From the NCBI GenBank assembly GCA_965216935.1, contig OZ244217.1:2512741-2576740 (forward strand): a stretch of DNA of 64,000 bases, written 5' to 3'. Shown in pieces: positions 1-64,000 of the stretch. Origin of the DNA: Acidobacteriota bacterium (lineage in GTDB: Bacteria > Acidobacteriota > UBA890). A program made the position numbers and the translations under genes. Every line of letters begins with the position of its first letter. The stretch's first letter is position 1. Below the pieces are notes generated by a model. It was not told the DNA's origin. It did not search any database and saw only the letters and a program-made list of their open reading frames with translations.

Positions 1-318
1 TTGAAGACGACGTCGTCGAGATCGTCCTCGGCTTCGCCCATCCGCTCGTTGGCTTCGTCGATCACGTCTTCAGGTCCGCCCATTCGGTCGTCGCCGTCGT
101 CGATCCCGGCCTCGGATGGTTGATCACGACGCCCGCGTGCCCGTGTGCCGCTCGAGTCGCGGACCTGCCGGCGATTCGGCGCACTCTGGAGGTAGAGGAA
201 CCAATTCAGTATCCTTTCGCCCGTCTGACTTCTCAAGGATCCGCGGTCGGGGACTCCTCCGGTACGTCCGTACGGGTAGCACCGGGGTGCATCGCGGGTT
301 CCTGTGTGTGGGCGGGAC

Positions 319-1854
319 ATGAGAACACCGAAGCGGTTCTGCGAGTTCCGAATCCGACTCTCCCAGGGCTCGGCCTTCGCCATGTACAACGGCGAGCTGA
401 ATATCCCGGGTGTTCGACACGGACCGCCCACGGACCGGATCGAGTTGGTCAACGAGGGTCTGCGCAAGGATGCGATCGAGGTCCTCAGCAACCTCGTCCA
501 CCGCGAGGGGGCGGGCCGAGAAGAGATCACCCTGCTGGGAGACTTCCTCTACGACCTGCTGTTCCAGGGCGAGATCCGCGACCAGTTCCTCAAGACCTAC
601 GAGGCCGTAACCGCGGACGAGGACTGCGTGCTGCGGCTCGTCCTGGAGTTCAAGGGGGGCGAGGATTTCTCCGAGCTTCCGTGGGAGTACCTGCACCTGA
701 CCGACCTCAACGTGTTTGCCGCGGCCGTCTCGCCGATGGTCCTTTCGCGTCACGTCGAGCTCAAGAAGGAGCTGAAGGAGCCCGACGCCCCCGATCAGCT
801 GCGGCTCCTGGCGGTGGTTTCGAACCCCTCCAACGCCCGCGCTCCGGTCATTGCCGCTCCGATCGTCGACAAGATCCGGAAGATGTCCGAGGCGCATCGG
901 CTCGACGTCCGTTTGTTGGAGCAGCCCACCCGCAAGTCCTTCGAGGAGGCGTTCCGGGATCGCGACTGGCGTCCACAGATCCTGCACTTCTTCGGCCACG
1001 GTCAGTTCGATCCCGTTCGCGGCGGTTCGCTGGCGCTGTGCAAGCCGATGTCGGAGCGAGAGGACTGGCTGCCCGATGACGACCTGGTCGACATCCTCGG
1101 CGAGCGGCGGCGTCTCCGCCTGGTCGTGCTGCAGTCGTGCGAGGGAGCCGCGGGCAACGAGTTCAGCGGCGTGGCGAACAAGCTGGTGCGTGCGGCGGTG
1201 CCCGCGGTTGTTGCGATGCGCTACGAGATCGACAACGATTCGGCCACTTGCTTCGCCGAGACCTTCTATCGCCGTTTGGACGAGGGCTGGCCGATCGATT
1301 CGGCGGTGCAGGCCGGCCGCGAGGCGCTGGTGCGCCTGTCCGACGATGCGCGTCGGTTCAGCGACCGCCGCTTCGGTACCCCCGTTCTCTTCCTCCAGAG
1401 CCGCGACTACCAGACCGATCATCGCCTGATCCGGCCGAGCGAGGAAGGCGCGCAGGGCGCCGAAGCAAGCGGCGCTTCCGCCCGGGATCAGGCGCCGCGC
1501 GCCGTGCACGTCAGCTGTCCCTATTGCGGCAACCGCAGCTCGGTGATCCCCGGACGTAGTGTCTACTACTGCTCCAACGACAGTTGTCGGAGCAAGTACC
1601 GCTTCTGCCCGTCGTGCGGCGACGAAGTCATCCCGTCTGCCGAGGAGCACTGCGACGAGTGCCTGCGCCTGCGTGTCACCGCCGCGGCGGCGGGGCAGGC
1701 CGATCCCGATCGCGGAGAGCGCGGCGTGACGCCCGCGGCGGCTCGAGCTCCGCACGCGCCGGCGGACGACAGGGCGGCCCAGCCGGCCGGCGCGGCGGGC
1801 GACCGGCTCTACGTCGTCCGCGGGCAGGACCGGAGGGATCCGGCCGATGGCTGA
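319..1854 (+). CDS. CHAT-domain (caspase-like) cysteine protease with C-terminal double zinc ribbon
   Basis: Track ORF 304..1854; start set at ATG 319 (ATG 382 also possible). His/Cys dyad in CHAT-type context (ILHFFGHGQF ... LVVLQSCEGA). C-terminal cysteine pairs CPYC / CSNDSC / CPSC / CDEC. No signal peptide or TM segment. G/C-rich third codon positions. Confidence 0.85.
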   Translation: MRTPKRFCEFRIRLSQGSAFAMYNGELNIPGVRHGPPTDRIELVNEGLRKDAIEVLSNLVHREGAGREEITLLGDFLYDLLFQGEIRDQFLKTYEAVTADEDCVLRLVLEFKGGEDFSELPWEYLHLTDLNVFAAAVSPMVLSRHVELKKELKEPDAPDQLRLLAVVSNPSNARAPVIAAPIVDKIRKMSEAHRLDVRLLEQPTRKSFEEAFRDRDWRPQILHFFGHGQFDPVRGGSLALCKPMSEREDWLPDDDLVDILGERRRLRLVVLQSCEGAAGNEFSGVANKLVRAAVPAVVAMRYEIDNDSATCFAETFYRRLDEGWPIDSAVQAGREALVRLSDDARRFSDRRFGTPVLFLQSRDYQTDHRLIRPSEEGAQGAEASGASARDQAPRAVHVSCPYCGNRSSVIPGRSVYYCSNDSCRSKYRFCPSCGDEVIPSAEEHCDECLRLRVTAAAAGQADPDRGERGVTPAAARAPHAPADDRAAQPAGAAGDRLYVVRGQDRRDPADG

Positions 1855-4630
1855 TCCGCCCGACGTAGTGGCCTTGCAGCGCCGTGCGGCGATCGCCGAC
1901 GCCTATCGGGATGCAGCGCTGGCGACCGCGGACATGACGAAGGTCACAGCGGATCTCGTCGGGCTGCAGCAGAAGATCGACGAGGCGGAGCACTTTCTCG
2001 ATACCGGCGAGATGCTCGCCGACCTGGTCGGCGCGGCGTGGGCGCGCCCGGAGCTCGATGCCTTTCGGACGCTTCGTGCTCGTCTCCTGCGCGACTACAC
2101 CCACGCCGAAAGACAGCGGCTGCAGGATTCGGCGTTCGCCACGCCCCGTGCCCGCTGGGAAGAGTTCGTTCGCTCGTTCGCCCGTTGCGTCTCCGCCTGG
2201 AAGCTGGAGGTGTGCGCCGCGCTGGCGACCGTGGACCTGGGCGAGGGCGCGGCCGAAGGGCCACTGGACATGTTTCGTGAACGGGTCGAGTACCTGGTCA
2301 AGGAGCGCTGGGCCGAGGGATACCCGATCTTCGAGTACCTCGCCGAGGCCGACGAGGTGCCGCCCCGGGACCGCGGCCGGATCAACGCGCTGTGCGCGGC
2401 GGTGCAGATCTACTTCTTCGAATCGCCCGACAAGGCCCTGGAGCTCCTGAGCCGGGCCGAGGAGCTGGCTCCGGAGGAATCGATCGTCTACGAGGTCCGC
2501 GGCGATCTTTACATTCATCAGTCGAAGCTCGACGAGGCGAGAGTCCAGCTCGATCGCGCCATGGCCTTGAAGCCGGGCAGCGCCGGTGCGCTCGCCTCGA
2601 TGGGCGACCTGGCGGACAAGGGCGATACCCCCGAGTCGGCCGAGTCCTGGTATCGGGAGGCGATTCGACACCGTCCGGGCAGCTCCACGGGCTACACCCG
2701 CATGTGCCGCTTCCTCGGCCGTCCGGACGTCCCGGAAGAGAAGGCCGCCGAGATCTCCGAGCTGGTGGCGCGCTCGGTGTCGGTCGATCCGCTCGGAGAG
2801 CACACCACGTATCTGTCCGCCGGCTGGGCGTACCAGAGTCGCGACGAAACAGAGGTCGCCCGGGAGTGGTTCGATCGCGCCATCGCCAACGACCCGCTTC
2901 GTCCGGACGGGCACGCGGCGCTCGGCCACCTGCTGCTTGGCAGCGGCGCGATCGACGAGGCGCGCGAAGCGTTCGAGCGAGCCATCGAGGTGGCGCCCGA
3001 GTCGCTGGACGGGCACTGGGGACTCGCCCTGCTGGAAGAGCAGGAAGCGAACTGGGCGGCCGCCGAGGCGAGCTTCCGCAGGTCGCTGCAGGCCCGGCCG
3101 GAGTGGGGCGGGGCGATCATCGCGCGGGCGGCCTACGCGGCGTTTCGACAGGGGGACCGCGAGGCGGCGGTAGAGGAGATCGTCACCGCGCTGATGGCGG
3201 ATCCCGACAACGAGATGCTGCGGTCGTATGCCGAACGCATCGCCGACGAGACCGAAAGCGAGTTCGGCGATCTCGAGGGCGCCGACGCGGTCTACGATGC
3301 GATCGCCGGGGTGCTCGGCGACACGTATTCCGAGCGGCACGGCGAGCGCATCGCCGCATTGCGCGTGTCCGCCGCTCTGCGCAAGAACCGCGAGGCGAAC
3401 GCCCTGTACTCGGCGGGCGACTACAGCGGCTCGATCCCGCTGTACGAGGAGGCCATCGAGCTCGACTTCCACGATCCGGTGTATCACGCCAACCTTTCGT
3501 CCGCCTGGGAGCTTGCCGAGGACGTGCCGGTCGTCGACCGTCTCGACCGCGCGATCGAGTGCCTCGATCGGGCGGCGGCGATGGCCAACGACCCGGACGA
3601 GTACCGCACCCGCCAGCTCCACCTACAGACCATGCGCGAGAGCGCCGCGGTGTACGGCGAGGCGATCAGCAGGTTGCCCGTGGTGACCCCCATCGCCCTG
3701 GAGGTGGGAAACACGATCGTGCCGATGGTGGAGGGCGAAGGCGCAGATCTCGCTCCGCTCGCGCAGGAGCTCATCGAACAGATGCGGGAGAGGGTGCGGG
3801 AAGGCTTCGGCGTGAAGGTCCCCGGGATCCGGATCCGCGTCCGCGAGGGAGCGTCCGACCCGGGTGAGTTCGTCATCCTGCTGATGGAAGTACCGCTCTT
3901 GCTGGGCTCGATCCGCGATGTTCCGCTCGAAGATGATCCGGACGCCTACGAGCGCCACGCCCTCGAGCACATGCTCGGCACGCTCGAGGGGCTCCTCGAG
4001 CGGAACCTCGGTGCCTTTCTCGGAATCGAGGCGCTGGACTCCCTGCTGTGGCAGGAGGCGTCGGAATGGCGCGAGAAGTGGGTCGGCGACACGGACGAGC
4101 TGAGTCGCTTGGAGCGCGTCTTCCGGGCGATGCTCGCGGAGGGCGTGGGAATCCGCCCGATCGGCCCGATCTGCGAGCGCTACGCCGAGCTCCGCCAGAG
4201 CGCCGTGCCGGCGCACGAGATCGTCGAGCGACTGCGCGCCTTGCCGGAGGTGCGCGAGCACCTTCCCGGTGCCGAGGGACATTCCTTCTTCGCCGTGAGC
4301 GACGCGTTTCTCGACGTATTCGAGCGTTCGATCAACACCGCCGACGGACATCCTCTGCTGGCGATGCTGCCGGAGGACTGCCAGGCGACCCTCACCGCGG
4401 TGCGCAACACGGTGACCGGCGAGCGCCCGGAGGCGCTGATCGTCCACCGCCCGGTCTTGCGGCCGTTCGTGCGGCGGCTGCTGGAGTTGGAGTTCCCGAC
4501 CCTGCCGGTGCTGGCGGCAAGCGAGCTGGCGGACGCGGAGGCGGCCGTTGTCGACACCGTCCGAATGGACGGCGAGGACAAAGCCCCTGCCGCGACCGAT
4601 CGGCAGCTCGGGACCGGAGGCGAGGGATGA
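1847..4630 (+). CDS. TPR-repeat protein fused to a soluble FlhA/SctV-like cytoplasmic domain (FlhAc-like)
   Basis: ATG 1847 overlaps the CHAT stop by 8 nt (ATGGCTGA). The middle ~400 aa are TPR-like helical repeats (e.g. EANALYSAGDYSGSIPLYEEAIELD). The C-terminal ~310 aa (approx 3670-4600) match conserved FlhAc blocks: IALEVGNTIVPMVEG, GFGVKVPGIRIRVREG..GEFVILLMEVP, FRAMLAEGVGIRPIGPICERYAEL, HRPVLRPFVRRLLELEFPTLPVLAASEL. No TM export-gate region. Confidence 0.85.
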   Translation: MADPPDVVALQRRAAIADAYRDAALATADMTKVTADLVGLQQKIDEAEHFLDTGEMLADLVGAAWARPELDAFRTLRARLLRDYTHAERQRLQDSAFATPRARWEEFVRSFARCVSAWKLEVCAALATVDLGEGAAEGPLDMFRERVEYLVKERWAEGYPIFEYLAEADEVPPRDRGRINALCAAVQIYFFESPDKALELLSRAEELAPEESIVYEVRGDLYIHQSKLDEARVQLDRAMALKPGSAGALASMGDLADKGDTPESAESWYREAIRHRPGSSTGYTRMCRFLGRPDVPEEKAAEISELVARSVSVDPLGEHTTYLSAGWAYQSRDETEVAREWFDRAIANDPLRPDGHAALGHLLLGSGAIDEAREAFERAIEVAPESLDGHWGLALLEEQEANWAAAEASFRRSLQARPEWGGAIIARAAYAAFRQGDREAAVEEIVTALMADPDNEMLRSYAERIADETESEFGDLEGADAVYDAIAGVLGDTYSERHGERIAALRVSAALRKNREANALYSAGDYSGSIPLYEEAIELDFHDPVYHANLSSAWELAEDVPVVDRLDRAIECLDRAAAMANDPDEYRTRQLHLQTMRESAAVYGEAISRLPVVTPIALEVGNTIVPMVEGEGADLAPLAQELIEQMRERVREGFGVKVPGIRIRVREGASDPGEFVILLMEVPLLLGSIRDVPLEDDPDAYERHALEHMLGTLEGLLERNLGAFLGIEALDSLLWQEASEWREKWVGDTDELSRLERVFRAMLAEGVGIRPIGPICERYAELRQSAVPAHEIVERLRALPEVREHLPGAEGHSFFAVSDAFLDVFERSINTADGHPLLAMLPEDCQATLTAVRNTVTGERPEALIVHRPVLRPFVRRLLELEFPTLPVLAASELADAEAAVVDTVRMDGEDKAPAATDRQLGTGGEG

Positions 4631-6255
4631 GCGCCAAGGTGAAGCTGCCCGTCGCCCTGCACATGGGCGAGACCTTGCCGGTCGATCCGGACGGCGTTCG
4701 GGCAGCGATCGAGGGCTACGCCGAAACCTTGCTGGACAGCCTGGAGATCCCGGCCGAAGTGACGGTCGAGCTGGTCTCGGGTCCCCTCGAAGATCTTCCT
4801 TCCGGCGACGCGTCCTTCATCACCGGCCGCGAGGCGTCGGGCCTGACGCGGCACGACGAGGACGGCCGGCTCACCGCCGAGAGCGCCGCCCAGCTCGGCG
4901 CGATGGCCGTGTGCGACGGGCGCTGTCAGCTGGTGACGGCCGCGGTCGTCGACGCCGTGTGGAAGGGCTGGACCGGTGGGGAGTCCGGCGACGCCCCGGC
5001 CGGGCTGGCGGAGGCGTTGCGAGACGCCGTCCGCTACGGCGTCTCGCTCGAGAAGGTTCGCGCCGCCTGGGAGGGGTCGGCCGATCCCGACAACGTCGAC
5101 ACGTTCCGCGTCGCCGTCGACCGAGCCCTGGATGCCCGCGGCAAACCGTTGGCGCGCCTGGCCATGGGCCGCGAACTGTACGCCCGCTGCTTCGATCCGG
5201 CCACCGACGAGCCGCTGCAGCCGGAGGGCGAAGACGATCCGCTGGACGTCATACAGTCGAACATGGTCGACGGGCTCTTCTACTCGCTCGGCATGATCGT
5301 CGAGGTGGAGATCGAGCCCGATGGTGGGCTCGAGCCCTTCGGGTTCTCCACGTCCTTCTACGACCTGCCCGGTCCGCCGATGTCGAACCTCGCCGAGGGG
5401 GAATTCCTGGTCAACGAGATTCCCTCGCGGCTGAACATGCTCCACATCGAGGCGCGGGCGGTGGTCAACCCCGCCAACGGGTCGGAGAACGCCGTTGTTT
5501 CCAGTGCGCGCGACGCGGAGGCATGCCGCGAAGTCGGCGGGTACACCACATGGGGCCAGGCTTCGTACGCGGTCCTCTGCGCGTCCGCGCACGTCCGCCG
5601 CAACGCCGCGGCGTTCATCGACGGTCGATTCGCCCGCCTGTATCTGGCACGGCTGGGGAGTGCCTTTCCGACCCTCGTGCGCGCGATCGACGAGCGGTTC
5701 GACCGTGGATTGATCACCGGGGTGCTGCGTGGCCTCATTGAGGAAGAGATCTCGATCCGCGATGCGCGCGGCATCATGGAGGGGCTGCTGGCGGTGCAAG
5801 GTGTCAGCTCGGTCGATCACGGCCGTTACATCGTGTTCGATCCGTTCACCGAGCGTCGCTGCCCGGTGCCCGCGGGCAGGACACTGGAGGACCTGAGGGC
5901 GCCCGAGTACGCCGAAGCGGCCCGCGGCGCCCTGCGCGATTTCATCTCCCACAAGCACACGCAGGGGGCGAGCTCGCTGCTCTGTTTTCTGGTCGACCCG
6001 GCGATCGAGGCCGAGCTGCAGCAGCCCGAGCCGCTCACACCTTCCCGTCGCCGGGAGATCATCCGAGCCGTATACGAGGAGGCCGGAGGGCGGCCGGGCT
6101 GGTCCAGCCAGCCGGTCATCCTGACGACCGTGTCGGCGCGCAAGCGCATGCGCCGCCTGGTCGAGGCCGAGTTTCCCGAGCTACCCGTGCTGTCGTACCA
6201 GGAGCTTCGACCGGACATGAACATCCAGCCGATCGCCCGCATCAGCGTCGATTGA
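4627..6255 (+). CDS. Stand-alone FlhA/SctV cytoplasmic-domain-like protein (second FlhAc paralogue)
   Basis: ATG 4627 overlaps the upstream stop (ATGA). The upstream part of track ORF 4048..6255 is an Arg-rich out-of-context extension. FlhAc-like blocks: LPVALHMGETLPVD, ITGVLRGLIEEEISIRDARGIMEGLLAV, ARKRMRRLVEAEFPELPVLSYQELRPDMNIQPIARISV. No TM segment. Confidence 0.8.
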   Translation: MSAKVKLPVALHMGETLPVDPDGVRAAIEGYAETLLDSLEIPAEVTVELVSGPLEDLPSGDASFITGREASGLTRHDEDGRLTAESAAQLGAMAVCDGRCQLVTAAVVDAVWKGWTGGESGDAPAGLAEALRDAVRYGVSLEKVRAAWEGSADPDNVDTFRVAVDRALDARGKPLARLAMGRELYARCFDPATDEPLQPEGEDDPLDVIQSNMVDGLFYSLGMIVEVEIEPDGGLEPFGFSTSFYDLPGPPMSNLAEGEFLVNEIPSRLNMLHIEARAVVNPANGSENAVVSSARDAEACREVGGYTTWGQASYAVLCASAHVRRNAAAFIDGRFARLYLARLGSAFPTLVRAIDERFDRGLITGVLRGLIEEEISIRDARGIMEGLLAVQGVSSVDHGRYIVFDPFTERRCPVPAGRTLEDLRAPEYAEAARGALRDFISHKHTQGASSLLCFLVDPAIEAELQQPEPLTPSRRREIIRAVYEEAGGRPGWSSQPVILTTVSARKRMRRLVEAEFPELPVLSYQELRPDMNIQPIARISVD

Positions 6256-6319
6256 TCGGCGATGGCGTCGCACGGCCGCTCCGGCGGGCGGCGACGTCCA
6301 CCAACCCGAGCACGAACCG

Positions 6320-7714
6320 ATGACGATCGAACCCGTTCCCGGCACTCCCTTCGACTACTACCTGGTCTCCTACGACAAGCACGGGCGTGAGTACAACGAT
6401 CCCGAGGGCATGAACGGCCTCATGTCCCTGCGCATCGAGCGGGACATCGCCGATCACGGCATCACCGACGTGTTCTTGCTGTCGCACGGCTGGAAGGGCG
6501 ACGTTCCTGCGGCCAAGTCGCAATACGAGGCGTGGATCAAGGCGATGGCCGATTGCGGCGAGGACGTCGAGAAGGTCCGCGCACAGCGACCGGGCTTCAA
6601 ACCGTTGATTATCGGATTTCACTGGCCCAGCTTGCCGTGGGGCGACGAGTCCTACGGCGGGATTTCGTTCGCGGCGGGCGGTGCAGACGCCGGCCCGCCG
6701 GTGAGCGAGCCCGAGGATCCCGTCAGGGCGCAGATCGATGCGGCGGCCGAGAGCATTGCCGATTCTGCCGCGGCGCGCCAGGCATTGGAAACGATCTTCG
6801 CCGCCGCGCTCGACGACATCGCCCCGGACAACCTGCCGCCTGCGGTCGTTTCGGCCTACGAGACGCTGGCCGCCGAGGCCGGGCTCGAAACGGGCGGGGA
6901 TCTGGGGGCGGCCCCGGGTGACGACGTGGCGGCGTTCGATCCCGAGGCGTCGTATCAAACGATGCTCGAGCTCGAGGAGGACATCTACTACGGCGACTCG
7001 TCGATCGGCGGAGGCATCCTCGGCGGACTGCGCCAGCTGTCCTTCTGGAAGATGAAGAAGCGGGCCCGATCGATCGGCGAGTCGAGCGCCGCGACGTTGA
7101 TCCGACGCCTGCAAGAGATCGGCACCGACGGCCCGGGTGGTGACAACGTGCGGTTCCACCTGATGGGTCACAGCTTCGGCTGTATCGTCGTGTCCGCGGC
7201 GATCGCCGGCCGCGACGGCGACGAGCCTTTGGTGCGACCGATCGACTCCGTGCTGCTGGCGCAGGGGGCGCTGTCGCTGTGGGCGTACTGCAGCGATATT
7301 CCGGTCGCGCCGGGCAAGCCGGGGTACTTCTCCTCGATCGTCGCCGGCGGGAAGGTCGCCGGCCCGCTGGTGACGACGCAATCCATGCACGACACCGCCG
7401 TCGGTGTGCTGTACCCGCTCGCGGCCGGCGCCGCCTTCCTCGCCGCCGACGCCGTCGCCTTCGACTTCGACCCCACCCGGCCGCCCAAGTACGGGGCCCT
7501 CGGCACGTATGGCATCCAGGGGCCGGGCGTCGACCTCGATCGCCGGACCATGGGCCCGGTCGATACCGATTACGAGTTCGTTGGCGGACGGGCATACAAC
7601 GTCGAGGGCAGCGGCGTGATCAACGAGGGCGGCGGCGCCTCCGGGGCGCACAACGACATCGCCAAGCCCGAGGTAGGGCACGCATTCTGGAGCGCGATTC
7701 TGGCCGCTCCCTGA
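6320..7714 (+). CDS. Alpha/beta-fold serine hydrolase (lipase/esterase-like), cytoplasmic
   Basis: Track ORF 6320..7714. GxSxG nucleophile elbow (HLMGHSFGCIVV), an early HG motif (FLLSHGWKGD), and candidate Asp (SMHDTA) and His (GAHNDI). No signal peptide. Lies 64 nt downstream of the FlhAc-like gene on the same strand. Confidence 0.8.
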   Translation: MTIEPVPGTPFDYYLVSYDKHGREYNDPEGMNGLMSLRIERDIADHGITDVFLLSHGWKGDVPAAKSQYEAWIKAMADCGEDVEKVRAQRPGFKPLIIGFHWPSLPWGDESYGGISFAAGGADAGPPVSEPEDPVRAQIDAAAESIADSAAARQALETIFAAALDDIAPDNLPPAVVSAYETLAAEAGLETGGDLGAAPGDDVAAFDPEASYQTMLELEEDIYYGDSSIGGGILGGLRQLSFWKMKKRARSIGESSAATLIRRLQEIGTDGPGGDNVRFHLMGHSFGCIVVSAAIAGRDGDEPLVRPIDSVLLAQGALSLWAYCSDIPVAPGKPGYFSSIVAGGKVAGPLVTTQSMHDTAVGVLYPLAAGAAFLAADAVAFDFDPTRPPKYGALGTYGIQGPGVDLDRRTMGPVDTDYEFVGGRAYNVEGSGVINEGGGASGAHNDIAKPEVGHAFWSAILAAP

Positions 7715-7987
7715 GCCCGGCGTGAGTCGCTCCCTTGACGGTTGTCCCGGCGGCGTGGTCCGATCGGGTCTCCGGCGTTCGTGATTGCGGCGCCCCCGCA
7801 CGGGTAGCTTCCGATTCGGGCGTCGTTGTCGATCGCGAGGCCGGATTACATGGGGACCGCTTCGGTGTGAGCGCGCTTTCGGGTGCGATCCGGCCGGCGG
7901 TCCCTTTTCGATGGGCGAGGTTGCACGGCACCAGCGTCGCCGGAACCCCGGGAGGATCCCGGGTGGGGACCGGAAAGGACTCGTCGT

Positions 7988-9178
7988 ATGGCCCGCAAGC
8001 GCAAAGGCAAGAAACGCAGGACGGCGAAGCGCACGGCATCGTCCGGCCCCGCCGCCCCGATGACCGACGCGCAGCTCAAGCGGAAGGTCAAGGCCCGCCC
8101 GGCCCGCAAGAAACCGAAGAAGTTGGTGATCCGACACGACATCATGGTGGCCGGAACCGACACCCGGCTTCGACACAAGTCCACCGGGAGGTCGAAGTCG
8201 CTCATCGCCCGGCCGCTCGCGAAGGTGCGCTCGGGGCGGGGCATCGATGTGCAGATCGAGATCGCCGGGGCGGAGCTCGGGACGCGCGTTTTCCGTCCGC
8301 CGATCGAAGGCAAGCGGGTCAGGGTGCCGAAGATCACCGCGGCGCGGCGCGCCGAGGCCCGGCAGGGGCTGCCCGCGCTGGACGGGTTTCTACCCGACCA
8401 CCTTCCGCTGCAACCCGTGCCGCCGAAGCTCGAGGCCGCCCTGCGAGTCCCGAGCTTCATCAAGACCGTCGGTCGTATCGGCAAGACGCAACGTCGGGCG
8501 ACGACGGTGTTCGATCCCGAAGATCGTTACACGTTCTCCGACACGGCCTTTCCGTGGTGCACGGTGGGCCGCGTGGACACCGCCGGCGGCTGGGCCAGCG
8601 GTGTGCTCATCGGCCCCCGGCACATGCTCACCGTCAGCCACGCCATTGTCTGGGGGGCGGGGAACAGTGCCGGGTGGGTGCGTTTCCGGCCGTCGTATTT
8701 CGACGGCAACGCGCCGTTCGGCGAGGCGTGGGGGACGCGCTGGTACGCCTTCAAGAAGGTCGTTGGTCCCGGCATCGATCTGGACGAAGGGCGGCAGGAC
8801 TACGTCGTCATCGTGCTCGATCGTCGTATCGGCGACACCTGCGGCTGGATGGGATCGCGGACCTATTCGGAGTCCTGGGACGGCGGCAACTTCTGGCGCC
8901 ACATCGGCTACCCGGGGGACATGGCCGGCGGACTGCGTCCGTCCTACGAGCGCGACATCTCGCTCGATGGGCGCAACACCTCGAGTCACCGGGAGCTCTG
9001 GCACCAGGGTGACGTCTGGCCGGGGCAATCGGGCGGACCGTTCTTCGCCTGGTGGGCCGGCGAGGACTGGCCGCGTGTCGTCAGCGTGCAGTCCTGGGAA
9101 AACAGCCAACGCAACGGAGCCTCCGGCGGCAGCCGCATGGTCGACTTGATCATCACCGCGCGCAACGATCATCCCTGA
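7988..9178 (+). CDS. Trypsin-like (S1, V8/glutamyl-endopeptidase-like) serine protease with very basic ~170-aa N-terminal extension
   Basis: In frame with track ORF 7883..9178. ATG 7988 is preceded by GAAAGGA. His (LTVSHAIV), Asp (DYVVIVLD) and Ser (GQSGGPFF) triad motifs. N-terminus MARKRKGKKRRTAKR... No signal peptide. Confidence 0.8.
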   Translation: MARKRKGKKRRTAKRTASSGPAAPMTDAQLKRKVKARPARKKPKKLVIRHDIMVAGTDTRLRHKSTGRSKSLIARPLAKVRSGRGIDVQIEIAGAELGTRVFRPPIEGKRVRVPKITAARRAEARQGLPALDGFLPDHLPLQPVPPKLEAALRVPSFIKTVGRIGKTQRRATTVFDPEDRYTFSDTAFPWCTVGRVDTAGGWASGVLIGPRHMLTVSHAIVWGAGNSAGWVRFRPSYFDGNAPFGEAWGTRWYAFKKVVGPGIDLDEGRQDYVVIVLDRRIGDTCGWMGSRTYSESWDGGNFWRHIGYPGDMAGGLRPSYERDISLDGRNTSSHRELWHQGDVWPGQSGGPFFAWWAGEDWPRVVSVQSWENSQRNGASGGSRMVDLIITARNDHP

Positions 9179-9194
9179 GCGCGGGTGCGGCGCA

Positions 9195-9240
9195 CCGGCG
9201 GGGAGACGAGTTCTCGTTTCCCCGCCGGCGGTTTTCTTGC
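9195..9240 (+). terminator. Rho-independent terminator after the trypsin-like gene
   Basis: 15-bp stem CCGGCGGGGAGACGA / TCGTTTCCCCGCCGG (one G-U pair), loop GTTC, followed by the T-rich CGGTTTTCTTGC. It starts 17 nt after the stop at 9178. Confidence 0.65.
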
Positions 9241-9316
9241 CGGCGCTCTTACCCGCCGGCGCTCACTCTCGCAGGCTCGTTCCACCGTCCGCGTGTCCGC
9301 GGCTCTCGCTGTTCGT

Positions 9317-11290
9317 TCAGAGCGTCACTTTTCGCGCCGCCACGTAGCCGCCGGCGTCGTAGCCGGCCAGCTCGAGCAGGCTCGCACCCGTGGCATCGAG
9401 GGCGAGGCTAGTGGTGCCGTCGCTGACGTCGAGCGTGCCCACCGGGCGTCCGTCCAGGTACACGTCCACGCGATCGAGGCCGAGGGTGGTCACCTGTGCC
9501 GAAAGCGAGGCCCCGGACCCGCTGGTGGACACGTCGAGGCGTCGCCGCGGCAGCCCATCAAGGATCTCCGCCGCCCGCTCGATCAGGTCCTCGTTGCTGT
9601 TGAGCAGGTCGTTGCGGGTCATGAAGTAGCGCTCGTCCGGCTTGATGCCGAGATCCTCCACCGGTGTCCCTGAGCGTTCGCCGACGCGCAACGTCCGGCG
9701 CACCGAGACCCGCATGCCGGCCCCCTGCGGCAGGTTCCGGTAGGGCGAGGCGGGGTCCGCGGGCGCGGGGTGTTGCAGTAACGCCTGCAGCAGCCCGTGC
9801 GTCCACACGTTGGCCCCGCCCGCACCGGTGTTGTCGTCGACGCCCAGGATCGGGCCGATCTCGTGGTCCTTGAATCCGGCGGCGAAGATGTCCGTGGCGC
9901 TGTAGCAGCGTGCATCGGTCACCAGCACCACCGGCCCGTGGTACTGCTGGCCGCGCCCGTTGGCGAAGTCGTCCGGGGTGATCGGGAAGGCGCGCGAGTA
10001 GACCGCGCCGGTCTCGACCGAGTCGGCGATCGAGTCGGCCCACGGGCCCAGGTCGATGCCTACCGGATTGCTTTCGTGCCGGCGGGCGATGCGCAGGTTC
10101 AGCGGCGTGTTGATGAACTGCACCGGTTCCGCCTCGACGACCGCGGGGGTGAGCGTTTGCAGCAATCCCTCCGACGCCCAGATGTGGCCGCCGCCGTTGG
10201 CCCGAACGTCGACGATGAGGCCGTCCTGCGGCAGTAGGCCGATCAAGCGGACGAACTCGTCGACGAAAGCGCCGGGATTATCGACGCTGAACGTGAAGAT
10301 GCGAACGTAGCCGAAGACTCCCGACGCGGTGTCGACCGACTCCGCCTTGAACACCCCGGACATGGTTGTCGGGATCGACGCTCCGGCCGCGGCGCGCCGA
10401 TTCAGCGCTGCCTTCGAGATTCTCTTGGACGCCTTCGCCACTACCTTGGGCGCGAACAGCATCTTCTTCGTCCGGCGAACGAAGTCGAGCTCGAGATCCA
10501 GCCCGAGACACGCAGCGTTCCGCGACCCCGAGTCGGGATTGACGGCGTCCAGGTCGGGGAGGGGAGGAGAAACGAGCCAGTCGAGCTTGATCTCGCGATC
10601 GGTGCCGCCGCTGTCGACGTAGCCGACGATCACCCAGTTCGCGTCGGGCGGCAGCGCCAGGCGCAGTGGTCGGATCGTCAGGCCGTCGACGCCGCGGGCC
10701 TGGCGGGCGGCCATATTGCTGCCGGCATGGCGGGCGGCGCTCACCTCGATTGCGCGGCGGATCGGCACGCCGTTCCACAGCTTGATTTCGACGCCCGGGT
10801 TGAAGTGCGCCGGCGTGAACCCCTGCACGAAGTGGCTGGCGACGTAGTGGGGCTCGCCGTCGTCGTCGAAGTATTCCTCCACATCGAACGGCAGGAACGC
10901 CACCTTGTCGGCGAAGGGAGCCGGCAGCAGGTAGTTGGTGTGCAGGTCGCGCACCGAATTGAAGATGTCCAGCATCTCCCGATGGAAGGCGAACTCGCTT
11001 CCCATCGTCGCCGTCGTCGACTCTTCCAGGCGATGCTGCACGAGGCGCAGCCGCTGCACCGGGTCGACGCCGTGCATTGCCTCCTTCAGCGGCAGGTGCA
11101 CGTAGTTCTCCTCGATGAGCACGAGTGCCTGTTCCACCAGGCGTTTGCGCTGCGAAAGAGACAGCACGCCGGCTTGCCCGAGGAACGTCGGCAGGTCGGT
11201 AGCCGCGCTGAGGTGGGAGCGGACGGCCGGGTGGGTCCGCTTGAGGAACGACGGCTTGGCGGAACGCTTCTTCGCCGCCTTCTTGGCCAT
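9317..11290 (-). CDS. S41-family (C-terminal processing / tail-specific-like) serine peptidase, no signal peptide
   Basis: Track ORF 9317..11290. S41 hallmarks IVDVRANGGGHIW and LVTDARCYSATDIFAAGFKD. Lys-rich N-terminus MAKKAAKKRSAKPSF. Convergent with the trypsin-like gene. Confidence 0.85.
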   Translation of the reverse strand: MAKKAAKKRSAKPSFLKRTHPAVRSHLSAATDLPTFLGQAGVLSLSQRKRLVEQALVLIEENYVHLPLKEAMHGVDPVQRLRLVQHRLEESTTATMGSEFAFHREMLDIFNSVRDLHTNYLLPAPFADKVAFLPFDVEEYFDDDGEPHYVASHFVQGFTPAHFNPGVEIKLWNGVPIRRAIEVSAARHAGSNMAARQARGVDGLTIRPLRLALPPDANWVIVGYVDSGGTDREIKLDWLVSPPLPDLDAVNPDSGSRNAACLGLDLELDFVRRTKKMLFAPKVVAKASKRISKAALNRRAAAGASIPTTMSGVFKAESVDTASGVFGYVRIFTFSVDNPGAFVDEFVRLIGLLPQDGLIVDVRANGGGHIWASEGLLQTLTPAVVEAEPVQFINTPLNLRIARRHESNPVGIDLGPWADSIADSVETGAVYSRAFPITPDDFANGRGQQYHGPVVLVTDARCYSATDIFAAGFKDHEIGPILGVDDNTGAGGANVWTHGLLQALLQHPAPADPASPYRNLPQGAGMRVSVRRTLRVGERSGTPVEDLGIKPDERYFMTRNDLLNSNEDLIERAAEILDGLPRRRLDVSTSGSGASLSAQVTTLGLDRVDVYLDGRPVGTLDVSDGTTSLALDATGASLLELAGYDAGGYVAARKVTL

Positions 11291-11380
11291 TGCGCGATGC
11301 TCCTAGGTCCCCAAGAGTTCGCGATGAGAGCCGGCTGCCCAGGGTCTCGCGGGAGATCCGAAGCACCCTGCTGCATCTTG

Positions 11381-11467
11381 GATATACCGTGGCGCGGCGA
11401 GTGTCCAGGGGAGCGGGCTGCCGCCGGCCCCGGATCCCTGGACACCCTCTCGCCGTTTGCCCATAAT
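11381..11467. promoter_or_regulatory. Divergent sigma70-like promoters sharing a 10-bp perfect inverted repeat (S41 <-> S8 intergenic)
   Basis: Inverted repeat GTGTCCAGGG (11401-11410) / CCCTGGACAC (11436-11445). Plus strand: TGGACA (11439-11444) - 17 nt - CATAAT (11462-11467), about 90 nt upstream of the S8 ATG. Minus strand: TGGACA (11407-11402) - 15 nt - TATATC (11386-11381), facing the S41 gene. Confidence 0.4.
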
Positions 11468-11554
11468 GGCGCCACCCGGGCCGGCGGCCCGGCCCGGTTG
11501 GGGACCCGGAACGACGCGCCCGCTTGCCGCGCACACGACAGGTCCGCGAACCGC

Positions 11555-13639
11555 ATGGCTGATCGTCGCGATTTCTTCGAGAATCTCGTCTACCAGACGG
11601 TGGATCGGCGGCGGTTCACGCAGCAATCGCCCGTGATGCCGGACGTCTGGATCCACTACGGCATGAATCCGGGCGAGCAGCAGCATCTGCTGATGGTCCC
11701 GGACTGGCACTACACGCCCGCGGCCCTGACCGGCGGGATCAAAGAGCGGCTGTCCGGGGACCGCGATAACGCCCGTCTGAGGCGCTTCCGGCTGGTCCCG
11801 CGCAACCCGGAGCCGGCCGCGGTGGCGCACAACCAGAGCGCGGTGGTGGCCACGCTGTGGTTCGACCAGCTCATCCGCGCCGTGCTTCCTTTGAGCGGCT
11901 GGTGGCGGGACGCCATCGCCGGCACACGTTCGCGTCGCGACAGGGATCGGCTGCACCTCGCCCTCGAAAACAAGGGCGCGCTGGTCACGTCGCTGGTGAC
12001 GGCATGGGGCGGCGACGACGCGAGGAAGGGGGCGGGTCCGGCTCGCCGCGGCGGAGCCCGTAGCGCCGGAGGCGAGCATGATGATGCCGGCGGCAGGCTT
12101 GCCGGAGGTCTCCCGCTCAGCGCCGACGTCCTCTGGCTCACCCGCGTGGCCGGCTTGCTCGCCTTCATCGCGACGAAAGCGCAGCGCGACCGCTTCGGCA
12201 AGCTGCGCAGCGAGAACAGCAAGGTCGAGCTTCTGCAGGGCTTGCTGGAAAAGAAGAACCACCGCAAGCTCGCCGGCGCGCTCGTCGACATCCTGACCGA
12301 GTCGGCGCCGGCGTACCCCGGCGACAACTATCCGCTGTATTCCGTCAACCGGAACCGTGAGACCTCTACCAGCCTGCGGGACTCGGTTGCGGCGGTGAAG
12401 GCCGACGCATCCAACCGGGTGTTCCAGGTCCGCGGCGAGGGCATCCGCTGGGCGGTGATCGACTCGGGCGTCGACGCGCGGCACGTCGCCTTCCGCCGCC
12501 GCAACGCCGACGGCGTGCCGCGGCGGCAGCCCTTCAGCCGGCCGCGACGACGGCGTCGGGCCGCGGCGGGCAGCACGCCGGGCGCCGAGGGCTTCTTCGT
12601 CAACGACACCCGGGTCGTGGCGACCTACGACTTCGTGCACATTCGCGAGTTGCTCGGCACCGAGCCGGAAGAGGTCGATGCGCTCCCGGAGGAGCGATTC
12701 CCGGCGCTCGCCCTCCCCGGAATGCGGCAGAAGCTTCGCGAGCTGATCGAGGACTACCACACCGGCGTCATCGACTGGCAGCGGCTGCAGCCGTTCCTCG
12801 AGATCCGCCACACGCCGAAGGCGTACCGGCCGCCGGTCGATCGCCACGGCACCCACGTCGCCGGGATCATCGGGGCGGACTGGCGTACGAGCGACGAAGA
12901 GGTCGACCTGCCGGGGCCGCGCCGGGAAATGACCGGCATGTGCCCCGAGATCGAGCTGTACGACCTGCGGGTGCTGGGTGATGACGGCACCGGAAACGAG
13001 TTCGCCATCATGTCGGCGATGCAGTTCGTTCGGGCGCTGAACACCGAGAAGGACTTCATGGCGGTTCACGGGGTCAACTTGAGCCTGTCGATCCCGCACG
13101 ACGTGGCGAACTACGCCTGCGGACGAACCCCGGTGTGCGAGGAGGCCGAGCGCCTGGTCGGCAACGGTATTCTGACGGTCGCCGCCGCCGGCAACAGCGG
13201 ACGGGCGCGCTACCTGACGCCCTCCAACGAGATCGACGACGGATTTCGCACCGTCAGCATCACCGATCCGGGCAACGCCGAGTCGGTGGTCACCGTCGGG
13301 GCAACCCACCGGCGGGATCCCCATACGTACGGGGTGAGCTATTTCTCCAGCCGCGGACCCACCGGGGACGGCCGCCTGAAACCCGACCTGGTCGCACCCG
13401 GGGAGAAGATTCGCTCGACCGTTCCCGACGATCGCGACGATCGCCTGGACGGCACCAGCATGGCCGCGCCCCATGTGAGCGGCGCGGCGGCGCTGATCAT
13501 GACGCGCCATCGGGAGGTGATCGGGCAACCCGGCAAGATCAAGGAGATCCTCTGCCGATCGGCGACCGACCTGGGCCGCGAGCCCTACTTCCAGGGGGCC
13601 GGAATGCTCGACATCTTGCGGGCGCTACAGGAGATCTGA
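11555..13639 (+). CDS. S8 subtilisin-family serine peptidase with ~330-aa non-catalytic N-terminal region, no signal peptide
   Basis: In frame with track ORF 10727..13639, whose upstream part is antisense to the S41 gene; start at ATG 11555. Asp (WAVIDSGVDARH), His (HGTHVAGIIGA) and Ser (GTSMAAPHVSGAAALI) triad. Confidence 0.85.
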   Translation: MADRRDFFENLVYQTVDRRRFTQQSPVMPDVWIHYGMNPGEQQHLLMVPDWHYTPAALTGGIKERLSGDRDNARLRRFRLVPRNPEPAAVAHNQSAVVATLWFDQLIRAVLPLSGWWRDAIAGTRSRRDRDRLHLALENKGALVTSLVTAWGGDDARKGAGPARRGGARSAGGEHDDAGGRLAGGLPLSADVLWLTRVAGLLAFIATKAQRDRFGKLRSENSKVELLQGLLEKKNHRKLAGALVDILTESAPAYPGDNYPLYSVNRNRETSTSLRDSVAAVKADASNRVFQVRGEGIRWAVIDSGVDARHVAFRRRNADGVPRRQPFSRPRRRRRAAAGSTPGAEGFFVNDTRVVATYDFVHIRELLGTEPEEVDALPEERFPALALPGMRQKLRELIEDYHTGVIDWQRLQPFLEIRHTPKAYRPPVDRHGTHVAGIIGADWRTSDEEVDLPGPRREMTGMCPEIELYDLRVLGDDGTGNEFAIMSAMQFVRALNTEKDFMAVHGVNLSLSIPHDVANYACGRTPVCEEAERLVGNGILTVAAAGNSGRARYLTPSNEIDDGFRTVSITDPGNAESVVTVGATHRRDPHTYGVSYFSSRGPTGDGRLKPDLVAPGEKIRSTVPDDRDDRLDGTSMAAPHVSGAAALIMTRHREVIGQPGKIKEILCRSATDLGREPYFQGAGMLDILRALQEI

Positions 13640-13642
13640 AAC

Positions 13643-14851
13643 ATGGCGACGGTGTTTACGCTGGAAGCCGTATTCGCGCGCAAGGGCGACGCGCTGCTGC
13701 TCCACTACGGGCCGTGGGAAGGCCCCGACTGGATCCTCGTCGATGGCGGGCCGCCGGGAGTCTACAAGAAGTTCCTGCAGCCACGGCTCGAGCAGCTCCG
13801 CGACGAGTTCGAGATTCAGGCCGACGACCCGATTCCCTTCGAGATGGTCATGGTCAGCCACATCGACGACGATCACATCGCCGGCGTGATCGACCTGTTC
13901 GAGGACATCGACGACGCCAAGACGAGCAATCAGCCGGCGCCGTATCGGGTCGAGAAGCTGTGGAACAACACCTTCGACGATCTTCTCGACAACGACGAGG
14001 AGGAGATCGTCTCGCGTATGGCCGCGACGGCGGCGTCGTCCAGCGCCGCCAACGGGTTGCCGCTGCCGAACATGACGCGTGAATCCCGCGCGGTGGTGGC
14101 GACCACCAGGCAGGGGCGAGACCTGCGAAACCTGGCCAAGAAGCTGCAGGCGAAGGTCAACGATCCCTTCGAGGGTCTGATCATGGCCCCGGCTTCGGCG
14201 GCAATCGCCTTCGATCACGGCCTGACCTTCACGGTGATCGGTCCGCTCGAGCATCGGGTACGTGCCCTTCAGGTGCAGTGGGACAAGGACGTGAAGAAGA
14301 TCCTCGAGGACGAGGCGAACGCCGGTCAGTCCGCCGCCTTCGGCGACACGTCGCCGTTCAACCTGGCGAGCATCTGCGTCCTCGCCGAGATGCAGGGCAA
14401 GTCGATGCTGCTGACCGGCGATGCGCGCGGCGACTTCATCATCGAGGGGCTGGAGGAGGTCGGGCTGCTGCAGGATGGCGACACGTTCCACGTCGACGTG
14501 TTGAAGATGCCTCACCACGGCAGCGACGAGAACGTCGAGGTGTCGTTTTTCGAGCGCGTCACGGCCGATCACTACCTCATTTCGGGCAATGGCGACCACG
14601 GGAATCCCGAGAAGACCACGCTCGAGATGATCGAAGAAGCCCGCGGGACGGACGAGTACACCGTTCACTTCACCTTCACCGAAAGCGCACACCTGACGGA
14701 CACCAGCCAGAAGCGACGAAAGGCGCTGAAGAAGATCACCGACTGGGTGGCGCAGAAGCCGGACAACTGCTCGGTCGTGTTCCAGGACGACGACGACGAG
14801 GTCCAGTCGGTGTACGTGGATCTGCTGGACCCGCTTTTCGAGGAGGAGTAG
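13643..14851 (+). CDS. Metallo-beta-lactamase-fold hydrolase, ComEC/Rec2-type MBL domain
   Basis: Track ORF 13643..14851, beginning 3 nt after the S8 stop. Motifs ILVDGGP, VVSHIDDDHIAG (HxDxDH variant) and VLKMPHHGSDEN, as in ComEC-like MBL domains. No signal peptide. Confidence 0.85.
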   Translation: MATVFTLEAVFARKGDALLLHYGPWEGPDWILVDGGPPGVYKKFLQPRLEQLRDEFEIQADDPIPFEMVMVSHIDDDHIAGVIDLFEDIDDAKTSNQPAPYRVEKLWNNTFDDLLDNDEEEIVSRMAATAASSSAANGLPLPNMTRESRAVVATTRQGRDLRNLAKKLQAKVNDPFEGLIMAPASAAIAFDHGLTFTVIGPLEHRVRALQVQWDKDVKKILEDEANAGQSAAFGDTSPFNLASICVLAEMQGKSMLLTGDARGDFIIEGLEEVGLLQDGDTFHVDVLKMPHHGSDENVEVSFFERVTADHYLISGNGDHGNPEKTTLEMIEEARGTDEYTVHFTFTESAHLTDTSQKRRKALKKITDWVAQKPDNCSVVFQDDDDEVQSVYVDLLDPLFEEE

Positions 14852-14985
14852 ACAGGGGGCCACGGGGATGTGGCGCGAGCGGAGTGACACACGGAGGACC
14901 GGGCGTGGTCCGATCAGACTGACACCGGAGGAGGCGGGGATTCGGGGGCGTGGCCCGCGAGGAGTCACACAAGGAGGAGAGTTTC

Positions 14986-16143
14986 ATGAGCGAGAATGGC
15001 CCTGATGTCGATCCCCGGGTTGCCTCCCCGGTCGACCCGGACAGTGCCGAGAAAGCCCCCAAGCTGCAGGACGGAATCGCCCTGTGCCTGTCGGGGGGTG
15101 GCTATCGGGCGATGCTGTTTCACCTCGGCACGTTGTGGCGGTTGAACGACGTCGGCTATCTGCCGCGCCTCGATCGAGTGTCGAGCGTCTCGGGAGGATC
15201 GATCACCGCCGGGGCCCTGGCGATGAGCTGGGGAAAGCTGAAGTTCGCCGGCACCGGTCGGGCGTCGAATTTCGTCGGCGAGGTTGTTCGCCCGATTCGC
15301 TCGCTCGCGAACCGGACGATCGACGTTGGTTCGGTGATCAGCGGGGCGCTTCTTCCCGGGTCGATCAACGACAAGGTCGAGGGGAAGTACCGTCGGCACC
15401 TGTTCGGCGACACCACCTTGCAAGACCTGCCGGACACGCCGCGGTTCGTGTTCAACGCGACGAACGTGCAGTCGGCGGTGCTGTGGCGATTCTCCAAGCC
15501 CTACATGGGTGACTATCGGGTCGGGCGGGTCGTGAGCCCGACCCTGGGGCTGGCGCAGGTGGTGGCGGCGTCCTCGGCCTTCCCGCCGGTGTTGTCGCCC
15601 GCCGAGCTCGATCTCGATCCGGGCTCGTTCACCTCCGGAACCGACTTGAAGGACCCGGCGTTCCGCCACGAGGTCGTTCTCAGCGACGGCGGCGTGTACG
15701 ACAACCTCGGCCTCGAGACCGCCTTCAAGCGTTACCAGACGTTGCTGGTGAGCGACGCCGGGGGCCGGATCGCTCCCGACGACGATCCACCGCGGGACTG
15801 GGCCCGGCATATGGTGCGCATCCTCGCCATCGTCGACCACCAGGTGCGCAACCTGCGAAAGCGGCAGCTCGTCGGCGCGTTTCGTGCCGATGTGCGCTCC
15901 GGTGCCTATTGGGGCATCCGAACGCCGATCCGCAAGTACTCGGCGAAGCACAAGCTGCACGTCCGCGACGACCGATCCTCCGAGCTCGCGCTGGTGCCGA
16001 CGCGCTTGAAGCGCCTTGAGGCCGGCCTGCAGGAGCGACTGATCAACTGGGGGTATGCGATCACAGACGCGGCGATGCGCACCTGGGTCGATACCGACCT
16101 GAAGCCGCCGAAGAGCTTCCCGTACCCGAAGGTGGGCGTGTGA
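14986..16143 (+). CDS. Patatin-like phospholipase
   Basis: In frame with track ORF 14950..16143. ATG 14986 is preceded by AAGGAGGAG. Motifs: LSGGGYRAM (oxyanion), VSGGSI (GxSxG Ser), SDGGVYDNLG (DGG Asp). Confidence 0.9.
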   Translation: MSENGPDVDPRVASPVDPDSAEKAPKLQDGIALCLSGGGYRAMLFHLGTLWRLNDVGYLPRLDRVSSVSGGSITAGALAMSWGKLKFAGTGRASNFVGEVVRPIRSLANRTIDVGSVISGALLPGSINDKVEGKYRRHLFGDTTLQDLPDTPRFVFNATNVQSAVLWRFSKPYMGDYRVGRVVSPTLGLAQVVAASSAFPPVLSPAELDLDPGSFTSGTDLKDPAFRHEVVLSDGGVYDNLGLETAFKRYQTLLVSDAGGRIAPDDDPPRDWARHMVRILAIVDHQVRNLRKRQLVGAFRADVRSGAYWGIRTPIRKYSAKHKLHVRDDRSSELALVPTRLKRLEAGLQERLINWGYAITDAAMRTWVDTDLKPPKSFPYPKVGV

Positions 16144-16153
16144 GCGATCCTTC

Positions 16154-19100
16154 ATGCCGCTGACCTTCAAGAAGAACAAGAGCCTGCTGACCGGCCCGGG
16201 ACAGCGGCGCGGGCTACCGCCCGTCGACCTGGAGCTCGAGGCGACGGCCGACAACGATCCGGCGACCGCCGACGCCTTGTTGCGCAACGATCCCTTCCCG
16301 AAGCTTCCGCTCAGGCTCGGCCGGGCGTCGGTCAAGGTCGATGCCGACGAGGAGGTCTCGTTCGGAAACGGCAAGGCGAAGACGAGCTTCTCCGCCGGCG
16401 TCGGCGTGTTCGCCGAGCTGGGCGTGTTCATGACCTCGAAGGCGGCGTTCAAGGCGGCGGCGATCAACGGAGCGATGTTGCCGGCGTTGTCCGTCGAGCG
16501 GGCCGAGACGGCGGAAGGCGCCGACGGGGGTGGGGCGGGCGGAGAGGCGGGCGGAGAAGCGGGCGGAGAAGCGGGCGGAGAGGCGGGCGGAGAAGCGGGC
16601 GGAGAGGCGGGCGGAGAGGCGGGCGGAGAGGCGGGCGGGGGGCCCCGGAAACTTGTCTACGCCGTGATGCAATCGGGGTACTCGCTCGCGGCCGAGGTCG
16701 ACGCGTCGATCGCTCTGGCTCCGGGATTCGTCCCCAGTCTGGAGACCTCGGCCGGCCGCTCGCGCGATTTCGCCGTGATCCGGGCTGTCGACGCGGAGGC
16801 CGGCTCCCGGGACGTCGTCCAGGATTTGCTGGACTCTTGGCGGCTGCCGCGCCAGGTGAACGAGGCATCCGACCTCGAGCCCGGCACGTGGATCGTCGCC
16901 GAGGTCGACGGCTCGTTCGCGCTCGGCCTCGAGGCGCGATACGGCTACACGTACAACTGGGTGAAAGCGGCGCGCCTGGGTGGCCTCTCCGGCGATATCG
17001 GCCTGAAGATCGAGCTCGGGGCCGCCGCGTCTCTGGGGTTCTCGGCCAGCGGCAAGTACGCCCTGGTGATCGGTCGTGCGTCCATGCAGCAAGACGACGA
17101 GCGACTCCGCGTGCGCCTGCATCGCCTGCAGCAGAGTGGGTGGAACTTCGCCTTCGACGCCTCGGCCGGCTTCACCGGTGACACGAGCGGCTTCTTGCCG
17201 GAGGAGTACGACAAGCTCGTGGCTGCGGTCTTCGGGCTCGACCCCGGCCAGCTCGTCGACGACCTCCGTCGCTGGACCGATCCGGCCAACGCCCTCCCCG
17301 ACCTGATTGCCGGGGAGAGCATCGACCTGGCGCACGAGGTGCTCACCGATCTCACCGGAATCGACGCGAAGGCGGAGTTCGCTCGGGCGCAGAAGAAGCT
17401 GCGTGAGCTGCTGGATCGCTGGGACGGTCTTCCGGGCGAGGTCGCCTCGCGCATCTGGGAGACGTTGCCGCACGCCGACGAGATCGAGCGCGTCGCCGAG
17501 GTCGCCCGGCAGATTGCCGAGGCGGATTCCAACGCGGCGAAGGCCCGGGTGATGGAGCTGATCGAGAAGCTCCTGGAGGAGATCGACTTCTTCGACACGC
17601 CGGTCGGCAAGTGGGTGCTTGCCGTGGCGATGAACCGGCCGCTGGAGCTGCTCGCCGCAGGGGTCGACTCCGAGCGCTTCAAGGAGTTCCAGGCGATCGC
17701 CGCCAGGACGGCTGCGATTCTCGACGGTTCCGAGGTCGCGGCAATGCTCGGCAAGTTCCACGCGCTGGTGTCCGAGAGGCTGCGGATCGACCTGCTTCGC
17801 GACCTCAACAAACGCGAGTTCGATGAGCTCGACGACTGGATGAAGGCGAAGCTGAGCCAGTTCATCGGCCGCAAGATCGACTTCTCCGAAATCGACAAGG
17901 TGCGCCGTGCGATCAAGGTCATGGACGACAACGCCGCCGCCTTCTACGAGAAGACGATCGCCGCACTGAACCGCAAGTACGAGCTCGCCTTCGCCTACAG
18001 GTTCCAGAGCGCGACGACGAAGACCGCCCTGATCGACGTGACCCTGGATTTCGCGGAGGGCAATCTGGGCGCTGCGCTGCGGCGGATGATCGCGGGAGAT
18101 TTCGACACGCTGCTTACCCGGCCGCAGAAGGGGATCACGCTCCACGTCGGCGCGCTGACCCACGGGATCGAGCGCCGGACGTCGGTCGATCTGACCATGC
18201 CGTGGATCAAGAAGAGCACCGTTTCGCGCTCCGAGGCGGTGGCCGAGCTCGACGTCGTGGACGAGGATGACGGTCGCCTGTTGATGTACGCCGGTGCGGC
18301 GAGCAACAAGGTTACCGAGGTAACGACCGTGGGCGCCGCCCAGTCGTACCGGGTCAGCGCGTTCGCCGTCGCTGCTCGACTTCCGGTGATGGTCGGCGGT
18401 GCGGCGAGGCGATCTGCTGGGGCGTCGGGTGGGACATCGAGTGGAGCTTCGAGTGGGGCGCTGACCGGCGCGTCGGGTTCGGCGGTCGGTGGAGGGTCGG
18501 GTACGGGGCCCTCGCGTGGCCTGCGGGTACATGGCGGGAGCTCGTTGGAGGCCTCCTATACGTACGCGGTGGCCGCTCCCGAGATGGTCATCGAGGACTT
18601 CATCAGCCACTTCGGCCCCTACGTTCGGGCTTACTTTCCGCGTCAGTTCGACAACGACGAAGCCCCCCGCTTCGGGGTCTGGGCGACGGAGCTCGACCGC
18701 AGGATCGACGCCGACCCGGACACTGCGAACGGGCCGCGCCTGTTCGGCGACACGCTCGTGCGGCTGGCGGTGGCGCTGCCGCCGGATACCGGCTCCGTCT
18801 GGTTCGAGGGGCCGACCCGGAAGACGGCTCCCGCGTACCGGGCGATGTCGCTGCGGATTCAGCAGGCCATGCGCGATCTGCTGACCTTCTACTACTTCGC
18901 CGACCCGCGGAACTTCCGCAACCGACTCGCCGCCCACGCCCTGCTGATGTACGCGGCGACCCCTCCGGCGAACGGCCTGAGGCTCGAGGGCGACAAGATC
19001 AAGAAGACCACTCACGCGATTCACTGGGATTGGCCGAACAACAAGCTACGTCGCGCGGTCTTGAACAGCAGTGCTACCGCCGAGCGCCTCGCCGCCGCCT

Positions 19101-19690
19101 TGCAGGTGGTTCGCGACCGGTTGGAGGGATTCCCCGACGCCGCCGGGTTCGCCGATTTGTACGACAGCACCGATCGCGTCCGCCGCACGCTCGTCGACCG
19201 GAACGCCGTCACCCTGCTGAAGTCGCTGTACCGGATGGAATCGATCGCGACACGCCGGGCCGCCGAGGCCGCAGTGCACGGAGCGGAGTTTCGGCGTGAC
19301 AAGGATGCGCGACCGGCGGACGCCCTCGAGGCGCTGGCGAAGTTCGGCGTCGTCGTCACCAGGGCGTTCAACGACGACCTGGGCACCGGGAAGGCGTACG
19401 GCTCGGCCGCGCTGCGTCCCCTGGGGGCGCTGGTGTACGTCGAGGCGATGCGGGCCTTGCAGGAGCGAACCCGCGGCTCGGCCGCCCCGGGATCCGTCCC
19501 GCCCGGAACCGCCGGCCGCGCCGGTGCGTCCGCCCCGCGGGGACTCGCCGGCGGCCCGGCCGGCTTGCCGCTGGCGACGTTCCAGCTCGAGGTGTTGCGG
19601 CGGGGCGTCGCCATCCCGGAGACGTTTCCCGACCACGAGCCGTTGCAGAGGGACGCGCTCGCCGTCCGTGAGCGGATCGTCAACGTCTGA
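16154..19690 (+). CDS. Large (1178 aa) protein of unknown function; beta-rich N-terminal region, helical middle and Gly/Ser-rich linkers
   Basis: Track ORF 16154..19690, 10 nt after the patatin stop. Codon-3 G/C bias is consistent with coding. I recognise no catalytic motif. Contains an (GGEA)x8 repeat and a GASGGTSSGASSGALTGASGSAVGGGSGTG linker. Confidence 0.75.
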   Translation: MPLTFKKNKSLLTGPGQRRGLPPVDLELEATADNDPATADALLRNDPFPKLPLRLGRASVKVDADEEVSFGNGKAKTSFSAGVGVFAELGVFMTSKAAFKAAAINGAMLPALSVERAETAEGADGGGAGGEAGGEAGGEAGGEAGGEAGGEAGGEAGGEAGGGPRKLVYAVMQSGYSLAAEVDASIALAPGFVPSLETSAGRSRDFAVIRAVDAEAGSRDVVQDLLDSWRLPRQVNEASDLEPGTWIVAEVDGSFALGLEARYGYTYNWVKAARLGGLSGDIGLKIELGAAASLGFSASGKYALVIGRASMQQDDERLRVRLHRLQQSGWNFAFDASAGFTGDTSGFLPEEYDKLVAAVFGLDPGQLVDDLRRWTDPANALPDLIAGESIDLAHEVLTDLTGIDAKAEFARAQKKLRELLDRWDGLPGEVASRIWETLPHADEIERVAEVARQIAEADSNAAKARVMELIEKLLEEIDFFDTPVGKWVLAVAMNRPLELLAAGVDSERFKEFQAIAARTAAILDGSEVAAMLGKFHALVSERLRIDLLRDLNKREFDELDDWMKAKLSQFIGRKIDFSEIDKVRRAIKVMDDNAAAFYEKTIAALNRKYELAFAYRFQSATTKTALIDVTLDFAEGNLGAALRRMIAGDFDTLLTRPQKGITLHVGALTHGIERRTSVDLTMPWIKKSTVSRSEAVAELDVVDEDDGRLLMYAGAASNKVTEVTTVGAAQSYRVSAFAVAARLPVMVGGAARRSAGASGGTSSGASSGALTGASGSAVGGGSGTGPSRGLRVHGGSSLEASYTYAVAAPEMVIEDFISHFGPYVRAYFPRQFDNDEAPRFGVWATELDRRIDADPDTANGPRLFGDTLVRLAVALPPDTGSVWFEGPTRKTAPAYRAMSLRIQQAMRDLLTFYYFADPRNFRNRLAAHALLMYAATPPANGLRLEGDKIKKTTHAIHWDWPNNKLRRAVLNSSATAERLAAALQVVRDRLEGFPDAAGFADLYDSTDRVRRTLVDRNAVTLLKSLYRMESIATRRAAEAAVHGAEFRRDKDARPADALEALAKFGVVVTRAFNDDLGTGKAYGSAALRPLGALVYVEAMRALQERTRGSAAPGSVPPGTAGRAGASAPRGLAGGPAGLPLATFQLEVLRRGVAIPETFPDHEPLQRDALAVRERIVNV
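16538..16633 (+). repeat. In-frame 12-nt tandem repeat (GGCGGAGARGCG x8) encoding (GGEA)8
   Basis: Read directly from the sequence; only the A/G in the GAR codon varies between copies. Confidence 0.9.
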
Positions 19691-19777
19691 CGGTCGAACG
19701 TTCGACGGCGAGCCGACCTGCGGGACGCCGGCAGAGGCGCTGGCCGTGGTGGGGCCTTCTTGCCGCGTTGGTCCGCC

Positions 19778-19870
19778 GGGCGGGTGCGCGCGGATCCCCG
19801 GGCGAGTGCGCGCGGACCCTCGGGTGAGTGCACGCGGACCCTCGGGCGAGTCCGCGCGGACCCCCGGGCC
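19778..19870. repeat. Intergenic tandem repeat, ~22-nt unit x4 (GGGCGAGTGCGCGCGGACCCTC-like)
   Basis: Copies at 19778-19799, 19800-19821, 19822-19843 and 19844-19865, plus a partial fifth. Lies between the 1178-aa gene and the metalloprotease gene. Confidence 0.85.
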
Positions 19871-19951
19871 GGCGGAAGGATTGCCGTCCTTCCAGTAGAC
19901 TCGCACGGTATGCGCCATTCAGATCTCCCCTTACTCCCGTGGAGAGGACCC

Positions 19952-22405
19952 ATGCGTCGCTTCCTACTTGCCCTCACCGTCGTCGCGATCGTCGCCGTCG
20001 CGCCGTTCGCCGCCCACGCCCAGATGCAGGACTACGACGAGGTCGTTCCCGCGTCTGCCGAGACGCAGGAGGGCGTGTTTACCGTCCACCGCGCCGGCGA
20101 TCAGCTCCTGTTCGAGATCCCGGACGCCGCCCTGGACCGCGACATGATCATCATGAGCCGGTTCGCGCGCGCCCAGCAGGGGCTCTCGACCGCCGGGGCG
20201 AACATGACGGGCAACATCACCGTCCGCTGGGAGCGGCGCGGCGACCGGATTCTGGTTCGGGCGATGTCGTACCAGAACATTGCCGAGGACGGCTCGGCCG
20301 TCGCTATCGCGGTGGAGGACTCGGCCTTCCCGCCGATCCTTCATTCGCTGCCGATCCAGGCCCGGGGTGCCGGGACCTCGGTGATCGATGTCACCGATTT
20401 GTACATGGGCGACACGCCGACGTTCTCGTTGCCGCGTGCCCGCCGCGGACAGCTCGGTGTGCAACGCTACGACCGCGAGCGCAGCTGGCTCGAGTGGGCC
20501 CGGACGTTCCCGACCAACGTCGAGATCCGCACGGTGCAGACCTATGCGGCGACACAGCCGCCGTCGAACGCCCGCGGCGGAACGATCTCGTTCGAGGTCA
20601 ACCACTCGATGGTCATGCTTCCCGAGGAGCCGATGATGCCGCGGCTCTGGGACGAGCGCACCGGTCTGATCTCGATGCAGGTGACCGACTACTCCAGCGC
20701 TTTTCAGGGGGTGCGGCCGGTGCGCTACCTGATCCGCAAGCGCATGGAGCCGTCCGATCCCGCGGCCTACGCCCGCGGTGAGCTGGTCGATCCGGTCGAG
20801 CCCTGGGTCTGGTACATCGACGCGGCGGTGCCCGAGAACCTGGTGCCGTACGTCGAGGCCGGCATTCTGGAATGGAACGAGGCCTTCGAGCAGGCCGGCT
20901 TCTCGAACGCCATCGAGGTGCGGCGAGCACCGGCGGAAGGGGAGGATCCGAGTTTCTCGCTGCTCGACGCCCGGTTCTCCGTCGTGCGCTACAACGCCAC
21001 GCCGACCCGGTCGGCGAACGCCGGCGCCGACGTCGTCGACCCGCGCTCGGGCGAGGCGATTCGCTCGCACATGAACATCTATCACGGTCTCGCCGAGCGG
21101 ATGCGCTGGCAGCTCGTATCGCAGGTGGCGACCGCCAATGCCGAGTTCCAGACGCAGGAGCTCTCGGAAGAGGATCTCGGCGAGGCGATTCGCTACGTGG
21201 TCTCGCACGAGTCGGCGCACGCCATCGGCTTGCCGCACAACCAGCGCGCCAACTTCGTCTACCCGGTCGAGTCCATCCGCGATCCGGCGTTCGTGGCCGA
21301 GTGGGGGCACTCTGCTTCGTCGGTCGGTCGCACCCGCTTCAACTACGTCGCCCAGCCCGGCGACGGCGTTCCGCCCGAGCGCCGGGTGGGCGTGTGGGAC
21401 AAGTTCGCCGTCCTGTGGGGCTACCGAATCATCCCCGGGGCGACCACGCCCGCGGAGGAGCAGGAGACGCTCAACCAGTGGATCGTCGAGCGCGCGGCGG
21501 ATCCCTGGTATCGCTTCGGCGCCGCGCTGTTCGGCATGGATATCGAGTGGGACCCGCACCGGATGACCGAGGGTATTTCCGACGACCCGGTGCAGGCGGC
21601 CGTCTACGGCATGCGCAGCCTGTTCGCCGCTTCGGAGTCCTTGATGGAGTGGGTGCTCGATCCCGGCGACGACTACTACGAGCTCGAAACCCATCACCTG
21701 CAGCTTCTTACGCAGTGGAACCGCTACGCCGAGCACGCCGCCGCCGCCGTGGGTGGCTCCTGGACGCACCACAAGCGCTACGGCGAGGAGGGCTGGGTGT
21801 ACACGCCGATCGAGCGCGAGTACCAGCTCGAGGCCATGGCGTTCATCGACGAGTTCGTCCTGGCGACGCCGCAGTGGGCGTTGGACCTGAACCAGCTACG
21901 CCGGCTCGAGCACGCCGGAGCGGTGGAGCGGGTTCGTGCCTACCAGGAGCTGGCGGTACAACGCTTGCTGAACCACGCGCGGCTCGCCCGCATGATCGAG
22001 CACGAGGCGTTCCTCGGAGACGCCACCTATCGTCCCGCGGACATGCTCGACGATGCCCGCGAGATGATCTGGCGGGAGATGTACGCCGGCGATGCGATCG
22101 ACACGTTCCGCCGCAACATGCAGCGGGCCTACCTGCAGCAGGCCGACTACCTGCTGAACGAGGCGGAGTCCGACTTCTGGTCACCGCCGGGATCGGGCAA
22201 CCTGCGGGTCGGCTCGAACAACGATCCGCCGCTCAACGCCGACCTGCACATCGCCCAGTCGGACATCCGCCCGTTGATCCGCGACCAGCTCACGCTATTG
22301 CGCGGTGAGATCGAGGAAGCGCTGGGCGCGGGTGTTACCGACCGCATGACCCGGATCCACCTGCAGGACGCGCTCGTGCGGATCGACGGGACGCTGGGTG
22401 GGTAG
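19952..22405 (+). CDS. Secreted zinc-dependent metalloprotease (DUF4953/DUF5117-type)
   Basis: In frame with track ORF 19760..22405. ATG 19952 is preceded by GGAGAGG. Signal peptide MRRFLLALTVVAIVAVAPFAAHAQ. HExxH in VVSHESAHAIGLPHN. Confidence 0.85.
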   Translation: MRRFLLALTVVAIVAVAPFAAHAQMQDYDEVVPASAETQEGVFTVHRAGDQLLFEIPDAALDRDMIIMSRFARAQQGLSTAGANMTGNITVRWERRGDRILVRAMSYQNIAEDGSAVAIAVEDSAFPPILHSLPIQARGAGTSVIDVTDLYMGDTPTFSLPRARRGQLGVQRYDRERSWLEWARTFPTNVEIRTVQTYAATQPPSNARGGTISFEVNHSMVMLPEEPMMPRLWDERTGLISMQVTDYSSAFQGVRPVRYLIRKRMEPSDPAAYARGELVDPVEPWVWYIDAAVPENLVPYVEAGILEWNEAFEQAGFSNAIEVRRAPAEGEDPSFSLLDARFSVVRYNATPTRSANAGADVVDPRSGEAIRSHMNIYHGLAERMRWQLVSQVATANAEFQTQELSEEDLGEAIRYVVSHESAHAIGLPHNQRANFVYPVESIRDPAFVAEWGHSASSVGRTRFNYVAQPGDGVPPERRVGVWDKFAVLWGYRIIPGATTPAEEQETLNQWIVERAADPWYRFGAALFGMDIEWDPHRMTEGISDDPVQAAVYGMRSLFAASESLMEWVLDPGDDYYELETHHLQLLTQWNRYAEHAAAAVGGSWTHHKRYGEEGWVYTPIEREYQLEAMAFIDEFVLATPQWALDLNQLRRLEHAGAVERVRAYQELAVQRLLNHARLARMIEHEAFLGDATYRPADMLDDAREMIWREMYAGDAIDTFRRNMQRAYLQQADYLLNEAESDFWSPPGSGNLRVGSNNDPPLNADLHIAQSDIRPLIRDQLTLLRGEIEEALGAGVTDRMTRIHLQDALVRIDGTLGG

Positions 22406-22492
22406 GCGCGGCCGGCCGATGGGGTTGTCGGCCGGCGGGGTTGTCGCCCGGCGGTGGCCTCTGTTTGATTCGCCCGTACAAGGGGAGGGCGC

Positions 22493-22559
22493 GCCGCGGC
22501 CGGCGCCCCGAGAGAAGAGCTTCGGGTGAAGCCCCGAGATGAGGGGCTCCGGCCGCGGC
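22493..22559. terminator. Long hairpin between convergent genes (possible bidirectional terminator without U-tract)
   Basis: 17-nt arms GCCGCGGCCGGCGCCCC (22493-22509) and GGGGCTCCGGCCGCGGC (22543-22559), one mismatch, 33-nt loop. No T-run follows. Confidence 0.3.
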
Positions 22560-22569
22560 GCTGACGTTG

Positions 22570-23394
22570 CTAGGCCGGCTTCCGCGCCGTCAGCACGTTC
22601 GACACCATCGGGCCCATGTTCGTGGCGCCGTTGCTGCCGGCGGCGACGATTTGCACCAGCGTGCGGCGGAACTCCGCCTGCCGGTCCTCGGGCAGCGCGC
22701 GAAGGGCGGGGCCGATCGGCGTGGCGTATGCTACGTCGGGCGCCTGCTCCGGGCCGTTCTCGAGCATCATGTCGATCGTCACCTGCTCTACCTGGATGTC
22801 CTCGAACCCCGCCTGCTCGAAGTGGGATACGAGCTCATCCTGCGGCATGTTGTCGAACGGCACCCGCATCGAGTCGGAAATCTCCAACTCGCCCATGGCC
22901 TCGAGCGCGTCGCAGACGACGCCGAAGCCGCGTGACTTGCTCACGGGCTCCCACGTGCTGACGACCACTTTGCCGCCGGCGCGCAGGGCGCGATACATCT
23001 CGGCCGCCGCCGCTCCGCGCTCGGGAAAGAACTGGAGGCCCTGCTGGCAGGTGACGACGTCGGCGCTGGCATCGGCCACGTCCAGCGGGAATGCCGGCGT
23101 CTCGACGAACTCGATCGTCGCCTCGACGTCGGCGCAGCGGCGCTGCGCCGCACCGAGCATCTGCGGGTTGATGTCGGCGCCGGTGACCTTGCCCTCCGGG
23201 CCGACGCGTTCGCCGACGAACTGCGCTACCACGCCCGTCCCGGTGGCGATGTCGAGCACCTGTCGGCCTTCCCACGGCCCGTAGTTGTCCACGAGCTGCT
23301 GCGCCCAGGGGTAGAACAGGGTCGGCACGATGACCGCGTCGTAGTCGCGGGCGACGGTATCGTCTCCGAAGTCGAAATCGTTGGCTTCGCTCAT
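22570..23394 (-). CDS. Class I SAM-dependent methyltransferase
   Basis: Track ORF 22570..23394. SAM-binding motif VLDIATGTGVVA, then ADINPQML, and a Methyltransf_11-like core. Confidence 0.85.
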   Translation of the reverse strand: MSEANDFDFGDDTVARDYDAVIVPTLFYPWAQQLVDNYGPWEGRQVLDIATGTGVVAQFVGERVGPEGKVTGADINPQMLGAAQRRCADVEATIEFVETPAFPLDVADASADVVTCQQGLQFFPERGAAAAEMYRALRAGGKVVVSTWEPVSKSRGFGVVCDALEAMGELEISDSMRVPFDNMPQDELVSHFEQAGFEDIQVEQVTIDMMLENGPEQAPDVAYATPIGPALRALPEDRQAEFRRTLVQIVAAGSNGATNMGPMVSNVLTARKPA

Positions 23395-23568
23395 GGTTGT
23401 CTTCCTCGGCTGGATGCGCCCAACGGCGGCGGATTCTCGTTTCTCGGAAGGGGGCGCGTCCCCTCGCGCCTCTCTGTAGAGGTATACAGGAGGTCGGCTC
23501 GATCGGGCTCACCGCGGTGTTCGACGCGGCGGAGCCGGGATTCCGCGCTGCGGATCGAGCGCTGAAGA

Positions 23569-24327
23569 CTAGCCCCCGAATATCAGCCGCCAACCGATCC
23601 AAAGCAGCGCCAGGTCGACGATCGCGTGGCTGACGTATCCGGGCCAGATCGATTGGTATCTCCGGTAGCACCACGACCAGATGGCGCCCCCGGCGAAGAC
23701 ACCGGTGGAGGCCAGGATCGTCGCTAGCGGATCGAACTGGGCCCGAAGCGCGACGACGTGGTGCAGGGTGAAGAATGCTGCGGCGAGCAGGACCGCAGCC
23801 CCGCTTCTCCCCGCAGGGAGCAGGGCCTCGCACTTGCGGAAGACGAACCAACGCCAGACGTATTCCTCGACCAACGAGTTCACCAGGATCAGGTAGGCGG
23901 CGAAGGCCAGAAACATGAGAGGCTCGCCGATGCCCACTTGCAGAGCCCGTGCGCGGACCTGGTCGGGTCGTATGAGCGCCTGCCCGAGGATCTCGGACAG
24001 AGCGCCGCCCGGGCCGAGGAGCAGGGAAACCGCGACAATACCGGCGCTCAGCACCAGGCCGAGCGCCAGGCCGAGGACCAGGCCGCTGAGCAGGCCGCTC
24101 CTCCGCAGGGGCGACCAGCTGATCCGCCCGCGATCCACCCACAGCAACCAGGCCAGGGGAAGAGTGACGATCCACAGCTTCCCGAGGGCGTAGGCTCCTT
24201 GGCCGACCCAGGTTCCCTGGGTGGCGTCCACGGACATGGCGAGGGCTGTTCCGATCGATGGAGCGGGGACGAGCAGCAACAGGGCCCAGGCGGCGCGGCG
24301 TCTCTGGTTGTGCGGTTCTCCTGTCAT
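23569..24327 (-). CDS. CPBP-family (CAAX/Abi) intramembrane metalloprotease
   Basis: Track ORF 23569..24327. Multi-TM protein. Motifs EEYVWRWF (EExxxR), FFTLHH (FxxxH) and SHAIVD. Confidence 0.8.
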   Translation of the reverse strand: MTGEPHNQRRRAAWALLLLVPAPSIGTALAMSVDATQGTWVGQGAYALGKLWIVTLPLAWLLWVDRGRISWSPLRRSGLLSGLVLGLALGLVLSAGIVAVSLLLGPGGALSEILGQALIRPDQVRARALQVGIGEPLMFLAFAAYLILVNSLVEEYVWRWFVFRKCEALLPAGRSGAAVLLAAAFFTLHHVVALRAQFDPLATILASTGVFAGGAIWSWCYRRYQSIWPGYVSHAIVDLALLWIGWRLIFGG

Positions 24328-24432
24328 GTCGATGCTGTAACGAAGAGCGGGACGAACGTTTCACGTCCGCCGCATTGGGTTGCGTTCCGTTCCGGGCAGG
24401 GGCGGCGATCCGTGCTCGTTGCCGACAGCTGC

Positions 24433-25287
24433 TTACAACCGCTCCCCGCAGTACTTGCAGTGCGCCGCGTCGACGTCGTGCCCTTCGTGCATACAGTTCG
24501 AGCACGCCTGGGTCGAAACCGGCCGCATGGCGATCCGCTGGCCGACGAGCTCGGCCGACACGAACCCCGTCGGCACGATGATCAGGCTGTAGCCCAGGAT
24601 GATCAGAATGGCCGAGAGGAGCTTGCCGAGGACGGTTTCCGGCACGATGTCGCCGTACCCGACGGTGGTCATCGTGACGATGGCCCAGTACATGCCTTGC
24701 GGGATCGAGGTGAACTGGCTCGACGGTCCGTCGAGGTTCTCCACCAGGTACATCGCCGATCCCATGATCGAGACGGCGATCAGCACCGTGGTCAGAAACA
24801 CGACGATCTTGCCGCGTGCCTCCCAGACGGCCTTCCGCAGGTTGGCGGCCTCGGAAAGAAAGTGCGCCAGCTTGAAGACGCGGAAAACGCGCAGCAGACG
24901 CAGCGAGCGGATGACGATGAGCGACTGCGAGCCCGGCAGCAGGATGCTCAGATACGTCGGCAGCACCGCGAGCAGGTCGACGACGCCGAAGAAGCTCTTC
25001 GCGTAGCGCCAAGGACTGGCTACGCAAACCAGCCGGAGGACGTACTCGACGGTGAACAGCACCGTGATCGTCCACTCGATCGCCACCAGCGCATCGCCGT
25101 ATCGCTGTTGCACGGACGCGACCGTCTCCAGGCTGACCGCCAGCATGCTCGCCAGGATGGCGGCCAACAGCGCCACGTCGAACGCCTTCCCGGCGGGCGT
25201 GTCGGCCTCGAAGATCACCTCGTGCAGCTTGATGCGCCAGGGGGCGGAAGTGTCGGTAGCGTCGGAACGTGGGGCGTTGTCGACCAT
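24433..25287 (-). CDS. Voltage-gated-type K+ channel (6TM, TVGYGD filter) with C-terminal CxxC..CxxC tail
   Basis: C-terminal part of track ORF 24433..26637; start at ATG 25287 (MVDNAPR). S4-like segment IRSLRLLRVFRVFKLAHF. Selectivity filter TTVGYGD. Tail ACSNCMHEGHDVDAAHCKYCGERL. Confidence 0.85.
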   Translation of the reverse strand: MVDNAPRSDATDTSAPWRIKLHEVIFEADTPAGKAFDVALLAAILASMLAVSLETVASVQQRYGDALVAIEWTITVLFTVEYVLRLVCVASPWRYAKSFFGVVDLLAVLPTYLSILLPGSQSLIVIRSLRLLRVFRVFKLAHFLSEAANLRKAVWEARGKIVVFLTTVLIAVSIMGSAMYLVENLDGPSSQFTSIPQGMYWAIVTMTTVGYGDIVPETVLGKLLSAILIILGYSLIIVPTGFVSAELVGQRIAMRPVSTQACSNCMHEGHDVDAAHCKYCGERL

Positions 25288-25422
25288 GGGCGACACGGTA
25301 GCAGTTTCCGTGGCCTGCAAAGGCCGGGAGGCCCGAGTGATACCCTGGCGCCACACGGGAGGTCCGACCTGAACGCGTGATGCGCCGCGTGCTGAAGCCA
25401 CGCGGCGAATGTGGGGAGTCGC

Positions 25423-26568
25423 ATGATCAAGTGGCGTGCCGCGCTCGTCGTCTCGTTGATCGCGCTTGCTCTCGCGGGCAATGGCGCAACGCCCTCGGCG
25501 GCGCCGTCGTCGCCGGGAGCTATCGCCGCCTCGCCCTCGGCGGCGTCGGCATCGCCGGGAGCTGTCGCCGCCCCGCCCTCGGCGGCGTCGGCATCGCCGG
25601 GAGCTATCGCCGCCCCGCAGCTCCCGCGCACGGAGCTGTTTACCTTCCACTCCGACGTCTTCATCAACTTCCACCACTTCCTCTACCGCTGGGCGCAAGT
25701 GGGCCCGGGATCGGATCCGACCGGTCTCGATCCGCGCATTCAGCTGCAGCCGGGGGATATTCGGCGGTACGAGGAGCTCGAGGAGGCTCAGCGCGAGCGC
25801 TGGGACGTGCCCGCCGCCGCCTACCGCCTCGGCGTCATCGACCGCGATCTGCTGTTCGACGACGGCATGGTCAATGTTCGAGATTGCCTGGTGCTGGCGG
25901 GCAACTACTGCGACCGCATGGGGGCGGCCGACCAGGCCCTTGTGGAGTTGTTGGCCGAGTATGTCGGCCTGTACCGCAGCACCTTCTGGTCGCGCCACGA
26001 CGCGGCGAACCGCGTCTGGATGGAAACGATGATCCCGCTGGTCTCGCGCTACGAGAGCGAGATCGCGCGCCGCCTCGAGGCGGCGTACACCGGCTCCTGG
26101 TCGGACAATCGGCACCGCGTTGATGTCACCCACTACGCCAACAGGGTAGGGGGATATACGACGTCGGACGGCCACATCACCGTCTCCAGCATCGACCCCG
26201 GGAATCAGGATCTTCTCGGGCTCGAGCTGGTCTTCCACGAGGCGTCGCACGGCGAAACGCTCGAGGGGCCGCTGCGCCGGCTGATCCGTCGCTCCTTCGA
26301 CGCCATTGGCGCCGAAACGCCGCCCGACCTGTGGCACATGACGATCTTCTACACCGCCGGGCACGTCACCCGGGTCGTCCTCGCCGAAGCCGGCGTGAGC
26401 CTGCCGCAGACGTATGCCGAGTACGCCGGGATCTTCGAGCGGCGCGAGGCGAACGTCCGCGCCAAGGCGGCGCTGGACGCGCATTGGAAGCAGGCGCTGG
26501 AATCCGGCGAGGGCTTCCGCGACGCGATGGCCGGTGTGGCCCGCGCGTGGGAGGCGTGGGGGAGGTAG
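25423..26568 (+). CDS. Secreted hypothetical protein with HExxH motif (possible metallopeptidase-like)
   Basis: In frame with track ORF 25411..26568. ATG 25423 follows GGGGAG. Signal-like MIKWRAALVVSLIALALAG. Ala/Pro/Ser repeat linker. LELVFHEASHGE contains HExxH. I do not recognise the family. Confidence 0.65.
   Translation: MIKWRAALVVSLIALALAGNGATPSAAPSSPGAIAASPSAASASPGAVAAPPSAASASPGAIAAPQLPRTELFTFHSDVFINFHHFLYRWAQVGPGSDPTGLDPRIQLQPGDIRRYEELEEAQRERWDVPAAAYRLGVIDRDLLFDDGMVNVRDCLVLAGNYCDRMGAADQALVELLAEYVGLYRSTFWSRHDAANRVWMETMIPLVSRYESEIARRLEAAYTGSWSDNRHRVDVTHYANRVGGYTTSDGHITVSSIDPGNQDLLGLELVFHEASHGETLEGPLRRLIRRSFDAIGAETPPDLWHMTIFYTAGHVTRVVLAEAGVSLPQTYAEYAGIFERREANVRAKAALDAHWKQALESGEGFRDAMAGVARAWEAWGR
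25492..25617 (+). repeat. In-frame 42-nt tandem repeat x3 (PSAA[PS]S[SA]SPGA[IV]AA[SP])
   Basis: Copies at 25492-25533, 25534-25575 and 25576-25617; the last two differ at 1 nt. Confidence 0.9.
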
Positions 26569-26767
26569 GGGACAACCGGTGCGCTCCCCGACTCCTTCCA
26601 ACCCGTCGCGCGATCCGGCCGAGGCGAGCACGATCACGAACGCTCCGTCCGTCCGCTGCGGGCAGGCGGGCGGCGATTCTGCACGAGAACGTGGCAGGAG
26701 TTACCGTTCCTGAGATCGCCGTGACGAATGGGGCTACCGCGGCGGGACCCCGAAACAAGGTGCCAGC

Positions 26768-28675
26768 ATGAACCTCCATCTCGAGGATCCCGGGCTCACG
26801 GTCGCATTGGCGCTCGCCGTCGGCCTCTCGGCCCAGGCCCTCGGCCGGCATCTGCGAGTCCCCGGAATCGTCGTGCTGCTCGCCGCGGGTGCGGCGCTCG
26901 GTCCCGACGGCGCCGGCCTGATCGACCCCGAGGTTCTCGGCGGCGGCCTCGAGATCCTCGTCAGCTACGCCGTCGCGGTCATCCTTTTCGAAGGAGGCCT
27001 GAACCTGAACCTCAGCCGGCTCCGCCGCCAGGCCGTGGTGATTCGCCGGTTGATCACCGAGGGAGCCTTCATCACCACCGCGGGCGGAGTCCTGCTGGCG
27101 CGGTACGTGATGGGCTGGCCCTGGCCGGTCTCGCTGGTGTTTGGCTCACTGGTCATGGTCACCGGTCCGACCGTGATTACGCCACTGCTCCGCCGCACCC
27201 GGATCAAGCGCCAGCTCCACACGATTCTCGAGGCCGAGGGTGTGTTCATCGACGCCGTCGGTGCGCTGACCGCGGTCGCCGTATTCGACGCCGTCTTCTC
27301 CGGTTTGGGGCCGGAGGGCGAAGCCTCGGCGGGGGTGCTGGCGGATTTCGTCGTTCGCTTCGGCGGTGGCTGCGTCATCGGGTTGATCGGCGGCGCGCTG
27401 ATGGTGCTCATCGTGCGCTGGGATCGGGTGGTCCCGCGGGGGTTGGAGAACGTGTTCTTCCTGTCGCTCGTGCTGGTCCTGTTTCAGGCGAGCAACGCCC
27501 TGCTGCATGAATCCGGCATCGCCGCCGCAGCCGTCGCCGGCGTGCTGGTGGGCAACACGAAGACGCGGCTGACGCGGGAGCTGCGCGAGTTCAAGGAACA
27601 GCTCACCGTCATGTTGATCGGCATGTTGTTCGTGCTTTTGGCCGCCGACGTCGGTCTCCGGGACGTCCTGGACCTGGGTGTTCCCGGATTGATCACCGTT
27701 GCCGGGTTGGCCTTTCTGGTCCGCCCGCTCTGCGTGCTCGTGAGCTCTCGGGGCACCTCTCTCGCCCCGAGCGACAAGGCGTTTCTCGCCTGGCTGGCGC
27801 CGCGTGGCATCGTGGCGGCGGCGGTGTCGTCGTTGTTCGCCCAGGAAATGACACGCAACGGGATCCCCGGCGGAACCGAGCTGCGCGCGCTGGTGTTCCT
27901 GGTCATCGGGGTCACCGTACTGGTGCAGGGGCTGCTGGCCGGGCCGGTTGCCGGCCTTCTCGGTGTGCGCCGGCCGCATCGCGGCTACGTGATCTTGGGA
28001 GCCAACGGCCTCGGGCTGGCGCTCGGCGCTGCCCTGCGTGACGGTGGGCACGAGATCGTGTTCATCGACAACAACGGCTCCGCCACCGGGCACGCGGAAC
28101 AGGCCGGTTTCAAGGCCCTGTGGGGCAGCGGGGTTGACACCGGGGTGCTCCAGCGAGCCGAGCTCGATGGCCGGCTCGGTGGCGTCGGAACGACGACCAA
28201 CGAGGAGGTGAACAGCCTTTTCGCCGACCTGGCACACGACACGTTTCGCACTCCGGCGTCGTACGCCGCCCTGCAGAAGGGCCGTCCGAGCCTGTCCATG
28301 GACAGCATGCGTGATGCGGGGGTGAAGATCCTCTACGGGGGGCCGGTGGACCTGGATCGCTGGGCGCTGAGGTTTCATCGCGACCGCGCCGTGAGCGAGC
28401 GCTGGGAGCTGGGAGAGCCCGGGGAGCTGCGGGAGCCGGGGGAGCTGCGGACCGGCAAGGGTGCGTTGGCGATCCCGGACGACCTCGAAAGTGCTCTGCT
28501 GCCGCTCGCCTGGGGGCGCAAGGAAGGCGCGGAGCCTTTTCACGACGGGGTTCGCCTCAAGGAGGGTCGGCGGGTGTGGTTCGCCGTCGCCGAGGATCGT
28601 GGCGACGAGGCCCGAGCCTGGCTGCGGGAGAGCGGTTGGTCTCCCCGTCCCGTGGCGGCGACTCCTTCGCCCTGA
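26768..28675 (+). CDS. CPA1-type cation/proton (Na+/H+) antiporter with C-terminal RCK/TrkA-N-like domain
   Basis: Track ORF 26768..28675. About 12 TM segments. A Rossmann-like YVILGANGLGLALGAALRDGGHEIVFIDNN follows the membrane domain. Confidence 0.85.
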   Translation: MNLHLEDPGLTVALALAVGLSAQALGRHLRVPGIVVLLAAGAALGPDGAGLIDPEVLGGGLEILVSYAVAVILFEGGLNLNLSRLRRQAVVIRRLITEGAFITTAGGVLLARYVMGWPWPVSLVFGSLVMVTGPTVITPLLRRTRIKRQLHTILEAEGVFIDAVGALTAVAVFDAVFSGLGPEGEASAGVLADFVVRFGGGCVIGLIGGALMVLIVRWDRVVPRGLENVFFLSLVLVLFQASNALLHESGIAAAAVAGVLVGNTKTRLTRELREFKEQLTVMLIGMLFVLLAADVGLRDVLDLGVPGLITVAGLAFLVRPLCVLVSSRGTSLAPSDKAFLAWLAPRGIVAAAVSSLFAQEMTRNGIPGGTELRALVFLVIGVTVLVQGLLAGPVAGLLGVRRPHRGYVILGANGLGLALGAALRDGGHEIVFIDNNGSATGHAEQAGFKALWGSGVDTGVLQRAELDGRLGGVGTTTNEEVNSLFADLAHDTFRTPASYAALQKGRPSLSMDSMRDAGVKILYGGPVDLDRWALRFHRDRAVSERWELGEPGELREPGELRTGKGALAIPDDLESALLPLAWGRKEGAEPFHDGVRLKEGRRVWFAVAEDRGDEARAWLRESGWSPRPVAATPSP

Positions 28676-28724
28676 ACCGAGGTCCGCTCTTGCGCCGTCG
28701 ATGGCGATGTGTTCTTATTCGAGC

Positions 28725-28746
28725 ATGTGGTGATTTTTCACCACGT
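28725..28746. promoter_or_regulatory. Candidate BlaI-family operator palindrome
   Basis: ATGTGGTGA-TTTT-TCACCACGT (8 of 9 positions symmetric), 44 nt upstream of the BlaI-like ATG, within a locally AT-richer stretch. Confidence 0.4.
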
Positions 28747-28789
28747 ACGACTTCGACACGCGATTTCGACCGAGCGGCGAGGAGACGCC

Positions 28790-29182
28790 ATGAGCAAACC
28801 ACCGCATTTCGACCTGAGTAGGCGGGAGCGCCAGATCATGGACGTCATCCACCGTCGGGGCCGGGCGACCGTCGGCGAGATCCAGGAGGAGCTCGATAGC
28901 GAGGCGACCTACTCGGCGATCCGCTCGGCCCTGCGGCTGCTGCGCGAAAAGGCCGTGATCCGGTATGAACACGACGGCAAGAAATACGTATACCTACCGT
29001 CGATCCCTCGCCACGAGGCGCGGGAGTCGGCGTTGAAGCATCTCGTGGACACATTCTTTTCCGGCTCACAGGCCGCCACGGTGAGCGCCATCCTCGAGAT
29101 GGGCGACACCGACCTGCCGGACGAAGAGCTCGATCGCCTCGACGATATCGTTTCGCGAGCCCGCGGCAAGGACGAACAATGA
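28790..29182 (+). CDS. BlaI/MecI/CopY-family winged-helix transcriptional repressor
   Basis: In frame with track ORF 28709..29182. ATG 28790 follows GGAGA. Family-typical LSRRERQIMDVIHRRGRATVGEIQEEL...YSAIRSALRLLREKAVI. Confidence 0.85.
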   Translation: MSKPPHFDLSRRERQIMDVIHRRGRATVGEIQEELDSEATYSAIRSALRLLREKAVIRYEHDGKKYVYLPSIPRHEARESALKHLVDTFFSGSQAATVSAILEMGDTDLPDEELDRLDDIVSRARGKDEQ

Positions 29183-32142
29183 CGACGACCTGGTTCATCG
29201 GCCTCGCGGTCAAGGCGACGTTGTTGCTGCTGTCGGCCGTACTGATCGCCGGCGCCGCCCGCCGGAGCCCCGCGGCGACGCGGCATTTCGTTTGGCTTGC
29301 CGCCCTCGGCGCCCTGCTCGTGCTACCGGTCATGGCCGTAGTGGGGCCGGCGTGGTCGCCTGGCTGGGCGGCGACGTGGCTGCCGGACTACCTCCTTCTC
29401 GACACGCTGGACGTGATCGCAGCGACAGAGCCCGGCGGAATCCCGCAAGGGTCCCCGGATGCCGAAGCAAACGGCGCCCAGGCCTCGGCCGGGGCCGAAA
29501 CCTCGGACCGAGCCGTTCGATCGCTGACTCTCGTTTTGTCGCAGCAGGCCTCCGGAGAGAGGTCGGCGGCGGATCTCGCCCCGGCCGGTAGGCTAGCGCC
29601 GCTCTCCGCGGGTTCGTCGGCGACCGACGTCGCCGGTACCGCGGCACCGATCGTCACCGGGGCCGGGCTGTCGCCGTGGCTGATTCTGTTGTGGGTCGTC
29701 GGGGCGCTGACGATGTTGATGCGGTTGGGCGTCGGGTTCGCGCGGCGCGCACGCATCGCCCGGGACGCGACTCCAGTCGAGGCGGGATCGATCGTTTCCG
29801 CCAGCGAGGAGGCGGCCCGTGACCTCGGCCTCGGTCGAGGCGCCCGCATTCTCCTGGGGGATTCCCACCTCGTTCCCATGACCTGGGGCGTCCTCCGGCC
29901 GGTGCTGTTCCTTCCGTCCGCCGCGCGCAATTGGCCGGGTCGCCGCCTGCGCACGGTCTTGCTGCACGAGCTGGCACACATCAAGCGGCGTGACTCGCTG
30001 TCGCGGACGCTGGCTCAGCTCTCCTGTGGCGTCTTCTGGTTCCATCCCCTGGCCTGGCTGTCCGCCTGGAGGATGCTGCGCGAGCAGGAACGCGCCTGCG
30101 ACGACGTCGTCATCCTTGCCGGGGAAGATCCGCATCACTACGCCGAGACGCTCGTCGCCATCGCCCGCGAGTTTCGTGGTCCGCGTCCGAGCGTCGTCGG
30201 TGCGCTGGCCTTTTCACGCCGCTCCAACCTCGAGCACCGTGTGCTCTCCATCCTCGATCCCCTCGAGAGGCGCAGAAAGTTGAGTCCCATACGAAAAGCG
30301 TTGTTGTCGGTAGTCTTCATCGGCATGGCGGCCCCGCTGGCCGCTCTTCATCCCACCGCGACGGCGCAGGAGCCGGACAAGCAGGCGAGCGCGACGAACA
30401 AGTCGAAGCCTCAGGGCATCGTCGTGAAGCGGCCGGACGCCAAGGTAGAGGGTGTCTCCGTGGTCGTCCCGGGTCCCGTCGGGAAGAGCGCTCCGGGGAG
30501 CGACGTGGCACCGCAGGCCGATGCACCGGCGCCGCAAGCAGTCAGGGTGTCGCCGCCGACAGGACGCGCGGCTCCGCAGGCTGACGCCGCTGCCCCGCGA
30601 GTTGCCGTGGCAGTTCGGCAGGCCGATGCGCTGCCGCCGGGCGTGGGCGTGGTCGCGCCGCGAGCCGATACGCTCCCGCCGGGCGTGGTCGCGCCGCGAG
30701 CCGATACGCTCCCACCGGGCGTGGACGTCGTCGCGCCGCGAGCCGATGCGCTCCCACCAGGCGTAGGCGAGGCGGTGCCGCAAGCTGATGCGCGCCCGCC
30801 CGTGGTCGGGGTCGTGGCCCCGCGCGCCGGCGCGTCGGGCATCGGAACGGTCGTCCCGCGGGCAACCTCCGGGGTTGCAGGCACCGGCGTGATAGCGCCG
30901 CGAGCGGATGCAGGGGTGCCCGGCATCGGTGTGGCGCCGCGGCCGACCGGCGCTACGGGTACCGGCGTTGTCGCCCCGCGGGCGGACGGCGGTAGCTCGG
31001 GCATCGGGGTTGTCGCGCCCGCTGCCGAGCAGGAAGCCCGGGCGGTGGAACAGCGGCGGAGGGTGCGGCGGGTCGATTCTTCAAGCCGCATCGAGGTCCG
31101 CGCGGAGCAGGTCGTTCGCATCGCCTCCAGCGTCGACGATGTCGAGCTCGAAGATGGCGGCAGCCTTGTGATCAGCGAGGGCAATCGGCGCCTGGAAATC
31201 CGACGCACGTCGTCCGGAGAGCGGCAGCAAAGCTATTCGGTCGACGGCTCCGAAGCCGCATTCGACGACGATGCTCGCGAGTGGGCCGACGGGATCCTCG
31301 AGCACGTCGCCCGCATCGGCACGATGAGAGGCAACATCCAGATCACGACGAGTCGCGGCGAGATCGGGGAGATCGCCGACCTCCGGCTCGAGCTGGAGCC
31401 GCTGGAGCTGGCGCTCGAAGAGCTTCAGCTCCAGATGGAGCCGTTGGAGCTGGCCATCCAGGGCATCGAGCCGCTGGAGCTGGCTATCGAGGGCATTGAG
31501 CTCGAGCCGTTGGAGCTCGCGATCGAGCCGCTCGAGGCCATTGAGCTCGCCATCGAACCGCTCGATATCCGGGTGGAACTTGCCGAGGTCGCCGAGCTCA
31601 CGGAGCTCAACGCGGAGCGGGTGCAGATAGCGATCGAGGGGATGCAGAAAGAGATGGTGGAGCTCCAACTCGAGCTCGAACGGGCGATGGAGCCGTTGGA
31701 GATTGCCATCGAGCCCTTGGAGATCGCCATCGAGCCGCTGGAGCTCGCGATCCATGATCTCGAGTACGCCATCGAGCCGCTGGAGCTGGCCTTGGACTTG
31801 CCGCTGATCTCGGACCTGCGTCTGCAGCGCTTTGACCACATCTCCACCTGGACCGAGGGAGGCTCGCGGTTCGTCGCCCTGCGATCGGGCGGGGTGAAGC
31901 TCGGCGAGACCGTGGATGGCATCGAGGTCGGCGAGGAAGGTGATCTGATCATCGACGAGCGAACCGCCGACGACCTCCACCGTCGCCTGCACGTGTTCGC
32001 GAACGAGAACGGCGAAACCGTATTCGAGTGGCTCGTCGACGGAGACCAGGTGCCGTTCGACGCCGCCGGGCGCGAATGGCTCCAGCCGATTCTCGACTGG
32101 TTGAACGACAACCGCTGGGACGAGGCGGCGCTTCTGTTCTGA
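29179..32142 (+). CDS. M56-family (BlaR1-like) membrane metallopeptidase/sensor with long repeat-rich C-terminal region
   Basis: ATGA overlap with the BlaI-like stop. N-terminal TM segments. HExxH in LLHELAHIKRRD. The C-terminal ~600 aa are made of APRAD..LPPGV and EPLELAIE repeats plus two related globular modules. Confidence 0.85.
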   Translation: MTTTWFIGLAVKATLLLLSAVLIAGAARRSPAATRHFVWLAALGALLVLPVMAVVGPAWSPGWAATWLPDYLLLDTLDVIAATEPGGIPQGSPDAEANGAQASAGAETSDRAVRSLTLVLSQQASGERSAADLAPAGRLAPLSAGSSATDVAGTAAPIVTGAGLSPWLILLWVVGALTMLMRLGVGFARRARIARDATPVEAGSIVSASEEAARDLGLGRGARILLGDSHLVPMTWGVLRPVLFLPSAARNWPGRRLRTVLLHELAHIKRRDSLSRTLAQLSCGVFWFHPLAWLSAWRMLREQERACDDVVILAGEDPHHYAETLVAIAREFRGPRPSVVGALAFSRRSNLEHRVLSILDPLERRRKLSPIRKALLSVVFIGMAAPLAALHPTATAQEPDKQASATNKSKPQGIVVKRPDAKVEGVSVVVPGPVGKSAPGSDVAPQADAPAPQAVRVSPPTGRAAPQADAAAPRVAVAVRQADALPPGVGVVAPRADTLPPGVVAPRADTLPPGVDVVAPRADALPPGVGEAVPQADARPPVVGVVAPRAGASGIGTVVPRATSGVAGTGVIAPRADAGVPGIGVAPRPTGATGTGVVAPRADGGSSGIGVVAPAAEQEARAVEQRRRVRRVDSSSRIEVRAEQVVRIASSVDDVELEDGGSLVISEGNRRLEIRRTSSGERQQSYSVDGSEAAFDDDAREWADGILEHVARIGTMRGNIQITTSRGEIGEIADLRLELEPLELALEELQLQMEPLELAIQGIEPLELAIEGIELEPLELAIEPLEAIELAIEPLDIRVELAEVAELTELNAERVQIAIEGMQKEMVELQLELERAMEPLEIAIEPLEIAIEPLELAIHDLEYAIEPLELALDLPLISDLRLQRFDHISTWTEGGSRFVALRSGGVKLGETVDGIEVGEEGDLIIDERTADDLHRRLHVFANENGETVFEWLVDGDQVPFDAAGREWLQPILDWLNDNRWDEAALLF
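30508..31030 (+). repeat. In-frame degenerate repeats (~33-36 nt) encoding about 12 copies of (V)VAPRAD(x)LPPGVG-like motif
   Basis: Seen in the translation: ...VAPRADTLPPGVVAPRADTLPPGVDVVAPRADALPPGVGEAVPQADARPPVVGVVAPRAG... Confidence 0.8.
31375..31825 (+). repeat. In-frame acidic Leu/Glu/Pro repeats (EPLELAIE-type, ~24 nt)
   Basis: Translation: LELEPLELALEELQLQMEPLELAIQGIEPLELAIEGIELEPLELAIEPLEAIELAIEPL ... MEPLEIAIEPLEIAIEPLELAIHDLEYAIEPLELAL. Confidence 0.8.
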
Positions 32143-32300
32143 CCCGGTCTGATCCTGCCTGTCCGGCTTGATCCGATCCGGCCTGGTCCGGCTTGATGCG
32201 GCCCTGCCTGTCCGGATTGATCCGATCCGGCCTGGTCCGGCTTGATCCCGTCCGGCCTGATCTGGATTGACCCGGTCCGGCCTGATCCGGTCGGCCGGGT
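32143..32300. repeat. Intergenic tandem repeats: 44-nt direct repeat x2 (43/44 identical, period 49) built from TCCGGCYTGATC-like sub-units
   Basis: Copies at 32154-32197 and 32203-32246. The degenerate sub-unit occurs about 8 times up to about 32300. Starts right after the BlaR1-like stop codon (32140-32142). Confidence 0.85.
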
Positions 32301-32314
32301 CAGGGCGCGTGCCG

Positions 32315-32545
32315 TCAGTGAGACGGTTCGCGCTTGCCTCCCGGCTTGGCCAACCAGAGCCCGGCGAGCATGCCGAGCAACCACGCAACGACCCACAGCA
32401 CCCGGTCGTTCTTGCTCGCCAGGCGGATGCCGAGCATGTCCTCGGGGATTTGCATGATGCCGCCGAGGTCGAGCATGCCCATCAGGGTGAAGACCGTCGC
32501 CACGACGAACAGTAGCCAGCCGAAGATTCGCAGGAGAGGTTTCAT
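32315..32545 (-). CDS. Small (76 aa) two-TM membrane protein
   Basis: Track ORF 32315..32545. Its ATG overlaps the stop of the upstream UPF0261 gene (ATGA). Two hydrophobic helices. Confidence 0.55.
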   Translation of the reverse strand: MKPLLRIFGWLLFVVATVFTLMGMLDLGGIMQIPEDMLGIRLASKNDRVLWVVAWLLGMLAGLWLAKPGGKREPSH

Positions 32546-33879
32546 GGAGTGCTCCGGTGGACCTCCAGCAGCGCAACCATGCGGCTCACCGCCTCGTCAA
32601 TGAACGCCGGATCCTCGGCACCGGCGTCGATCTTCACGATTTCGATCGTGTCCGGCAGGCCCGACTCGAGAGCGTCGAAAAACGCCGCGTCGGCGTCGGG
32701 TTCGTGCAGCGGCCCGCCGGGAATCGAGTAGCGGCTGACGCCCCTGAGCGGTAGCAGGAAGGCGGCATCGCCGCGGGTTCCCTCGAGGCGGCGGCATATC
32801 TCTTCGGCCACGCGCACGCCCTCCTTTCGGTCGAGCCGTGGAACGAAGATCACCGGGCTGTGAAAGACGTGCAGGTGGTCGCGGTAGGCGTCCGGCACGA
32901 CGTTCGGTTCGACGAACAGCCCGAGGTGCTCCGCACCGCCGGGGCACAGGACCTGCGGGATACCGAGTCGAGATGCGACGGTCAGGCGCTCGGGTCCGCC
33001 CGCCCGGAGGCCGCCGAAAACGTCATCGGCGATCTCGCCCATGGCGTAGTCGAACACGCCGTCGACGACGCCGTCCTTCATGAGTTGCTCCATGGCCCGG
33101 CCGCCCGAGCCGACAGCGTGGAAGACCACGACCTCGCACCCGGCCTCACGAAGGCCCTGCATCGCCCGGTTGGCCCCCTCGCTGAGGACTCCCAGGTTGG
33201 TCATGGCGATCAACGGCTTGTCATCGCCGCGCTCCTCGGAGACATCGGCGTTCCGCGCCATGCCGTAGGCGGCCGCCGCGGCGTTCGAGAGGATCCTGGC
33301 GGTGAACGAATTCACCCCCATCAGGTCGCTCACCGAGAACATCATGGTGATGTCTTTGATGCCGACGAACGGGGCGGTGTCGCCCGAGGCGGCCGTCGAT
33401 ACCATGAGCTTGGGGAAGCCGTAAGGCAGGGCCTGCATCACGGCGGTGCACGAGGAGGTGCCCTGGGTGCCGCCGATACCGAGCAGCGCGTGAGCATTTC
33501 CGGCGTCGACGAGGTCCAGGACGATGCGGGTGGCGCCCTCGATCATCACCGGTCCGGCGTGCTCCCGGGTAGGTTCCGCGAGCAGCTCCGCCAGCGGCGT
33601 GCCGCCGGCGCGGGCTACGTCTTCCCGCGTCGCGTCCGCCCGCGCGCCCGGTTTGCCGACGACGCCGATGTCCACCAGGATGACGGTGCCGCCGAGTGCT
33701 TCGATACGATCGCGCAGGTAGATCGCTTCGTCGGCCTTCGTATCGAGCGTCGCAAGGACGACGACGGTGGGCTTCGCGGCCGACGTGGAGGGCGGAGTCG
33801 TGGCGGGGCCGTCCGCGGCAGGGGTGTCCGTGGCGGGGGTATCCGCGGCGGGGGTGTCCGCGGCGTCGCCCGCACTCAA
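32542..33879 (-). CDS. UPF0261 / Tm-1-like ATP-binding domain protein
   Basis: C-terminal part of track ORF 32542..34623. Family-typical KPTVVVLATLDTKADEAIYLRDRIE... The only in-frame start after the upstream gene is TTG 33879, which overlaps that gene's TGA (TTGA). The start is uncertain. Confidence 0.7.
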   Translation of the reverse strand: MSAGDAADTPAADTPATDTPAADGPATTPPSTSAAKPTVVVLATLDTKADEAIYLRDRIEALGGTVILVDIGVVGKPGARADATREDVARAGGTPLAELLAEPTREHAGPVMIEGATRIVLDLVDAGNAHALLGIGGTQGTSSCTAVMQALPYGFPKLMVSTAASGDTAPFVGIKDITMMFSVSDLMGVNSFTARILSNAAAAAYGMARNADVSEERGDDKPLIAMTNLGVLSEGANRAMQGLREAGCEVVVFHAVGSGGRAMEQLMKDGVVDGVFDYAMGEIADDVFGGLRAGGPERLTVASRLGIPQVLCPGGAEHLGLFVEPNVVPDAYRDHLHVFHSPVIFVPRLDRKEGVRVAEEICRRLEGTRGDAAFLLPLRGVSRYSIPGGPLHEPDADAAFFDALESGLPDTIEIVKIDAGAEDPAFIDEAVSRMVALLEVHRSTP

Positions 33880-34757
33880 AGTTCGTCTCCGCTCGTAGCG
33901 GTAGCGCCGAATTGGAGCGCGGCGAACTCCCCGGCCGCCTTTGATACGGCCCGCTCGATCGGCAACCGCTCGGTCGATGACCCCGTCCAGAAGCCGTGGC
34001 CGGTCGTGTGATCCAACATGTACTGCGTGTCCTCCGGTGTTTCCATCGCCGCGCCGTGGCAGACCAGGATGGTGTCCGGGGCGATCTCGCGTACTTTGGC
34101 GTAGACCTCCTCGGTGCGTTTCGCCGTTTCCGCGATCGTCTCGCCGGAGTCGTAACCGACAAGACCGCCCTTCGTCGTCCCGGCATGAAAGCAGAAAATG
34201 TCCGGCCGCGCCTGCTCGATGACCTGCAGGCTGTCCTCCCGATCGAAGGCCAGGGCCACCGTCACCAGCCCCATTTCCTTCGCCAGCGCCAGCATTTCGA
34301 CCTCGTTGTCGAAGGTGATGCCGCTCTTGACCAGCACCTTGTAAAGATTGCTGTCCTTGTCGACGTAGCTGATCGACGGGCCGATGTTCGAAACCGACAT
34401 GACGCCCATCGACTTCAGCCGTTCGAGCACCGACCGCATGTCCCGCAGCGGATCGTTGGCATTGATGCAGGCGCAAACGAACGCGTCGCCAGCGATCGCC
34501 GGCATGACGTCCTGCTCGGTGTAATCGAGCGTTTGCCGGTTGGAGTCGAGGATCGGCCACATCATCGACATCGTCCCCATCCCGTTGGCCCGCAGGCGCG
34601 CTCCCGAGAAGGTGTTGATGCAATCGACGCCCGCCTTCTCCAGCAACTTCGCCACCAGGCCGCTGCCGGCGCTGGCGATGAAGATCGGTTTGCGGGCGTC
34701 GACCTTGGCACGGAGCCTGGCGAGGATCTCCTCGCGGGTGGTGCGCGGAACGATCAT
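33876..34757 (-). CDS. Phosphoenolpyruvate hydrolase-like TIM-barrel protein (usual partner of UPF0261)
   Basis: C-terminal part of track ORF 33876..35369; ATG 34757 (MIVPRTTREEILARLR) overlaps the upstream stop (ATGA). Family-typical IFIASAGSGLVAKLLEKAGVDCI. Confidence 0.8.
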   Translation of the reverse strand: MIVPRTTREEILARLRAKVDARKPIFIASAGSGLVAKLLEKAGVDCINTFSGARLRANGMGTMSMMWPILDSNRQTLDYTEQDVMPAIAGDAFVCACINANDPLRDMRSVLERLKSMGVMSVSNIGPSISYVDKDSNLYKVLVKSGITFDNEVEMLALAKEMGLVTVALAFDREDSLQVIEQARPDIFCFHAGTTKGGLVGYDSGETIAETAKRTEEVYAKVREIAPDTILVCHGAAMETPEDTQYMLDHTTGHGFWTGSSTERLPIERAVSKAAGEFAALQFGATATSGDEL

Positions 34758-37642
34758 TGTCGCACCCGCATGACGCCGCGCATCGTCTGCCAGTGGTTGG
34801 GGAAGGTGCAAAGGAAGTCGTAGTCGCCGGCTTCGGTCGGCGCGGTGAACTCGATCATCTGGTACTCGCGGTAGTAGAGCAGCTCGGTGGCGGCGATGAT
34901 CCGATCGTCGTCGGGCAGGAAGCCGACGGCGAAGCCGATCGGCCCGAGCGCGTCTGCCGCGGCGGCAATCTCGGCGGCCGAGCCGGGTTCGCCGATGATC
35001 AGGTTGTGCGGCGAGTAGTCCGGATTCTCGAACCAGATCTTGACGGTCTCGCCCGGGCTCACGGTGAACTCCTCGAGATCGAACCGCATCTGGTCGACCA
35101 CGGTTCTTATGACGATCGCGTCGGGGTCGGGCTCGGGCATCTCGCCGGCTTCGTCGGCGAGCATGGCGGTGAAGTCGAACGGCTCGGCGGCGTTGTTGTC
35201 CCACATCTGGCGGACGCGCTCCGCGGCGATGCGGGCGTGCGGCTCCTCCGAAAAGAGCACCAGGTTGAGCAGGTCGCGGTTCACCACGTTGTGCTGCTGG
35301 TGCACCCAAAGCCCCTCGAGCATGTGGTGGGCGTCCTCGGCGCCGGTCGGGTCGAACTTCTGCAGCCACTCCTCGGTTGCGGCAATCACCTCGGCCGTGT
35401 CGCGCTCCGACAGCTCGACGCGGGCGCGGTAGCGGACGTTGTCGATCGGGTGCTCGAGCGCGGTGAGCAAGTCGGGTATCGATGCGCCGTCGATCTGGAC
35501 GTGCTCCTGCAACGGTCGCTCGGGGACCGAGACCCGGTAAATGCGCCCGTGGGCATGGTCGCGTGCCGGGTCACGCACATTGTGCTGCATGTGACCGATG
35601 ATCGCGTTGGCCCAGTCGGCGACGTAGAGCGCGCCGTCGTCGCCGATCTCGGCGTCCACCGGTCGGAAGTTCGGGTCGCGCGACACCAGCAGGTTGTCGG
35701 TCTCCGTACCCCATACGTCACCGGTCTCGGTGTCGTGCTCGAGCGTGTACTGCTTGATGCCGAGGAAGGCGATGACGTTCAAAATGAGAAAGTTGCCCTG
35801 GTTCTTCTCGGGGAAGTGCGCCGACGACAGGATGGTGCTGGCCGGCACGGGTCTGACCGTGTGATCGAGCAGCCGCTGCATCTGGAAGCCCCCGTCGCCG
35901 GTCGGCTTCACCTGGTAGGCCGATCCGCCCGTGCCGTCGGTGGCGTAGTGGTAGCCCCAGTAATCGAAGCTGACGCCGTGGGGGTTGGGCCGGTTGAGGG
36001 CGTGGAAGCTGAACTCGTACGTGCGCGGGTTGAAGCGATACATCGCCGACTCGCCCGATTCCTGGTTGCTCACCCAGGGCGTCTCGATATTCGAGATGTT
36101 GAAGACGCCGCGCTGGTAGTAAAGAAAGCCGTCAGGCCCGTAGACGAAGTTGTTGGCGGAGTGGTGCGTATCGGCCGAGCCGAGCGCTCCCAGGATCGGG
36201 ATGCGCACATCGGCGACGTCGTCGCCGTCGGTATCCTTCAGGAAGATCAAGTCCGGTACCGAGGCGACGATCACGCCGCCGTTCCAGAACTCGAAACCGG
36301 TCGGGTTGTGCACGTAGGCGAAGGTGATCGCCCGGTCGGCGACGCCGTCGCGGTCGTCGTCCGGCAGGATGATCAGCCGGTCGTTCATCTCCTTGGTGGG
36401 CTCCCACTTCGGATAGGTCGCCCAGGTGGCGGCCCACAGCCGGCCCTTGGTGTCGAGGCCGAGCTGCACCGGGTTCACCAGCTCGGGGAACATCTCCTCG
36501 GAGGCGAACAGGTTGGCGTGCATGCCGTCCTCGAGATCCATCATCTCGATGGCCTCCTCGGCGCCGAGGTACTCGAGGTTGCCGGTCTTGCTGATGCCGT
36601 CCTGAAACTGCGGCACGTCGATGTTCGAGATCACTTCGACCGACTCGGGCACGTTGCTGTCGTCGGGCTCGATCGACTCGCCGCGCGCCGCCGCCCAGAT
36701 CACCGCGTCACGGTTCGCCGCCATGACGTCGAGCTGGACGAGCTCCTGCTGCAGCACCTCGTAGTTGGTCTGCTCGTCGGTGAAGGCGAGGGTCGAGCGG
36801 GTGCCCCAGACGTCGTTGCCGTCGGTGGTGCGAAAGCGATTGAACCAGTGCCAGTTCTTGTCGAGGACGGCCTGGCGCACGGCCTCGAGAGTGTTCTCGT
36901 CGACCTGTGGGTGACGGCCGAGCAACCGGCCGACGATCACCTCGGCGATGGCGCGATTGCCGGCGTGGTTCAGGTGCACGCCGTTGATCGTCAGCGGTGT
37001 ATCCGAACCTTGGTACAGCTCCTGCGATGGGCCGAAAACGTCGATGAACGGCACGTCGTTGTCGTCCGCGACCGCCTGCATCGTCTCGGCATAGGCGGCG
37101 AGTCGACCGTTGTTCTCGCGCCCGTCGGGAAGGTTGGGGTCGTCGAGGTCCTCGTGCGCGATCGGCGAAACGAGCACGATACGCGGCGGGCCTTCACCCG
37201 AGTAGTCCTGCTGCCGGGTGTGATCGATCCACGCCTGCAGGGCTGCGCCGAATCCCTCCGGATCGGCGTCGAACGACTCGTTGTAGCCGAACATCGCGAT
37301 GATGACCTCGGCTTGCGACAGGCCGAGGTAGTCGTCCGGGTTGGGGAATCCCTCGACCCGCGGCCGGTGGTCGATGCGGTCGCCGGCGAATCCCTGGTTG
37401 CGAATGACAAGCTGCAGGTCCGGCAGCTCCGCCTGCAGGTAGGCCTCGAGCCAGCCGTCGTGCTGCATGCGGTCGGCGAGGGCGTTGCCGATCAGCACCA
37501 CGTGATCGCCGGGCTCGAAGAGCGTCTGCTGGGGGCCGCACGCGGTGGTCAGCGTGATTGCCAAGATCAGGGAAGTCACGATCCCACGGATTCGGGCTAT
37601 CGGCTCGTTCGCCGGCCGCACCGCCTTGCCGGCACGGGTCAT
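34754..37642 (-). CDS. Multidomain lipoprotein: SGNH/GDSL hydrolase + beta-propeller (sugar dehydrogenase-like) + HEAT-like + C-terminal cupredoxin (azurin-like)
   Basis: Track ORF 34754..37642. Lipobox-like LTTAC. N-terminal VVLIGNALADRM / GVHLNHAGN (SGNH-like). C-terminal Cu ligands in SPHNL ... FLCTFPNHWQTM. Its ATG overlaps the ThuA stop (ATGA). Confidence 0.85.
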   Translation of the reverse strand: MTRAGKAVRPANEPIARIRGIVTSLILAITLTTACGPQQTLFEPGDHVVLIGNALADRMQHDGWLEAYLQAELPDLQLVIRNQGFAGDRIDHRPRVEGFPNPDDYLGLSQAEVIIAMFGYNESFDADPEGFGAALQAWIDHTRQQDYSGEGPPRIVLVSPIAHEDLDDPNLPDGRENNGRLAAYAETMQAVADDNDVPFIDVFGPSQELYQGSDTPLTINGVHLNHAGNRAIAEVIVGRLLGRHPQVDENTLEAVRQAVLDKNWHWFNRFRTTDGNDVWGTRSTLAFTDEQTNYEVLQQELVQLDVMAANRDAVIWAAARGESIEPDDSNVPESVEVISNIDVPQFQDGISKTGNLEYLGAEEAIEMMDLEDGMHANLFASEEMFPELVNPVQLGLDTKGRLWAATWATYPKWEPTKEMNDRLIILPDDDRDGVADRAITFAYVHNPTGFEFWNGGVIVASVPDLIFLKDTDGDDVADVRIPILGALGSADTHHSANNFVYGPDGFLYYQRGVFNISNIETPWVSNQESGESAMYRFNPRTYEFSFHALNRPNPHGVSFDYWGYHYATDGTGGSAYQVKPTGDGGFQMQRLLDHTVRPVPASTILSSAHFPEKNQGNFLILNVIAFLGIKQYTLEHDTETGDVWGTETDNLLVSRDPNFRPVDAEIGDDGALYVADWANAIIGHMQHNVRDPARDHAHGRIYRVSVPERPLQEHVQIDGASIPDLLTALEHPIDNVRYRARVELSERDTAEVIAATEEWLQKFDPTGAEDAHHMLEGLWVHQQHNVVNRDLLNLVLFSEEPHARIAAERVRQMWDNNAAEPFDFTAMLADEAGEMPEPDPDAIVIRTVVDQMRFDLEEFTVSPGETVKIWFENPDYSPHNLIIGEPGSAAEIAAAADALGPIGFAVGFLPDDDRIIAATELLYYREYQMIEFTAPTEAGDYDFLCTFPNHWQTMRGVMRVRQ

Positions 37643-38772
37643 CGGGCCGCTCGCCCGTCGCGGCGTTCATGCGGTCGCGACGCCTCCGAGTCCGGATGCT
37701 CTCGCCCGTCGCCGGTGGGCTTGTCGGGCGACATGATTGGGGTGTCCCAACCGGCCATGTCGGCGGGTCGTACGCCGAGGCGGTAGCCGTCGAACGCGTA
37801 GGTCACGGGGTGATACGGGCCGACGAGCGAGACGTCGAGGTCGGCGGTGATGGCGTCTTCCGCACCCACGGCCCAGAGCGCTGCGTTGACCATCAAGCGG
37901 CGAAACGACGGGTCGACGAAATCCTCGGAGGCGCCGTGCGTCGTGGTGAACACACGCGCCGGCGATCCGTCCGCGGCAGCGTAGGTTCGCGTCCAGGCGA
38001 CCGGCAGCAGCTCCTTTTCGGGATCGGGCGGCGCATCGGCGTTCATGCCGTTGAGGACCTGCCCGCGCAGGAGAACCTCCACGTCCGCCGGCGGGACCGC
38101 GTTGTAGCCGCCGGACTGGACGTGGGCGACGCCGACCCCGCGCATGATCGGGTGAGCCGCCGCGGCGGCCACGTCCGCGCCGTCCGCATCGACCGCTCTG
38201 AGCAGCGAGCTTTGCTGGTGGTTGGTGCCGTAGTGACCCACCCAGGTCTCACCCAGCACCTGGCGACCGAATCCCCCGGCGTAGGCGGGATCTTCGTTGT
38301 TCCAGGTGTACTTGAGAAACGGGCCGTCGGCGATACGGAACGCATGGGTCGACGTGCGGATGCCGATCACCGGGCCGCCCCGGTCCAGGTAGTCGACGAA
38401 GTGCCGCATTTCCTCGTCGGGGAAATCCTGGAAGCGCAGGCCGACGATCATGAGATCGGCGGTGCGCAGCGCCTCGAGGCCGCGAATGTTCGAGCTGCCC
38501 GGCTCGATGAAACCGTCGTCGTCCAGGGTGAAAAAGACACTGGCCGTGAAGCCGAACCGGCGCGCCAGGATGCGGCCGAGCGCCGGAAGGATCTCCTCGG
38601 AACGATATTCGTGGTCGCCGGCGACCAGCACCACGTGCTTGCCCAGGCCCGGGCCGGAGGTGCCTTCGTAGACGACGAGGTGGGGGTTGTCCTGCGGTGG
38701 GGCTGTGGCCGGCATCGCCGCGGAGATGAGGATCGATAGCATCAGGAGCAGGGTACGCATCGGAATCTCCAT
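37639..38772 (-). CDS. ThuA-domain protein (secreted)
   Basis: C-terminal part of track ORF 37639..39657; start ATG 38772 (or 38760, MRTLLLML signal peptide). ThuA-like HVVLVAGDHEYRSEEILP ... GGPVIGIRTSTHAF. Confidence 0.8.
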   Translation of the reverse strand: MEIPMRTLLLMLSILISAAMPATAPPQDNPHLVVYEGTSGPGLGKHVVLVAGDHEYRSEEILPALGRILARRFGFTASVFFTLDDDGFIEPGSSNIRGLEALRTADLMIVGLRFQDFPDEEMRHFVDYLDRGGPVIGIRTSTHAFRIADGPFLKYTWNNEDPAYAGGFGRQVLGETWVGHYGTNHQQSSLLRAVDADGADVAAAAAHPIMRGVGVAHVQSGGYNAVPPADVEVLLRGQVLNGMNADAPPDPEKELLPVAWTRTYAAADGSPARVFTTTHGASEDFVDPSFRRLMVNAALWAVGAEDAITADLDVSLVGPYHPVTYAFDGYRLGVRPADMAGWDTPIMSPDKPTGDGREHPDSEASRPHERRDGRAAR

Positions 38773-38904
38773 GTCTGTGCGGCGAAAGCGGCCTCTGGGC
38801 AGCGCAGATTCTAGCGGCAAACGGGTCCCCGTCCCACCGTCCGTGGGCGGGGTCCGGTCCGAGCTCCGGCGTCCGAACCGCGGCCTGCTAGGATCGCCGG
38901 TGCG

Positions 38905-40410
38905 ATGAACTTCAATGGGCTGCGCTCCAAGATCGGTCTCTTCGGCGTTCCGGCCGCCGCGCTGGCCGTACTGCTGTTCGCGGACCTCGACCCCGGGCGT
39001 CCAGAGATCACCCGGATGGCGGCGGTGGCGGTCCTGATGGCCGGCTGGTGGATCACCGAGGCCATCCCGATCCCGGCCACCTCGCTGCTGCCGGTGGCCT
39101 TGTTTCCGCTGCTCGGCATCCTCGACGGCAAGGTCACGGCGGCCCTCTACTTCAACGACACGATCTTCCTGTTCATCGGCGGCTTCATCTTCGCCCTGGC
39201 CATGCAGCGATGGCAGCTGCACCGGCGCATTGCCCTGCGCATCATCCTGACCCTCGGCTCGGGTCCGATGCGGCTGATGCTCGGCTTCATGGTAGCGACC
39301 TGGTTCCTGTCGATGTGGATCTCGAACACGGCCACGACGATGATGATGGTGCCGATGGCCATGGCGATCGTGCTGCAGTTGCGCGAGCAGTTCGGTGGCG
39401 AGGCGGTATCGACCTATGCGATCGGCTTGCTCCTGGGCGTTGCGTACTCGGCCTCGATCGGCGGCATCGCGACGATCATCGGCACGCCGCCGAACCTCTC
39501 CTTCCGCCGCATTCTCACCATCCTCTTCCCGCAGGCGCCGGAGATCACGTTCGCCGACTGGTTCATCTTCGCCCTGCCGTTGTCGGTCGTGTTCCTGCTC
39601 GTCTGCTGGGGCTTTCTGGGGAGGTTGTTTGCTCGTGAAACCGGCATCGACGACCACAACACCGACATGTTCCAGCGCGAGTACGCCAAGTTGGGGCCGG
39701 TCGGCTTCGAAGAACGCGCCGTGTCGGCGCTTTTCGGACTGCTCGTGTTCCTCTGGATGTTCCGTCGGGATCTCTTCTTCATCCCCGGCTGGTCGCGCCT
39801 CCTACCGGATCCCGAACTTGCGTACGACGGCACCGCCGCGATCGTCGTGGCGATCATCCTGTTCCTGATTCCGGCGCGCTCCCGCCCCGGCGAGCGCTTG
39901 ATGGACTGGGAGACGGCCGTTCAATTGAAGTGGGGGATCGTGTTGCTGTTCGGTGGCGGGTTTGCGCTCGCCGGCGGCTTTGCCGAGTCGGGACTGTCGA
40001 CGTGGCTGGGGGAGAACCTGTCGACGTTCGCCGACTACCCGCCGATCGTTCTGGTGCTGGTTACCTGTGCAGCGATTACCTTCCTGACCGAGTTGACGTC
40101 CAACGCCGCGACGACGGAGATGGCGCTGCCCGTTCTCGGCTCCCTGGCGGTGGCCATCGAGGTGAACCCGTTGCTGTTGATGGTACCGGCGACGCTGAGC
40201 GCGTCGTGCGCCTTCATGCTGCCGGTGGCGACGCCGCCCAACGCCATTGCATTCGGCTCCGGCGAATTGCCGATGAGGGACATGGTGCGCACCGGCATCT
40301 TCTTGAACCTGATCGGGGTGGTGTTGATCACCGCGGCGATCTATCTGATCGGCCTCTCCGCGCTCGACATCGACCTGACGTCGATGCCGGACTGGGCGGT
40401 AACGCCCTAG
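38905..40410 (+). CDS. DASS/SLC13-family divalent anion:Na+ symporter
   Basis: Track ORF 38905..40410. Polytopic membrane protein. Duplicated hairpin motifs SNTATTMMMVP and SNAATTEMALP. Confidence 0.85.
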   Translation: MNFNGLRSKIGLFGVPAAALAVLLFADLDPGRPEITRMAAVAVLMAGWWITEAIPIPATSLLPVALFPLLGILDGKVTAALYFNDTIFLFIGGFIFALAMQRWQLHRRIALRIILTLGSGPMRLMLGFMVATWFLSMWISNTATTMMMVPMAMAIVLQLREQFGGEAVSTYAIGLLLGVAYSASIGGIATIIGTPPNLSFRRILTILFPQAPEITFADWFIFALPLSVVFLLVCWGFLGRLFARETGIDDHNTDMFQREYAKLGPVGFEERAVSALFGLLVFLWMFRRDLFFIPGWSRLLPDPELAYDGTAAIVVAIILFLIPARSRPGERLMDWETAVQLKWGIVLLFGGGFALAGGFAESGLSTWLGENLSTFADYPPIVLVLVTCAAITFLTELTSNAATTEMALPVLGSLAVAIEVNPLLLMVPATLSASCAFMLPVATPPNAIAFGSGELPMRDMVRTGIFLNLIGVVLITAAIYLIGLSALDIDLTSMPDWAVTP

Positions 40411-40420
40411 CTGCGTCTCT

Positions 40421-40525
40421 TCACGCGCGTCGCCCTAGCCGTTTCCTGCCATTACGCGTCGCCCTGGCCGTTTTCTGCCATCTCGGGTCGCCCCGGCCGC
40501 CTCCGTCCATCAGGCATCGCCCTGG
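40421..40525. repeat. Tandem repeat, ~29-30-nt unit x3.5 (CGCGTCGCCCTGGCCGTTTYCTGCCAT-like)
   Basis: Starts about 10 nt after the DASS stop. The last degenerate copy overlaps the 3' end of the XRE-like remnant on the minus strand. Confidence 0.75.
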
Positions 40526-40689
40526 TACTCGAACACCTCGTCGACGGTCATTCCGAAAGTGCGAGCGATGCGGAAGGCCAGGGCGAGCGAGGGCGCATAG
40601 CGACCCTGCTCGAGCAGGACGATCGATCGGTCGAATCCCGGCAGGGGTAGCGCTCCGATCACGGGGCTCACATTGGTCGCAGGCCACAT
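40510..40689 (-). pseudogene. Truncated XRE-family HTH regulator remnant (59 codons)
   Basis: Not in the track (below 60 aa). Translation MWPATNVSPVIGALPLPGFDRSIVLLEQGRYAPSLALAFRIARTFGMTVDEVFEYQGDA. The C-terminal two thirds look like a small XRE repressor (..EkGrY.PSL.LAfkIArvFg..veevF) but the first helix is missing. An in-frame stop lies immediately upstream of the ATG. Confidence 0.35.
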
Positions 40690-40764
40690 TCAGGTCCCGG
40701 CAGCGCACCCCGGCACGCGGGTGTAGCATCGAAATGCGAGTCCTGCCGACCAGGGGAGGCCACG

Positions 40765-42039
40765 GTGAAGCCCAAGGACAAGGCGTACATTGGCGACAAG
40801 GAGCTCAAGCCGGAAAGTCTGATGATGAGCTACGGATACGATCCGAAGCTCTCGATGGGGGCCGTCAAGAGCCCGATCTTCCAGACCTCGACCTTCGTGT
40901 TCGAGAGCGCCGAGGCCGGCAAGGCGTTCTTCGAGGTGGCCTACGGGCTGCGTGAGAAGGGGCCTACGGAAGAGCTCGGTCTGATCTACAGCCGGTTGAA
41001 CAACCCGGATCTGGAGATCCTGGAGGACCGGCTGACGCTCTGGGATCGGGCTGACGCCGCAGCCGTGTTCGACAGCGGCATGGGGGCCATCAGCACGACC
41101 CTGTTCGCTCTGCTCAGCCCGGGAGACGTGGTGCTGTACAGCGAGCCGGTGTATGGCGGCACCGACTACTTCCTCAACCACATCCTGCCGCGCTTCGGTA
41201 TCGAGTCGGTTGGCTTCCACGCCGGCATCGGCGCCGAAGAGGTGCGGCAACGGGTCGCGACCGCGGGGATCGCCGACCGGATTCGGATGATCTACGTCGA
41301 AACCCCGGCGAATCCGACCAACGCACTCGTCGACCTGGAGATGTGCTCAGAGCTCGCCGGCGAGCTCAGCGGAGCCGATCGCGAGGTGCTCGTAGCGGTG
41401 GACAACACCTTCCTCGGTCCGCTGTGGCAGCACCCGATCGAGTTCGGCGCCCACCTGGTGCTGTACTCGGCCACCAAGTACATCGGCGGCCATTCCGACA
41501 TCATCGCCGGCGTTTGTCTCGGCAGGGCCGACCTGATGGAGCAGGTGCGGGCCCATCGGACGTTCTTCGGCTCGATGGCGGGGCCATGGACGGGGTGGTT
41601 GCTGATGCGCAGCCTCGAGACGCTGAAGCTCCGGATGACGTCGCAGATGAAGAACGCCCGCTACGTCGCCGATTTCCTCGAGGAGCACCCCAAGGTCGAC
41701 CGGGTCTACTACCTCGGGCACCTGACCGAGGATGATCCCCAGCACGCCATCTACCGGAAGCAGTGCATCGCGCCCGGCGGAATGGTGTCGTTCGACGTCC
41801 GCGGCGGGGAGGCGGAGGCGTTCCGCTTCCTGAATGCCCTGAAGCTCTTCAAGCTCGCGGTCAGCCTGGGCGGCACCGAGTCGCTGGCCGAGCATCCGGC
41901 GAGCATGACCCATTCGGACATTGTTCCTGAGTTGCGGGCGCAGCACGGAATCGGCGAGAACCTGGTGCGGCTGTCGATCGGTGTAGAGGCTCCGGACGAC
42001 CAGATCGCCGATGTCGAACAGGCGCTCGAGGCCGTATGA
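40765..42039 (+). CDS. Cys/Met-metabolism PLP-dependent enzyme (cystathionine gamma-synthase / methionine gamma-lyase family)
   Basis: Track ORF 40765..42039 (GTG start). PLP-Lys motif YSATKYIGGHSD. Family-typical SPIFQTSTFVF and YSRLNNPD. Confidence 0.85.
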   Translation: MKPKDKAYIGDKELKPESLMMSYGYDPKLSMGAVKSPIFQTSTFVFESAEAGKAFFEVAYGLREKGPTEELGLIYSRLNNPDLEILEDRLTLWDRADAAAVFDSGMGAISTTLFALLSPGDVVLYSEPVYGGTDYFLNHILPRFGIESVGFHAGIGAEEVRQRVATAGIADRIRMIYVETPANPTNALVDLEMCSELAGELSGADREVLVAVDNTFLGPLWQHPIEFGAHLVLYSATKYIGGHSDIIAGVCLGRADLMEQVRAHRTFFGSMAGPWTGWLLMRSLETLKLRMTSQMKNARYVADFLEEHPKVDRVYYLGHLTEDDPQHAIYRKQCIAPGGMVSFDVRGGEAEAFRFLNALKLFKLAVSLGGTESLAEHPASMTHSDIVPELRAQHGIGENLVRLSIGVEAPDDQIADVEQALEAV

Positions 42040-43334
42040 GCTCGAAACCCGAGCGTAGCTCGCACCCCGATACGAGTCCGCGACCGGACACACGGGTTCT
42101 CTGGGACATGGGAACCCTTCCGTTCCACATGGGACCGCTCCCCGAACCTCGTGTCGACGGCTTTCCCGAGCGGATGCGTTTCCGGGTGGGTTACGAAGAT
42201 GGTCTCGGCCTGTTCACCCAGGTATACGACGAAGACGTGATGGAGGCGCTCCACGCGGTCTACGCGCGCGGTTCCCAGCTCGGGATCCCGATGGGAGATC
42301 AGGGCCTGGGCAAGGCGTACGCGGACGACTTCGAGGGCGTCATTCGCGATTGGCAGGGCGAGGGACTGGCCGATAGCGACGTCCTCGAGATCGGCTGCGG
42401 GTCGGGACACTTGCTGGCGGCGCTGGCAGCGGCGGGGGCGCGACCGTTCGGCGTCGAGCCCGATCCGCGCTGCGCCGAGGCGATGCGGAGCCGGGGGATC
42501 GGGGTCGCCACCTGCGAGCTCGACGAGTTCGAGCCCGACCGGACGTTCGACACCGTGCTGCATTACTGCGTCTGGGAGCACGCTCCGGACCCGGTGGACT
42601 TCCTCGCTCGCCAGCGGTCGCTGCTGAAACCGGGCGGCCGCATCATCGCGGCGGTGCCGGATTGCACCGAGGCGCTCGCGGCGGGCGACATTTCGATCTT
42701 CATTCATCAGCACTGGAGCTACTTCTCCATCGAGTCGTTGAACCGGGTGGCTGACGCAGCCGGTTTGCGGGTCGATGACCTCCGGCACGCTCGAGTCGGC
42801 GGCGTTCTCTACGCGATGATGAGCGCCGACGATCGCTCCGCAGCGGCCGGCGCCGGCGGACCCGATGCGGCCGAGCCCGGCGGAGACGAACAGGCCGAGC
42901 AGGGCGGGGACGCTTCGGCCAACCCCGGCGCTGCCGACGCCGGAAGCCGAGCCAGCCAGATCGAGCCCGGGCGGGTGATCGAGCGCGCCCGCCGATCGAC
43001 CGAGAGCTTCGTGCAATACGTCCGCAAGACAGCCGAGGACGGCCGCAGCCTGGGTATTTATTGCCCGACCCGGGCTTTCAACTTCGTGCCGGAAGGGGAC
43101 GAGATCGTCGCCGGTCCGCGCCTCTTCGACGACGCGCCGTTGTTGCTCGGCAAGTTCGTGCCACCCTTCCGCTCGCCGGTCGAGAATATCGAGGACCTCG
43201 TGGCGCGGCCCGTCGACGAGGTGTTGATCATGTCGCGCTCCTTCGGGCAGGCAATCGAGCGTGCCATCCGTGAGCACTTGCCCGGGTCGGAGCTACGGGT
43301 GCGCCACATCGACGACGTGCTGGACGGCGGATGA
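42036..43334 (+). CDS. Class I SAM-dependent methyltransferase with C-methyltransferase-type C-terminal domain (NDP-hexose C-methyltransferase-like)
   Basis: ATGA overlap with the PLP gene stop. SAM motif VLEIGCGSGHLL, then LHYCVWEHAPDP. C-terminal Rossmann-like GIYCPTRAFNFV...DDAPLLLGKFVP...VDEVLIMS. Confidence 0.75.
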   Translation: MSSKPERSSHPDTSPRPDTRVLWDMGTLPFHMGPLPEPRVDGFPERMRFRVGYEDGLGLFTQVYDEDVMEALHAVYARGSQLGIPMGDQGLGKAYADDFEGVIRDWQGEGLADSDVLEIGCGSGHLLAALAAAGARPFGVEPDPRCAEAMRSRGIGVATCELDEFEPDRTFDTVLHYCVWEHAPDPVDFLARQRSLLKPGGRIIAAVPDCTEALAAGDISIFIHQHWSYFSIESLNRVADAAGLRVDDLRHARVGGVLYAMMSADDRSAAAGAGGPDAAEPGGDEQAEQGGDASANPGAADAGSRASQIEPGRVIERARRSTESFVQYVRKTAEDGRSLGIYCPTRAFNFVPEGDEIVAGPRLFDDAPLLLGKFVPPFRSPVENIEDLVARPVDEVLIMSRSFGQAIERAIREHLPGSELRVRHIDDVLDGG

Positions 43335-43422
43335 TCCGCGCGCTGGCCGGCGCCGGGCGAGCGCAGGTGCGGACGTGAGACGACGCTTCGGCGGAGGCGA
43401 CGCGGGCCGGGGCCCGGGTGCG

Positions 43423-44481
43423 ATGGTGTGGGTGACCGGGGCAACAGGGTTTCTCGGGTCGGCCACGTGCGACGCCCTCTGCCGGTCGGGGTTTGGCGTT
43501 ACTGCGGTGACCCAACGGGTCTTTCGCCGAGACGAAGGCTCGTCGGACGAGCCGGCAGGCGGGGGGCGGGATCCGAGACGCCCCGGGAGCCGCCGCCGGG
43601 CAGGCGACAGCGGCCATCGCGTCGTGGTTGCCTGCGATCTTGCCATGGGGCCACCTCCCTGCCGGTCGGAGCTGACGCCGCCGGATGCGGTCGTCCACCT
43701 GGCCGCGGAGATTCCCCCCGCATTCGAGGGCAAGGCCGCCGAGCGGTCCGCGGAGCGAAACCGGGCGATCGACCGCAACGTCTTCGACTTCGCCGTCTCG
43801 CAGGGAGCCGCGGTGGTGTTCGCCTCGTCGGGAAGCGTCTACGGAGAGGGGCGCGGGCAGGTGTTTACGGAAACGGATGCCGTCTCGCCGCGCGGACCGT
43901 ACGCCGCCGGAAAGGCGGATTCGGAGCGCCGCGGTGTCGCTCTGACCAAGGGGGCCGGCCTTCCCTTCGCCGCGCTGCGAATCAGTGCGCCGTACGGTCC
44001 GGGCCAGCGCACCCGGACGGTCGTGCGGCATTTCCTCGAGCGTGCCATGGCAGGCGAGCGAATCGAGTATCACGGCAGTGGAAGTCGTATGCAGGACTTC
44101 GTCTATGTGACCGATGTTGCCGACGCTGTTGTTCGCTGCCTGGAGGCCGCGGCAGACGGTGTTTTCAACGTCGCCTCCGGCCGGCCGGTGACGATGCGCG
44201 AGCTGGCCGAGGTCGTAGCCGCGGTGGTCGGCGACGAGGTTGGCAGGGAAGTGGACATCGGACCGTCCGGGCAGCCTGACCCGCAGGAGGGGCTGACGGC
44301 CGACTATGCCGTCGACGCGATCCGCTCGACCGGATGGGAGCCCCGTACGACCTTGCGCGAGGGGTTGGAATGCTGGCGAGATGTGCTCGCCGGCAGCGGC
44401 AGCGGCGGTGGCGGTGGCTGCGGAGGCGGCGGAGGAGGCGGCAGCGGCGGTGGCGGTGGCTGCGGAGGCGGAGGGTCGTGA
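43423..44481 (+). CDS. NAD-dependent epimerase/dehydratase (extended SDR) with Gly-rich C-terminal tail
   Basis: In frame with track ORF 43261..44481; ATG 43423 gives MVWVTGATGFLGS (GxxGxxG). Active-site YAAGK. Tail GSGSGGGGGCGGGGGGGSGGGGGCGGGGS. Confidence 0.8.
   Translation: MVWVTGATGFLGSATCDALCRSGFGVTAVTQRVFRRDEGSSDEPAGGGRDPRRPGSRRRAGDSGHRVVVACDLAMGPPPCRSELTPPDAVVHLAAEIPPAFEGKAAERSAERNRAIDRNVFDFAVSQGAAVVFASSGSVYGEGRGQVFTETDAVSPRGPYAAGKADSERRGVALTKGAGLPFAALRISAPYGPGQRTRTVVRHFLERAMAGERIEYHGSGSRMQDFVYVTDVADAVVRCLEAAADGVFNVASGRPVTMRELAEVVAAVVGDEVGREVDIGPSGQPDPQEGLTADYAVDAIRSTGWEPRTTLREGLECWRDVLAGSGSGGGGGCGGGGGGGSGGGGGCGGGGS
44392..44478 (+). repeat. In-frame GGN-rich direct duplication (~39-42 nt x2) encoding the Gly-rich tail
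   Basis: GGCAGCGGCGGTGGCGGTGGCTGCGGAGGCGG occurs twice within the last 90 nt of the epimerase gene. Confidence 0.8.
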
Positions 44482-45173
44482 AGCTCGCGCTGCTGTCCGA
44501 CGCCCACTGCAACGCGGTCGGGCTGGCCGTCTGCCTGGCCCGCATCGACGAGATGCAGGTCGATGCGACCTTCTTTCTGGGCGACGCGGTCGGATACCTC
44601 TCGCGTCCTGCGGACACCTTGGAGGCGCTCGAGGCCGCGTCCGTGGCCTGCCAGAAGGGTAATCACGAGGCAATGTTGCTGGGTGAGCTGCAGCTGGACC
44701 CGGGACGGGATCGCTGGTACCGGTTGGCAGCCCAGCGGCGCGAGCTTGACGACACCGCAACGGGCGCGATGGCCGCCTGGCCCACGGTTCGGGAGCTCGA
44801 GGTCGACGGCGCGCGCATCTTGCTGAGCCACGGATCGCCCGCGCCCTCGATCGACGAGCGCGTCCACGAGGACACGCCGTGGTCTCCTCCGAGCGACTTC
44901 CTCTACGACGTGGTCTTCATTGGCCATACCCACCGCCCCTTCATTCGACGGGAGGGCGACGTGCAACTGGTCAACGTGGGCTCGTGCGGGATGCCGCGTG
45001 ACCGCGGTGATCTGGCCTCGTTCGTGGTCTACGAGGGCGAGTCCGGCACGGTTCGTATCTACCGGGTACCGTTCGACGTCGAGCGGACGTTGAGGCGCCA
45101 CGGAGACGGCGTCGCGGCCGAGGTGAGGTCGGTGTTCGCGCGACGGGAGCCGTTCCACGGCGAGGTTCTCTAA
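44478..45173 (+). CDS. Calcineurin-like metallophosphoesterase (YfcE-like)
   Basis: In frame with track ORF 44334..45173. GTG 44478 overlaps the epimerase stop (GTGA). Motifs LLSDAHCN, FLGDAVGY, GNHE, IGHTH. Confidence 0.8.
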   Translation: MKLALLSDAHCNAVGLAVCLARIDEMQVDATFFLGDAVGYLSRPADTLEALEAASVACQKGNHEAMLLGELQLDPGRDRWYRLAAQRRELDDTATGAMAAWPTVRELEVDGARILLSHGSPAPSIDERVHEDTPWSPPSDFLYDVVFIGHTHRPFIRREGDVQLVNVGSCGMPRDRGDLASFVVYEGESGTVRIYRVPFDVERTLRRHGDGVAAEVRSVFARREPFHGEVL

Positions 45174-45176
45174 CGG

Positions 45177-45290
45177 GCTCCTACAGAGTCTGTCGTGCTT
45201 CTACCGAGTCTGGCTGCTTCTACAGAATCTGTCGTGCTTCCACAGAGTCTGGCGGGCTCCCACAGAGTCCGTCGGGCTTCTCGCTGCCTT
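45177..45290. repeat. Intergenic tandem repeat, 19-20-nt unit x5 (CTACAGAGTCTGTCGTGCTT-like)
   Basis: Copies at 45181-45200, 45201-45219, 45220-45239, 45240-45259 and 45260-45279, plus a degenerate tail. Fills the whole gap between two convergent genes. Confidence 0.9.
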
Positions 45291-46598
45291 CTACTCCGGA
45301 TGGGCGGTAAACGCTTCGGTCAGGCGCTCGATCGTGTCGTCGACGATACGCCGGGCGCGGTCGTCGCCGACGAGGGCGCGGTCGTAGGTGAAGCTCAACG
45401 ACGAAGTCGGGCCGACGGACGCGGCCCCCAAGCAAATGGCTCGCGTCCCCTGGATGCCGCTGGATTCCACCACCGAGATTCGCTCGAGCCGGAGGTCGCC
45501 ATAGCGCTCGAAGAAATCGAGGCGGCCGAGGTTGGCGACGATCGCTGCCGCCCTGGCGCGCTTCTTCAGTCGATTCGCGAAGCGGCGACCATCGTTGGCG
45601 TGCCTGCCCGCCGCCTCGGCTCGGCGGGCCAGATCGAAGACCTCGCCTTCGCGCACGGCTGCCCGGATGGCCTCGGAGATCTCGGCGGCGAGGTCGAACA
45701 GCAACGTGTGCTCGTGCACCCGGTGTCCCGTCAGCGCGTGAGAGACGAGGTTGCCTGCCGCCGCCGGGCGCAGGTCGCCGGGCCGCCTCAGGTCGACGGG
45801 CGTGTCGCAGCCCAGGAACACGTCCGCGCGGCCCTCGTACTTGCGCATGTCCTCGCGAATGGCCTGGAGCAGCGCAGCGCAGAGCGTGCCGTGAACGGTC
45901 GTACCGTGAGAACGTGCCCGTCGCCCGAGTTCGTCAACCGCGGCGCCGTCGAGGGCGGCATCGATGAGGCCCGTCTCGGCGTTCGTGGCTCCTTCCCGCG
46001 GCGACGTTTCAAGTGGCGCCGACTCGAGCGGCGACAGCACATCCATCCGCGATCCTTGCCGAGCCAGTCGACGCGACGTAAGGAACGCCGCCCAGCGAGA
46101 ACCGGCGAGCATCTCGGCCGGCGGCGCCAGAACCTCGTCGGCGGCCACCGCCGGGTGCGCCTCGCCGCCGTGGATCCGCAGCATGTCCTCGAGGACGGCC
46201 GAGCCGCTGACGCCGTCCGCGACCGCACGATGGAACGCAACGACGAGGTCCGATCGATCATCGCCCGCCAGCAACGTGGCTCGCAGCGGTGGGGCTTCCG
46301 ATGTCGGAATCCGCTCGGTCGATTGAGCGAGCGCCGTAGCCCGCCAGGCCCCCGGCTCCCACGGCACGACATCGAGGGGCAGGGGAGCGTCCGTCGTTAC
46401 GAACGCCGGCTCGGGCTCGGTCTCGACGATCGAGCCCAGGTGCGGATACCGGACGCGAATTGCCTGCATCGCCGCCGACAGGCGATGTGGCTCGACTTGC
46501 CCGCGAACCGTCGCTACCAGGACCAGGTTTCGTCCCGTCGCCCGGCCGATCAGCCAGTGCCATCGTTCCAAGCCGGTCAGGGGTCTCCGCCACCTCAT
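45291..46598 (-). CDS. Condensation-domain-like acyltransferase (PapA5-like) with variant HRxxxDG motif
   Basis: Track ORF 45291..46598. N-terminal LTGLERWHW...VRGQVEPHRLSAAMQAIRVRYPHLGS resembles C-domain starts. VVAFHRAVADGVSG aligns to HHxxxDG with the second His replaced by Arg. Confidence 0.6.
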   Translation of the reverse strand: MRWRRPLTGLERWHWLIGRATGRNLVLVATVRGQVEPHRLSAAMQAIRVRYPHLGSIVETEPEPAFVTTDAPLPLDVVPWEPGAWRATALAQSTERIPTSEAPPLRATLLAGDDRSDLVVAFHRAVADGVSGSAVLEDMLRIHGGEAHPAVAADEVLAPPAEMLAGSRWAAFLTSRRLARQGSRMDVLSPLESAPLETSPREGATNAETGLIDAALDGAAVDELGRRARSHGTTVHGTLCAALLQAIREDMRKYEGRADVFLGCDTPVDLRRPGDLRPAAAGNLVSHALTGHRVHEHTLLFDLAAEISEAIRAAVREGEVFDLARRAEAAGRHANDGRRFANRLKKRARAAAIVANLGRLDFFERYGDLRLERISVVESSGIQGTRAICLGAASVGPTSSLSFTYDRALVGDDRARRIVDDTIERLTEAFTAHPE

Positions 46599-46621
46599 GC
46601 GGAGATACTACTCCCGCGGCA

Positions 46622-46867
46622 TCAGTCGCCGGTTTCCTTCAAGGCGTGGCTCGCATCGGCGCCGAAGTCGACGCCGTAGACGTCGCGCAGCTGGGCGATC
46701 TTTTCGAGTGTCTGCGGGCCGAACGCCGAGCGGCCCTCGAAGGCGTGCAGAACGATCCCCTCGAGGAGATCCCCCAGGGTCATGTCCAGGTACTCGGCCA
46801 ACCCCTTGAGGACCTTGATTAGTCGCTTCTCGATGCGGACGCCGGTTTGGACACGTTCGACCTTCAT
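46622..46867 (-). CDS. Small (81 aa) hypothetical protein
   Basis: In frame with track ORF 46622..46942. ATG 46867 is preceded by CAGGAGC. Translation MKVERVQTGVRIEKRLIKVLKGLAEYLDMTLGDLLEGIVLHAFEG... Function not recognised. Confidence 0.55.
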   Translation of the reverse strand: MKVERVQTGVRIEKRLIKVLKGLAEYLDMTLGDLLEGIVLHAFEGRSAFGPQTLEKIAQLRDVYGVDFGADASHALKETGD

Positions 46868-46967
46868 GCGGAGTGCTCCTGCTGTATGGGTACCTTTGTA
46901 CCAATATAGCGCAGGTGGCGGGCGGTGCCGCGTCGGGAGCACGATCAGGTTGAGCGGGCCCGGCCGG

Positions 46968-48140
46968 CTATTCGAACGGCTCCACCAGCCGGTAGCGAAC
47001 CGGCTCGTCCTCGTCGCTCATCGGGTTGCGGCGGAGCGCGTAGACGAAATCACCGGCGGCATCGGTCCACCGGATCGACGGCATCGTGCCGGCGAACAGA
47101 CGTGATCCTTCGGCGTCGTAAACGTCTACCGCGACCTCGTCCGGCGCACTGGTGAACGGTGGTTGCATGAAAAAGACATACAGGTGGCCGTGACCGTCGA
47201 CCGCCAGCCGCTGGACGGAGCCGATGTGGCTCGGCCACTCCGTCTCGCTCGTGTCGAGATCGGGAAAGTTACCCCGCAGCGCATCGATGACGTGCGCACG
47301 GTGCTCCTCGGTGAGCGGTGGTCGCGGGCGCGCGACCCGTAGCGCCCACCGGCCGCTGCCATCGGCCGCCAGGGCGAGTATCTGGTACTCGTCGCCGGGA
47401 GAGGGGTACACGAGGCCGTCCTTGGTAGCGGTGTAGGTGGCTTCACCGGTGGGGTTGGCCAGGCCGATACGGCCGACCATGAAGTTCCCGGACCGCGGCA
47501 GGCCAACGTACTCGTGCAGCAACTCCCCATCGATCGAAACGCCGACGACCGAACGGATCGAGCCGCTCTCGGTTCGTTGGATGGTCTCCGCCAGAATCGT
47601 CTCGTTCGCCACGCCGGCGAGGAGTCCCGCGACGCGGGTCTCGGTGATCGAGTGGTCGCCCGAGTGCTCGCCATCGGGCCCCCACACGGAGAAGCGCGAC
47701 TGCGCCCCGTCGTATGCGACCATCAGGTCACCGGCGACGACGGCGTCGACTTGAGTAAAACCGCCACGGGCAGGACGAAATTCCCCCGGGCCGCTACCCT
47801 CGGCGCCCAGCGTGCGCACGTACTCACCGGCGGGATCGAACACCTGAATGCGAGAGTTGCCACCGTCGAGGACGTAGATCAACCCGCGCGAATCGACGCG
47901 GACCAGCCGCGGGTTGAAGAAGGTGTAGTTGTCGTCGCCTGGGCGCGCCGCAATGGCGAGGTCTTCCTCGAGCTCGACGCGGTTGCCGGCGCGGTCCGCC
48001 TCGGTCGCCTCCGGCAGGCCGATCACGCGGACGCCCTCGGGAACCGCGATCGTCCAATCCGCGAACACGAGAGGATCGGCGCACGCGCACGTGAAGCACG
48101 CGATCCCCGCCAGCAGAAGTCGAGAGAGGCAGTCTCGCAT
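46968..48140 (-). CDS. NHL-repeat / six-bladed beta-propeller lipoprotein
   Basis: Track ORF 46968..48140. Lipoprotein-like LLAGIACFTCAC. NHL-like LIYVLDGGNSRIQVFDPAGEYVRTLGAEGSGPGEF. Confidence 0.7.
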   Translation of the reverse strand: MRDCLSRLLLAGIACFTCACADPLVFADWTIAVPEGVRVIGLPEATEADRAGNRVELEEDLAIAARPGDDNYTFFNPRLVRVDSRGLIYVLDGGNSRIQVFDPAGEYVRTLGAEGSGPGEFRPARGGFTQVDAVVAGDLMVAYDGAQSRFSVWGPDGEHSGDHSITETRVAGLLAGVANETILAETIQRTESGSIRSVVGVSIDGELLHEYVGLPRSGNFMVGRIGLANPTGEATYTATKDGLVYPSPGDEYQILALAADGSGRWALRVARPRPPLTEEHRAHVIDALRGNFPDLDTSETEWPSHIGSVQRLAVDGHGHLYVFFMQPPFTSAPDEVAVDVYDAEGSRLFAGTMPSIRWTDAAGDFVYALRRNPMSDEDEPVRYRLVEPFE

Positions 48141-48301
48141 GTTGTCTACGATAGCGAGGGCGCGAAGGGAGTTCCAGGCCGGCCCGGTCAGGCCGACCCG
48201 GCCAGGCCGACGCGGTCAGCGCCGATCCGGCCCGCGGCGCAGGCGGCACCGATGCGAAGGTGACGGCGCCGCTCCCTCGCCAGACAGCGCTCGGGCGGGG
48301 T

Positions 48302-49186
48302 TCACGGCCCCGGTCGGTTGGTCGTCAGGCGCACCTCGAACAGCTTGGGCCACAGCTTGCCGGTGACGTAGAGGTGACCGTTGTTCGGGTTGTAGGCGAT
48401 GCCGTTGAGCACGGCGTCGGGGTCGCGCGGCCGCTCGCCGGCGAGCAGCTCGGAAAAGTCCAGTCTTCCGACGACGGCGCCGGTGTCCGGGTCGATTTGC
48501 AGGACGTCGTCGCTGTACCAGACGTTGGCGAAGATCAGGCCACCGACGTATTCGAGCTCGTTGATGTCGTCGATCGGTGTTCCGTCTTGGTGGACCGGCA
48601 ACGTGCCGGTGACGGCGAGGGTGCCCGGATCGAGGAAGAACAGACTTGCCGAGCCATCGCTCATGATCAGCCGGCTGCCGTCGGCGGTCAGCCCCCACCC
48701 TTCGGTCTCGTAGCTGAATTCACCGAGCGGCTCGAAGCTGGTGGCGTCGTAGATGAAGCCGCGCTTCGATAGCCAGGTGAGCTGGTAGATGCGATCGCCG
48801 AGGAGGGCGATGCCCTCGCCGAAGAACTGATCCGGCAGTTCTGTCTGCTGCTGGACCTCTCCGGTTTCGACATCGACCCGGCGCAGCCAAGACGTGCCGT
48901 ATCGGCCGGTGCCCTCGTACAGGTAGCCGGCGTGCCAGAACAGCCCCTGGGTATAGGCGGCCGTGTCGTGCGGGTGCTCCGCGACGATCTCGAAGTCGAC
49001 GGTAGGCGTGGCCACCCCGGTTCGGGGTGGAGGATTCGAAGGAGCCTGCGCCGCATCGGCACCCGGCGCCGTCGCTGAAGGAGGCGGATCGGCAGGCCGC
49101 TCGCCGACACCGCTGGAGCAGAGCGCCGTGCTCAGTACAGTGCCGAGAAAGAGGAGCAGGCTCGATGGAAAAGAGTATGGCCGCAT
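48302..49186 (-). CDS. Glutaminyl-peptide cyclotransferase (bacterial/plant beta-propeller type), secreted
   Basis: Track ORF 48302..49186. Signal/lipobox region. Family-typical YTQGLFWHAGYLYEGTGRYGTS.LRRVD..TGEV and NELEYVGGLIFANVW. Confidence 0.85.
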   Translation of the reverse strand: MRPYSFPSSLLLFLGTVLSTALCSSGVGERPADPPPSATAPGADAAQAPSNPPPRTGVATPTVDFEIVAEHPHDTAAYTQGLFWHAGYLYEGTGRYGTSWLRRVDVETGEVQQQTELPDQFFGEGIALLGDRIYQLTWLSKRGFIYDATSFEPLGEFSYETEGWGLTADGSRLIMSDGSASLFFLDPGTLAVTGTLPVHQDGTPIDDINELEYVGGLIFANVWYSDDVLQIDPDTGAVVGRLDFSELLAGERPRDPDAVLNGIAYNPNNGHLYVTGKLWPKLFEVRLTTNRPGP

Positions 49187-49292
49187 GCAGACCTTCTACC
49201 GCACTCGCGCGCCAGACTTCCAGGTCCGCGGGCGAAACTTCCGGGGCGTCGATCTCGTCATCTAGTGTGAACCCGTGAGGCTGGACTCCACC

Positions 49293-49499
49293 ATGATGAC
49301 ATTCATTCTCTGGCTGCTCTTGCTGTTCGTTTGCTGGCCGCTGGCGGTTCTTGCGGTCATCGCGTACCCGCTCGTCTGGCTGCTGCTGCTGCCGTTCCGA
49401 TTGCTGGGTGTGGCCGTCGAGGGGGCGTTCGAGTTTCTCCGCGCCCTTGTCCTGCTACCGGCCCGCATACTCAGGGGGCCGCAGGCGTTCAACGCCTGA
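49293..49499 (+). CDS. Small hydrophobic membrane protein (68 aa)
   Basis: In frame with track ORF 49275..49499; ATG 49293. Two hydrophobic helices. Good codon-3 G/C bias. Function unknown. Confidence 0.45.
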   Translation: MMTFILWLLLLFVCWPLAVLAVIAYPLVWLLLLPFRLLGVAVEGAFEFLRALVLLPARILRGPQAFNA

Positions 49500-49740
49500 C
49501 GCATTCACGAACTCGCCGCGCCGCAGATACACCCCCGCCGGAGTCGCAGCTTGGTCGCCGGCGGTTTCGGCGCGTCCCGTAGTGTCGCGGCGACGAGTTC
49601 GTGCTTCCGGGTTTCGACGGGGAGCCGCCCGAGGCTTTCCATCATACGCTTGAAAGTGCCTCGGAGACACGGCACCCTTTCACAATCCCCACGGCAAACC
49701 CTGAGATGCTCCCCGTCCGGCCACTACTACCGGTGGCGGC

Positions 49741-51408
49741 ATGCCTCGCTTCCTGGCGGAGATGATGGTGAAGAAACGCCTGGGCAAGCTGTTCAAAACG
49801 ACCGCGAAGCTGGTGCTGCTCGTCGGGCTCGGCGTCGCGGCCTGGTACGGATATCAGGCCTATAGTCCGGTCGAAGAAGACGACGGTCTCGGCTCTCTCC
49901 CGGTCGCCGTAGCGGAGACCCGGGACATCACCGTCAGCGTCCAGGCAACCGGGGTGTTGCGTCCGATCAAGATCGTCGAGATCAAGTCGAAGGCTTCGGG
50001 TGAGATCCTCCACATGCCGGTGGAGATGGGCGACGTCGTCGCCGCCGGCGACCTGATCGCCCAGATCGACACCGAGATTCTCGACCAGGAGCTCAAACAG
50101 GTTCAGGCCGACTACGAGAGCGCCGTCGTGCGCCTGGATATCGCCCGGAGCCAGTACGAGCGGGCGCAGTCCCTTTTCGCCCAGGACCTGATTTCCGAGG
50201 ACGCGCTGGAGAACAACCAGCAGAGCTACACCAGCGCCGAGGCCCAGATGCTTCGCGCGGAAGCCTCTCTCGATCTGGCCAAGGAGCGCCTGGCGGACGC
50301 CACGGTTCGTGCCCCGTCCGCCGGAACGATTATCAACAAGACGGTCGAAGAGGGGCAGATCATCGCCTCCTCCACGAACAACGTCTCCGGTGGGACGACA
50401 CTCGTGCAGATGGCCGACCTGTCGCAAATGGAGGTGCGGACGCTCGTCGACGAGGTCGACATCGGCCAGGTTCGAGCGGGGCTCGCGGTCGACAGCAAGG
50501 TCGAGGCGTTCGCAGATGAGCGTTTCGAGGGCGAGGTCGTCAAGATCGAGCCGCTTGCCGAGATCCAGCAATCGGTGACGACCTTTCCGGTGCTTTCGCG
50601 CATCGACAATTCCTCCGGCAAGTTGCTTCCGGGGATGAACGCCGACGTTTCGATCATCGTGCACCGAAAGCCGGGCGTATTGACGGTTCCGAACGAGGCC
50701 GTGCGCACCCCCTCGGACGCGGCGGAGGTGCAGCGGATGCTGGGCCTGGTTGCCGACACCGGTACCGACCGGAGTGGTGGCGGCCGCGGCGGCGGGGGTG
50801 GTCAGCGGGGCGGCGAGGGCTTCGAAGGGCGTGACGGCGGAAGTGCTGGAGCCGGGGACGGCGCGGCGGGCCGAGGCGGGAGCGACGCCGGCCGTGGCGG
50901 GCGAGCTGGCGGCGAGGGCCGCGGCGACGAGCGCGGCGGCAGTGAAGGTCGGCGCGGCTCCGTGGGAGGCGCCCCGGGAAATGGCGATCGCGGCGGATCG
51001 TCAGCCGGGGAGCGGGGATCGGGAGCCGGCGGTACAGACATGCGTGCCCGGTTCGAGGCGATGGATCCGGCCCAGAGGGCCCGCATGTTCGCTGCGATGC
51101 GAGAGGCGAGAGAGGCAACCGACCGGGATCCTTTCGGGATAGCGGGTAGGCGTGAAGACGCCGTCGTCTTTGTCTATGACGCGCAGGGGTTACTCGCCAC
51201 CCGCGAGATCGTCGCCGGAGCGCGTGACTGGGAACACACCGAGATCCTCGAAGGGCTTGCCCCGGGTGACGAGGTCCTGCTGCTCCCCAGCACCTCGTTG
51301 CTGCGCAGTCAGGACAGGTTACGCTCGTGGGCGCGGGGCCGCAGCGGTGTCCCCGGTATCGGCGGCGGCGGTGGCCCCCCGCCCGGCGTGGGTCGCCGCG
51401 GCCGGTAG
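49741..51408 (+). CDS. Efflux-pump periplasmic adaptor (MFP/HlyD/MacA-like) with Gly/Arg-rich insert
   Basis: Track ORF 49741..51408. N-terminal TM anchor. Lipoyl/barrel motifs SKASGEILHMPVEMGDVVAAGDLIAQID and VRAPSAGTIINKTVEEGQ. About 100 aa of RGG-rich sequence near the C-terminus. Confidence 0.8.
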   Translation: MPRFLAEMMVKKRLGKLFKTTAKLVLLVGLGVAAWYGYQAYSPVEEDDGLGSLPVAVAETRDITVSVQATGVLRPIKIVEIKSKASGEILHMPVEMGDVVAAGDLIAQIDTEILDQELKQVQADYESAVVRLDIARSQYERAQSLFAQDLISEDALENNQQSYTSAEAQMLRAEASLDLAKERLADATVRAPSAGTIINKTVEEGQIIASSTNNVSGGTTLVQMADLSQMEVRTLVDEVDIGQVRAGLAVDSKVEAFADERFEGEVVKIEPLAEIQQSVTTFPVLSRIDNSSGKLLPGMNADVSIIVHRKPGVLTVPNEAVRTPSDAAEVQRMLGLVADTGTDRSGGGRGGGGGQRGGEGFEGRDGGSAGAGDGAAGRGGSDAGRGGRAGGEGRGDERGGSEGRRGSVGGAPGNGDRGGSSAGERGSGAGGTDMRARFEAMDPAQRARMFAAMREAREATDRDPFGIAGRREDAVVFVYDAQGLLATREIVAGARDWEHTEILEGLAPGDEVLLLPSTSLLRSQDRLRSWARGRSGVPGIGGGGGPPPGVGRRGR

Positions 51409-51505
51409 TCGCCGGCGGTGTGGTCCCCCGCCCGGTGTAGGTCGCCGCGGAGGTCGCCGGCAGTGGCCCTCCGCCCGGCGTAGGTCGCCGCAGTAGTCCC
51501 CGGCG
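51364..51505. repeat. Tandem repeat, ~43-49-nt unit x3, spanning the adaptor gene stop codon
   Basis: The CGCCCGG anchor recurs at 51380, 51429 and 51472. Copy 1 encodes the last residues (GGGGPPPGVGRRGR, stop TAG at 51406-51408). Copies 2-3 are extragenic. Confidence 0.8.
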
Positions 51506-51791
51506 ACTGATTCACGAGACGCCGGATTTCTTCGGCGATCCGCCGTGATGGGAAGCGCAACTCATGAATTTTTTTGGGTACGTCTGCGCATTTTTGATCA
51601 TATATACGCTACGATAGTCCACGTGCGTGACCGTAAATAAACATTGAACGCCAAAGTAGGCTTGTGTACCTTCTCCTTGGACACAGGAAAACTTCGCCGC
51701 GCACGTGCTTCCGCTGCGGATGCGCGGAGAACCCACGTGTGAGCGGCGTCGCACGGCCGCGCGCTGCGTGCGCCATGTGACGGGGTTGGGA

Positions 51792-54110
51792 ATGGGAAAC
51801 GGCCGCATCGACATCGCTCTCAGCGAGCAACCCCGCCTACCGGTAGTCCTGGCACGTTGGGTCCTGATTATCGGGATCTCCGCCACGCTGCTGTACCGTA
51901 GCGGCTCCACGCCCGGATGGCCTCAATCGCTGATCGTCGGCGTGCTGCTGGTTTCCAACGCCCTGCTGCAGGCCTTGTTGTGGCGCGGTGTGGATTGGAA
52001 GAAGGTCCGCTGGGGCTTCACCGTCGCCGACGTCTTCATCCTCGCGGTGGTCGTTTCGTTCCTTGACGCGGAAGGTGCGCCGCTCTACTTCGTCTATTTC
52101 GCCACCTTGCTGGTCGCGACGATCGTGCCGCGCCTGGGGCCCGTCGCCATGCTCACGCTGTTCGGTGGGCTGGCCTACGGCAGCCTGTTGTACGTTCAGC
52201 TGGGGCCGGCAATGTTCCGGGACCCGGGAGTGATGGTGCAGATCCCGTTCCTGCTCGCCATCGCCGTGTATTTCGGTGGCATCGTCCAGGAGGCCCGGCA
52301 CGAGCAGCAGCGGTCCCACAAGCTCGAGAGCGAGACACGACAGATCGCCGAGCGGGCGAAGCACCTGGCGAAGGAGCAGTACCGGCTGCAGGCTCTGAGT
52401 GAGATCGGGCGACTGGGGCTCAGCGGTGTTCGCTCCGACCCCGGCGCGGTGCTGTTCGACATCATCCAACGAGTACAGAAGGTCGTCGGCGTCGATCGCT
52501 GCTCGCTGGTCATCTTCGAGCGCGAAGGCGGGCAGGCGTACGTCGCCGCCAGTGGCGACGACCCGAGTGTCGAGGTCCGGGTGATCCGGCTGGAGGAGTA
52601 CCCGGAGCTCCAGGTGAGCTTGCAGCGCGGTGAGATCACCGAGCTTTATCCGGGCAAGCCGCGCGACCTGTGGAACAAGGTGCAGGAGCACCTACCACCG
52701 GCGAATCCGTTTCGCAGCTTCCTGATCGTTCCCGTCCAGAGGGGAACGCGGCTCATGGGCGCGATGTATCTGAGGGACGTCCGCACCGACCGCCGTTTCT
52801 CGGAGGACGACCGCAACTTCTGCGGCACGGCGGCGATGATGTCGGCGGCGTTCCTGCATGGGCAGGACATGCTCGAACAGCTGCGCACGCAGAGTCGTCG
52901 GGACGGGCTCACCGGACTGCTCAATTTTCAGGCCTTCACCGACGAGGCCGACCGCGCGATCCGCAAGGCCGGGCCCCACGGCGGGCCGTTCACGCTGGCC
53001 GTTGCCGACCTCGACAATCTCAAGGAGATCAACGACCAGTGGGGGCACATGTCGGGCAACCGGCTGATCATCACCGCCGGGCACGAGTTCGCCAAGGCCC
53101 TGCCGAACGCCATCGCCGTGTGTCGTTACGGCGGCGACGAGTTCGTCGCTATGGTGCCGGGCGGCAAGCAGGCTACGGCGAAGCTGCTGGACGGCTACCT
53201 GAACCATCTGTCGACCAACCCGACGGGACTGCCGAAACCTCCGCGGATCTCGATCGGTGTCGCCGAGTACACCGCCGACGGCATGAGATCCGACGAGCTG
53301 CTCGACGCCGCCGACCAGGCGATGTACCTGGCCAAGAACGACGGCGGGCACCGCGTCCAGCTCGCCGGGCGCGCCGACGGCACGGATAGCGGCGAATACG
53401 ACCGCGAGGTCCTGGAAGCGGTGGTCTCGGTCCAGACCCGGCGCTACTTGCCCGACCGCGAGGTCTCGGTGCGCGACATCCTGGCGCCGCTCGAGCAAAT
53501 CGAGAGCTCGAACCTGGACGATCCCGTCGTTCGCGAGACGCTCAGCGTGCTGATGGAGGCGGTCGAGGCCAAGGATCCGTACACGCACGCCCATTCCCGC
53601 GCCGTCTCGACGCTCGCCCGCCGCCTGGCGGGCGCGATGAGCTTTACGCCGGACGACCAGATGGCCATCGAGATCGCCGGACTGGTGCACGATGTCGGCA
53701 AGATCGGCGTACCCGAGGAGATCCTCGGCAAGGAGGGTCGTCTGAGCTCTGCCGAACGGCGCGTCGTCGAACGCCACCCCGAGATCGCGGCCCAGCTGCT
53801 CGAGCATATTCCACCGCTGCGGCGGGTCGTTCCGCTCGTGTTCCACCATCAGGAGCGCTGGGACGGGAGCGGGTATCCGACCGGGTTGCGCGGAGACGAG
53901 ATACCCGCCGGTGCCCAGGTGGTGGCGTTGTGCGATGCCTACGACGCGCTGACCTCGTCGCGGGCATTCCGCTCCGCGCTGACCCTCGAGGAGGCACGCC
54001 AGGTAATCGAGCGGGATGCCGGATCACTGTGGAACCCGGACATCGTTCGGGTGTTCTTCGAGAAGGTCGTTCCGGCCGAGCTCCCGGCTGCGCACGCCGC
54101 GGGCAGCTAG
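51792..54110 (+). CDS. Membrane-anchored GAF - GGDEF diguanylate cyclase - HD-GYP phosphodiesterase
   Basis: In frame with track ORF 51705..54110; ATG 51792. About 5 N-terminal TM helices. RYGGDEF active-site motif. HD-GYP motifs HDVGKIGVP and HHQERWDGSGYPTGL. Confidence 0.85.
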   Translation: MGNGRIDIALSEQPRLPVVLARWVLIIGISATLLYRSGSTPGWPQSLIVGVLLVSNALLQALLWRGVDWKKVRWGFTVADVFILAVVVSFLDAEGAPLYFVYFATLLVATIVPRLGPVAMLTLFGGLAYGSLLYVQLGPAMFRDPGVMVQIPFLLAIAVYFGGIVQEARHEQQRSHKLESETRQIAERAKHLAKEQYRLQALSEIGRLGLSGVRSDPGAVLFDIIQRVQKVVGVDRCSLVIFEREGGQAYVAASGDDPSVEVRVIRLEEYPELQVSLQRGEITELYPGKPRDLWNKVQEHLPPANPFRSFLIVPVQRGTRLMGAMYLRDVRTDRRFSEDDRNFCGTAAMMSAAFLHGQDMLEQLRTQSRRDGLTGLLNFQAFTDEADRAIRKAGPHGGPFTLAVADLDNLKEINDQWGHMSGNRLIITAGHEFAKALPNAIAVCRYGGDEFVAMVPGGKQATAKLLDGYLNHLSTNPTGLPKPPRISIGVAEYTADGMRSDELLDAADQAMYLAKNDGGHRVQLAGRADGTDSGEYDREVLEAVVSVQTRRYLPDREVSVRDILAPLEQIESSNLDDPVVRETLSVLMEAVEAKDPYTHAHSRAVSTLARRLAGAMSFTPDDQMAIEIAGLVHDVGKIGVPEEILGKEGRLSSAERRVVERHPEIAAQLLEHIPPLRRVVPLVFHHQERWDGSGYPTGLRGDEIPAGAQVVALCDAYDALTSSRAFRSALTLEEARQVIERDAGSLWNPDIVRVFFEKVVPAELPAAHAAGS

Positions 54111-54130
54111 CAGGCCGGGTGGACCGCGTT

Positions 54131-54210
54131 CACCGCGGCGACTCAGAGCCACGGCGGCGGGTCAGAGCCACCGCGGCGGGTCGGAGTCACCGCGGCGGGT
54201 CAGAGCCGCC
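54131..54210. repeat. Tandem repeat, 19-20-nt unit x4 (CACCGCGGCGGGTCAGAGC-like) just after the GGDEF gene stop
   Basis: Read directly from the sequence. Begins about 20 nt after TAG 54108-54110. Confidence 0.85.
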
Positions 54211-54454
54211 CGATGGAAGCCACCTGGGGCTCGCCCGTTTCTCTCCCGAGCGACGCTCGAACCCTCCCTGGCGCCCCTCCGCTACTCCGGCGGCTTGTTG
54301 TCACTGAAAGCCAGTCAAAGATAGCAATAATCAATCTTAGTTTTTAAAACATCGGGACAATTAGGGTTCGTCGCTGCTGCGCCGTCTTGTACCATTGCTA
54401 CCTGAGCACGCTGGAGGCTCGAAACTCCAGGGGCGAACACAGGTGAGGCAAGCA

Positions 54455-54709
54455 ATGTCGTCGTTGGCCGTAGGATCACAGACGCAATCCGGGCACGGTG
54501 GCGCCGTCGCCGGTGGTACCCGCGTCGGCCCTCCGGGACGCAAGGCCGAAGGCCGGCTTCTGACCGTTTCGGAAGTCGCCGAGCTGCTCCGGATCAACAA
54601 GTCGACGGTGTATCGGATGGCCAAGCAGGGCCGCCTGCCCGCCACACGGGTGGGGCGTCAGTGGCGGTTCCGCAAAGACGTGCTGGACGGATTGCTCGAC
54701 CCGGCCTGA
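54455..54709 (+). CDS. Excisionase-type (MerR-superfamily, HTH_17-like) DNA-binding protein
   Basis: In frame with track ORF 54395..54709. ATG 54455 is preceded by AGGTGAGG. LLTVSEVAELLRINKSTVYRMAKQGRLPATRVGRQWRFRKDVLDGLL. Confidence 0.7.
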   Translation: MSSLAVGSQTQSGHGGAVAGGTRVGPPGRKAEGRLLTVSEVAELLRINKSTVYRMAKQGRLPATRVGRQWRFRKDVLDGLLDPA

Positions 54710-54779
54710 CGACCGAAACCGGGCTGCCCGGATACGCCTCGCGCCCGCACGCTCGCGCCCGCACAATGGGACAGAAAAA

Positions 54780-54816
54780 GCCGGCCCAGGATCGATCTGG
54801 ACCGGCTTCTCGTTTG
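54780..54816. terminator. Bidirectional rho-independent terminator (HTH gene / degP)
   Basis: Stem GCCGGCCCAG / CTGGACCGGC (one mismatch), loop GATCGAT. Flanked by AGAAAAA upstream and TTCTCGTTTG downstream. Lies between convergent genes. Confidence 0.6.
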
Positions 54817-54860
54817 TATGGTGCCGCCGGTGGTGGCCAGTGGCGCTTGTCTCGAAGATC

Positions 54861-56483
54861 TTAGTCGGGGATTTCCAGCGGGATCTGCCTGGTGGTGCCG
54901 TTCGGATCCCGTACCCGCAGGATTACCGACCGTCCCGGCTCGACCTGCTCGATCAGCTCGGTGAATTCCTCGACGCTGCCGATGGGCCGGCGATTGACCT
55001 CCTGGATGATCGTACCCGCCCCGATATCGAGGGGAGCCACGCTGCTGCTGGGCTCCACGCCGAGGATCAGGATGCCGCCGTTGGCGATGTCATAATCGAG
55101 CTCGCCCGCGATCCGCGCCGTCAACGGCGCGAGCGTGATGCCGAGGTTCTCTTCGACGGCGGAGAGCTCATGATCAGCGCGGCCGCCGCGGTTACCGGGC
55201 CTGATGATGGCATTCGACTGCCGGTCGGCCAGGACCTGGATCTCCGGAGGACGCTCGCCGAGTGTCACGTCGATCGACTGTCCGCTGACGGTGAACCCGG
55301 TGGCCGAGTCGTCGGGCTCGGCGCGCAGGATGTCCAGGGTGATGGTCGCGTCCGGTGGGGTCATGCCGATCCGCTGGAGGAAATCCTGGTCGTCCTCGAG
55401 CGGGGCCCCGTCGGCGCCGACGACGATGTCGCCCTCACGCACGCCGGCCAGGTCGGCGGGCTCGCCTGCGTTGACCTCGACGATCTCGACCGCGCTCCGC
55501 ACCTCACGCCGGTCGAGTCCGTAGACCTCGGCAATCTGCGTCGGGAGCGGCCGCATGCTGATTCCCAGCCAGCCACGGATCGTGCGCCCGTGCTCGATGA
55601 GCTGGTCGACAACGCCGCTGACGAGGTTGATCGGGATGGCGAAGCCGACGCCGGCGAATTGCCCCTGCAGGCCGTTGCTGAGGATCGCGGTGTTGATGCC
55701 GATCACCTCGCCGCGGAGGTTGACCAGGGGCCCGCCCGAGTTTCCGCGGTTGATGGCAGCGTCGGTCTGGATGAAGTCCTGGTACGCCGAACCGTCGAAG
55801 CCGCCGATCTGAGCGCGGCCCTTGGCCGAGATGATGCCGGCGGACACGGTGTTCGTCAGGCCGAACGGGGCGCCCAGGGCCATGACCCACTCGCCCACGC
55901 GGGACTGTTCGGAGTCGCCGAGGGGGATGAAGGGCAGGTCGCGGCCGGCGTCGATTTTGAGGACCGCCAGGTCCGTGCCGATGTCGACCCCGACGATTTC
56001 CGCCTCGTATTCGTCGTCGTTGCTCAGCCGCACCATGACGCTGTCGGCTTCGACGACCTCGACGGCGTTCACGTCGGCCTGGGACACGACGTGGGCGTTG
56101 GTCGCGATGTAGCCGTCCGCGCTGATCAGGAACCCGGAGCCCTGGGATGCCTGCAACTGGCTGTCGGGAACGTCGGGGGCGTTCTCGTCCTCCTCCAGGA
56201 AGCGGCGGAAGAACTCCGGAACGTCGCCCAGCATCGCCGTACCGCTCACGGTCTGCTCGGTCTGGATGAACACCAGGGCAGGCTGGGTCCGTTCCGCGAC
56301 GCGCACGAAGGCTCCCTGCGGAATGGCCTCGTCGAGCGCCGGTGCGTCGGTGTTGACCGCCGGTTGAGCCCGCTGGCCAGTGCCGGCGACTGCCGACCCG
56401 AGTTGCGTGATCGTGATGCCCGCGATCAACCCGAGGGCGATCAAGCTGGCGGAGGTGAGGAAGCGTTGCCCGTTCTTGCTCAC
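54861..56483 (-). CDS. degP: DegP/HtrA (Do-family) periplasmic serine endoprotease with two PDZ domains
   Basis: Track ORF 54861..56504. The second GTG (56483) lies 8 nt after AGGAGG, so it was chosen as the start. Triad contexts ATNAHVV, DLAVLKI, GNSGGPLVN. TM/signal anchor. Confidence 0.9.
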   Translation of the reverse strand: MSKNGQRFLTSASLIALGLIAGITITQLGSAVAGTGQRAQPAVNTDAPALDEAIPQGAFVRVAERTQPALVFIQTEQTVSGTAMLGDVPEFFRRFLEEDENAPDVPDSQLQASQGSGFLISADGYIATNAHVVSQADVNAVEVVEADSVMVRLSNDDEYEAEIVGVDIGTDLAVLKIDAGRDLPFIPLGDSEQSRVGEWVMALGAPFGLTNTVSAGIISAKGRAQIGGFDGSAYQDFIQTDAAINRGNSGGPLVNLRGEVIGINTAILSNGLQGQFAGVGFAIPINLVSGVVDQLIEHGRTIRGWLGISMRPLPTQIAEVYGLDRREVRSAVEIVEVNAGEPADLAGVREGDIVVGADGAPLEDDQDFLQRIGMTPPDATITLDILRAEPDDSATGFTVSGQSIDVTLGERPPEIQVLADRQSNAIIRPGNRGGRADHELSAVEENLGITLAPLTARIAGELDYDIANGGILILGVEPSSSVAPLDIGAGTIIQEVNRRPIGSVEEFTELIEQVEPGRSVILRVRDPNGTTRQIPLEIPD

Positions 56484-57054
56484 GTCAGTTTCCTCCTGCG
56501 ACACATTTCGACGACGATCGGATCTCGGGGAGTCAACTCAACTCGCGTACGCGAGGCTCCTACGCCCTAGTAGACGCTCGAAACCGCCCGACAGACGAGA
56601 TCATACGGTATTTCGACTTCGGCCCCACGCTCGAGCCGAAACCGAGCCCCCCTAAAGGATAGCGCGTTGCCGCCCGAATCTGTACGGAAACCGGCGCGGG
56701 ACCGTTGTGTTGCACATGGTACTCCGCTCGCCGGACTGGCAGCAGGCCGCATGCCGCGCCCCGGCGGGGGGGAGAAAGGTTACGGGGCGTGCCGGGCGGG
56801 GCAAAAAAATTGCCCGGGCGATCTCCACGACGGCCTCCCAGCGACTGCTCGACTTTCTCCAGCGTGCCGGTCTCCTCAGGGCCTTGCTTCGCCTTTCGAC
56901 TCAGCCAGTTTCCCGAGGTCCTTACGCGCCATCAGCGATCGTCAGGCTCTCGCGTTTGGCCGGGAACATCACCCGGACACCGCCACCATAAGGGCTGGAG
57001 AAAAACTGTCAACAACTTTTTTCGAGATTTACACCGATTCCGGCACGAACCGGG

Positions 57055-58182
57055 TCAGCGGTCGGCGAGATCCCTGTATCGGCGGGGAGACGGCCCGGTG
57101 TACTCGGAGCGCGGGCGGATGAGTTGATTGTCGCCGTACTGTTCCATGACGTGCGCCGTCCAGCCGGCGATCCGGCTGAGGGCGAAAAGCGCCGGGAAAA
57201 GGTCCGCCGGGAGGCCGAGGTAGGTGTAGAGGCTGGCGGAGTAGAAATCGACGTTGATCGACAACCCTTTGCGCTCCTGCATGATGTCGATCATTCGCTC
57301 CTGGACCTCGAGCATCTTCGGGTCGCCTTCGCCCTTCAAGTTCTCTGCCTGCGCCTTCAGATGCCGCCCGCGTGGGTCCTCGACCCGATACACGCGGTGC
57401 CCGAAACCCATGATGCGCTCCTTCGCGGCCAGCTTGGAGTCGATGTAATCGGCCACGTGCTCCGGTCCGCCGACCTCGTCGAGCATGTCCTTGACGCGCT
57501 GATTCGCTCCGCCGTGCAGCGGGCCCTTGAGCGTCCCGATGGCGGAGGTGATGGCGGAATGCATGTCCGAGAGGGTGGCTGCGGTTACCCGGGCCGAGAA
57601 CGTCGAGGCGTTGAACCCATGGTCTGCGTGCAGAACGAGGGCGACGTCGAACGCCCGATTGGCCGACGCGCTGGCGCGCTCGCCGCGGACCATGAACAAG
57701 AAGTTGGCGGCGTGATCGAGGGCGGGATCGGGGGCTACCGGCTCGAGGCCCAGACGGCTGCGCTGGATGGCCGCGGTCAACGTGGCGATTTGCGCCGTCA
57801 AGCGCGCCGCCTTGGCGCGTTGTGCCCCGGGCGACATGTCTTCACCTTCCGGGTCCAGTTCTCCGAGAGCCGATACCGCGGTTCGCAGCGTCGCCATCGG
57901 CGGTGCTTCGGGCGGGGCCTTGGCGATGAGCTCGAGGACTGCCGGCGGCACGGCGCGTTGGCGCGCCAGCATGGTGGTGAAGTCGGCCAGGTCCGCACGC
58001 GACGGAAGCTCGCCCTCCCACAGCAGATACGTCGTTTCCTCGAAGGAGGAATGCTCGGCGAGGTCGTGGATGTCATACCCGCGGTAGGCGAGCAGCCCTT
58101 GCTCGCCGTCGATGATGCAGATTCCCGAGCGGCCCGCGACGACGCCTTTCAACCCTGCCGATGCTGTGCTCGATTCGCTCAT
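57055..58182 (-). CDS. gltA: Citrate synthase (small, type I / 2-methylcitrate synthase-like)
   Basis: Track ORF 57055..58182. LKGVVAG.S.IC.IDG..G.L.YRGY, GPLHGGANQ, GFGHRVY family motifs. Confidence 0.9.
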   Translation of the reverse strand: MSESSTASAGLKGVVAGRSGICIIDGEQGLLAYRGYDIHDLAEHSSFEETTYLLWEGELPSRADLADFTTMLARQRAVPPAVLELIAKAPPEAPPMATLRTAVSALGELDPEGEDMSPGAQRAKAARLTAQIATLTAAIQRSRLGLEPVAPDPALDHAANFLFMVRGERASASANRAFDVALVLHADHGFNASTFSARVTAATLSDMHSAITSAIGTLKGPLHGGANQRVKDMLDEVGGPEHVADYIDSKLAAKERIMGFGHRVYRVEDPRGRHLKAQAENLKGEGDPKMLEVQERMIDIMQERKGLSINVDFYSASLYTYLGLPADLFPALFALSRIAGWTAHVMEQYGDNQLIRPRSEYTGPSPRRYRDLADR

Positions 58183-58269
58183 GCGCTCATCCTACCAGCG
58201 ATACGGCTGCGACGGGCCGGCGAGAGCGCGCGCTCGGGATCGAGCGGGTCGACGTGGTGGTGCCGTTCG

Positions 58270-58468
58270 TCCCCCCCGGGACGTCATGTTGCGGAGATTC
58301 ATGCCCCGGGGGGCGTCATCGTGCGGGGGATTCATGCCCCCGGGGGGCGTCATCGTGCGGGGGATTCATGCCCCCGGGGGGCGTCGTGGTGCGGAGATTC
58401 ATTTCCCGGTGGGGCGTCGGGGTAGGGAGATTCCTGCCCCGACGGCCGTCATGGCGGGGACGGTTGGG
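58270..58468. repeat. Intergenic tandem repeat, 33-34-nt unit x5-6 with GC-palindromic core (GCCCCCGGGGGGC)
   Basis: The GATTCAT anchor ends at 58302, 58335, 58369 and 58402, and GATTCCT ends at about 58435. Lies between the divergent citrate synthase and DUF3179 genes. Confidence 0.9.
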
Positions 58469-58556
58469 TCGGACGCGAACTGGCGGGAGGCGTCGCCACC
58501 GGGTAGAAAAGGAGAGAAGCGAACAGTATCCGCCGCCTTCCACGCCCGGGAGCCCC

Positions 58557-59990
58557 ATGCGACCCACATCGTTCTCTTCCGTGGTGGCCGTCGCCGCCGT
58601 TATCCTCACGACGGTCAGCTTGTCTTCCGCCGTCGCGATCCGGCAGGAGGACCAGCAGCGCGATCCCACGGTGCAGGCTTTCTACGATCTTGTCGATCGC
58701 GATCCGTTCGTGCAGCGACCCGCCGCCCTTCGCCTGCGAGAGCGCGGCGACCGCGACGCACTGCCGTTCCTGGTGACGACGATGCGCTACGACCCGTTCC
58801 GCAACGAGACCCTCCTGGAGGTTCTACGTGACCTGAGCGGGGAAGACCTGGGCGACAACTTCCTACCGTGGTCCGAATGGGTCGTGCGCGAGGAGATCGA
58901 GCCGCACCCGGCGTACCGGCAGTGGAAGGCCGACCTGCTCGCCCGACTCGATCCGGGATTCGGCGAGTTCCTCGATCCCGAGCTGCCGTCGACGATCGAT
59001 TACCTCGAGATCCAATGGGGCGGTGTGCCGCCCGAGGGGATCCCGTCGCTGGACGATCCCGCCGTCATCCCGGCCGCGGATGCCGACTACCTCACCGATG
59101 AGGAGCTCGTATTCGGCGTCGCCCTGTCTCCGGAGGGCGCGCTGGCCGGTGAAGCTCCCGTGGGCGACGTCGAAGCCCGTGCCTATCCGCTGCGGATCCT
59201 CGATTGGCACGAGATGACGAACGACGTCGTCGCCGGGATTCCCGTGGCACTTTCGTATTGCACGCTGTGCGGCTCGGCGATTCTGTTCGACCGGCGCATC
59301 GGCGAGCGGAGCTTCACCTTTGCTACCAGCGGTCTGCTGTATCGCTCCAACAAGCTCATGTTCGACCGCGAATCGAGAACGCTATGGTCGAACATGAGCG
59401 GCCAACCCGTGCTGGGGTCGTTGGTCATGGAAGATCTGCAGCTCTCCGTCTTGCCGGTCATCGTCACCACGTGGGCGGACTGGCGCACGCGCTATCCGGA
59501 TACGACCGTGCTCGATCCCGAGACCGGCTACCAACGCGACTACAGTGTCGGGGCCGCCTATGGGGAGTACTTCGCCAGCGAGAACCTCATGTTTCCGGTG
59601 GGTCTACAGGACGAGCGACTCGCACCCAAGGCCTGGGTTTTCGGCCTGCGCTCCGGCGATGACGCCAAGGCGTTCGGCCTCGACGCCCTGCAGGAACAGG
59701 GCGTGCTGAACACGGTCGTCGGCGATCAGCCGGTGGTCCTCGTTGTCGGGACCGGGCGCGCAGTGCGGGCCTTCGATCGCGGTGACCTGACGTTTCATCT
59801 CGATGAATCCGATTCCGCGCAAGCGCTTTTGCGGGCCGACGACGGCTCGGCTTGGAGGATGAGCGACGTCGCGCTCCATCGCGTCGAAGGGGCCGGCATG
59901 CGGATGCGCTTTCCCGGGCACCTGGCGTACTGGTTCGGCTGGTATGCCTTCTTTCCGGATACCGAGCTCTGGATCGGCGAGGGGCGTTGA
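58557..59990 (+). CDS. DUF3179-domain protein, secreted
   Basis: In frame with track ORF 58161..59990; ATG 58557. Signal-like SSVVAVAAVILTTVSLSSA. DUF3179-typical ARAYPLRILDWHEMTNDVVAGIPVALSYCTLCGS. Confidence 0.8.
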   Translation: MRPTSFSSVVAVAAVILTTVSLSSAVAIRQEDQQRDPTVQAFYDLVDRDPFVQRPAALRLRERGDRDALPFLVTTMRYDPFRNETLLEVLRDLSGEDLGDNFLPWSEWVVREEIEPHPAYRQWKADLLARLDPGFGEFLDPELPSTIDYLEIQWGGVPPEGIPSLDDPAVIPAADADYLTDEELVFGVALSPEGALAGEAPVGDVEARAYPLRILDWHEMTNDVVAGIPVALSYCTLCGSAILFDRRIGERSFTFATSGLLYRSNKLMFDRESRTLWSNMSGQPVLGSLVMEDLQLSVLPVIVTTWADWRTRYPDTTVLDPETGYQRDYSVGAAYGEYFASENLMFPVGLQDERLAPKAWVFGLRSGDDAKAFGLDALQEQGVLNTVVGDQPVVLVVGTGRAVRAFDRGDLTFHLDESDSAQALLRADDGSAWRMSDVALHRVEGAGMRMRFPGHLAYWFGWYAFFPDTELWIGEGR

Positions 59991-60014
59991 ACGAGGCCGG
60001 CCGACCGGCGTCGA

Positions 60015-61418
60015 TCAACCCGTCTTGAGGGTGGCCATCAAGCTCTCGAGCGGGGCGCTGATCGCGATCGGGTAGGCGCCTGCGTCGCTCAGAGCGCGAA
60101 CGCCCCCCGGCAACGCCGCCGTCTGCGCGGCCGCCCGCTGTTGTATCTGCTTGAGCGAGGGGGAGTCGCCCGCTACCTGGCCGCCGCGCATCGCAGGTTG
60201 CAGCAGCGGCTCGACCAGCGACGCTCCCGGCGTGTGGGGCGGAGGAGACGGCTGCTCGTCCTCGAGCCCGATCACATCGCCGATGAAACGCCCGTCCTTG
60301 TGGTATCGCCAGACCTGTTTACGCCCGGGGAGCGTCGCCTTGCCGGTGCTCAACTTGATCACCGGGATCTCGGCGCCGTCGGCATTGCGGCAAGCGGTGA
60401 GCTTGTACGTGCTATCGAGGGAAGGGGCGTCGCCGCTGGTCCCGAGCTCGGTACCGACGCCGAACGCGTCGAGCCGGGCGCCGTCCGCCAGGAGCCGCGC
60501 GATCTCGTACTCGTCGAGCCCGCCGCTGGCGAATATCTTCGTGTCGACGAGGCCGGCGTCGTCGAGGATCTGACGCACGCCTTGGCTGAGTGCGGCCAGA
60601 TCGCCGCTGTCGAGACGAACGGCGGCGAGCCTGCGACCCTGGCGGGCGAGCCTCCGGGCAATGTGCACGGCCTTCCGGGCGCCTTCCAGCGTGTCGTAGG
60701 TGTCGATCAGGAGCGTCGGGTCGCCGGGGTACGCATCGACGAACGACTCGAATGCGGCCTCCTCGCTGCGGTGGAACATGACGAAGGAGTGGGTCATGGT
60801 GCCGTACGTCGGTAGGCCGAACCGGGCGCCCGCGAGAACGTTCGAGGTGCCTACGCAGCCGCCGACGTAGGCTGCCCGTGCGGCCAGCAGGCCGGCTTGC
60901 GGCCCGTGGTCGCGACGGGCGGAGAAGTCGACCACCTGCCGGCCGTCGGCGGCCAGCACGACGCGCGCGGCCTTGCTCGCGATCATCGTCTGATAGGTGA
61001 GCGTCGTGAGCAGGAACGTCTCGACGATCTGCGCTTCGATGATCGGCGCGGTGATGCGCAGCAGCGGGGCCGGCGGGAACGCGACGGTGCCTTCGGGGAC
61101 CGCGTCGACGTCGCCGGTGAACCTCAGGTCGGCAAGGTAGTCGAGAAAATCCGCCTGGAAATGCGACGTACGCTCGAGATAGGCGAGGGACTCCTGGTTG
61201 AACCTGAGATCCAGCAGATAGGCGAGAGCCTGCTCCAGACCGGCGGTCAGGAGGAAGCCGCGGCGGGGCGGAAGGCTGCGAACGTTGAGCTCGAAGGTGG
61301 CGACCCGGTCATGCGCACGCTCGGCGAAATAGGCCGCCGCCATCGTGAGCTCGTACAGGTCCGTCGACAGCGCCAATCGGTCCGGGACGATCTGCGCGTG
61401 GTGCTTCATGGCCGGCAT
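60015..61418 (-). CDS. pncB: Nicotinate phosphoribosyltransferase
   Basis: Track ORF 60015..61418. LSTDLYELTMAAAYF, GTSNV, TMTHSFVM, RLDSGDL family motifs. Confidence 0.9.
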   Translation of the reverse strand: MPAMKHHAQIVPDRLALSTDLYELTMAAAYFAERAHDRVATFELNVRSLPPRRGFLLTAGLEQALAYLLDLRFNQESLAYLERTSHFQADFLDYLADLRFTGDVDAVPEGTVAFPPAPLLRITAPIIEAQIVETFLLTTLTYQTMIASKAARVVLAADGRQVVDFSARRDHGPQAGLLAARAAYVGGCVGTSNVLAGARFGLPTYGTMTHSFVMFHRSEEAAFESFVDAYPGDPTLLIDTYDTLEGARKAVHIARRLARQGRRLAAVRLDSGDLAALSQGVRQILDDAGLVDTKIFASGGLDEYEIARLLADGARLDAFGVGTELGTSGDAPSLDSTYKLTACRNADGAEIPVIKLSTGKATLPGRKQVWRYHKDGRFIGDVIGLEDEQPSPPPHTPGASLVEPLLQPAMRGGQVAGDSPSLKQIQQRAAAQTAALPGGVRALSDAGAYPIAISAPLESLMATLKTG

Positions 61419-61497
61419 ATTAACCGCCGCGTCGGCCGAACTGCAGGAGGAGTGATGAACGCCGCCCAGCCGGACTGCCGCTTATCCGGTCTGTCGC

Positions 61498-62052
61498 CTA
61501 GCCGGTCTCGTGGATGCCGCGGGCCTTCATTTCCTCGAAGTCGAAGCTGCCCGGGAACGTCGGGCTCTCGGAGTTGTGGCACCCCAGGCAGGTCTGCTCG
61601 TCGGGAAGCTTCAAGCCGGCGGCGACCGAGGCCTCGCGGGATTCCATCACTTCCTTATCCTTGTACAGGCTTCCGGGACCGTGGCAGACCTCGCAGCCGA
61701 CGCCGGCGAGGTTGGGCGTGTCGGCGACGCTGGTGAACCCGGTGGGCTCGCCGTAACCGGTGGTGTGGCACTTCAGGCAGTTGGCGTCGCCCCGGCTTTC
61801 CTCCGGCAGCGTCTCCAACGCGTCCGCGTGGGGCGTACGGTCCCAGGCGCGGTATTCTTGCAGGTGGCAGCGACGGCAGCCGGAGCGGCCGCCTTCATAC
61901 GCCGGATCCTGCTCGGTCCAGGTATGAAATTCTGTTACCGGCTCGGTGACCGGGTGGGCGACCGGAGCAGGGCTCGCGTCGACCAAGAGGGCGGCGCCGG
62001 CGATGCCGATCGGAATCGCCAGAAACAACGCGACAAGAACTTGCTTTCTCAC
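61498..62052 (-). CDS. Tetraheme c-type cytochrome (cytochrome c554-like), membrane-anchored/secreted
   Basis: Track ORF 61498..62082. GTG 62052 follows GGAGGAG by 7 nt. Four CxxCH motifs: CRRCH, CLKCH, CEVCH, CLGCH. Confidence 0.8.
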   Translation of the reverse strand: MRKQVLVALFLAIPIGIAGAALLVDASPAPVAHPVTEPVTEFHTWTEQDPAYEGGRSGCRRCHLQEYRAWDRTPHADALETLPEESRGDANCLKCHTTGYGEPTGFTSVADTPNLAGVGCEVCHGPGSLYKDKEVMESREASVAAGLKLPDEQTCLGCHNSESPTFPGSFDFEEMKARGIHETG

Positions 62053-62093
62053 CTGATCTCTCCTCCGGAATATCGAGCCCAACCGGTGATGTC

Positions 62094-62122
62094 TTGCAAA
62101 TAGGTTGCTCGCATCCTATTTT
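62094..62122 (+). promoter_or_regulatory. Sigma70-like promoter candidate for the multiheme cytochrome gene
   Basis: TTGCAA (62094-62099) - 17 nt - TATTTT (62117-62122), in a locally AT-richer stretch about 190 nt upstream of ATG 62310. Confidence 0.35.
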
Positions 62123-62309
62123 AGTCGGTAAGGGTGCCGGCATCAAATCGGTGCGCGGCATTTTTCGTGTCATGACCTGAGGGGGGTGGGCCATCGTCGC
62201 GGCCCACGAAGAAGGAACGGGCCTTTCTTCCAGACGCTTGTCGACCCGTGGTGTCGGCACGGCGATAGCGGTGTCCCCGCGTGTCGAGATCGAGCGAGGG
62301 TGACCAAAG

Positions 62310-64000
62310 ATGAGCGAGCAGGACGAACGCGTTCCGGGTGACGAGGCTTCGGACGAGACAGGGCCGGAGACCGCTTCCGGCGATTCATCCGAGAAGCAGC
62401 CGATGAACCTCGGGTCAATCGGGGACGAATCCGACCTCCGCGCCGCGGGGCGCGAGGAGCAACAAAGCGCCGTCTACCGTTTCTTCGCCGCCCGCTTGGG
62501 GTTCTTCTTCCGCCTCATGCGCAACTGGGTCGGCCTGATGGGCACGGTGATGTTCGTCACCGCGTTCACGACGTTCCTGTTCTTCTTCCTGGTCGAATTC
62601 GTAGCCGGCGAGGAAAACCCGTACCTCGGTCTCTTCCATTTCCTCATCTTGCCGCCCATCGCGACGCTTGGACTCTTCTTCATGCTGGGCGGTTGGTTGA
62701 TCGAACGCCGGCGCAAGCGCGTGGCGCTGGCATCCGGGCAGATTTGGGCGCCCCTGGACATCCGGCGCACACGGGTCCAGCAGCGACTGCTGCTGACCGC
62801 GGGCGGCATGTCCGCCTTCCTCATCTTCATGATGGCAGCGGGAGGGTACCGAGCGTACGAGTTCACCGAGTCGACCGAGTTCTGTGGCGAGGTTTGCCAC
62901 TCGGTCATGCACCCGGAGTACATCGCCTACCAGGTGTCACCGCACGCCCAGGTCGCGTGTGTCGATTGCCACGTCGGTGACGGCGCCGGCTACTACGTGC
63001 AGGCGAAGCTCTCCGGCCTCTATCAGGTGTACTCGGTGATGCGTGGCATCTACCCGAAGCCGATTCCGACCCCGGTTCACAACATGCGACCCGCCCAGGA
63101 TACGTGTGAGCAATGTCACTGGTCGCGATATTTCTTCGGCGATCGGCGCAAGCGGTTCACCCACTACCTGACGGACGGCAGCGAGGAACCCTGGATCGTG
63201 GACATGCTGATCAACATCGGCGGCGGCGATCCGGAGAGGGGCTATACCCGGGGGATTCACTGGCACATGAATCTCGCCAACCGGGTCGAGTACATCTCGC
63301 GCAACGGTACCCGCGAGGAGATCCCCTGGGTGAGGAGCTTCGATGCCGACGGCAACGCCACGACGTACGAAGACGTCGAGAACCCGATGACGCCGGAGGA
63401 GATCGCCGAGCGTGAGGCCGCCGGGGAGGTGCGTCAAATGGACTGCATCGACTGCCACAACCGGCCCGCACACATCTATCGTGGCCCGACCGAGCTGATC
63501 AACCTCGAGCTGGAGCTCGGCCGCATCGATCCGGCGATGCCGGACATCAAGTTCTTCGCGCTCGAGCTGCTCGCGACCGAGTACGAGAGCGCCGAGGCCG
63601 GCGTGGAAGCGATCTCGGCAGGTCTGCACGAAGCGTATGAGGGTGATTTTCCCGACTACTACGCCGAGAACCGCGAGCAGGTGGACGAGGTCGCGGGGAT
63701 CCTGCAACGTCTGTACAGCGAGAACACTTTCCCCGAGATGAACGTTCGCTGGGACTCCTACCCGGACTTCATCGGGCACTGGGATACGGCGGGTTGCTTC
63801 CGTTGCCACGCCGGCAACCTGCAGAGCTCGGAAGGCCGGACGATCTCGACGGACTGCAACGCCTGTCACGTGATCTTGCAGCAGGGGTTCGAGTCGGATC
63901 CGTGGCCGAGCGACGGCCCGGGGGCTCCGTTCGTGCATCCTGGCGACTTCGAGGAGATGAACGAGCCGATCCTCTGCCACGAGTGCCACGACGGTGCTCT
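62310..64000 (+). CDS. NapC/NirT-like membrane-anchored multiheme c-type cytochrome (3' end outside window)
   Basis: Absent from the track because it has no stop in the window. I translated it from ATG 62310 and it stays open to 64000. Two TM helices, then at least 7 CxxCH motifs: CGEVCH, CVDCH, CEQCH, CIDCH, CFRCH, CNACH, CHECH. Confidence 0.8.
   Translation, partial: MSEQDERVPGDEASDETGPETASGDSSEKQPMNLGSIGDESDLRAAGREEQQSAVYRFFAARLGFFFRLMRNWVGLMGTVMFVTAFTTFLFFFLVEFVAGEENPYLGLFHFLILPPIATLGLFFMLGGWLIERRRKRVALASGQIWAPLDIRRTRVQQRLLLTAGGMSAFLIFMMAAGGYRAYEFTESTEFCGEVCHSVMHPEYIAYQVSPHAQVACVDCHVGDGAGYYVQAKLSGLYQVYSVMRGIYPKPIPTPVHNMRPAQDTCEQCHWSRYFFGDRRKRFTHYLTDGSEEPWIVDMLINIGGGDPERGYTRGIHWHMNLANRVEYISRNGTREEIPWVRSFDADGNATTYEDVENPMTPEEIAEREAAGEVRQMDCIDCHNRPAHIYRGPTELINLELELGRIDPAMPDIKFFALELLATEYESAEAGVEAISAGLHEAYEGDFPDYYAENREQVDEVAGILQRLYSENTFPEMNVRWDSYPDFIGHWDTAGCFRCHAGNLQSSEGRTISTDCNACHVILQQGFESDPWPSDGPGAPFVHPGDFEEMNEPILCHECHDGA

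Follow-up and report, generated by a model that had tools for sequence, protein, structure and literature searches.

A coupled S8 subtilase and ComEC-type MBL hydrolase in an Acidobacteriota genome: a putative protease-gated pro-nuclease module

In the genome of an Acidobacteriota bacterium (GTDB lineage UBA890; GenBank assembly GCA_965216935.1, contig OZ244217.1) a gene for an S8 subtilase is directly followed by a gene for an MBL-fold hydrolase of the ComEC type. Does the protease control a nuclease? An earlier note on this DNA had suggested as much. We have analysed the window, i.e., the whole stretch of 64,000 nucleotides at positions 2,512,741 to 2,576,740 of the forward strand of the contig. 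All coordinates refer to the window. Two genes are at issue:

11555 to 13639, + strand: S8 subtilase gene, 694 aa, with Pfam Peptidase_S8 and a catalytic triad
13643 to 14851, + strand: ComEC-type MBL-fold hydrolase gene, 402 aa, a putative gated pro-nuclease

The earlier note had the MBL starting 3 nt after the S8 stop, and so it reads in the sequence: the S8 TGA (13637-13639) is followed by 'aac' and by the MBL ATG, with a GGAG 11 nt upstream of this ATG. The S8 start at 11555 is fixed because the homologue consensus MxDxRxFxExLVY begins at the same Met as the open reading frame. Conservation of the adjacency across genomes, proposed in the same note as a check, is complete: in 17 of 17 independent loci read, S8 lies immediately upstream of MBL on the same strand, with gaps mostly from -4 to 44 nt. 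The loci were read from Acidobacteria-type metagenome contigs and from plasmids of Miltoncostaea, Methylorubrum, Paroceanicella, Sinorhizobium and Rhizobium. This adjacency is far beyond chance. Further, the identities of the S8 and the MBL proteins to those of the window correlate with r = 0.98 (12 loci), and in the natural fusion P0183 a complete MBL precedes a complete S8, every motif being intact. A homologue search of 50,697 phage records returned zero matches. The sequencing runs which contain the region are of DNA type only.

Two features precede the S8 gene:

11401 to 11445, no strand: imperfect inverted repeat, core GTGTCCAGGG/CCCTGGACAC, with 17-nt arms, overlapping a -35-like box
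11439 to 11467, + strand: sigma-70-like promoter match (TGGACA, 17 nt, CATAAT), a consensus match only

The promoter-like match sits 88 nt upstream of the S8 start. The arms of the repeat (11401-11417 and 11429-11445) are 82% complementary, and the repeat may serve the divergent S41 and S8 promoters as an operator.

What kind of protease is encoded? Pfam Peptidase_S8 covers residues 295-683 (E 9e-40), and two parts of the protein require attention:

11555 to 12424, + strand: S8 N-terminal region, residues 1-290, family-specific, a candidate regulatory or sensor part
12461-12463, 12845-12847 and 13457-13459, + strand: codons of the S8 triad Asp303, His431 and Ser635

The triad residues are found in the motifs DSGVD, HGTHVAG and GTSMA, respectively, and are accompanied by Asn508. 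Across 56 aligned homologues D303, H431 and N508 never vary, and at least 90% retain S635. Asp and His are separated by a conserved insert of about 95 aa, for which Pfam gives zero matches at lenient thresholds. The protein has no hydrophobic N-terminal signal. In the AF2 model parts of the catalytic domain are of low confidence, and subtilisins dominate a fold search with the full model. An I9-like prodomain was considered, yet the pro-subtilisins, although ranked first, have lower target TM-scores than mature subtilisins, and such a prodomain is not claimed.

The sequence ahead of the catalytic Asp had been described as about 330 unrecognised residues. Unrecognised it is, with zero Pfam matches for residues 1-290 even at lenient thresholds, but its length is 302 residues. 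The structure prediction which had been recommended for it yields an alpha/beta domain at residues 1-125, a long helix and a helical bundle, with a confident AF2 model at 30-160 and 190-270. The region matched 476 representative clusters. An S8 domain lies C-terminal to it in all full-length word-search matches and in nine of the ten representatives scanned. Among the matches examined this region of about 290 aa is, judged by sequence, restricted to such S8 proteins. It is a candidate regulatory or sensor part of the protease.

The MBL protein carries its motifs as follows:

13859-13876, 14420-14422 and 14513-14524, + strand: codons of HxDxDH, Asp260 and HHGS

The HxDxDH and HHGS motifs and the ComEC-like character reported earlier are borne out by SHIDDDH (72-78) and HHGS (291-294), to which GDA (259-261) can be added, by a sequence match to ComEC 9vc6 (E 6e-4, aligned across HHGS) and by the ComEC MBL domain 9ic4 as the best PDB fold match (E 1e-11). 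On alignment of 66 homologues the metal ligands, whose absence the note would have taken as a refutation, prove intact: D75, D77, H78, D260, H291 and H292 never vary, and H73 hardly does. In keeping with the free cytoplasmic protein that had been supposed, the 402-aa reading frame has no hydrophobic N-terminal signal. As a test for a ComEC/Rec2 membrane channel the highest 19-residue hydropathy was determined; at 1.19 it is below the transmembrane range. The ComEC/Rec2 model TIGR00361 scores 22 bits against a threshold of 190, with the MBL part alone matching.

Profile searches point to a more specific kinship. The PADLOC model LmuA-MBL PDLC03854 matches residues 6-352 on profile positions 4-323 of 345 (2e-46); other PADLOC matches are Avs1a (3e-33) and the RT-associated MBL, RTasMBL (9e-30). 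NCBIfam Avs1a matches with 6.5e-45, at a score of 153.5 against a cut-off of 420. When the PDB was searched by sequence, with the single MBL or with a profile, ComEC was the only match, and no HamM, Avs or CanC structure was retrieved. Judged by these matches, the window MBL is distantly related to pro-nucleases, namely Avs1a, HamM and the Lamassu/ABC3C MBL.

If the MBL is such a pro-nuclease, where would it be cut? In the AF2 model of the MBL (pLDDT 87.6) the pLDDT drops below 50 in exactly two segments:

14033 to 14065, + strand: putative gating loop 1, MBL residues 131-141, pLDDT <50, a candidate protease cut region
14312 to 14350, + strand: putative gating loop 2, MBL residues 224-236, pLDDT <50, a candidate protease cut region

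Both fall into the region of about residues 100-230 which is covered by neither the ComEC nor the Pfam match, and both align with the two Ile-Ser-bearing inserts of the E. faecium clade-1 MBL, which is trypsin/ABC3C-associated. Two reports give first cut sites at HamM I118, VcMBL I133 and EpiAvs1a I134 and second cut sites at HamM I218 and VcMBL I232 (PMC12799240; Evans et al., 2025, 10.1101/2025.11.14.688446). In position and spacing the window loops agree with them. By analogy, the loops would cover the ComEC-like active site. The window MBL family does not conserve the P1 isoleucines of the trypsin-type clade. The conserved AAAF233 resembles a classic subtilisin cut site of the AAPF type; we do not name it as a cut site because its 'AF.D' part is shared with the trypsin-clade MBL and, from this comparison, may be structural.

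Conserved adjacency, co-divergence, kinship to pro-nucleases, the ComEC fold and loops aligned with gating inserts together argue strongly for a protease-controlled nuclease. The proposal of the earlier note thus gains from the adjacency, from the invariant ligands and from a mechanism established experimentally in homologous MBLs (PMC12799240; 10.1101/2025.11.14.688446). We consider it probable, with some reserve, that S8 and MBL form a protease-gated pro-nuclease module of a kind that serves abortive infection or conflict defence. By analogy with these systems the MBL would be made as an inactive zymogen in which the inserts at about 131-141 and 224-236 block a ComEC-like two-metal active site. 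The family-specific N-terminal region of about 290 aa would keep the cytoplasmic S8 protease inactive and would probably be the part that receives the trigger, too. Upon infection or another stress signal S8 would cut both MBL inserts, and the released nuclease would degrade DNA indiscriminately such that the cell is stopped or killed.

The module may extend beyond the pair. Two further genes follow:

14986 to 16143, + strand: patatin-like phospholipase gene, 385 aa, a frequent accessory of S8-MBL cassettes
16154 to 19690, + strand: gene of a 1178-aa protein of unknown fold, starting 10 nt after the patatin gene

A patatin phospholipase adjoins S8-MBL in 8 of the 17 loci, the window included, which suggests that it is a second effector of the module. 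In about half of the loci it accompanies S8-MBL; it would probably attack the membrane and may also be released by the protease. The spacer between MBL and patatin lacks a terminator, and its folding is not unusual (z = -0.04). The recurrence of the patatin had been missed in the earlier note, and literature searches for a patatin-S8-MBL system found none. The 1178-aa protein has no family match in Pfam (lenient thresholds included), PADLOC or NCBIfam and no match in the PDB. Its gene is absent from all other S8-MBL loci. At another locus (L014) a homologue with 31% identity over 1012 aa is encoded beside a CHAT protease, two MBL-like genes and a patatin. The protein is possibly linked to the module, though it is not a conserved part of the cassette. 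A more far-reaching proposal, which we regard as rather doubtful, is that patatin, S8 and MBL constitute a self-contained three-gene, dual-effector immune cassette without an NTPase. Here the S8 N-terminal region would sense infection, and one subtilase would, by cleavage, license both effectors, the DNase and the membrane phospholipase; the family of the 1178-aa protein might be a further target in the window and in L014.

The genomic surroundings bear on other explanations. S8 and MBL could act side by side on a shared external substrate, e.g., in peptide or nucleic acid turnover or in natural-product processing; the MBL would not be cleaved and the adjacency would reflect a shared pathway. 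Both S8 and MBL-fold enzymes are known in maturation and catabolic pathways, and some loci are situated amid metabolic genes (L023). However, the pair has no precursor peptide, transporter or modifying enzyme as a constant neighbour, and each of the 17 loci has flanks of its own. The full-length homology of the MBL to proven pro-nucleases, with loops at homologous positions, also speaks against such a division of labour. Moreover, the MBL-S8 fusion and neighbours of the defence-island type, i.e., SIR2 plus nSTAND1 (L007), TIR (L001, L012), SIR2 plus a NERD kinase (L024), and the patatins suggest conflict systems. We consider a shared substrate improbable. The neighbours of defence-island type also include transposases or an integrase (L009, L020, L017).

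Alternatively, the cassette might be an exported inter-bacterial toxin set in which nuclease and lipase effectors and a processing protease are delivered by a contractile-injection or type VI-like apparatus. In L005 and L006 the genes of an eCIS_core-domain protein and an M35 zincin lie upstream of the cassette, L018 has a patatin of the window patatin family beside an RHS toxin, and in L011 the MBL is followed by the gene of a DUF2235 protein, which we take to be Tle1-type lipase-like. Against this, S8, MBL and patatin carry neither a signal peptide nor a delivery domain (PAAR, MIX, Rhs), and most loci lack nearby secretion genes. Nor is an immunity gene conserved, and an unprotected nuclease toxin needs an immunity protein whereas a gated zymogen does not. 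This makes export highly improbable. Scarcely credible is a reversed logic in which S8 kills by broad proteolysis and the MBL regulates, e.g., by hydrolysing a nucleotide signal like MBL-fold phosphodiesterases: the cyclic-nucleotide phosphodiesterase Apyc1 (7u2s, E 9e-4) is among the weaker MBL fold matches and effector-less defence proteases are reported by Evans et al. (10.1101/2025.11.14.688446), but among sequence and fold matches ComEC-type nucleases and proven pro-nucleases rank highest, the pair has no conserved cyclase next to it, and the two loops at homologous positions argue for the MBL as a substrate.

How does a protease-gated pro-nuclease of this composition compare with known systems? 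Protease-gated MBL nucleases were demonstrated experimentally in 2025 (PMC12799240; 10.1101/2025.11.14.688446). HamMAB (Hachiman) and Avs1/Avs2/Avs4 resemble the window in that a ComEC-like MBL of similar size (HamM about 42 kDa) is encoded beside a protease; their MBLs have two inserts about 100 residues apart and are Zn-dependent DNases once cleaved (Tuck et al., 2025, PMC12799240; Evans et al., 2025). They differ in having a trypsin-like protease downstream, fused to a helicase, STAND or SMC sensor; in the window S8 is upstream and unfused. The window operon contains neither the STAND NTPase nor the trypsin gene of AVAST type 1 (Avs1a/b), and the pair as such has no NTPase or other recognisable sensor. 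Of Lamassu/ABC-three-component systems with LmuA, the window lacks the LmuB SMC-like ATPase, the middle component and the protease-LmuA fusion; a true Lamassu member from E. faecium (L019) scores 369 bits with the MBL model compared with 156.6 bits for the window MBL.

In Canu CanABC (Tuck et al., 2025), as in the window, the protease gene precedes the MBL gene, the small stand-alone operon includes an accessory gene, and an NTPase is lacking; the Canu MBL nuclease is gated, as is proposed for the window MBL. The Canu protease, however, is a caspase-family cysteine protease, and the window has no equivalent of CanB. In ComEC/Rec2 the C-terminal MBL nuclease domain is the closest solved fold and HxDxDH-type and HHGS motifs are common to both, whereas the window MBL is free and soluble, lacks the competence channel and the OB domain and exceeds the 266-aa ComEC domain by about 135 aa. 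IetAS, the comparator of the earlier note, is likewise a two-gene operon of defence type whose S8 protease is cytoplasmic. The comparison does not hold further: the partner of the window S8 is an MBL, an IetA ATPase is absent, and the IetS models reach 26 bits (PADLOC) and 14.7 bits (NCBIfam, cut-off 900).

The closest precedent is a branch in a tree. The earlier note knew of no described S8+MBL system; this is superseded by Clade 3, an S8 subtilisin-associated MBL clade which the accessible text of Evans et al. presents as a tree branch only (10.1101/2025.11.14.688446). According to that text, it combines an MBL-fold hydrolase with a neighbouring S8 protease and is kin to trypsin- and caspase-associated MBLs. 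On Clade 3 the accessible text gives no experiment, cut site or sensor, and it mentions neither a recurrent patatin nor the S8 N-terminal region.

The idea of a protease-gated MBL nuclease is therefore not new, and the window pair belongs to the kind described in 2025. Added here are the N-terminal region of about 290 aa, restricted to such S8 proteins among the matches examined, the absence of an NTPase sensor, the natural MBL-S8 fusion and the patatin next to the pair in 8 of 17 loci. The licensing of nucleases by proteases has only recently been recognised as a principle of bacterial immunity. It parallels the caspase-activated DNase of animals, and experimental support has so far come from the trypsin and caspase versions only. 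The window locus and 16 related loci represent a compact S8 version with a presumably different cleavage specificity, no fused sensor and often a putative second, lipid-directed effector. If this S8 version is gated as well, the principle would extend to a third class of proteases and might bear on how such a system is triggered without an NTPase sensor.

The window has a G+C content of ~68% and long spurious ORFs are therefore common; the true genes were set by homology. Those which matter here are the following (window coordinates, strand, description):

304-6255, +, CHAT protease, TPR-FHIPEP (FlhA C-terminal-like) fusion and second FHIPEP-like protein
6320-9178, +, 464-aa protein, then trypsin-like protease (Trypsin_2, E 6e-4)
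9317-11290, -, S41 peptidase, divergent, CPAF-like (NCBIfam 1e-17, below cut-off)
11555-13639, +, S8 subtilase, 694 aa, Met start shared with the consensus of 56 homologues
13643-14851, +, MBL protein, 402-aa ORF, ATG start
14986-16143, +, patatin phospholipase, strong ribosome-binding site AAGGAGG
16154-19690, 3' of patatin, 1178-aa protein

The TGA stop of the S8 gene (13637-13639) is followed by aac and the ATG of the MBL gene, i.e., a gap of 3 nt. Because the S8 start is fixed by homologues, the gap is this short and a GGAG is positioned 11 nt 5' of the MBL ATG, the tight coupling claimed in the earlier note is real.

Genomic contexts were read for MBL homologues spanning 69% to 29% identity and, additionally, for patatin homologues. 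In 17/17 independent loci, without exception among those read, the MBL gene is directly preceded by an S8 gene of the same orientation. These comprise metagenome contigs (L001, L003, L005, L007, L008, L009, L010, L016) and plasmids of Miltoncostaea oceani, Methylorubrum extorquens CM4, Paroceanicella profunda, Sinorhizobium meliloti (two), Rhizobium leguminosarum (two) and R. phaseoli. Most gaps measure -4 to 44 nt. The flanks vary between loci, thus the pair moves as a unit, and the identities of S8 and MBL to the window proteins are correlated with r = 0.98 over 12 loci. The same pattern of co-inheritance is reported for trypsin-MBL pairs (Evans et al., 10.1101/2025.11.14.688446; Tuck et al., PMC12799240). 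A chance adjacency is excluded. Independent evidence of a functional link is a metagenome fusion protein of 1107 aa (P0183), in which a complete MBL precedes a complete S8 protein, N-terminal region included, all motifs being intact. Its domain order is opposite to the usual gene order, and so it is not a simple read-through of the common arrangement.

Two irregular S8 genes were seen. In two separate assemblies (L003/L004, 6972-8960) the S8 gene carries an in-frame stop at codon 117 and otherwise aligns full length with 59.5% identity; it may be a pseudogene, or the site may be recoded or erroneous. In L005 a second, shorter S8-like gene (11222-13012; 596 aa) lies 3' of the MBL gene, with 31% identity to the window S8 over the catalytic part.

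The MBL protein carries the motifs SHIDDDH (72-78), GDA (259-261) and HHGS (291-294). Upon alignment of 66 homologues the metal ligands D75, D77, H78, D260, H291 and H292 are invariant and H73 is nearly so. The Pfam match is limited to the first motif region (residues 29-99); full-length matches come from the defence-specific libraries PADLOC and NCBIfam, i.e., the PADLOC LmuA-type MBL PDLC03854 (2e-46, residues 6-352), PADLOC Avs1a (3e-33), the PADLOC reverse-transcriptase-associated MBL (9e-30) and NCBIfam Avs1a (6.5e-45; 153.5 bits, under the equivalog cut-off of 420). NCBIfam ComEC/Rec2 scored 3.8e-5. ComEC is the sole PDB sequence match, and the AlphaFold2 model (pLDDT 87.6, pTM 0.89) has as top fold match the ComEC beta-lactamase-like domain 9ic4 (E 1e-11, TM 0.72 on target); both confirm the ComEC-type label of the earlier note. 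In length the protein exceeds the 266-aa ComEC domain by ~135 aa.

What might the additional residues do? HamM and Avs1a are 'gated' pro-nucleases in which two disordered inserts obstruct a ComEC-like active site; HamM is cleaved behind I118 and I218, and EpiAvs1a behind I134, by the trypsin-like protease that is its partner, and cleavage frees an indiscriminate DNase (Tuck et al., PMC12799240). CanABC is a caspase version with the same working principle (PMC12799240). VcMBL is cut twice, at I133 and I232, to yield a Zn-dependent dsDNA nuclease, and protease-associated MBLs form three clades, trypsin-like, caspase-like and S8 subtilisin-like (Clade 3), with 'Additional, distinct sensor associations' for the latter two (Evans et al., 10.1101/2025.11.14.688446). 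Beyond this, the available text says nothing on Clade 3 and reports no tested member. Hence, at the level of gene association an S8+MBL system is no longer undescribed, as it was taken to be in the earlier note. The protease-controlled nuclease proposed there was right in substance and already anticipated in the literature. The analogy with ietAS fell away, the pair not testing as a member of that system. The window pair is classed with the protease-gated MBL pro-nucleases, S8 clade.

MBL residues ~100-230 hold extra helices and loops outside of the Pfam match (29-99) and the ComEC alignment (231-332). Exactly two segments of the AlphaFold2 model have a pLDDT below 50, 131-141 and 224-236, and these loops sit in the extra helices 122-133, 146-167 and 203-223. 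As comparator served an Enterococcus faecium plasmid MBL, a true member with 369 bits on the PADLOC LmuA-MBL model, which adjoins a trypsin-type ABC-three-component protein. In pairwise and multiple alignments its two Ile-Ser inserts align on the window loops; Ile-Ser is the published P1/P1' pair (PMC12799240; 10.1101/2025.11.14.688446). Loop positions and their ~95-residue spacing agree with the published cut sites. By analogy, the loops would occlude the metal site of the window MBL. The isoleucines of the trypsin-type sites are not conserved in the S8 clade, and a different P1 preference is expected for another protease class. The S8-clade loops have Ala/Ser-rich stretches and conserved L-P-L-P-x-M (139-144) and A-A-A-F (230-233). 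AAAF was not adopted as scissile site, and the scissile bonds are left unnamed, because part of this motif is common to trypsin-clade MBLs.

The protease has its Peptidase_S8 domain at residues 295-683 (Pfam, E 9e-40) with the triad Asp303, His431, Ser635 and the oxyanion residue Asn508. The long N-terminal sequence ahead of the catalytic Asp is present as described earlier, yet comprises 302 residues, not about 330, as the Asp is Asp303. For residues 1-290 Pfam gave no hit up to E = 0.1. An insert of ~95 residues between Asp and His is conserved, with 351-430 confidently modelled. A hydropathy scan showed no N-terminal hydrophobic signal in S8 or MBL; hydrophobicity is borderline in a single helix, S8 188-206 (Kyte-Doolittle 1.64), which the model places confidently within a bundle. 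The entire S8 protein, including the N-terminal region, is conserved across S8-MBL loci. With residues 1-290 as query 476 clusters were retrieved from 1.84 billion representatives. By word search all full-length matches carry an S8 domain, as do 9/10 scanned representatives, the tenth being a 460-aa protein without Pfam match. The fusion protein P0183 is one of these S8 carriers. Neither in the window nor in the other loci do genes for an NTPase, helicase or SMC sensor accompany the pair, which leaves the invariant N-terminal region as the best candidate for regulation or sensing.

The patatin gene starts 134 nt after the MBL gene, and no terminator was found in this spacer. The spacer has two copies of the motif GAGTSACACAMGGAGGA (14881-14898 and 14961-14979), the second of which supplies the patatin ribosome-binding site. 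Patatin adjoins S8-MBL in 8/17 loci (window counted), usually directly 5' of S8. In L016 patatin, S8 and MBL follow closely on one another, one junction being a 4-nt gap and the other a 1-nt overlap. In S. meliloti M270 the cassette is carried by a conjugative plasmid and flanked on either side by transposase genes. There are two patatin subfamilies: the patatins of L007 and L008 share only 30-33% identity with that of the window, even though these loci have the closest relatives of the window S8 and MBL. Patatin is therefore a swappable accessory, not co-inherited. The family of the window patatin is very large (at least 8000 scored candidates, all E 1e-10 or better). Of five patatin-homologue contexts, selected by the length of the contig, four have an MBL-like neighbour, in one case making up a complete patatin-S8-MBL cassette; the fifth has only an S8 gene of a different type. 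Elsewhere the accessory position is taken by an FRG-domain gene (L022, L024), DUF2235 (L011), a protein kinase (L010) or TIR (L012). L022 and L024 are Rhizobium plasmids in which the FRG-domain gene, 5' of S8-MBL, replaces patatin; in L024, DUF3616, SIR2 and NERD-kinase genes come after the pair.

The 1178-aa protein has no counterpart in any other S8-MBL locus, and patatin is tied to the protease-MBL pair at least as firmly as to this protein. A homologue in the patatin context L014 (3105-6278, -; 1057 aa, 31% identity over 1012 aa, E 1e-108) overlaps a CHAT protease gene by 4 nt, i.e., is translationally coupled, and both adjoin two MBL-like genes and patatin. This protein family could be a further partner or substrate of a protease. 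The L014 homologue is divergent from the gene row MBL-patatin-156aa-919aa-MBL. In L017 (8001-14124) a patatin (60% identity to that of the window) is adjacent to a phage-type integrase and is followed by an 1181-aa protein without detectable relation to the 1178-aa protein and then a 474-aa MBL-like protein, which looks like a parallel arrangement of patatin, giant protein and MBL.

The window also contains a group of genes that join proteases to effectors: CHAT with TPR-FlhA-like proteins, and the 464-aa protein with a trypsin-like protease. The genes at 304-6255 together with S41, S8-MBL and patatin look like a defence/conflict island of ~19 kb. The 464-aa protein has no Pfam match; together with Trypsin_2 it may be a second pair of protease and effector, corresponding to the alpha/beta-hydrolase zymogen type of Evans et al. 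The S41 gene and the S8 operon have a promoter region and an inverted repeat in common.

Probably, then, the S8 subtilase would license the MBL DNase and thereby bring about abortive infection or death of the cell; patatin would probably be a second effector. A subtilase-licensed DNase is supported by defence-type context: SIR2+nSTAND1 (L007), TIR (L001, L012), SIR2 with NERD kinase (L024), transposases or an integrase (L009, L017, L020), conjugative plasmids and, in the window, the protease and effector genes just named. That S8 and MBL share a non-zymogen pathway is unlikely, an exported toxin cassette is more doubtful still, and a reversed logic with MBL as the regulator is least probable of all. 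The variable flanks, the lack of export signals or immunity genes and the full-length MBL homology to proven pro-nucleases weaken each of these three. The analysis adds to what was known that the pair has a conserved architecture free of a sensor, that its protease has an N-terminal region specific to S8, that MBL and S8 occur as a fusion, where in the MBL the candidate gate loops map and that patatin recurs as a partner.
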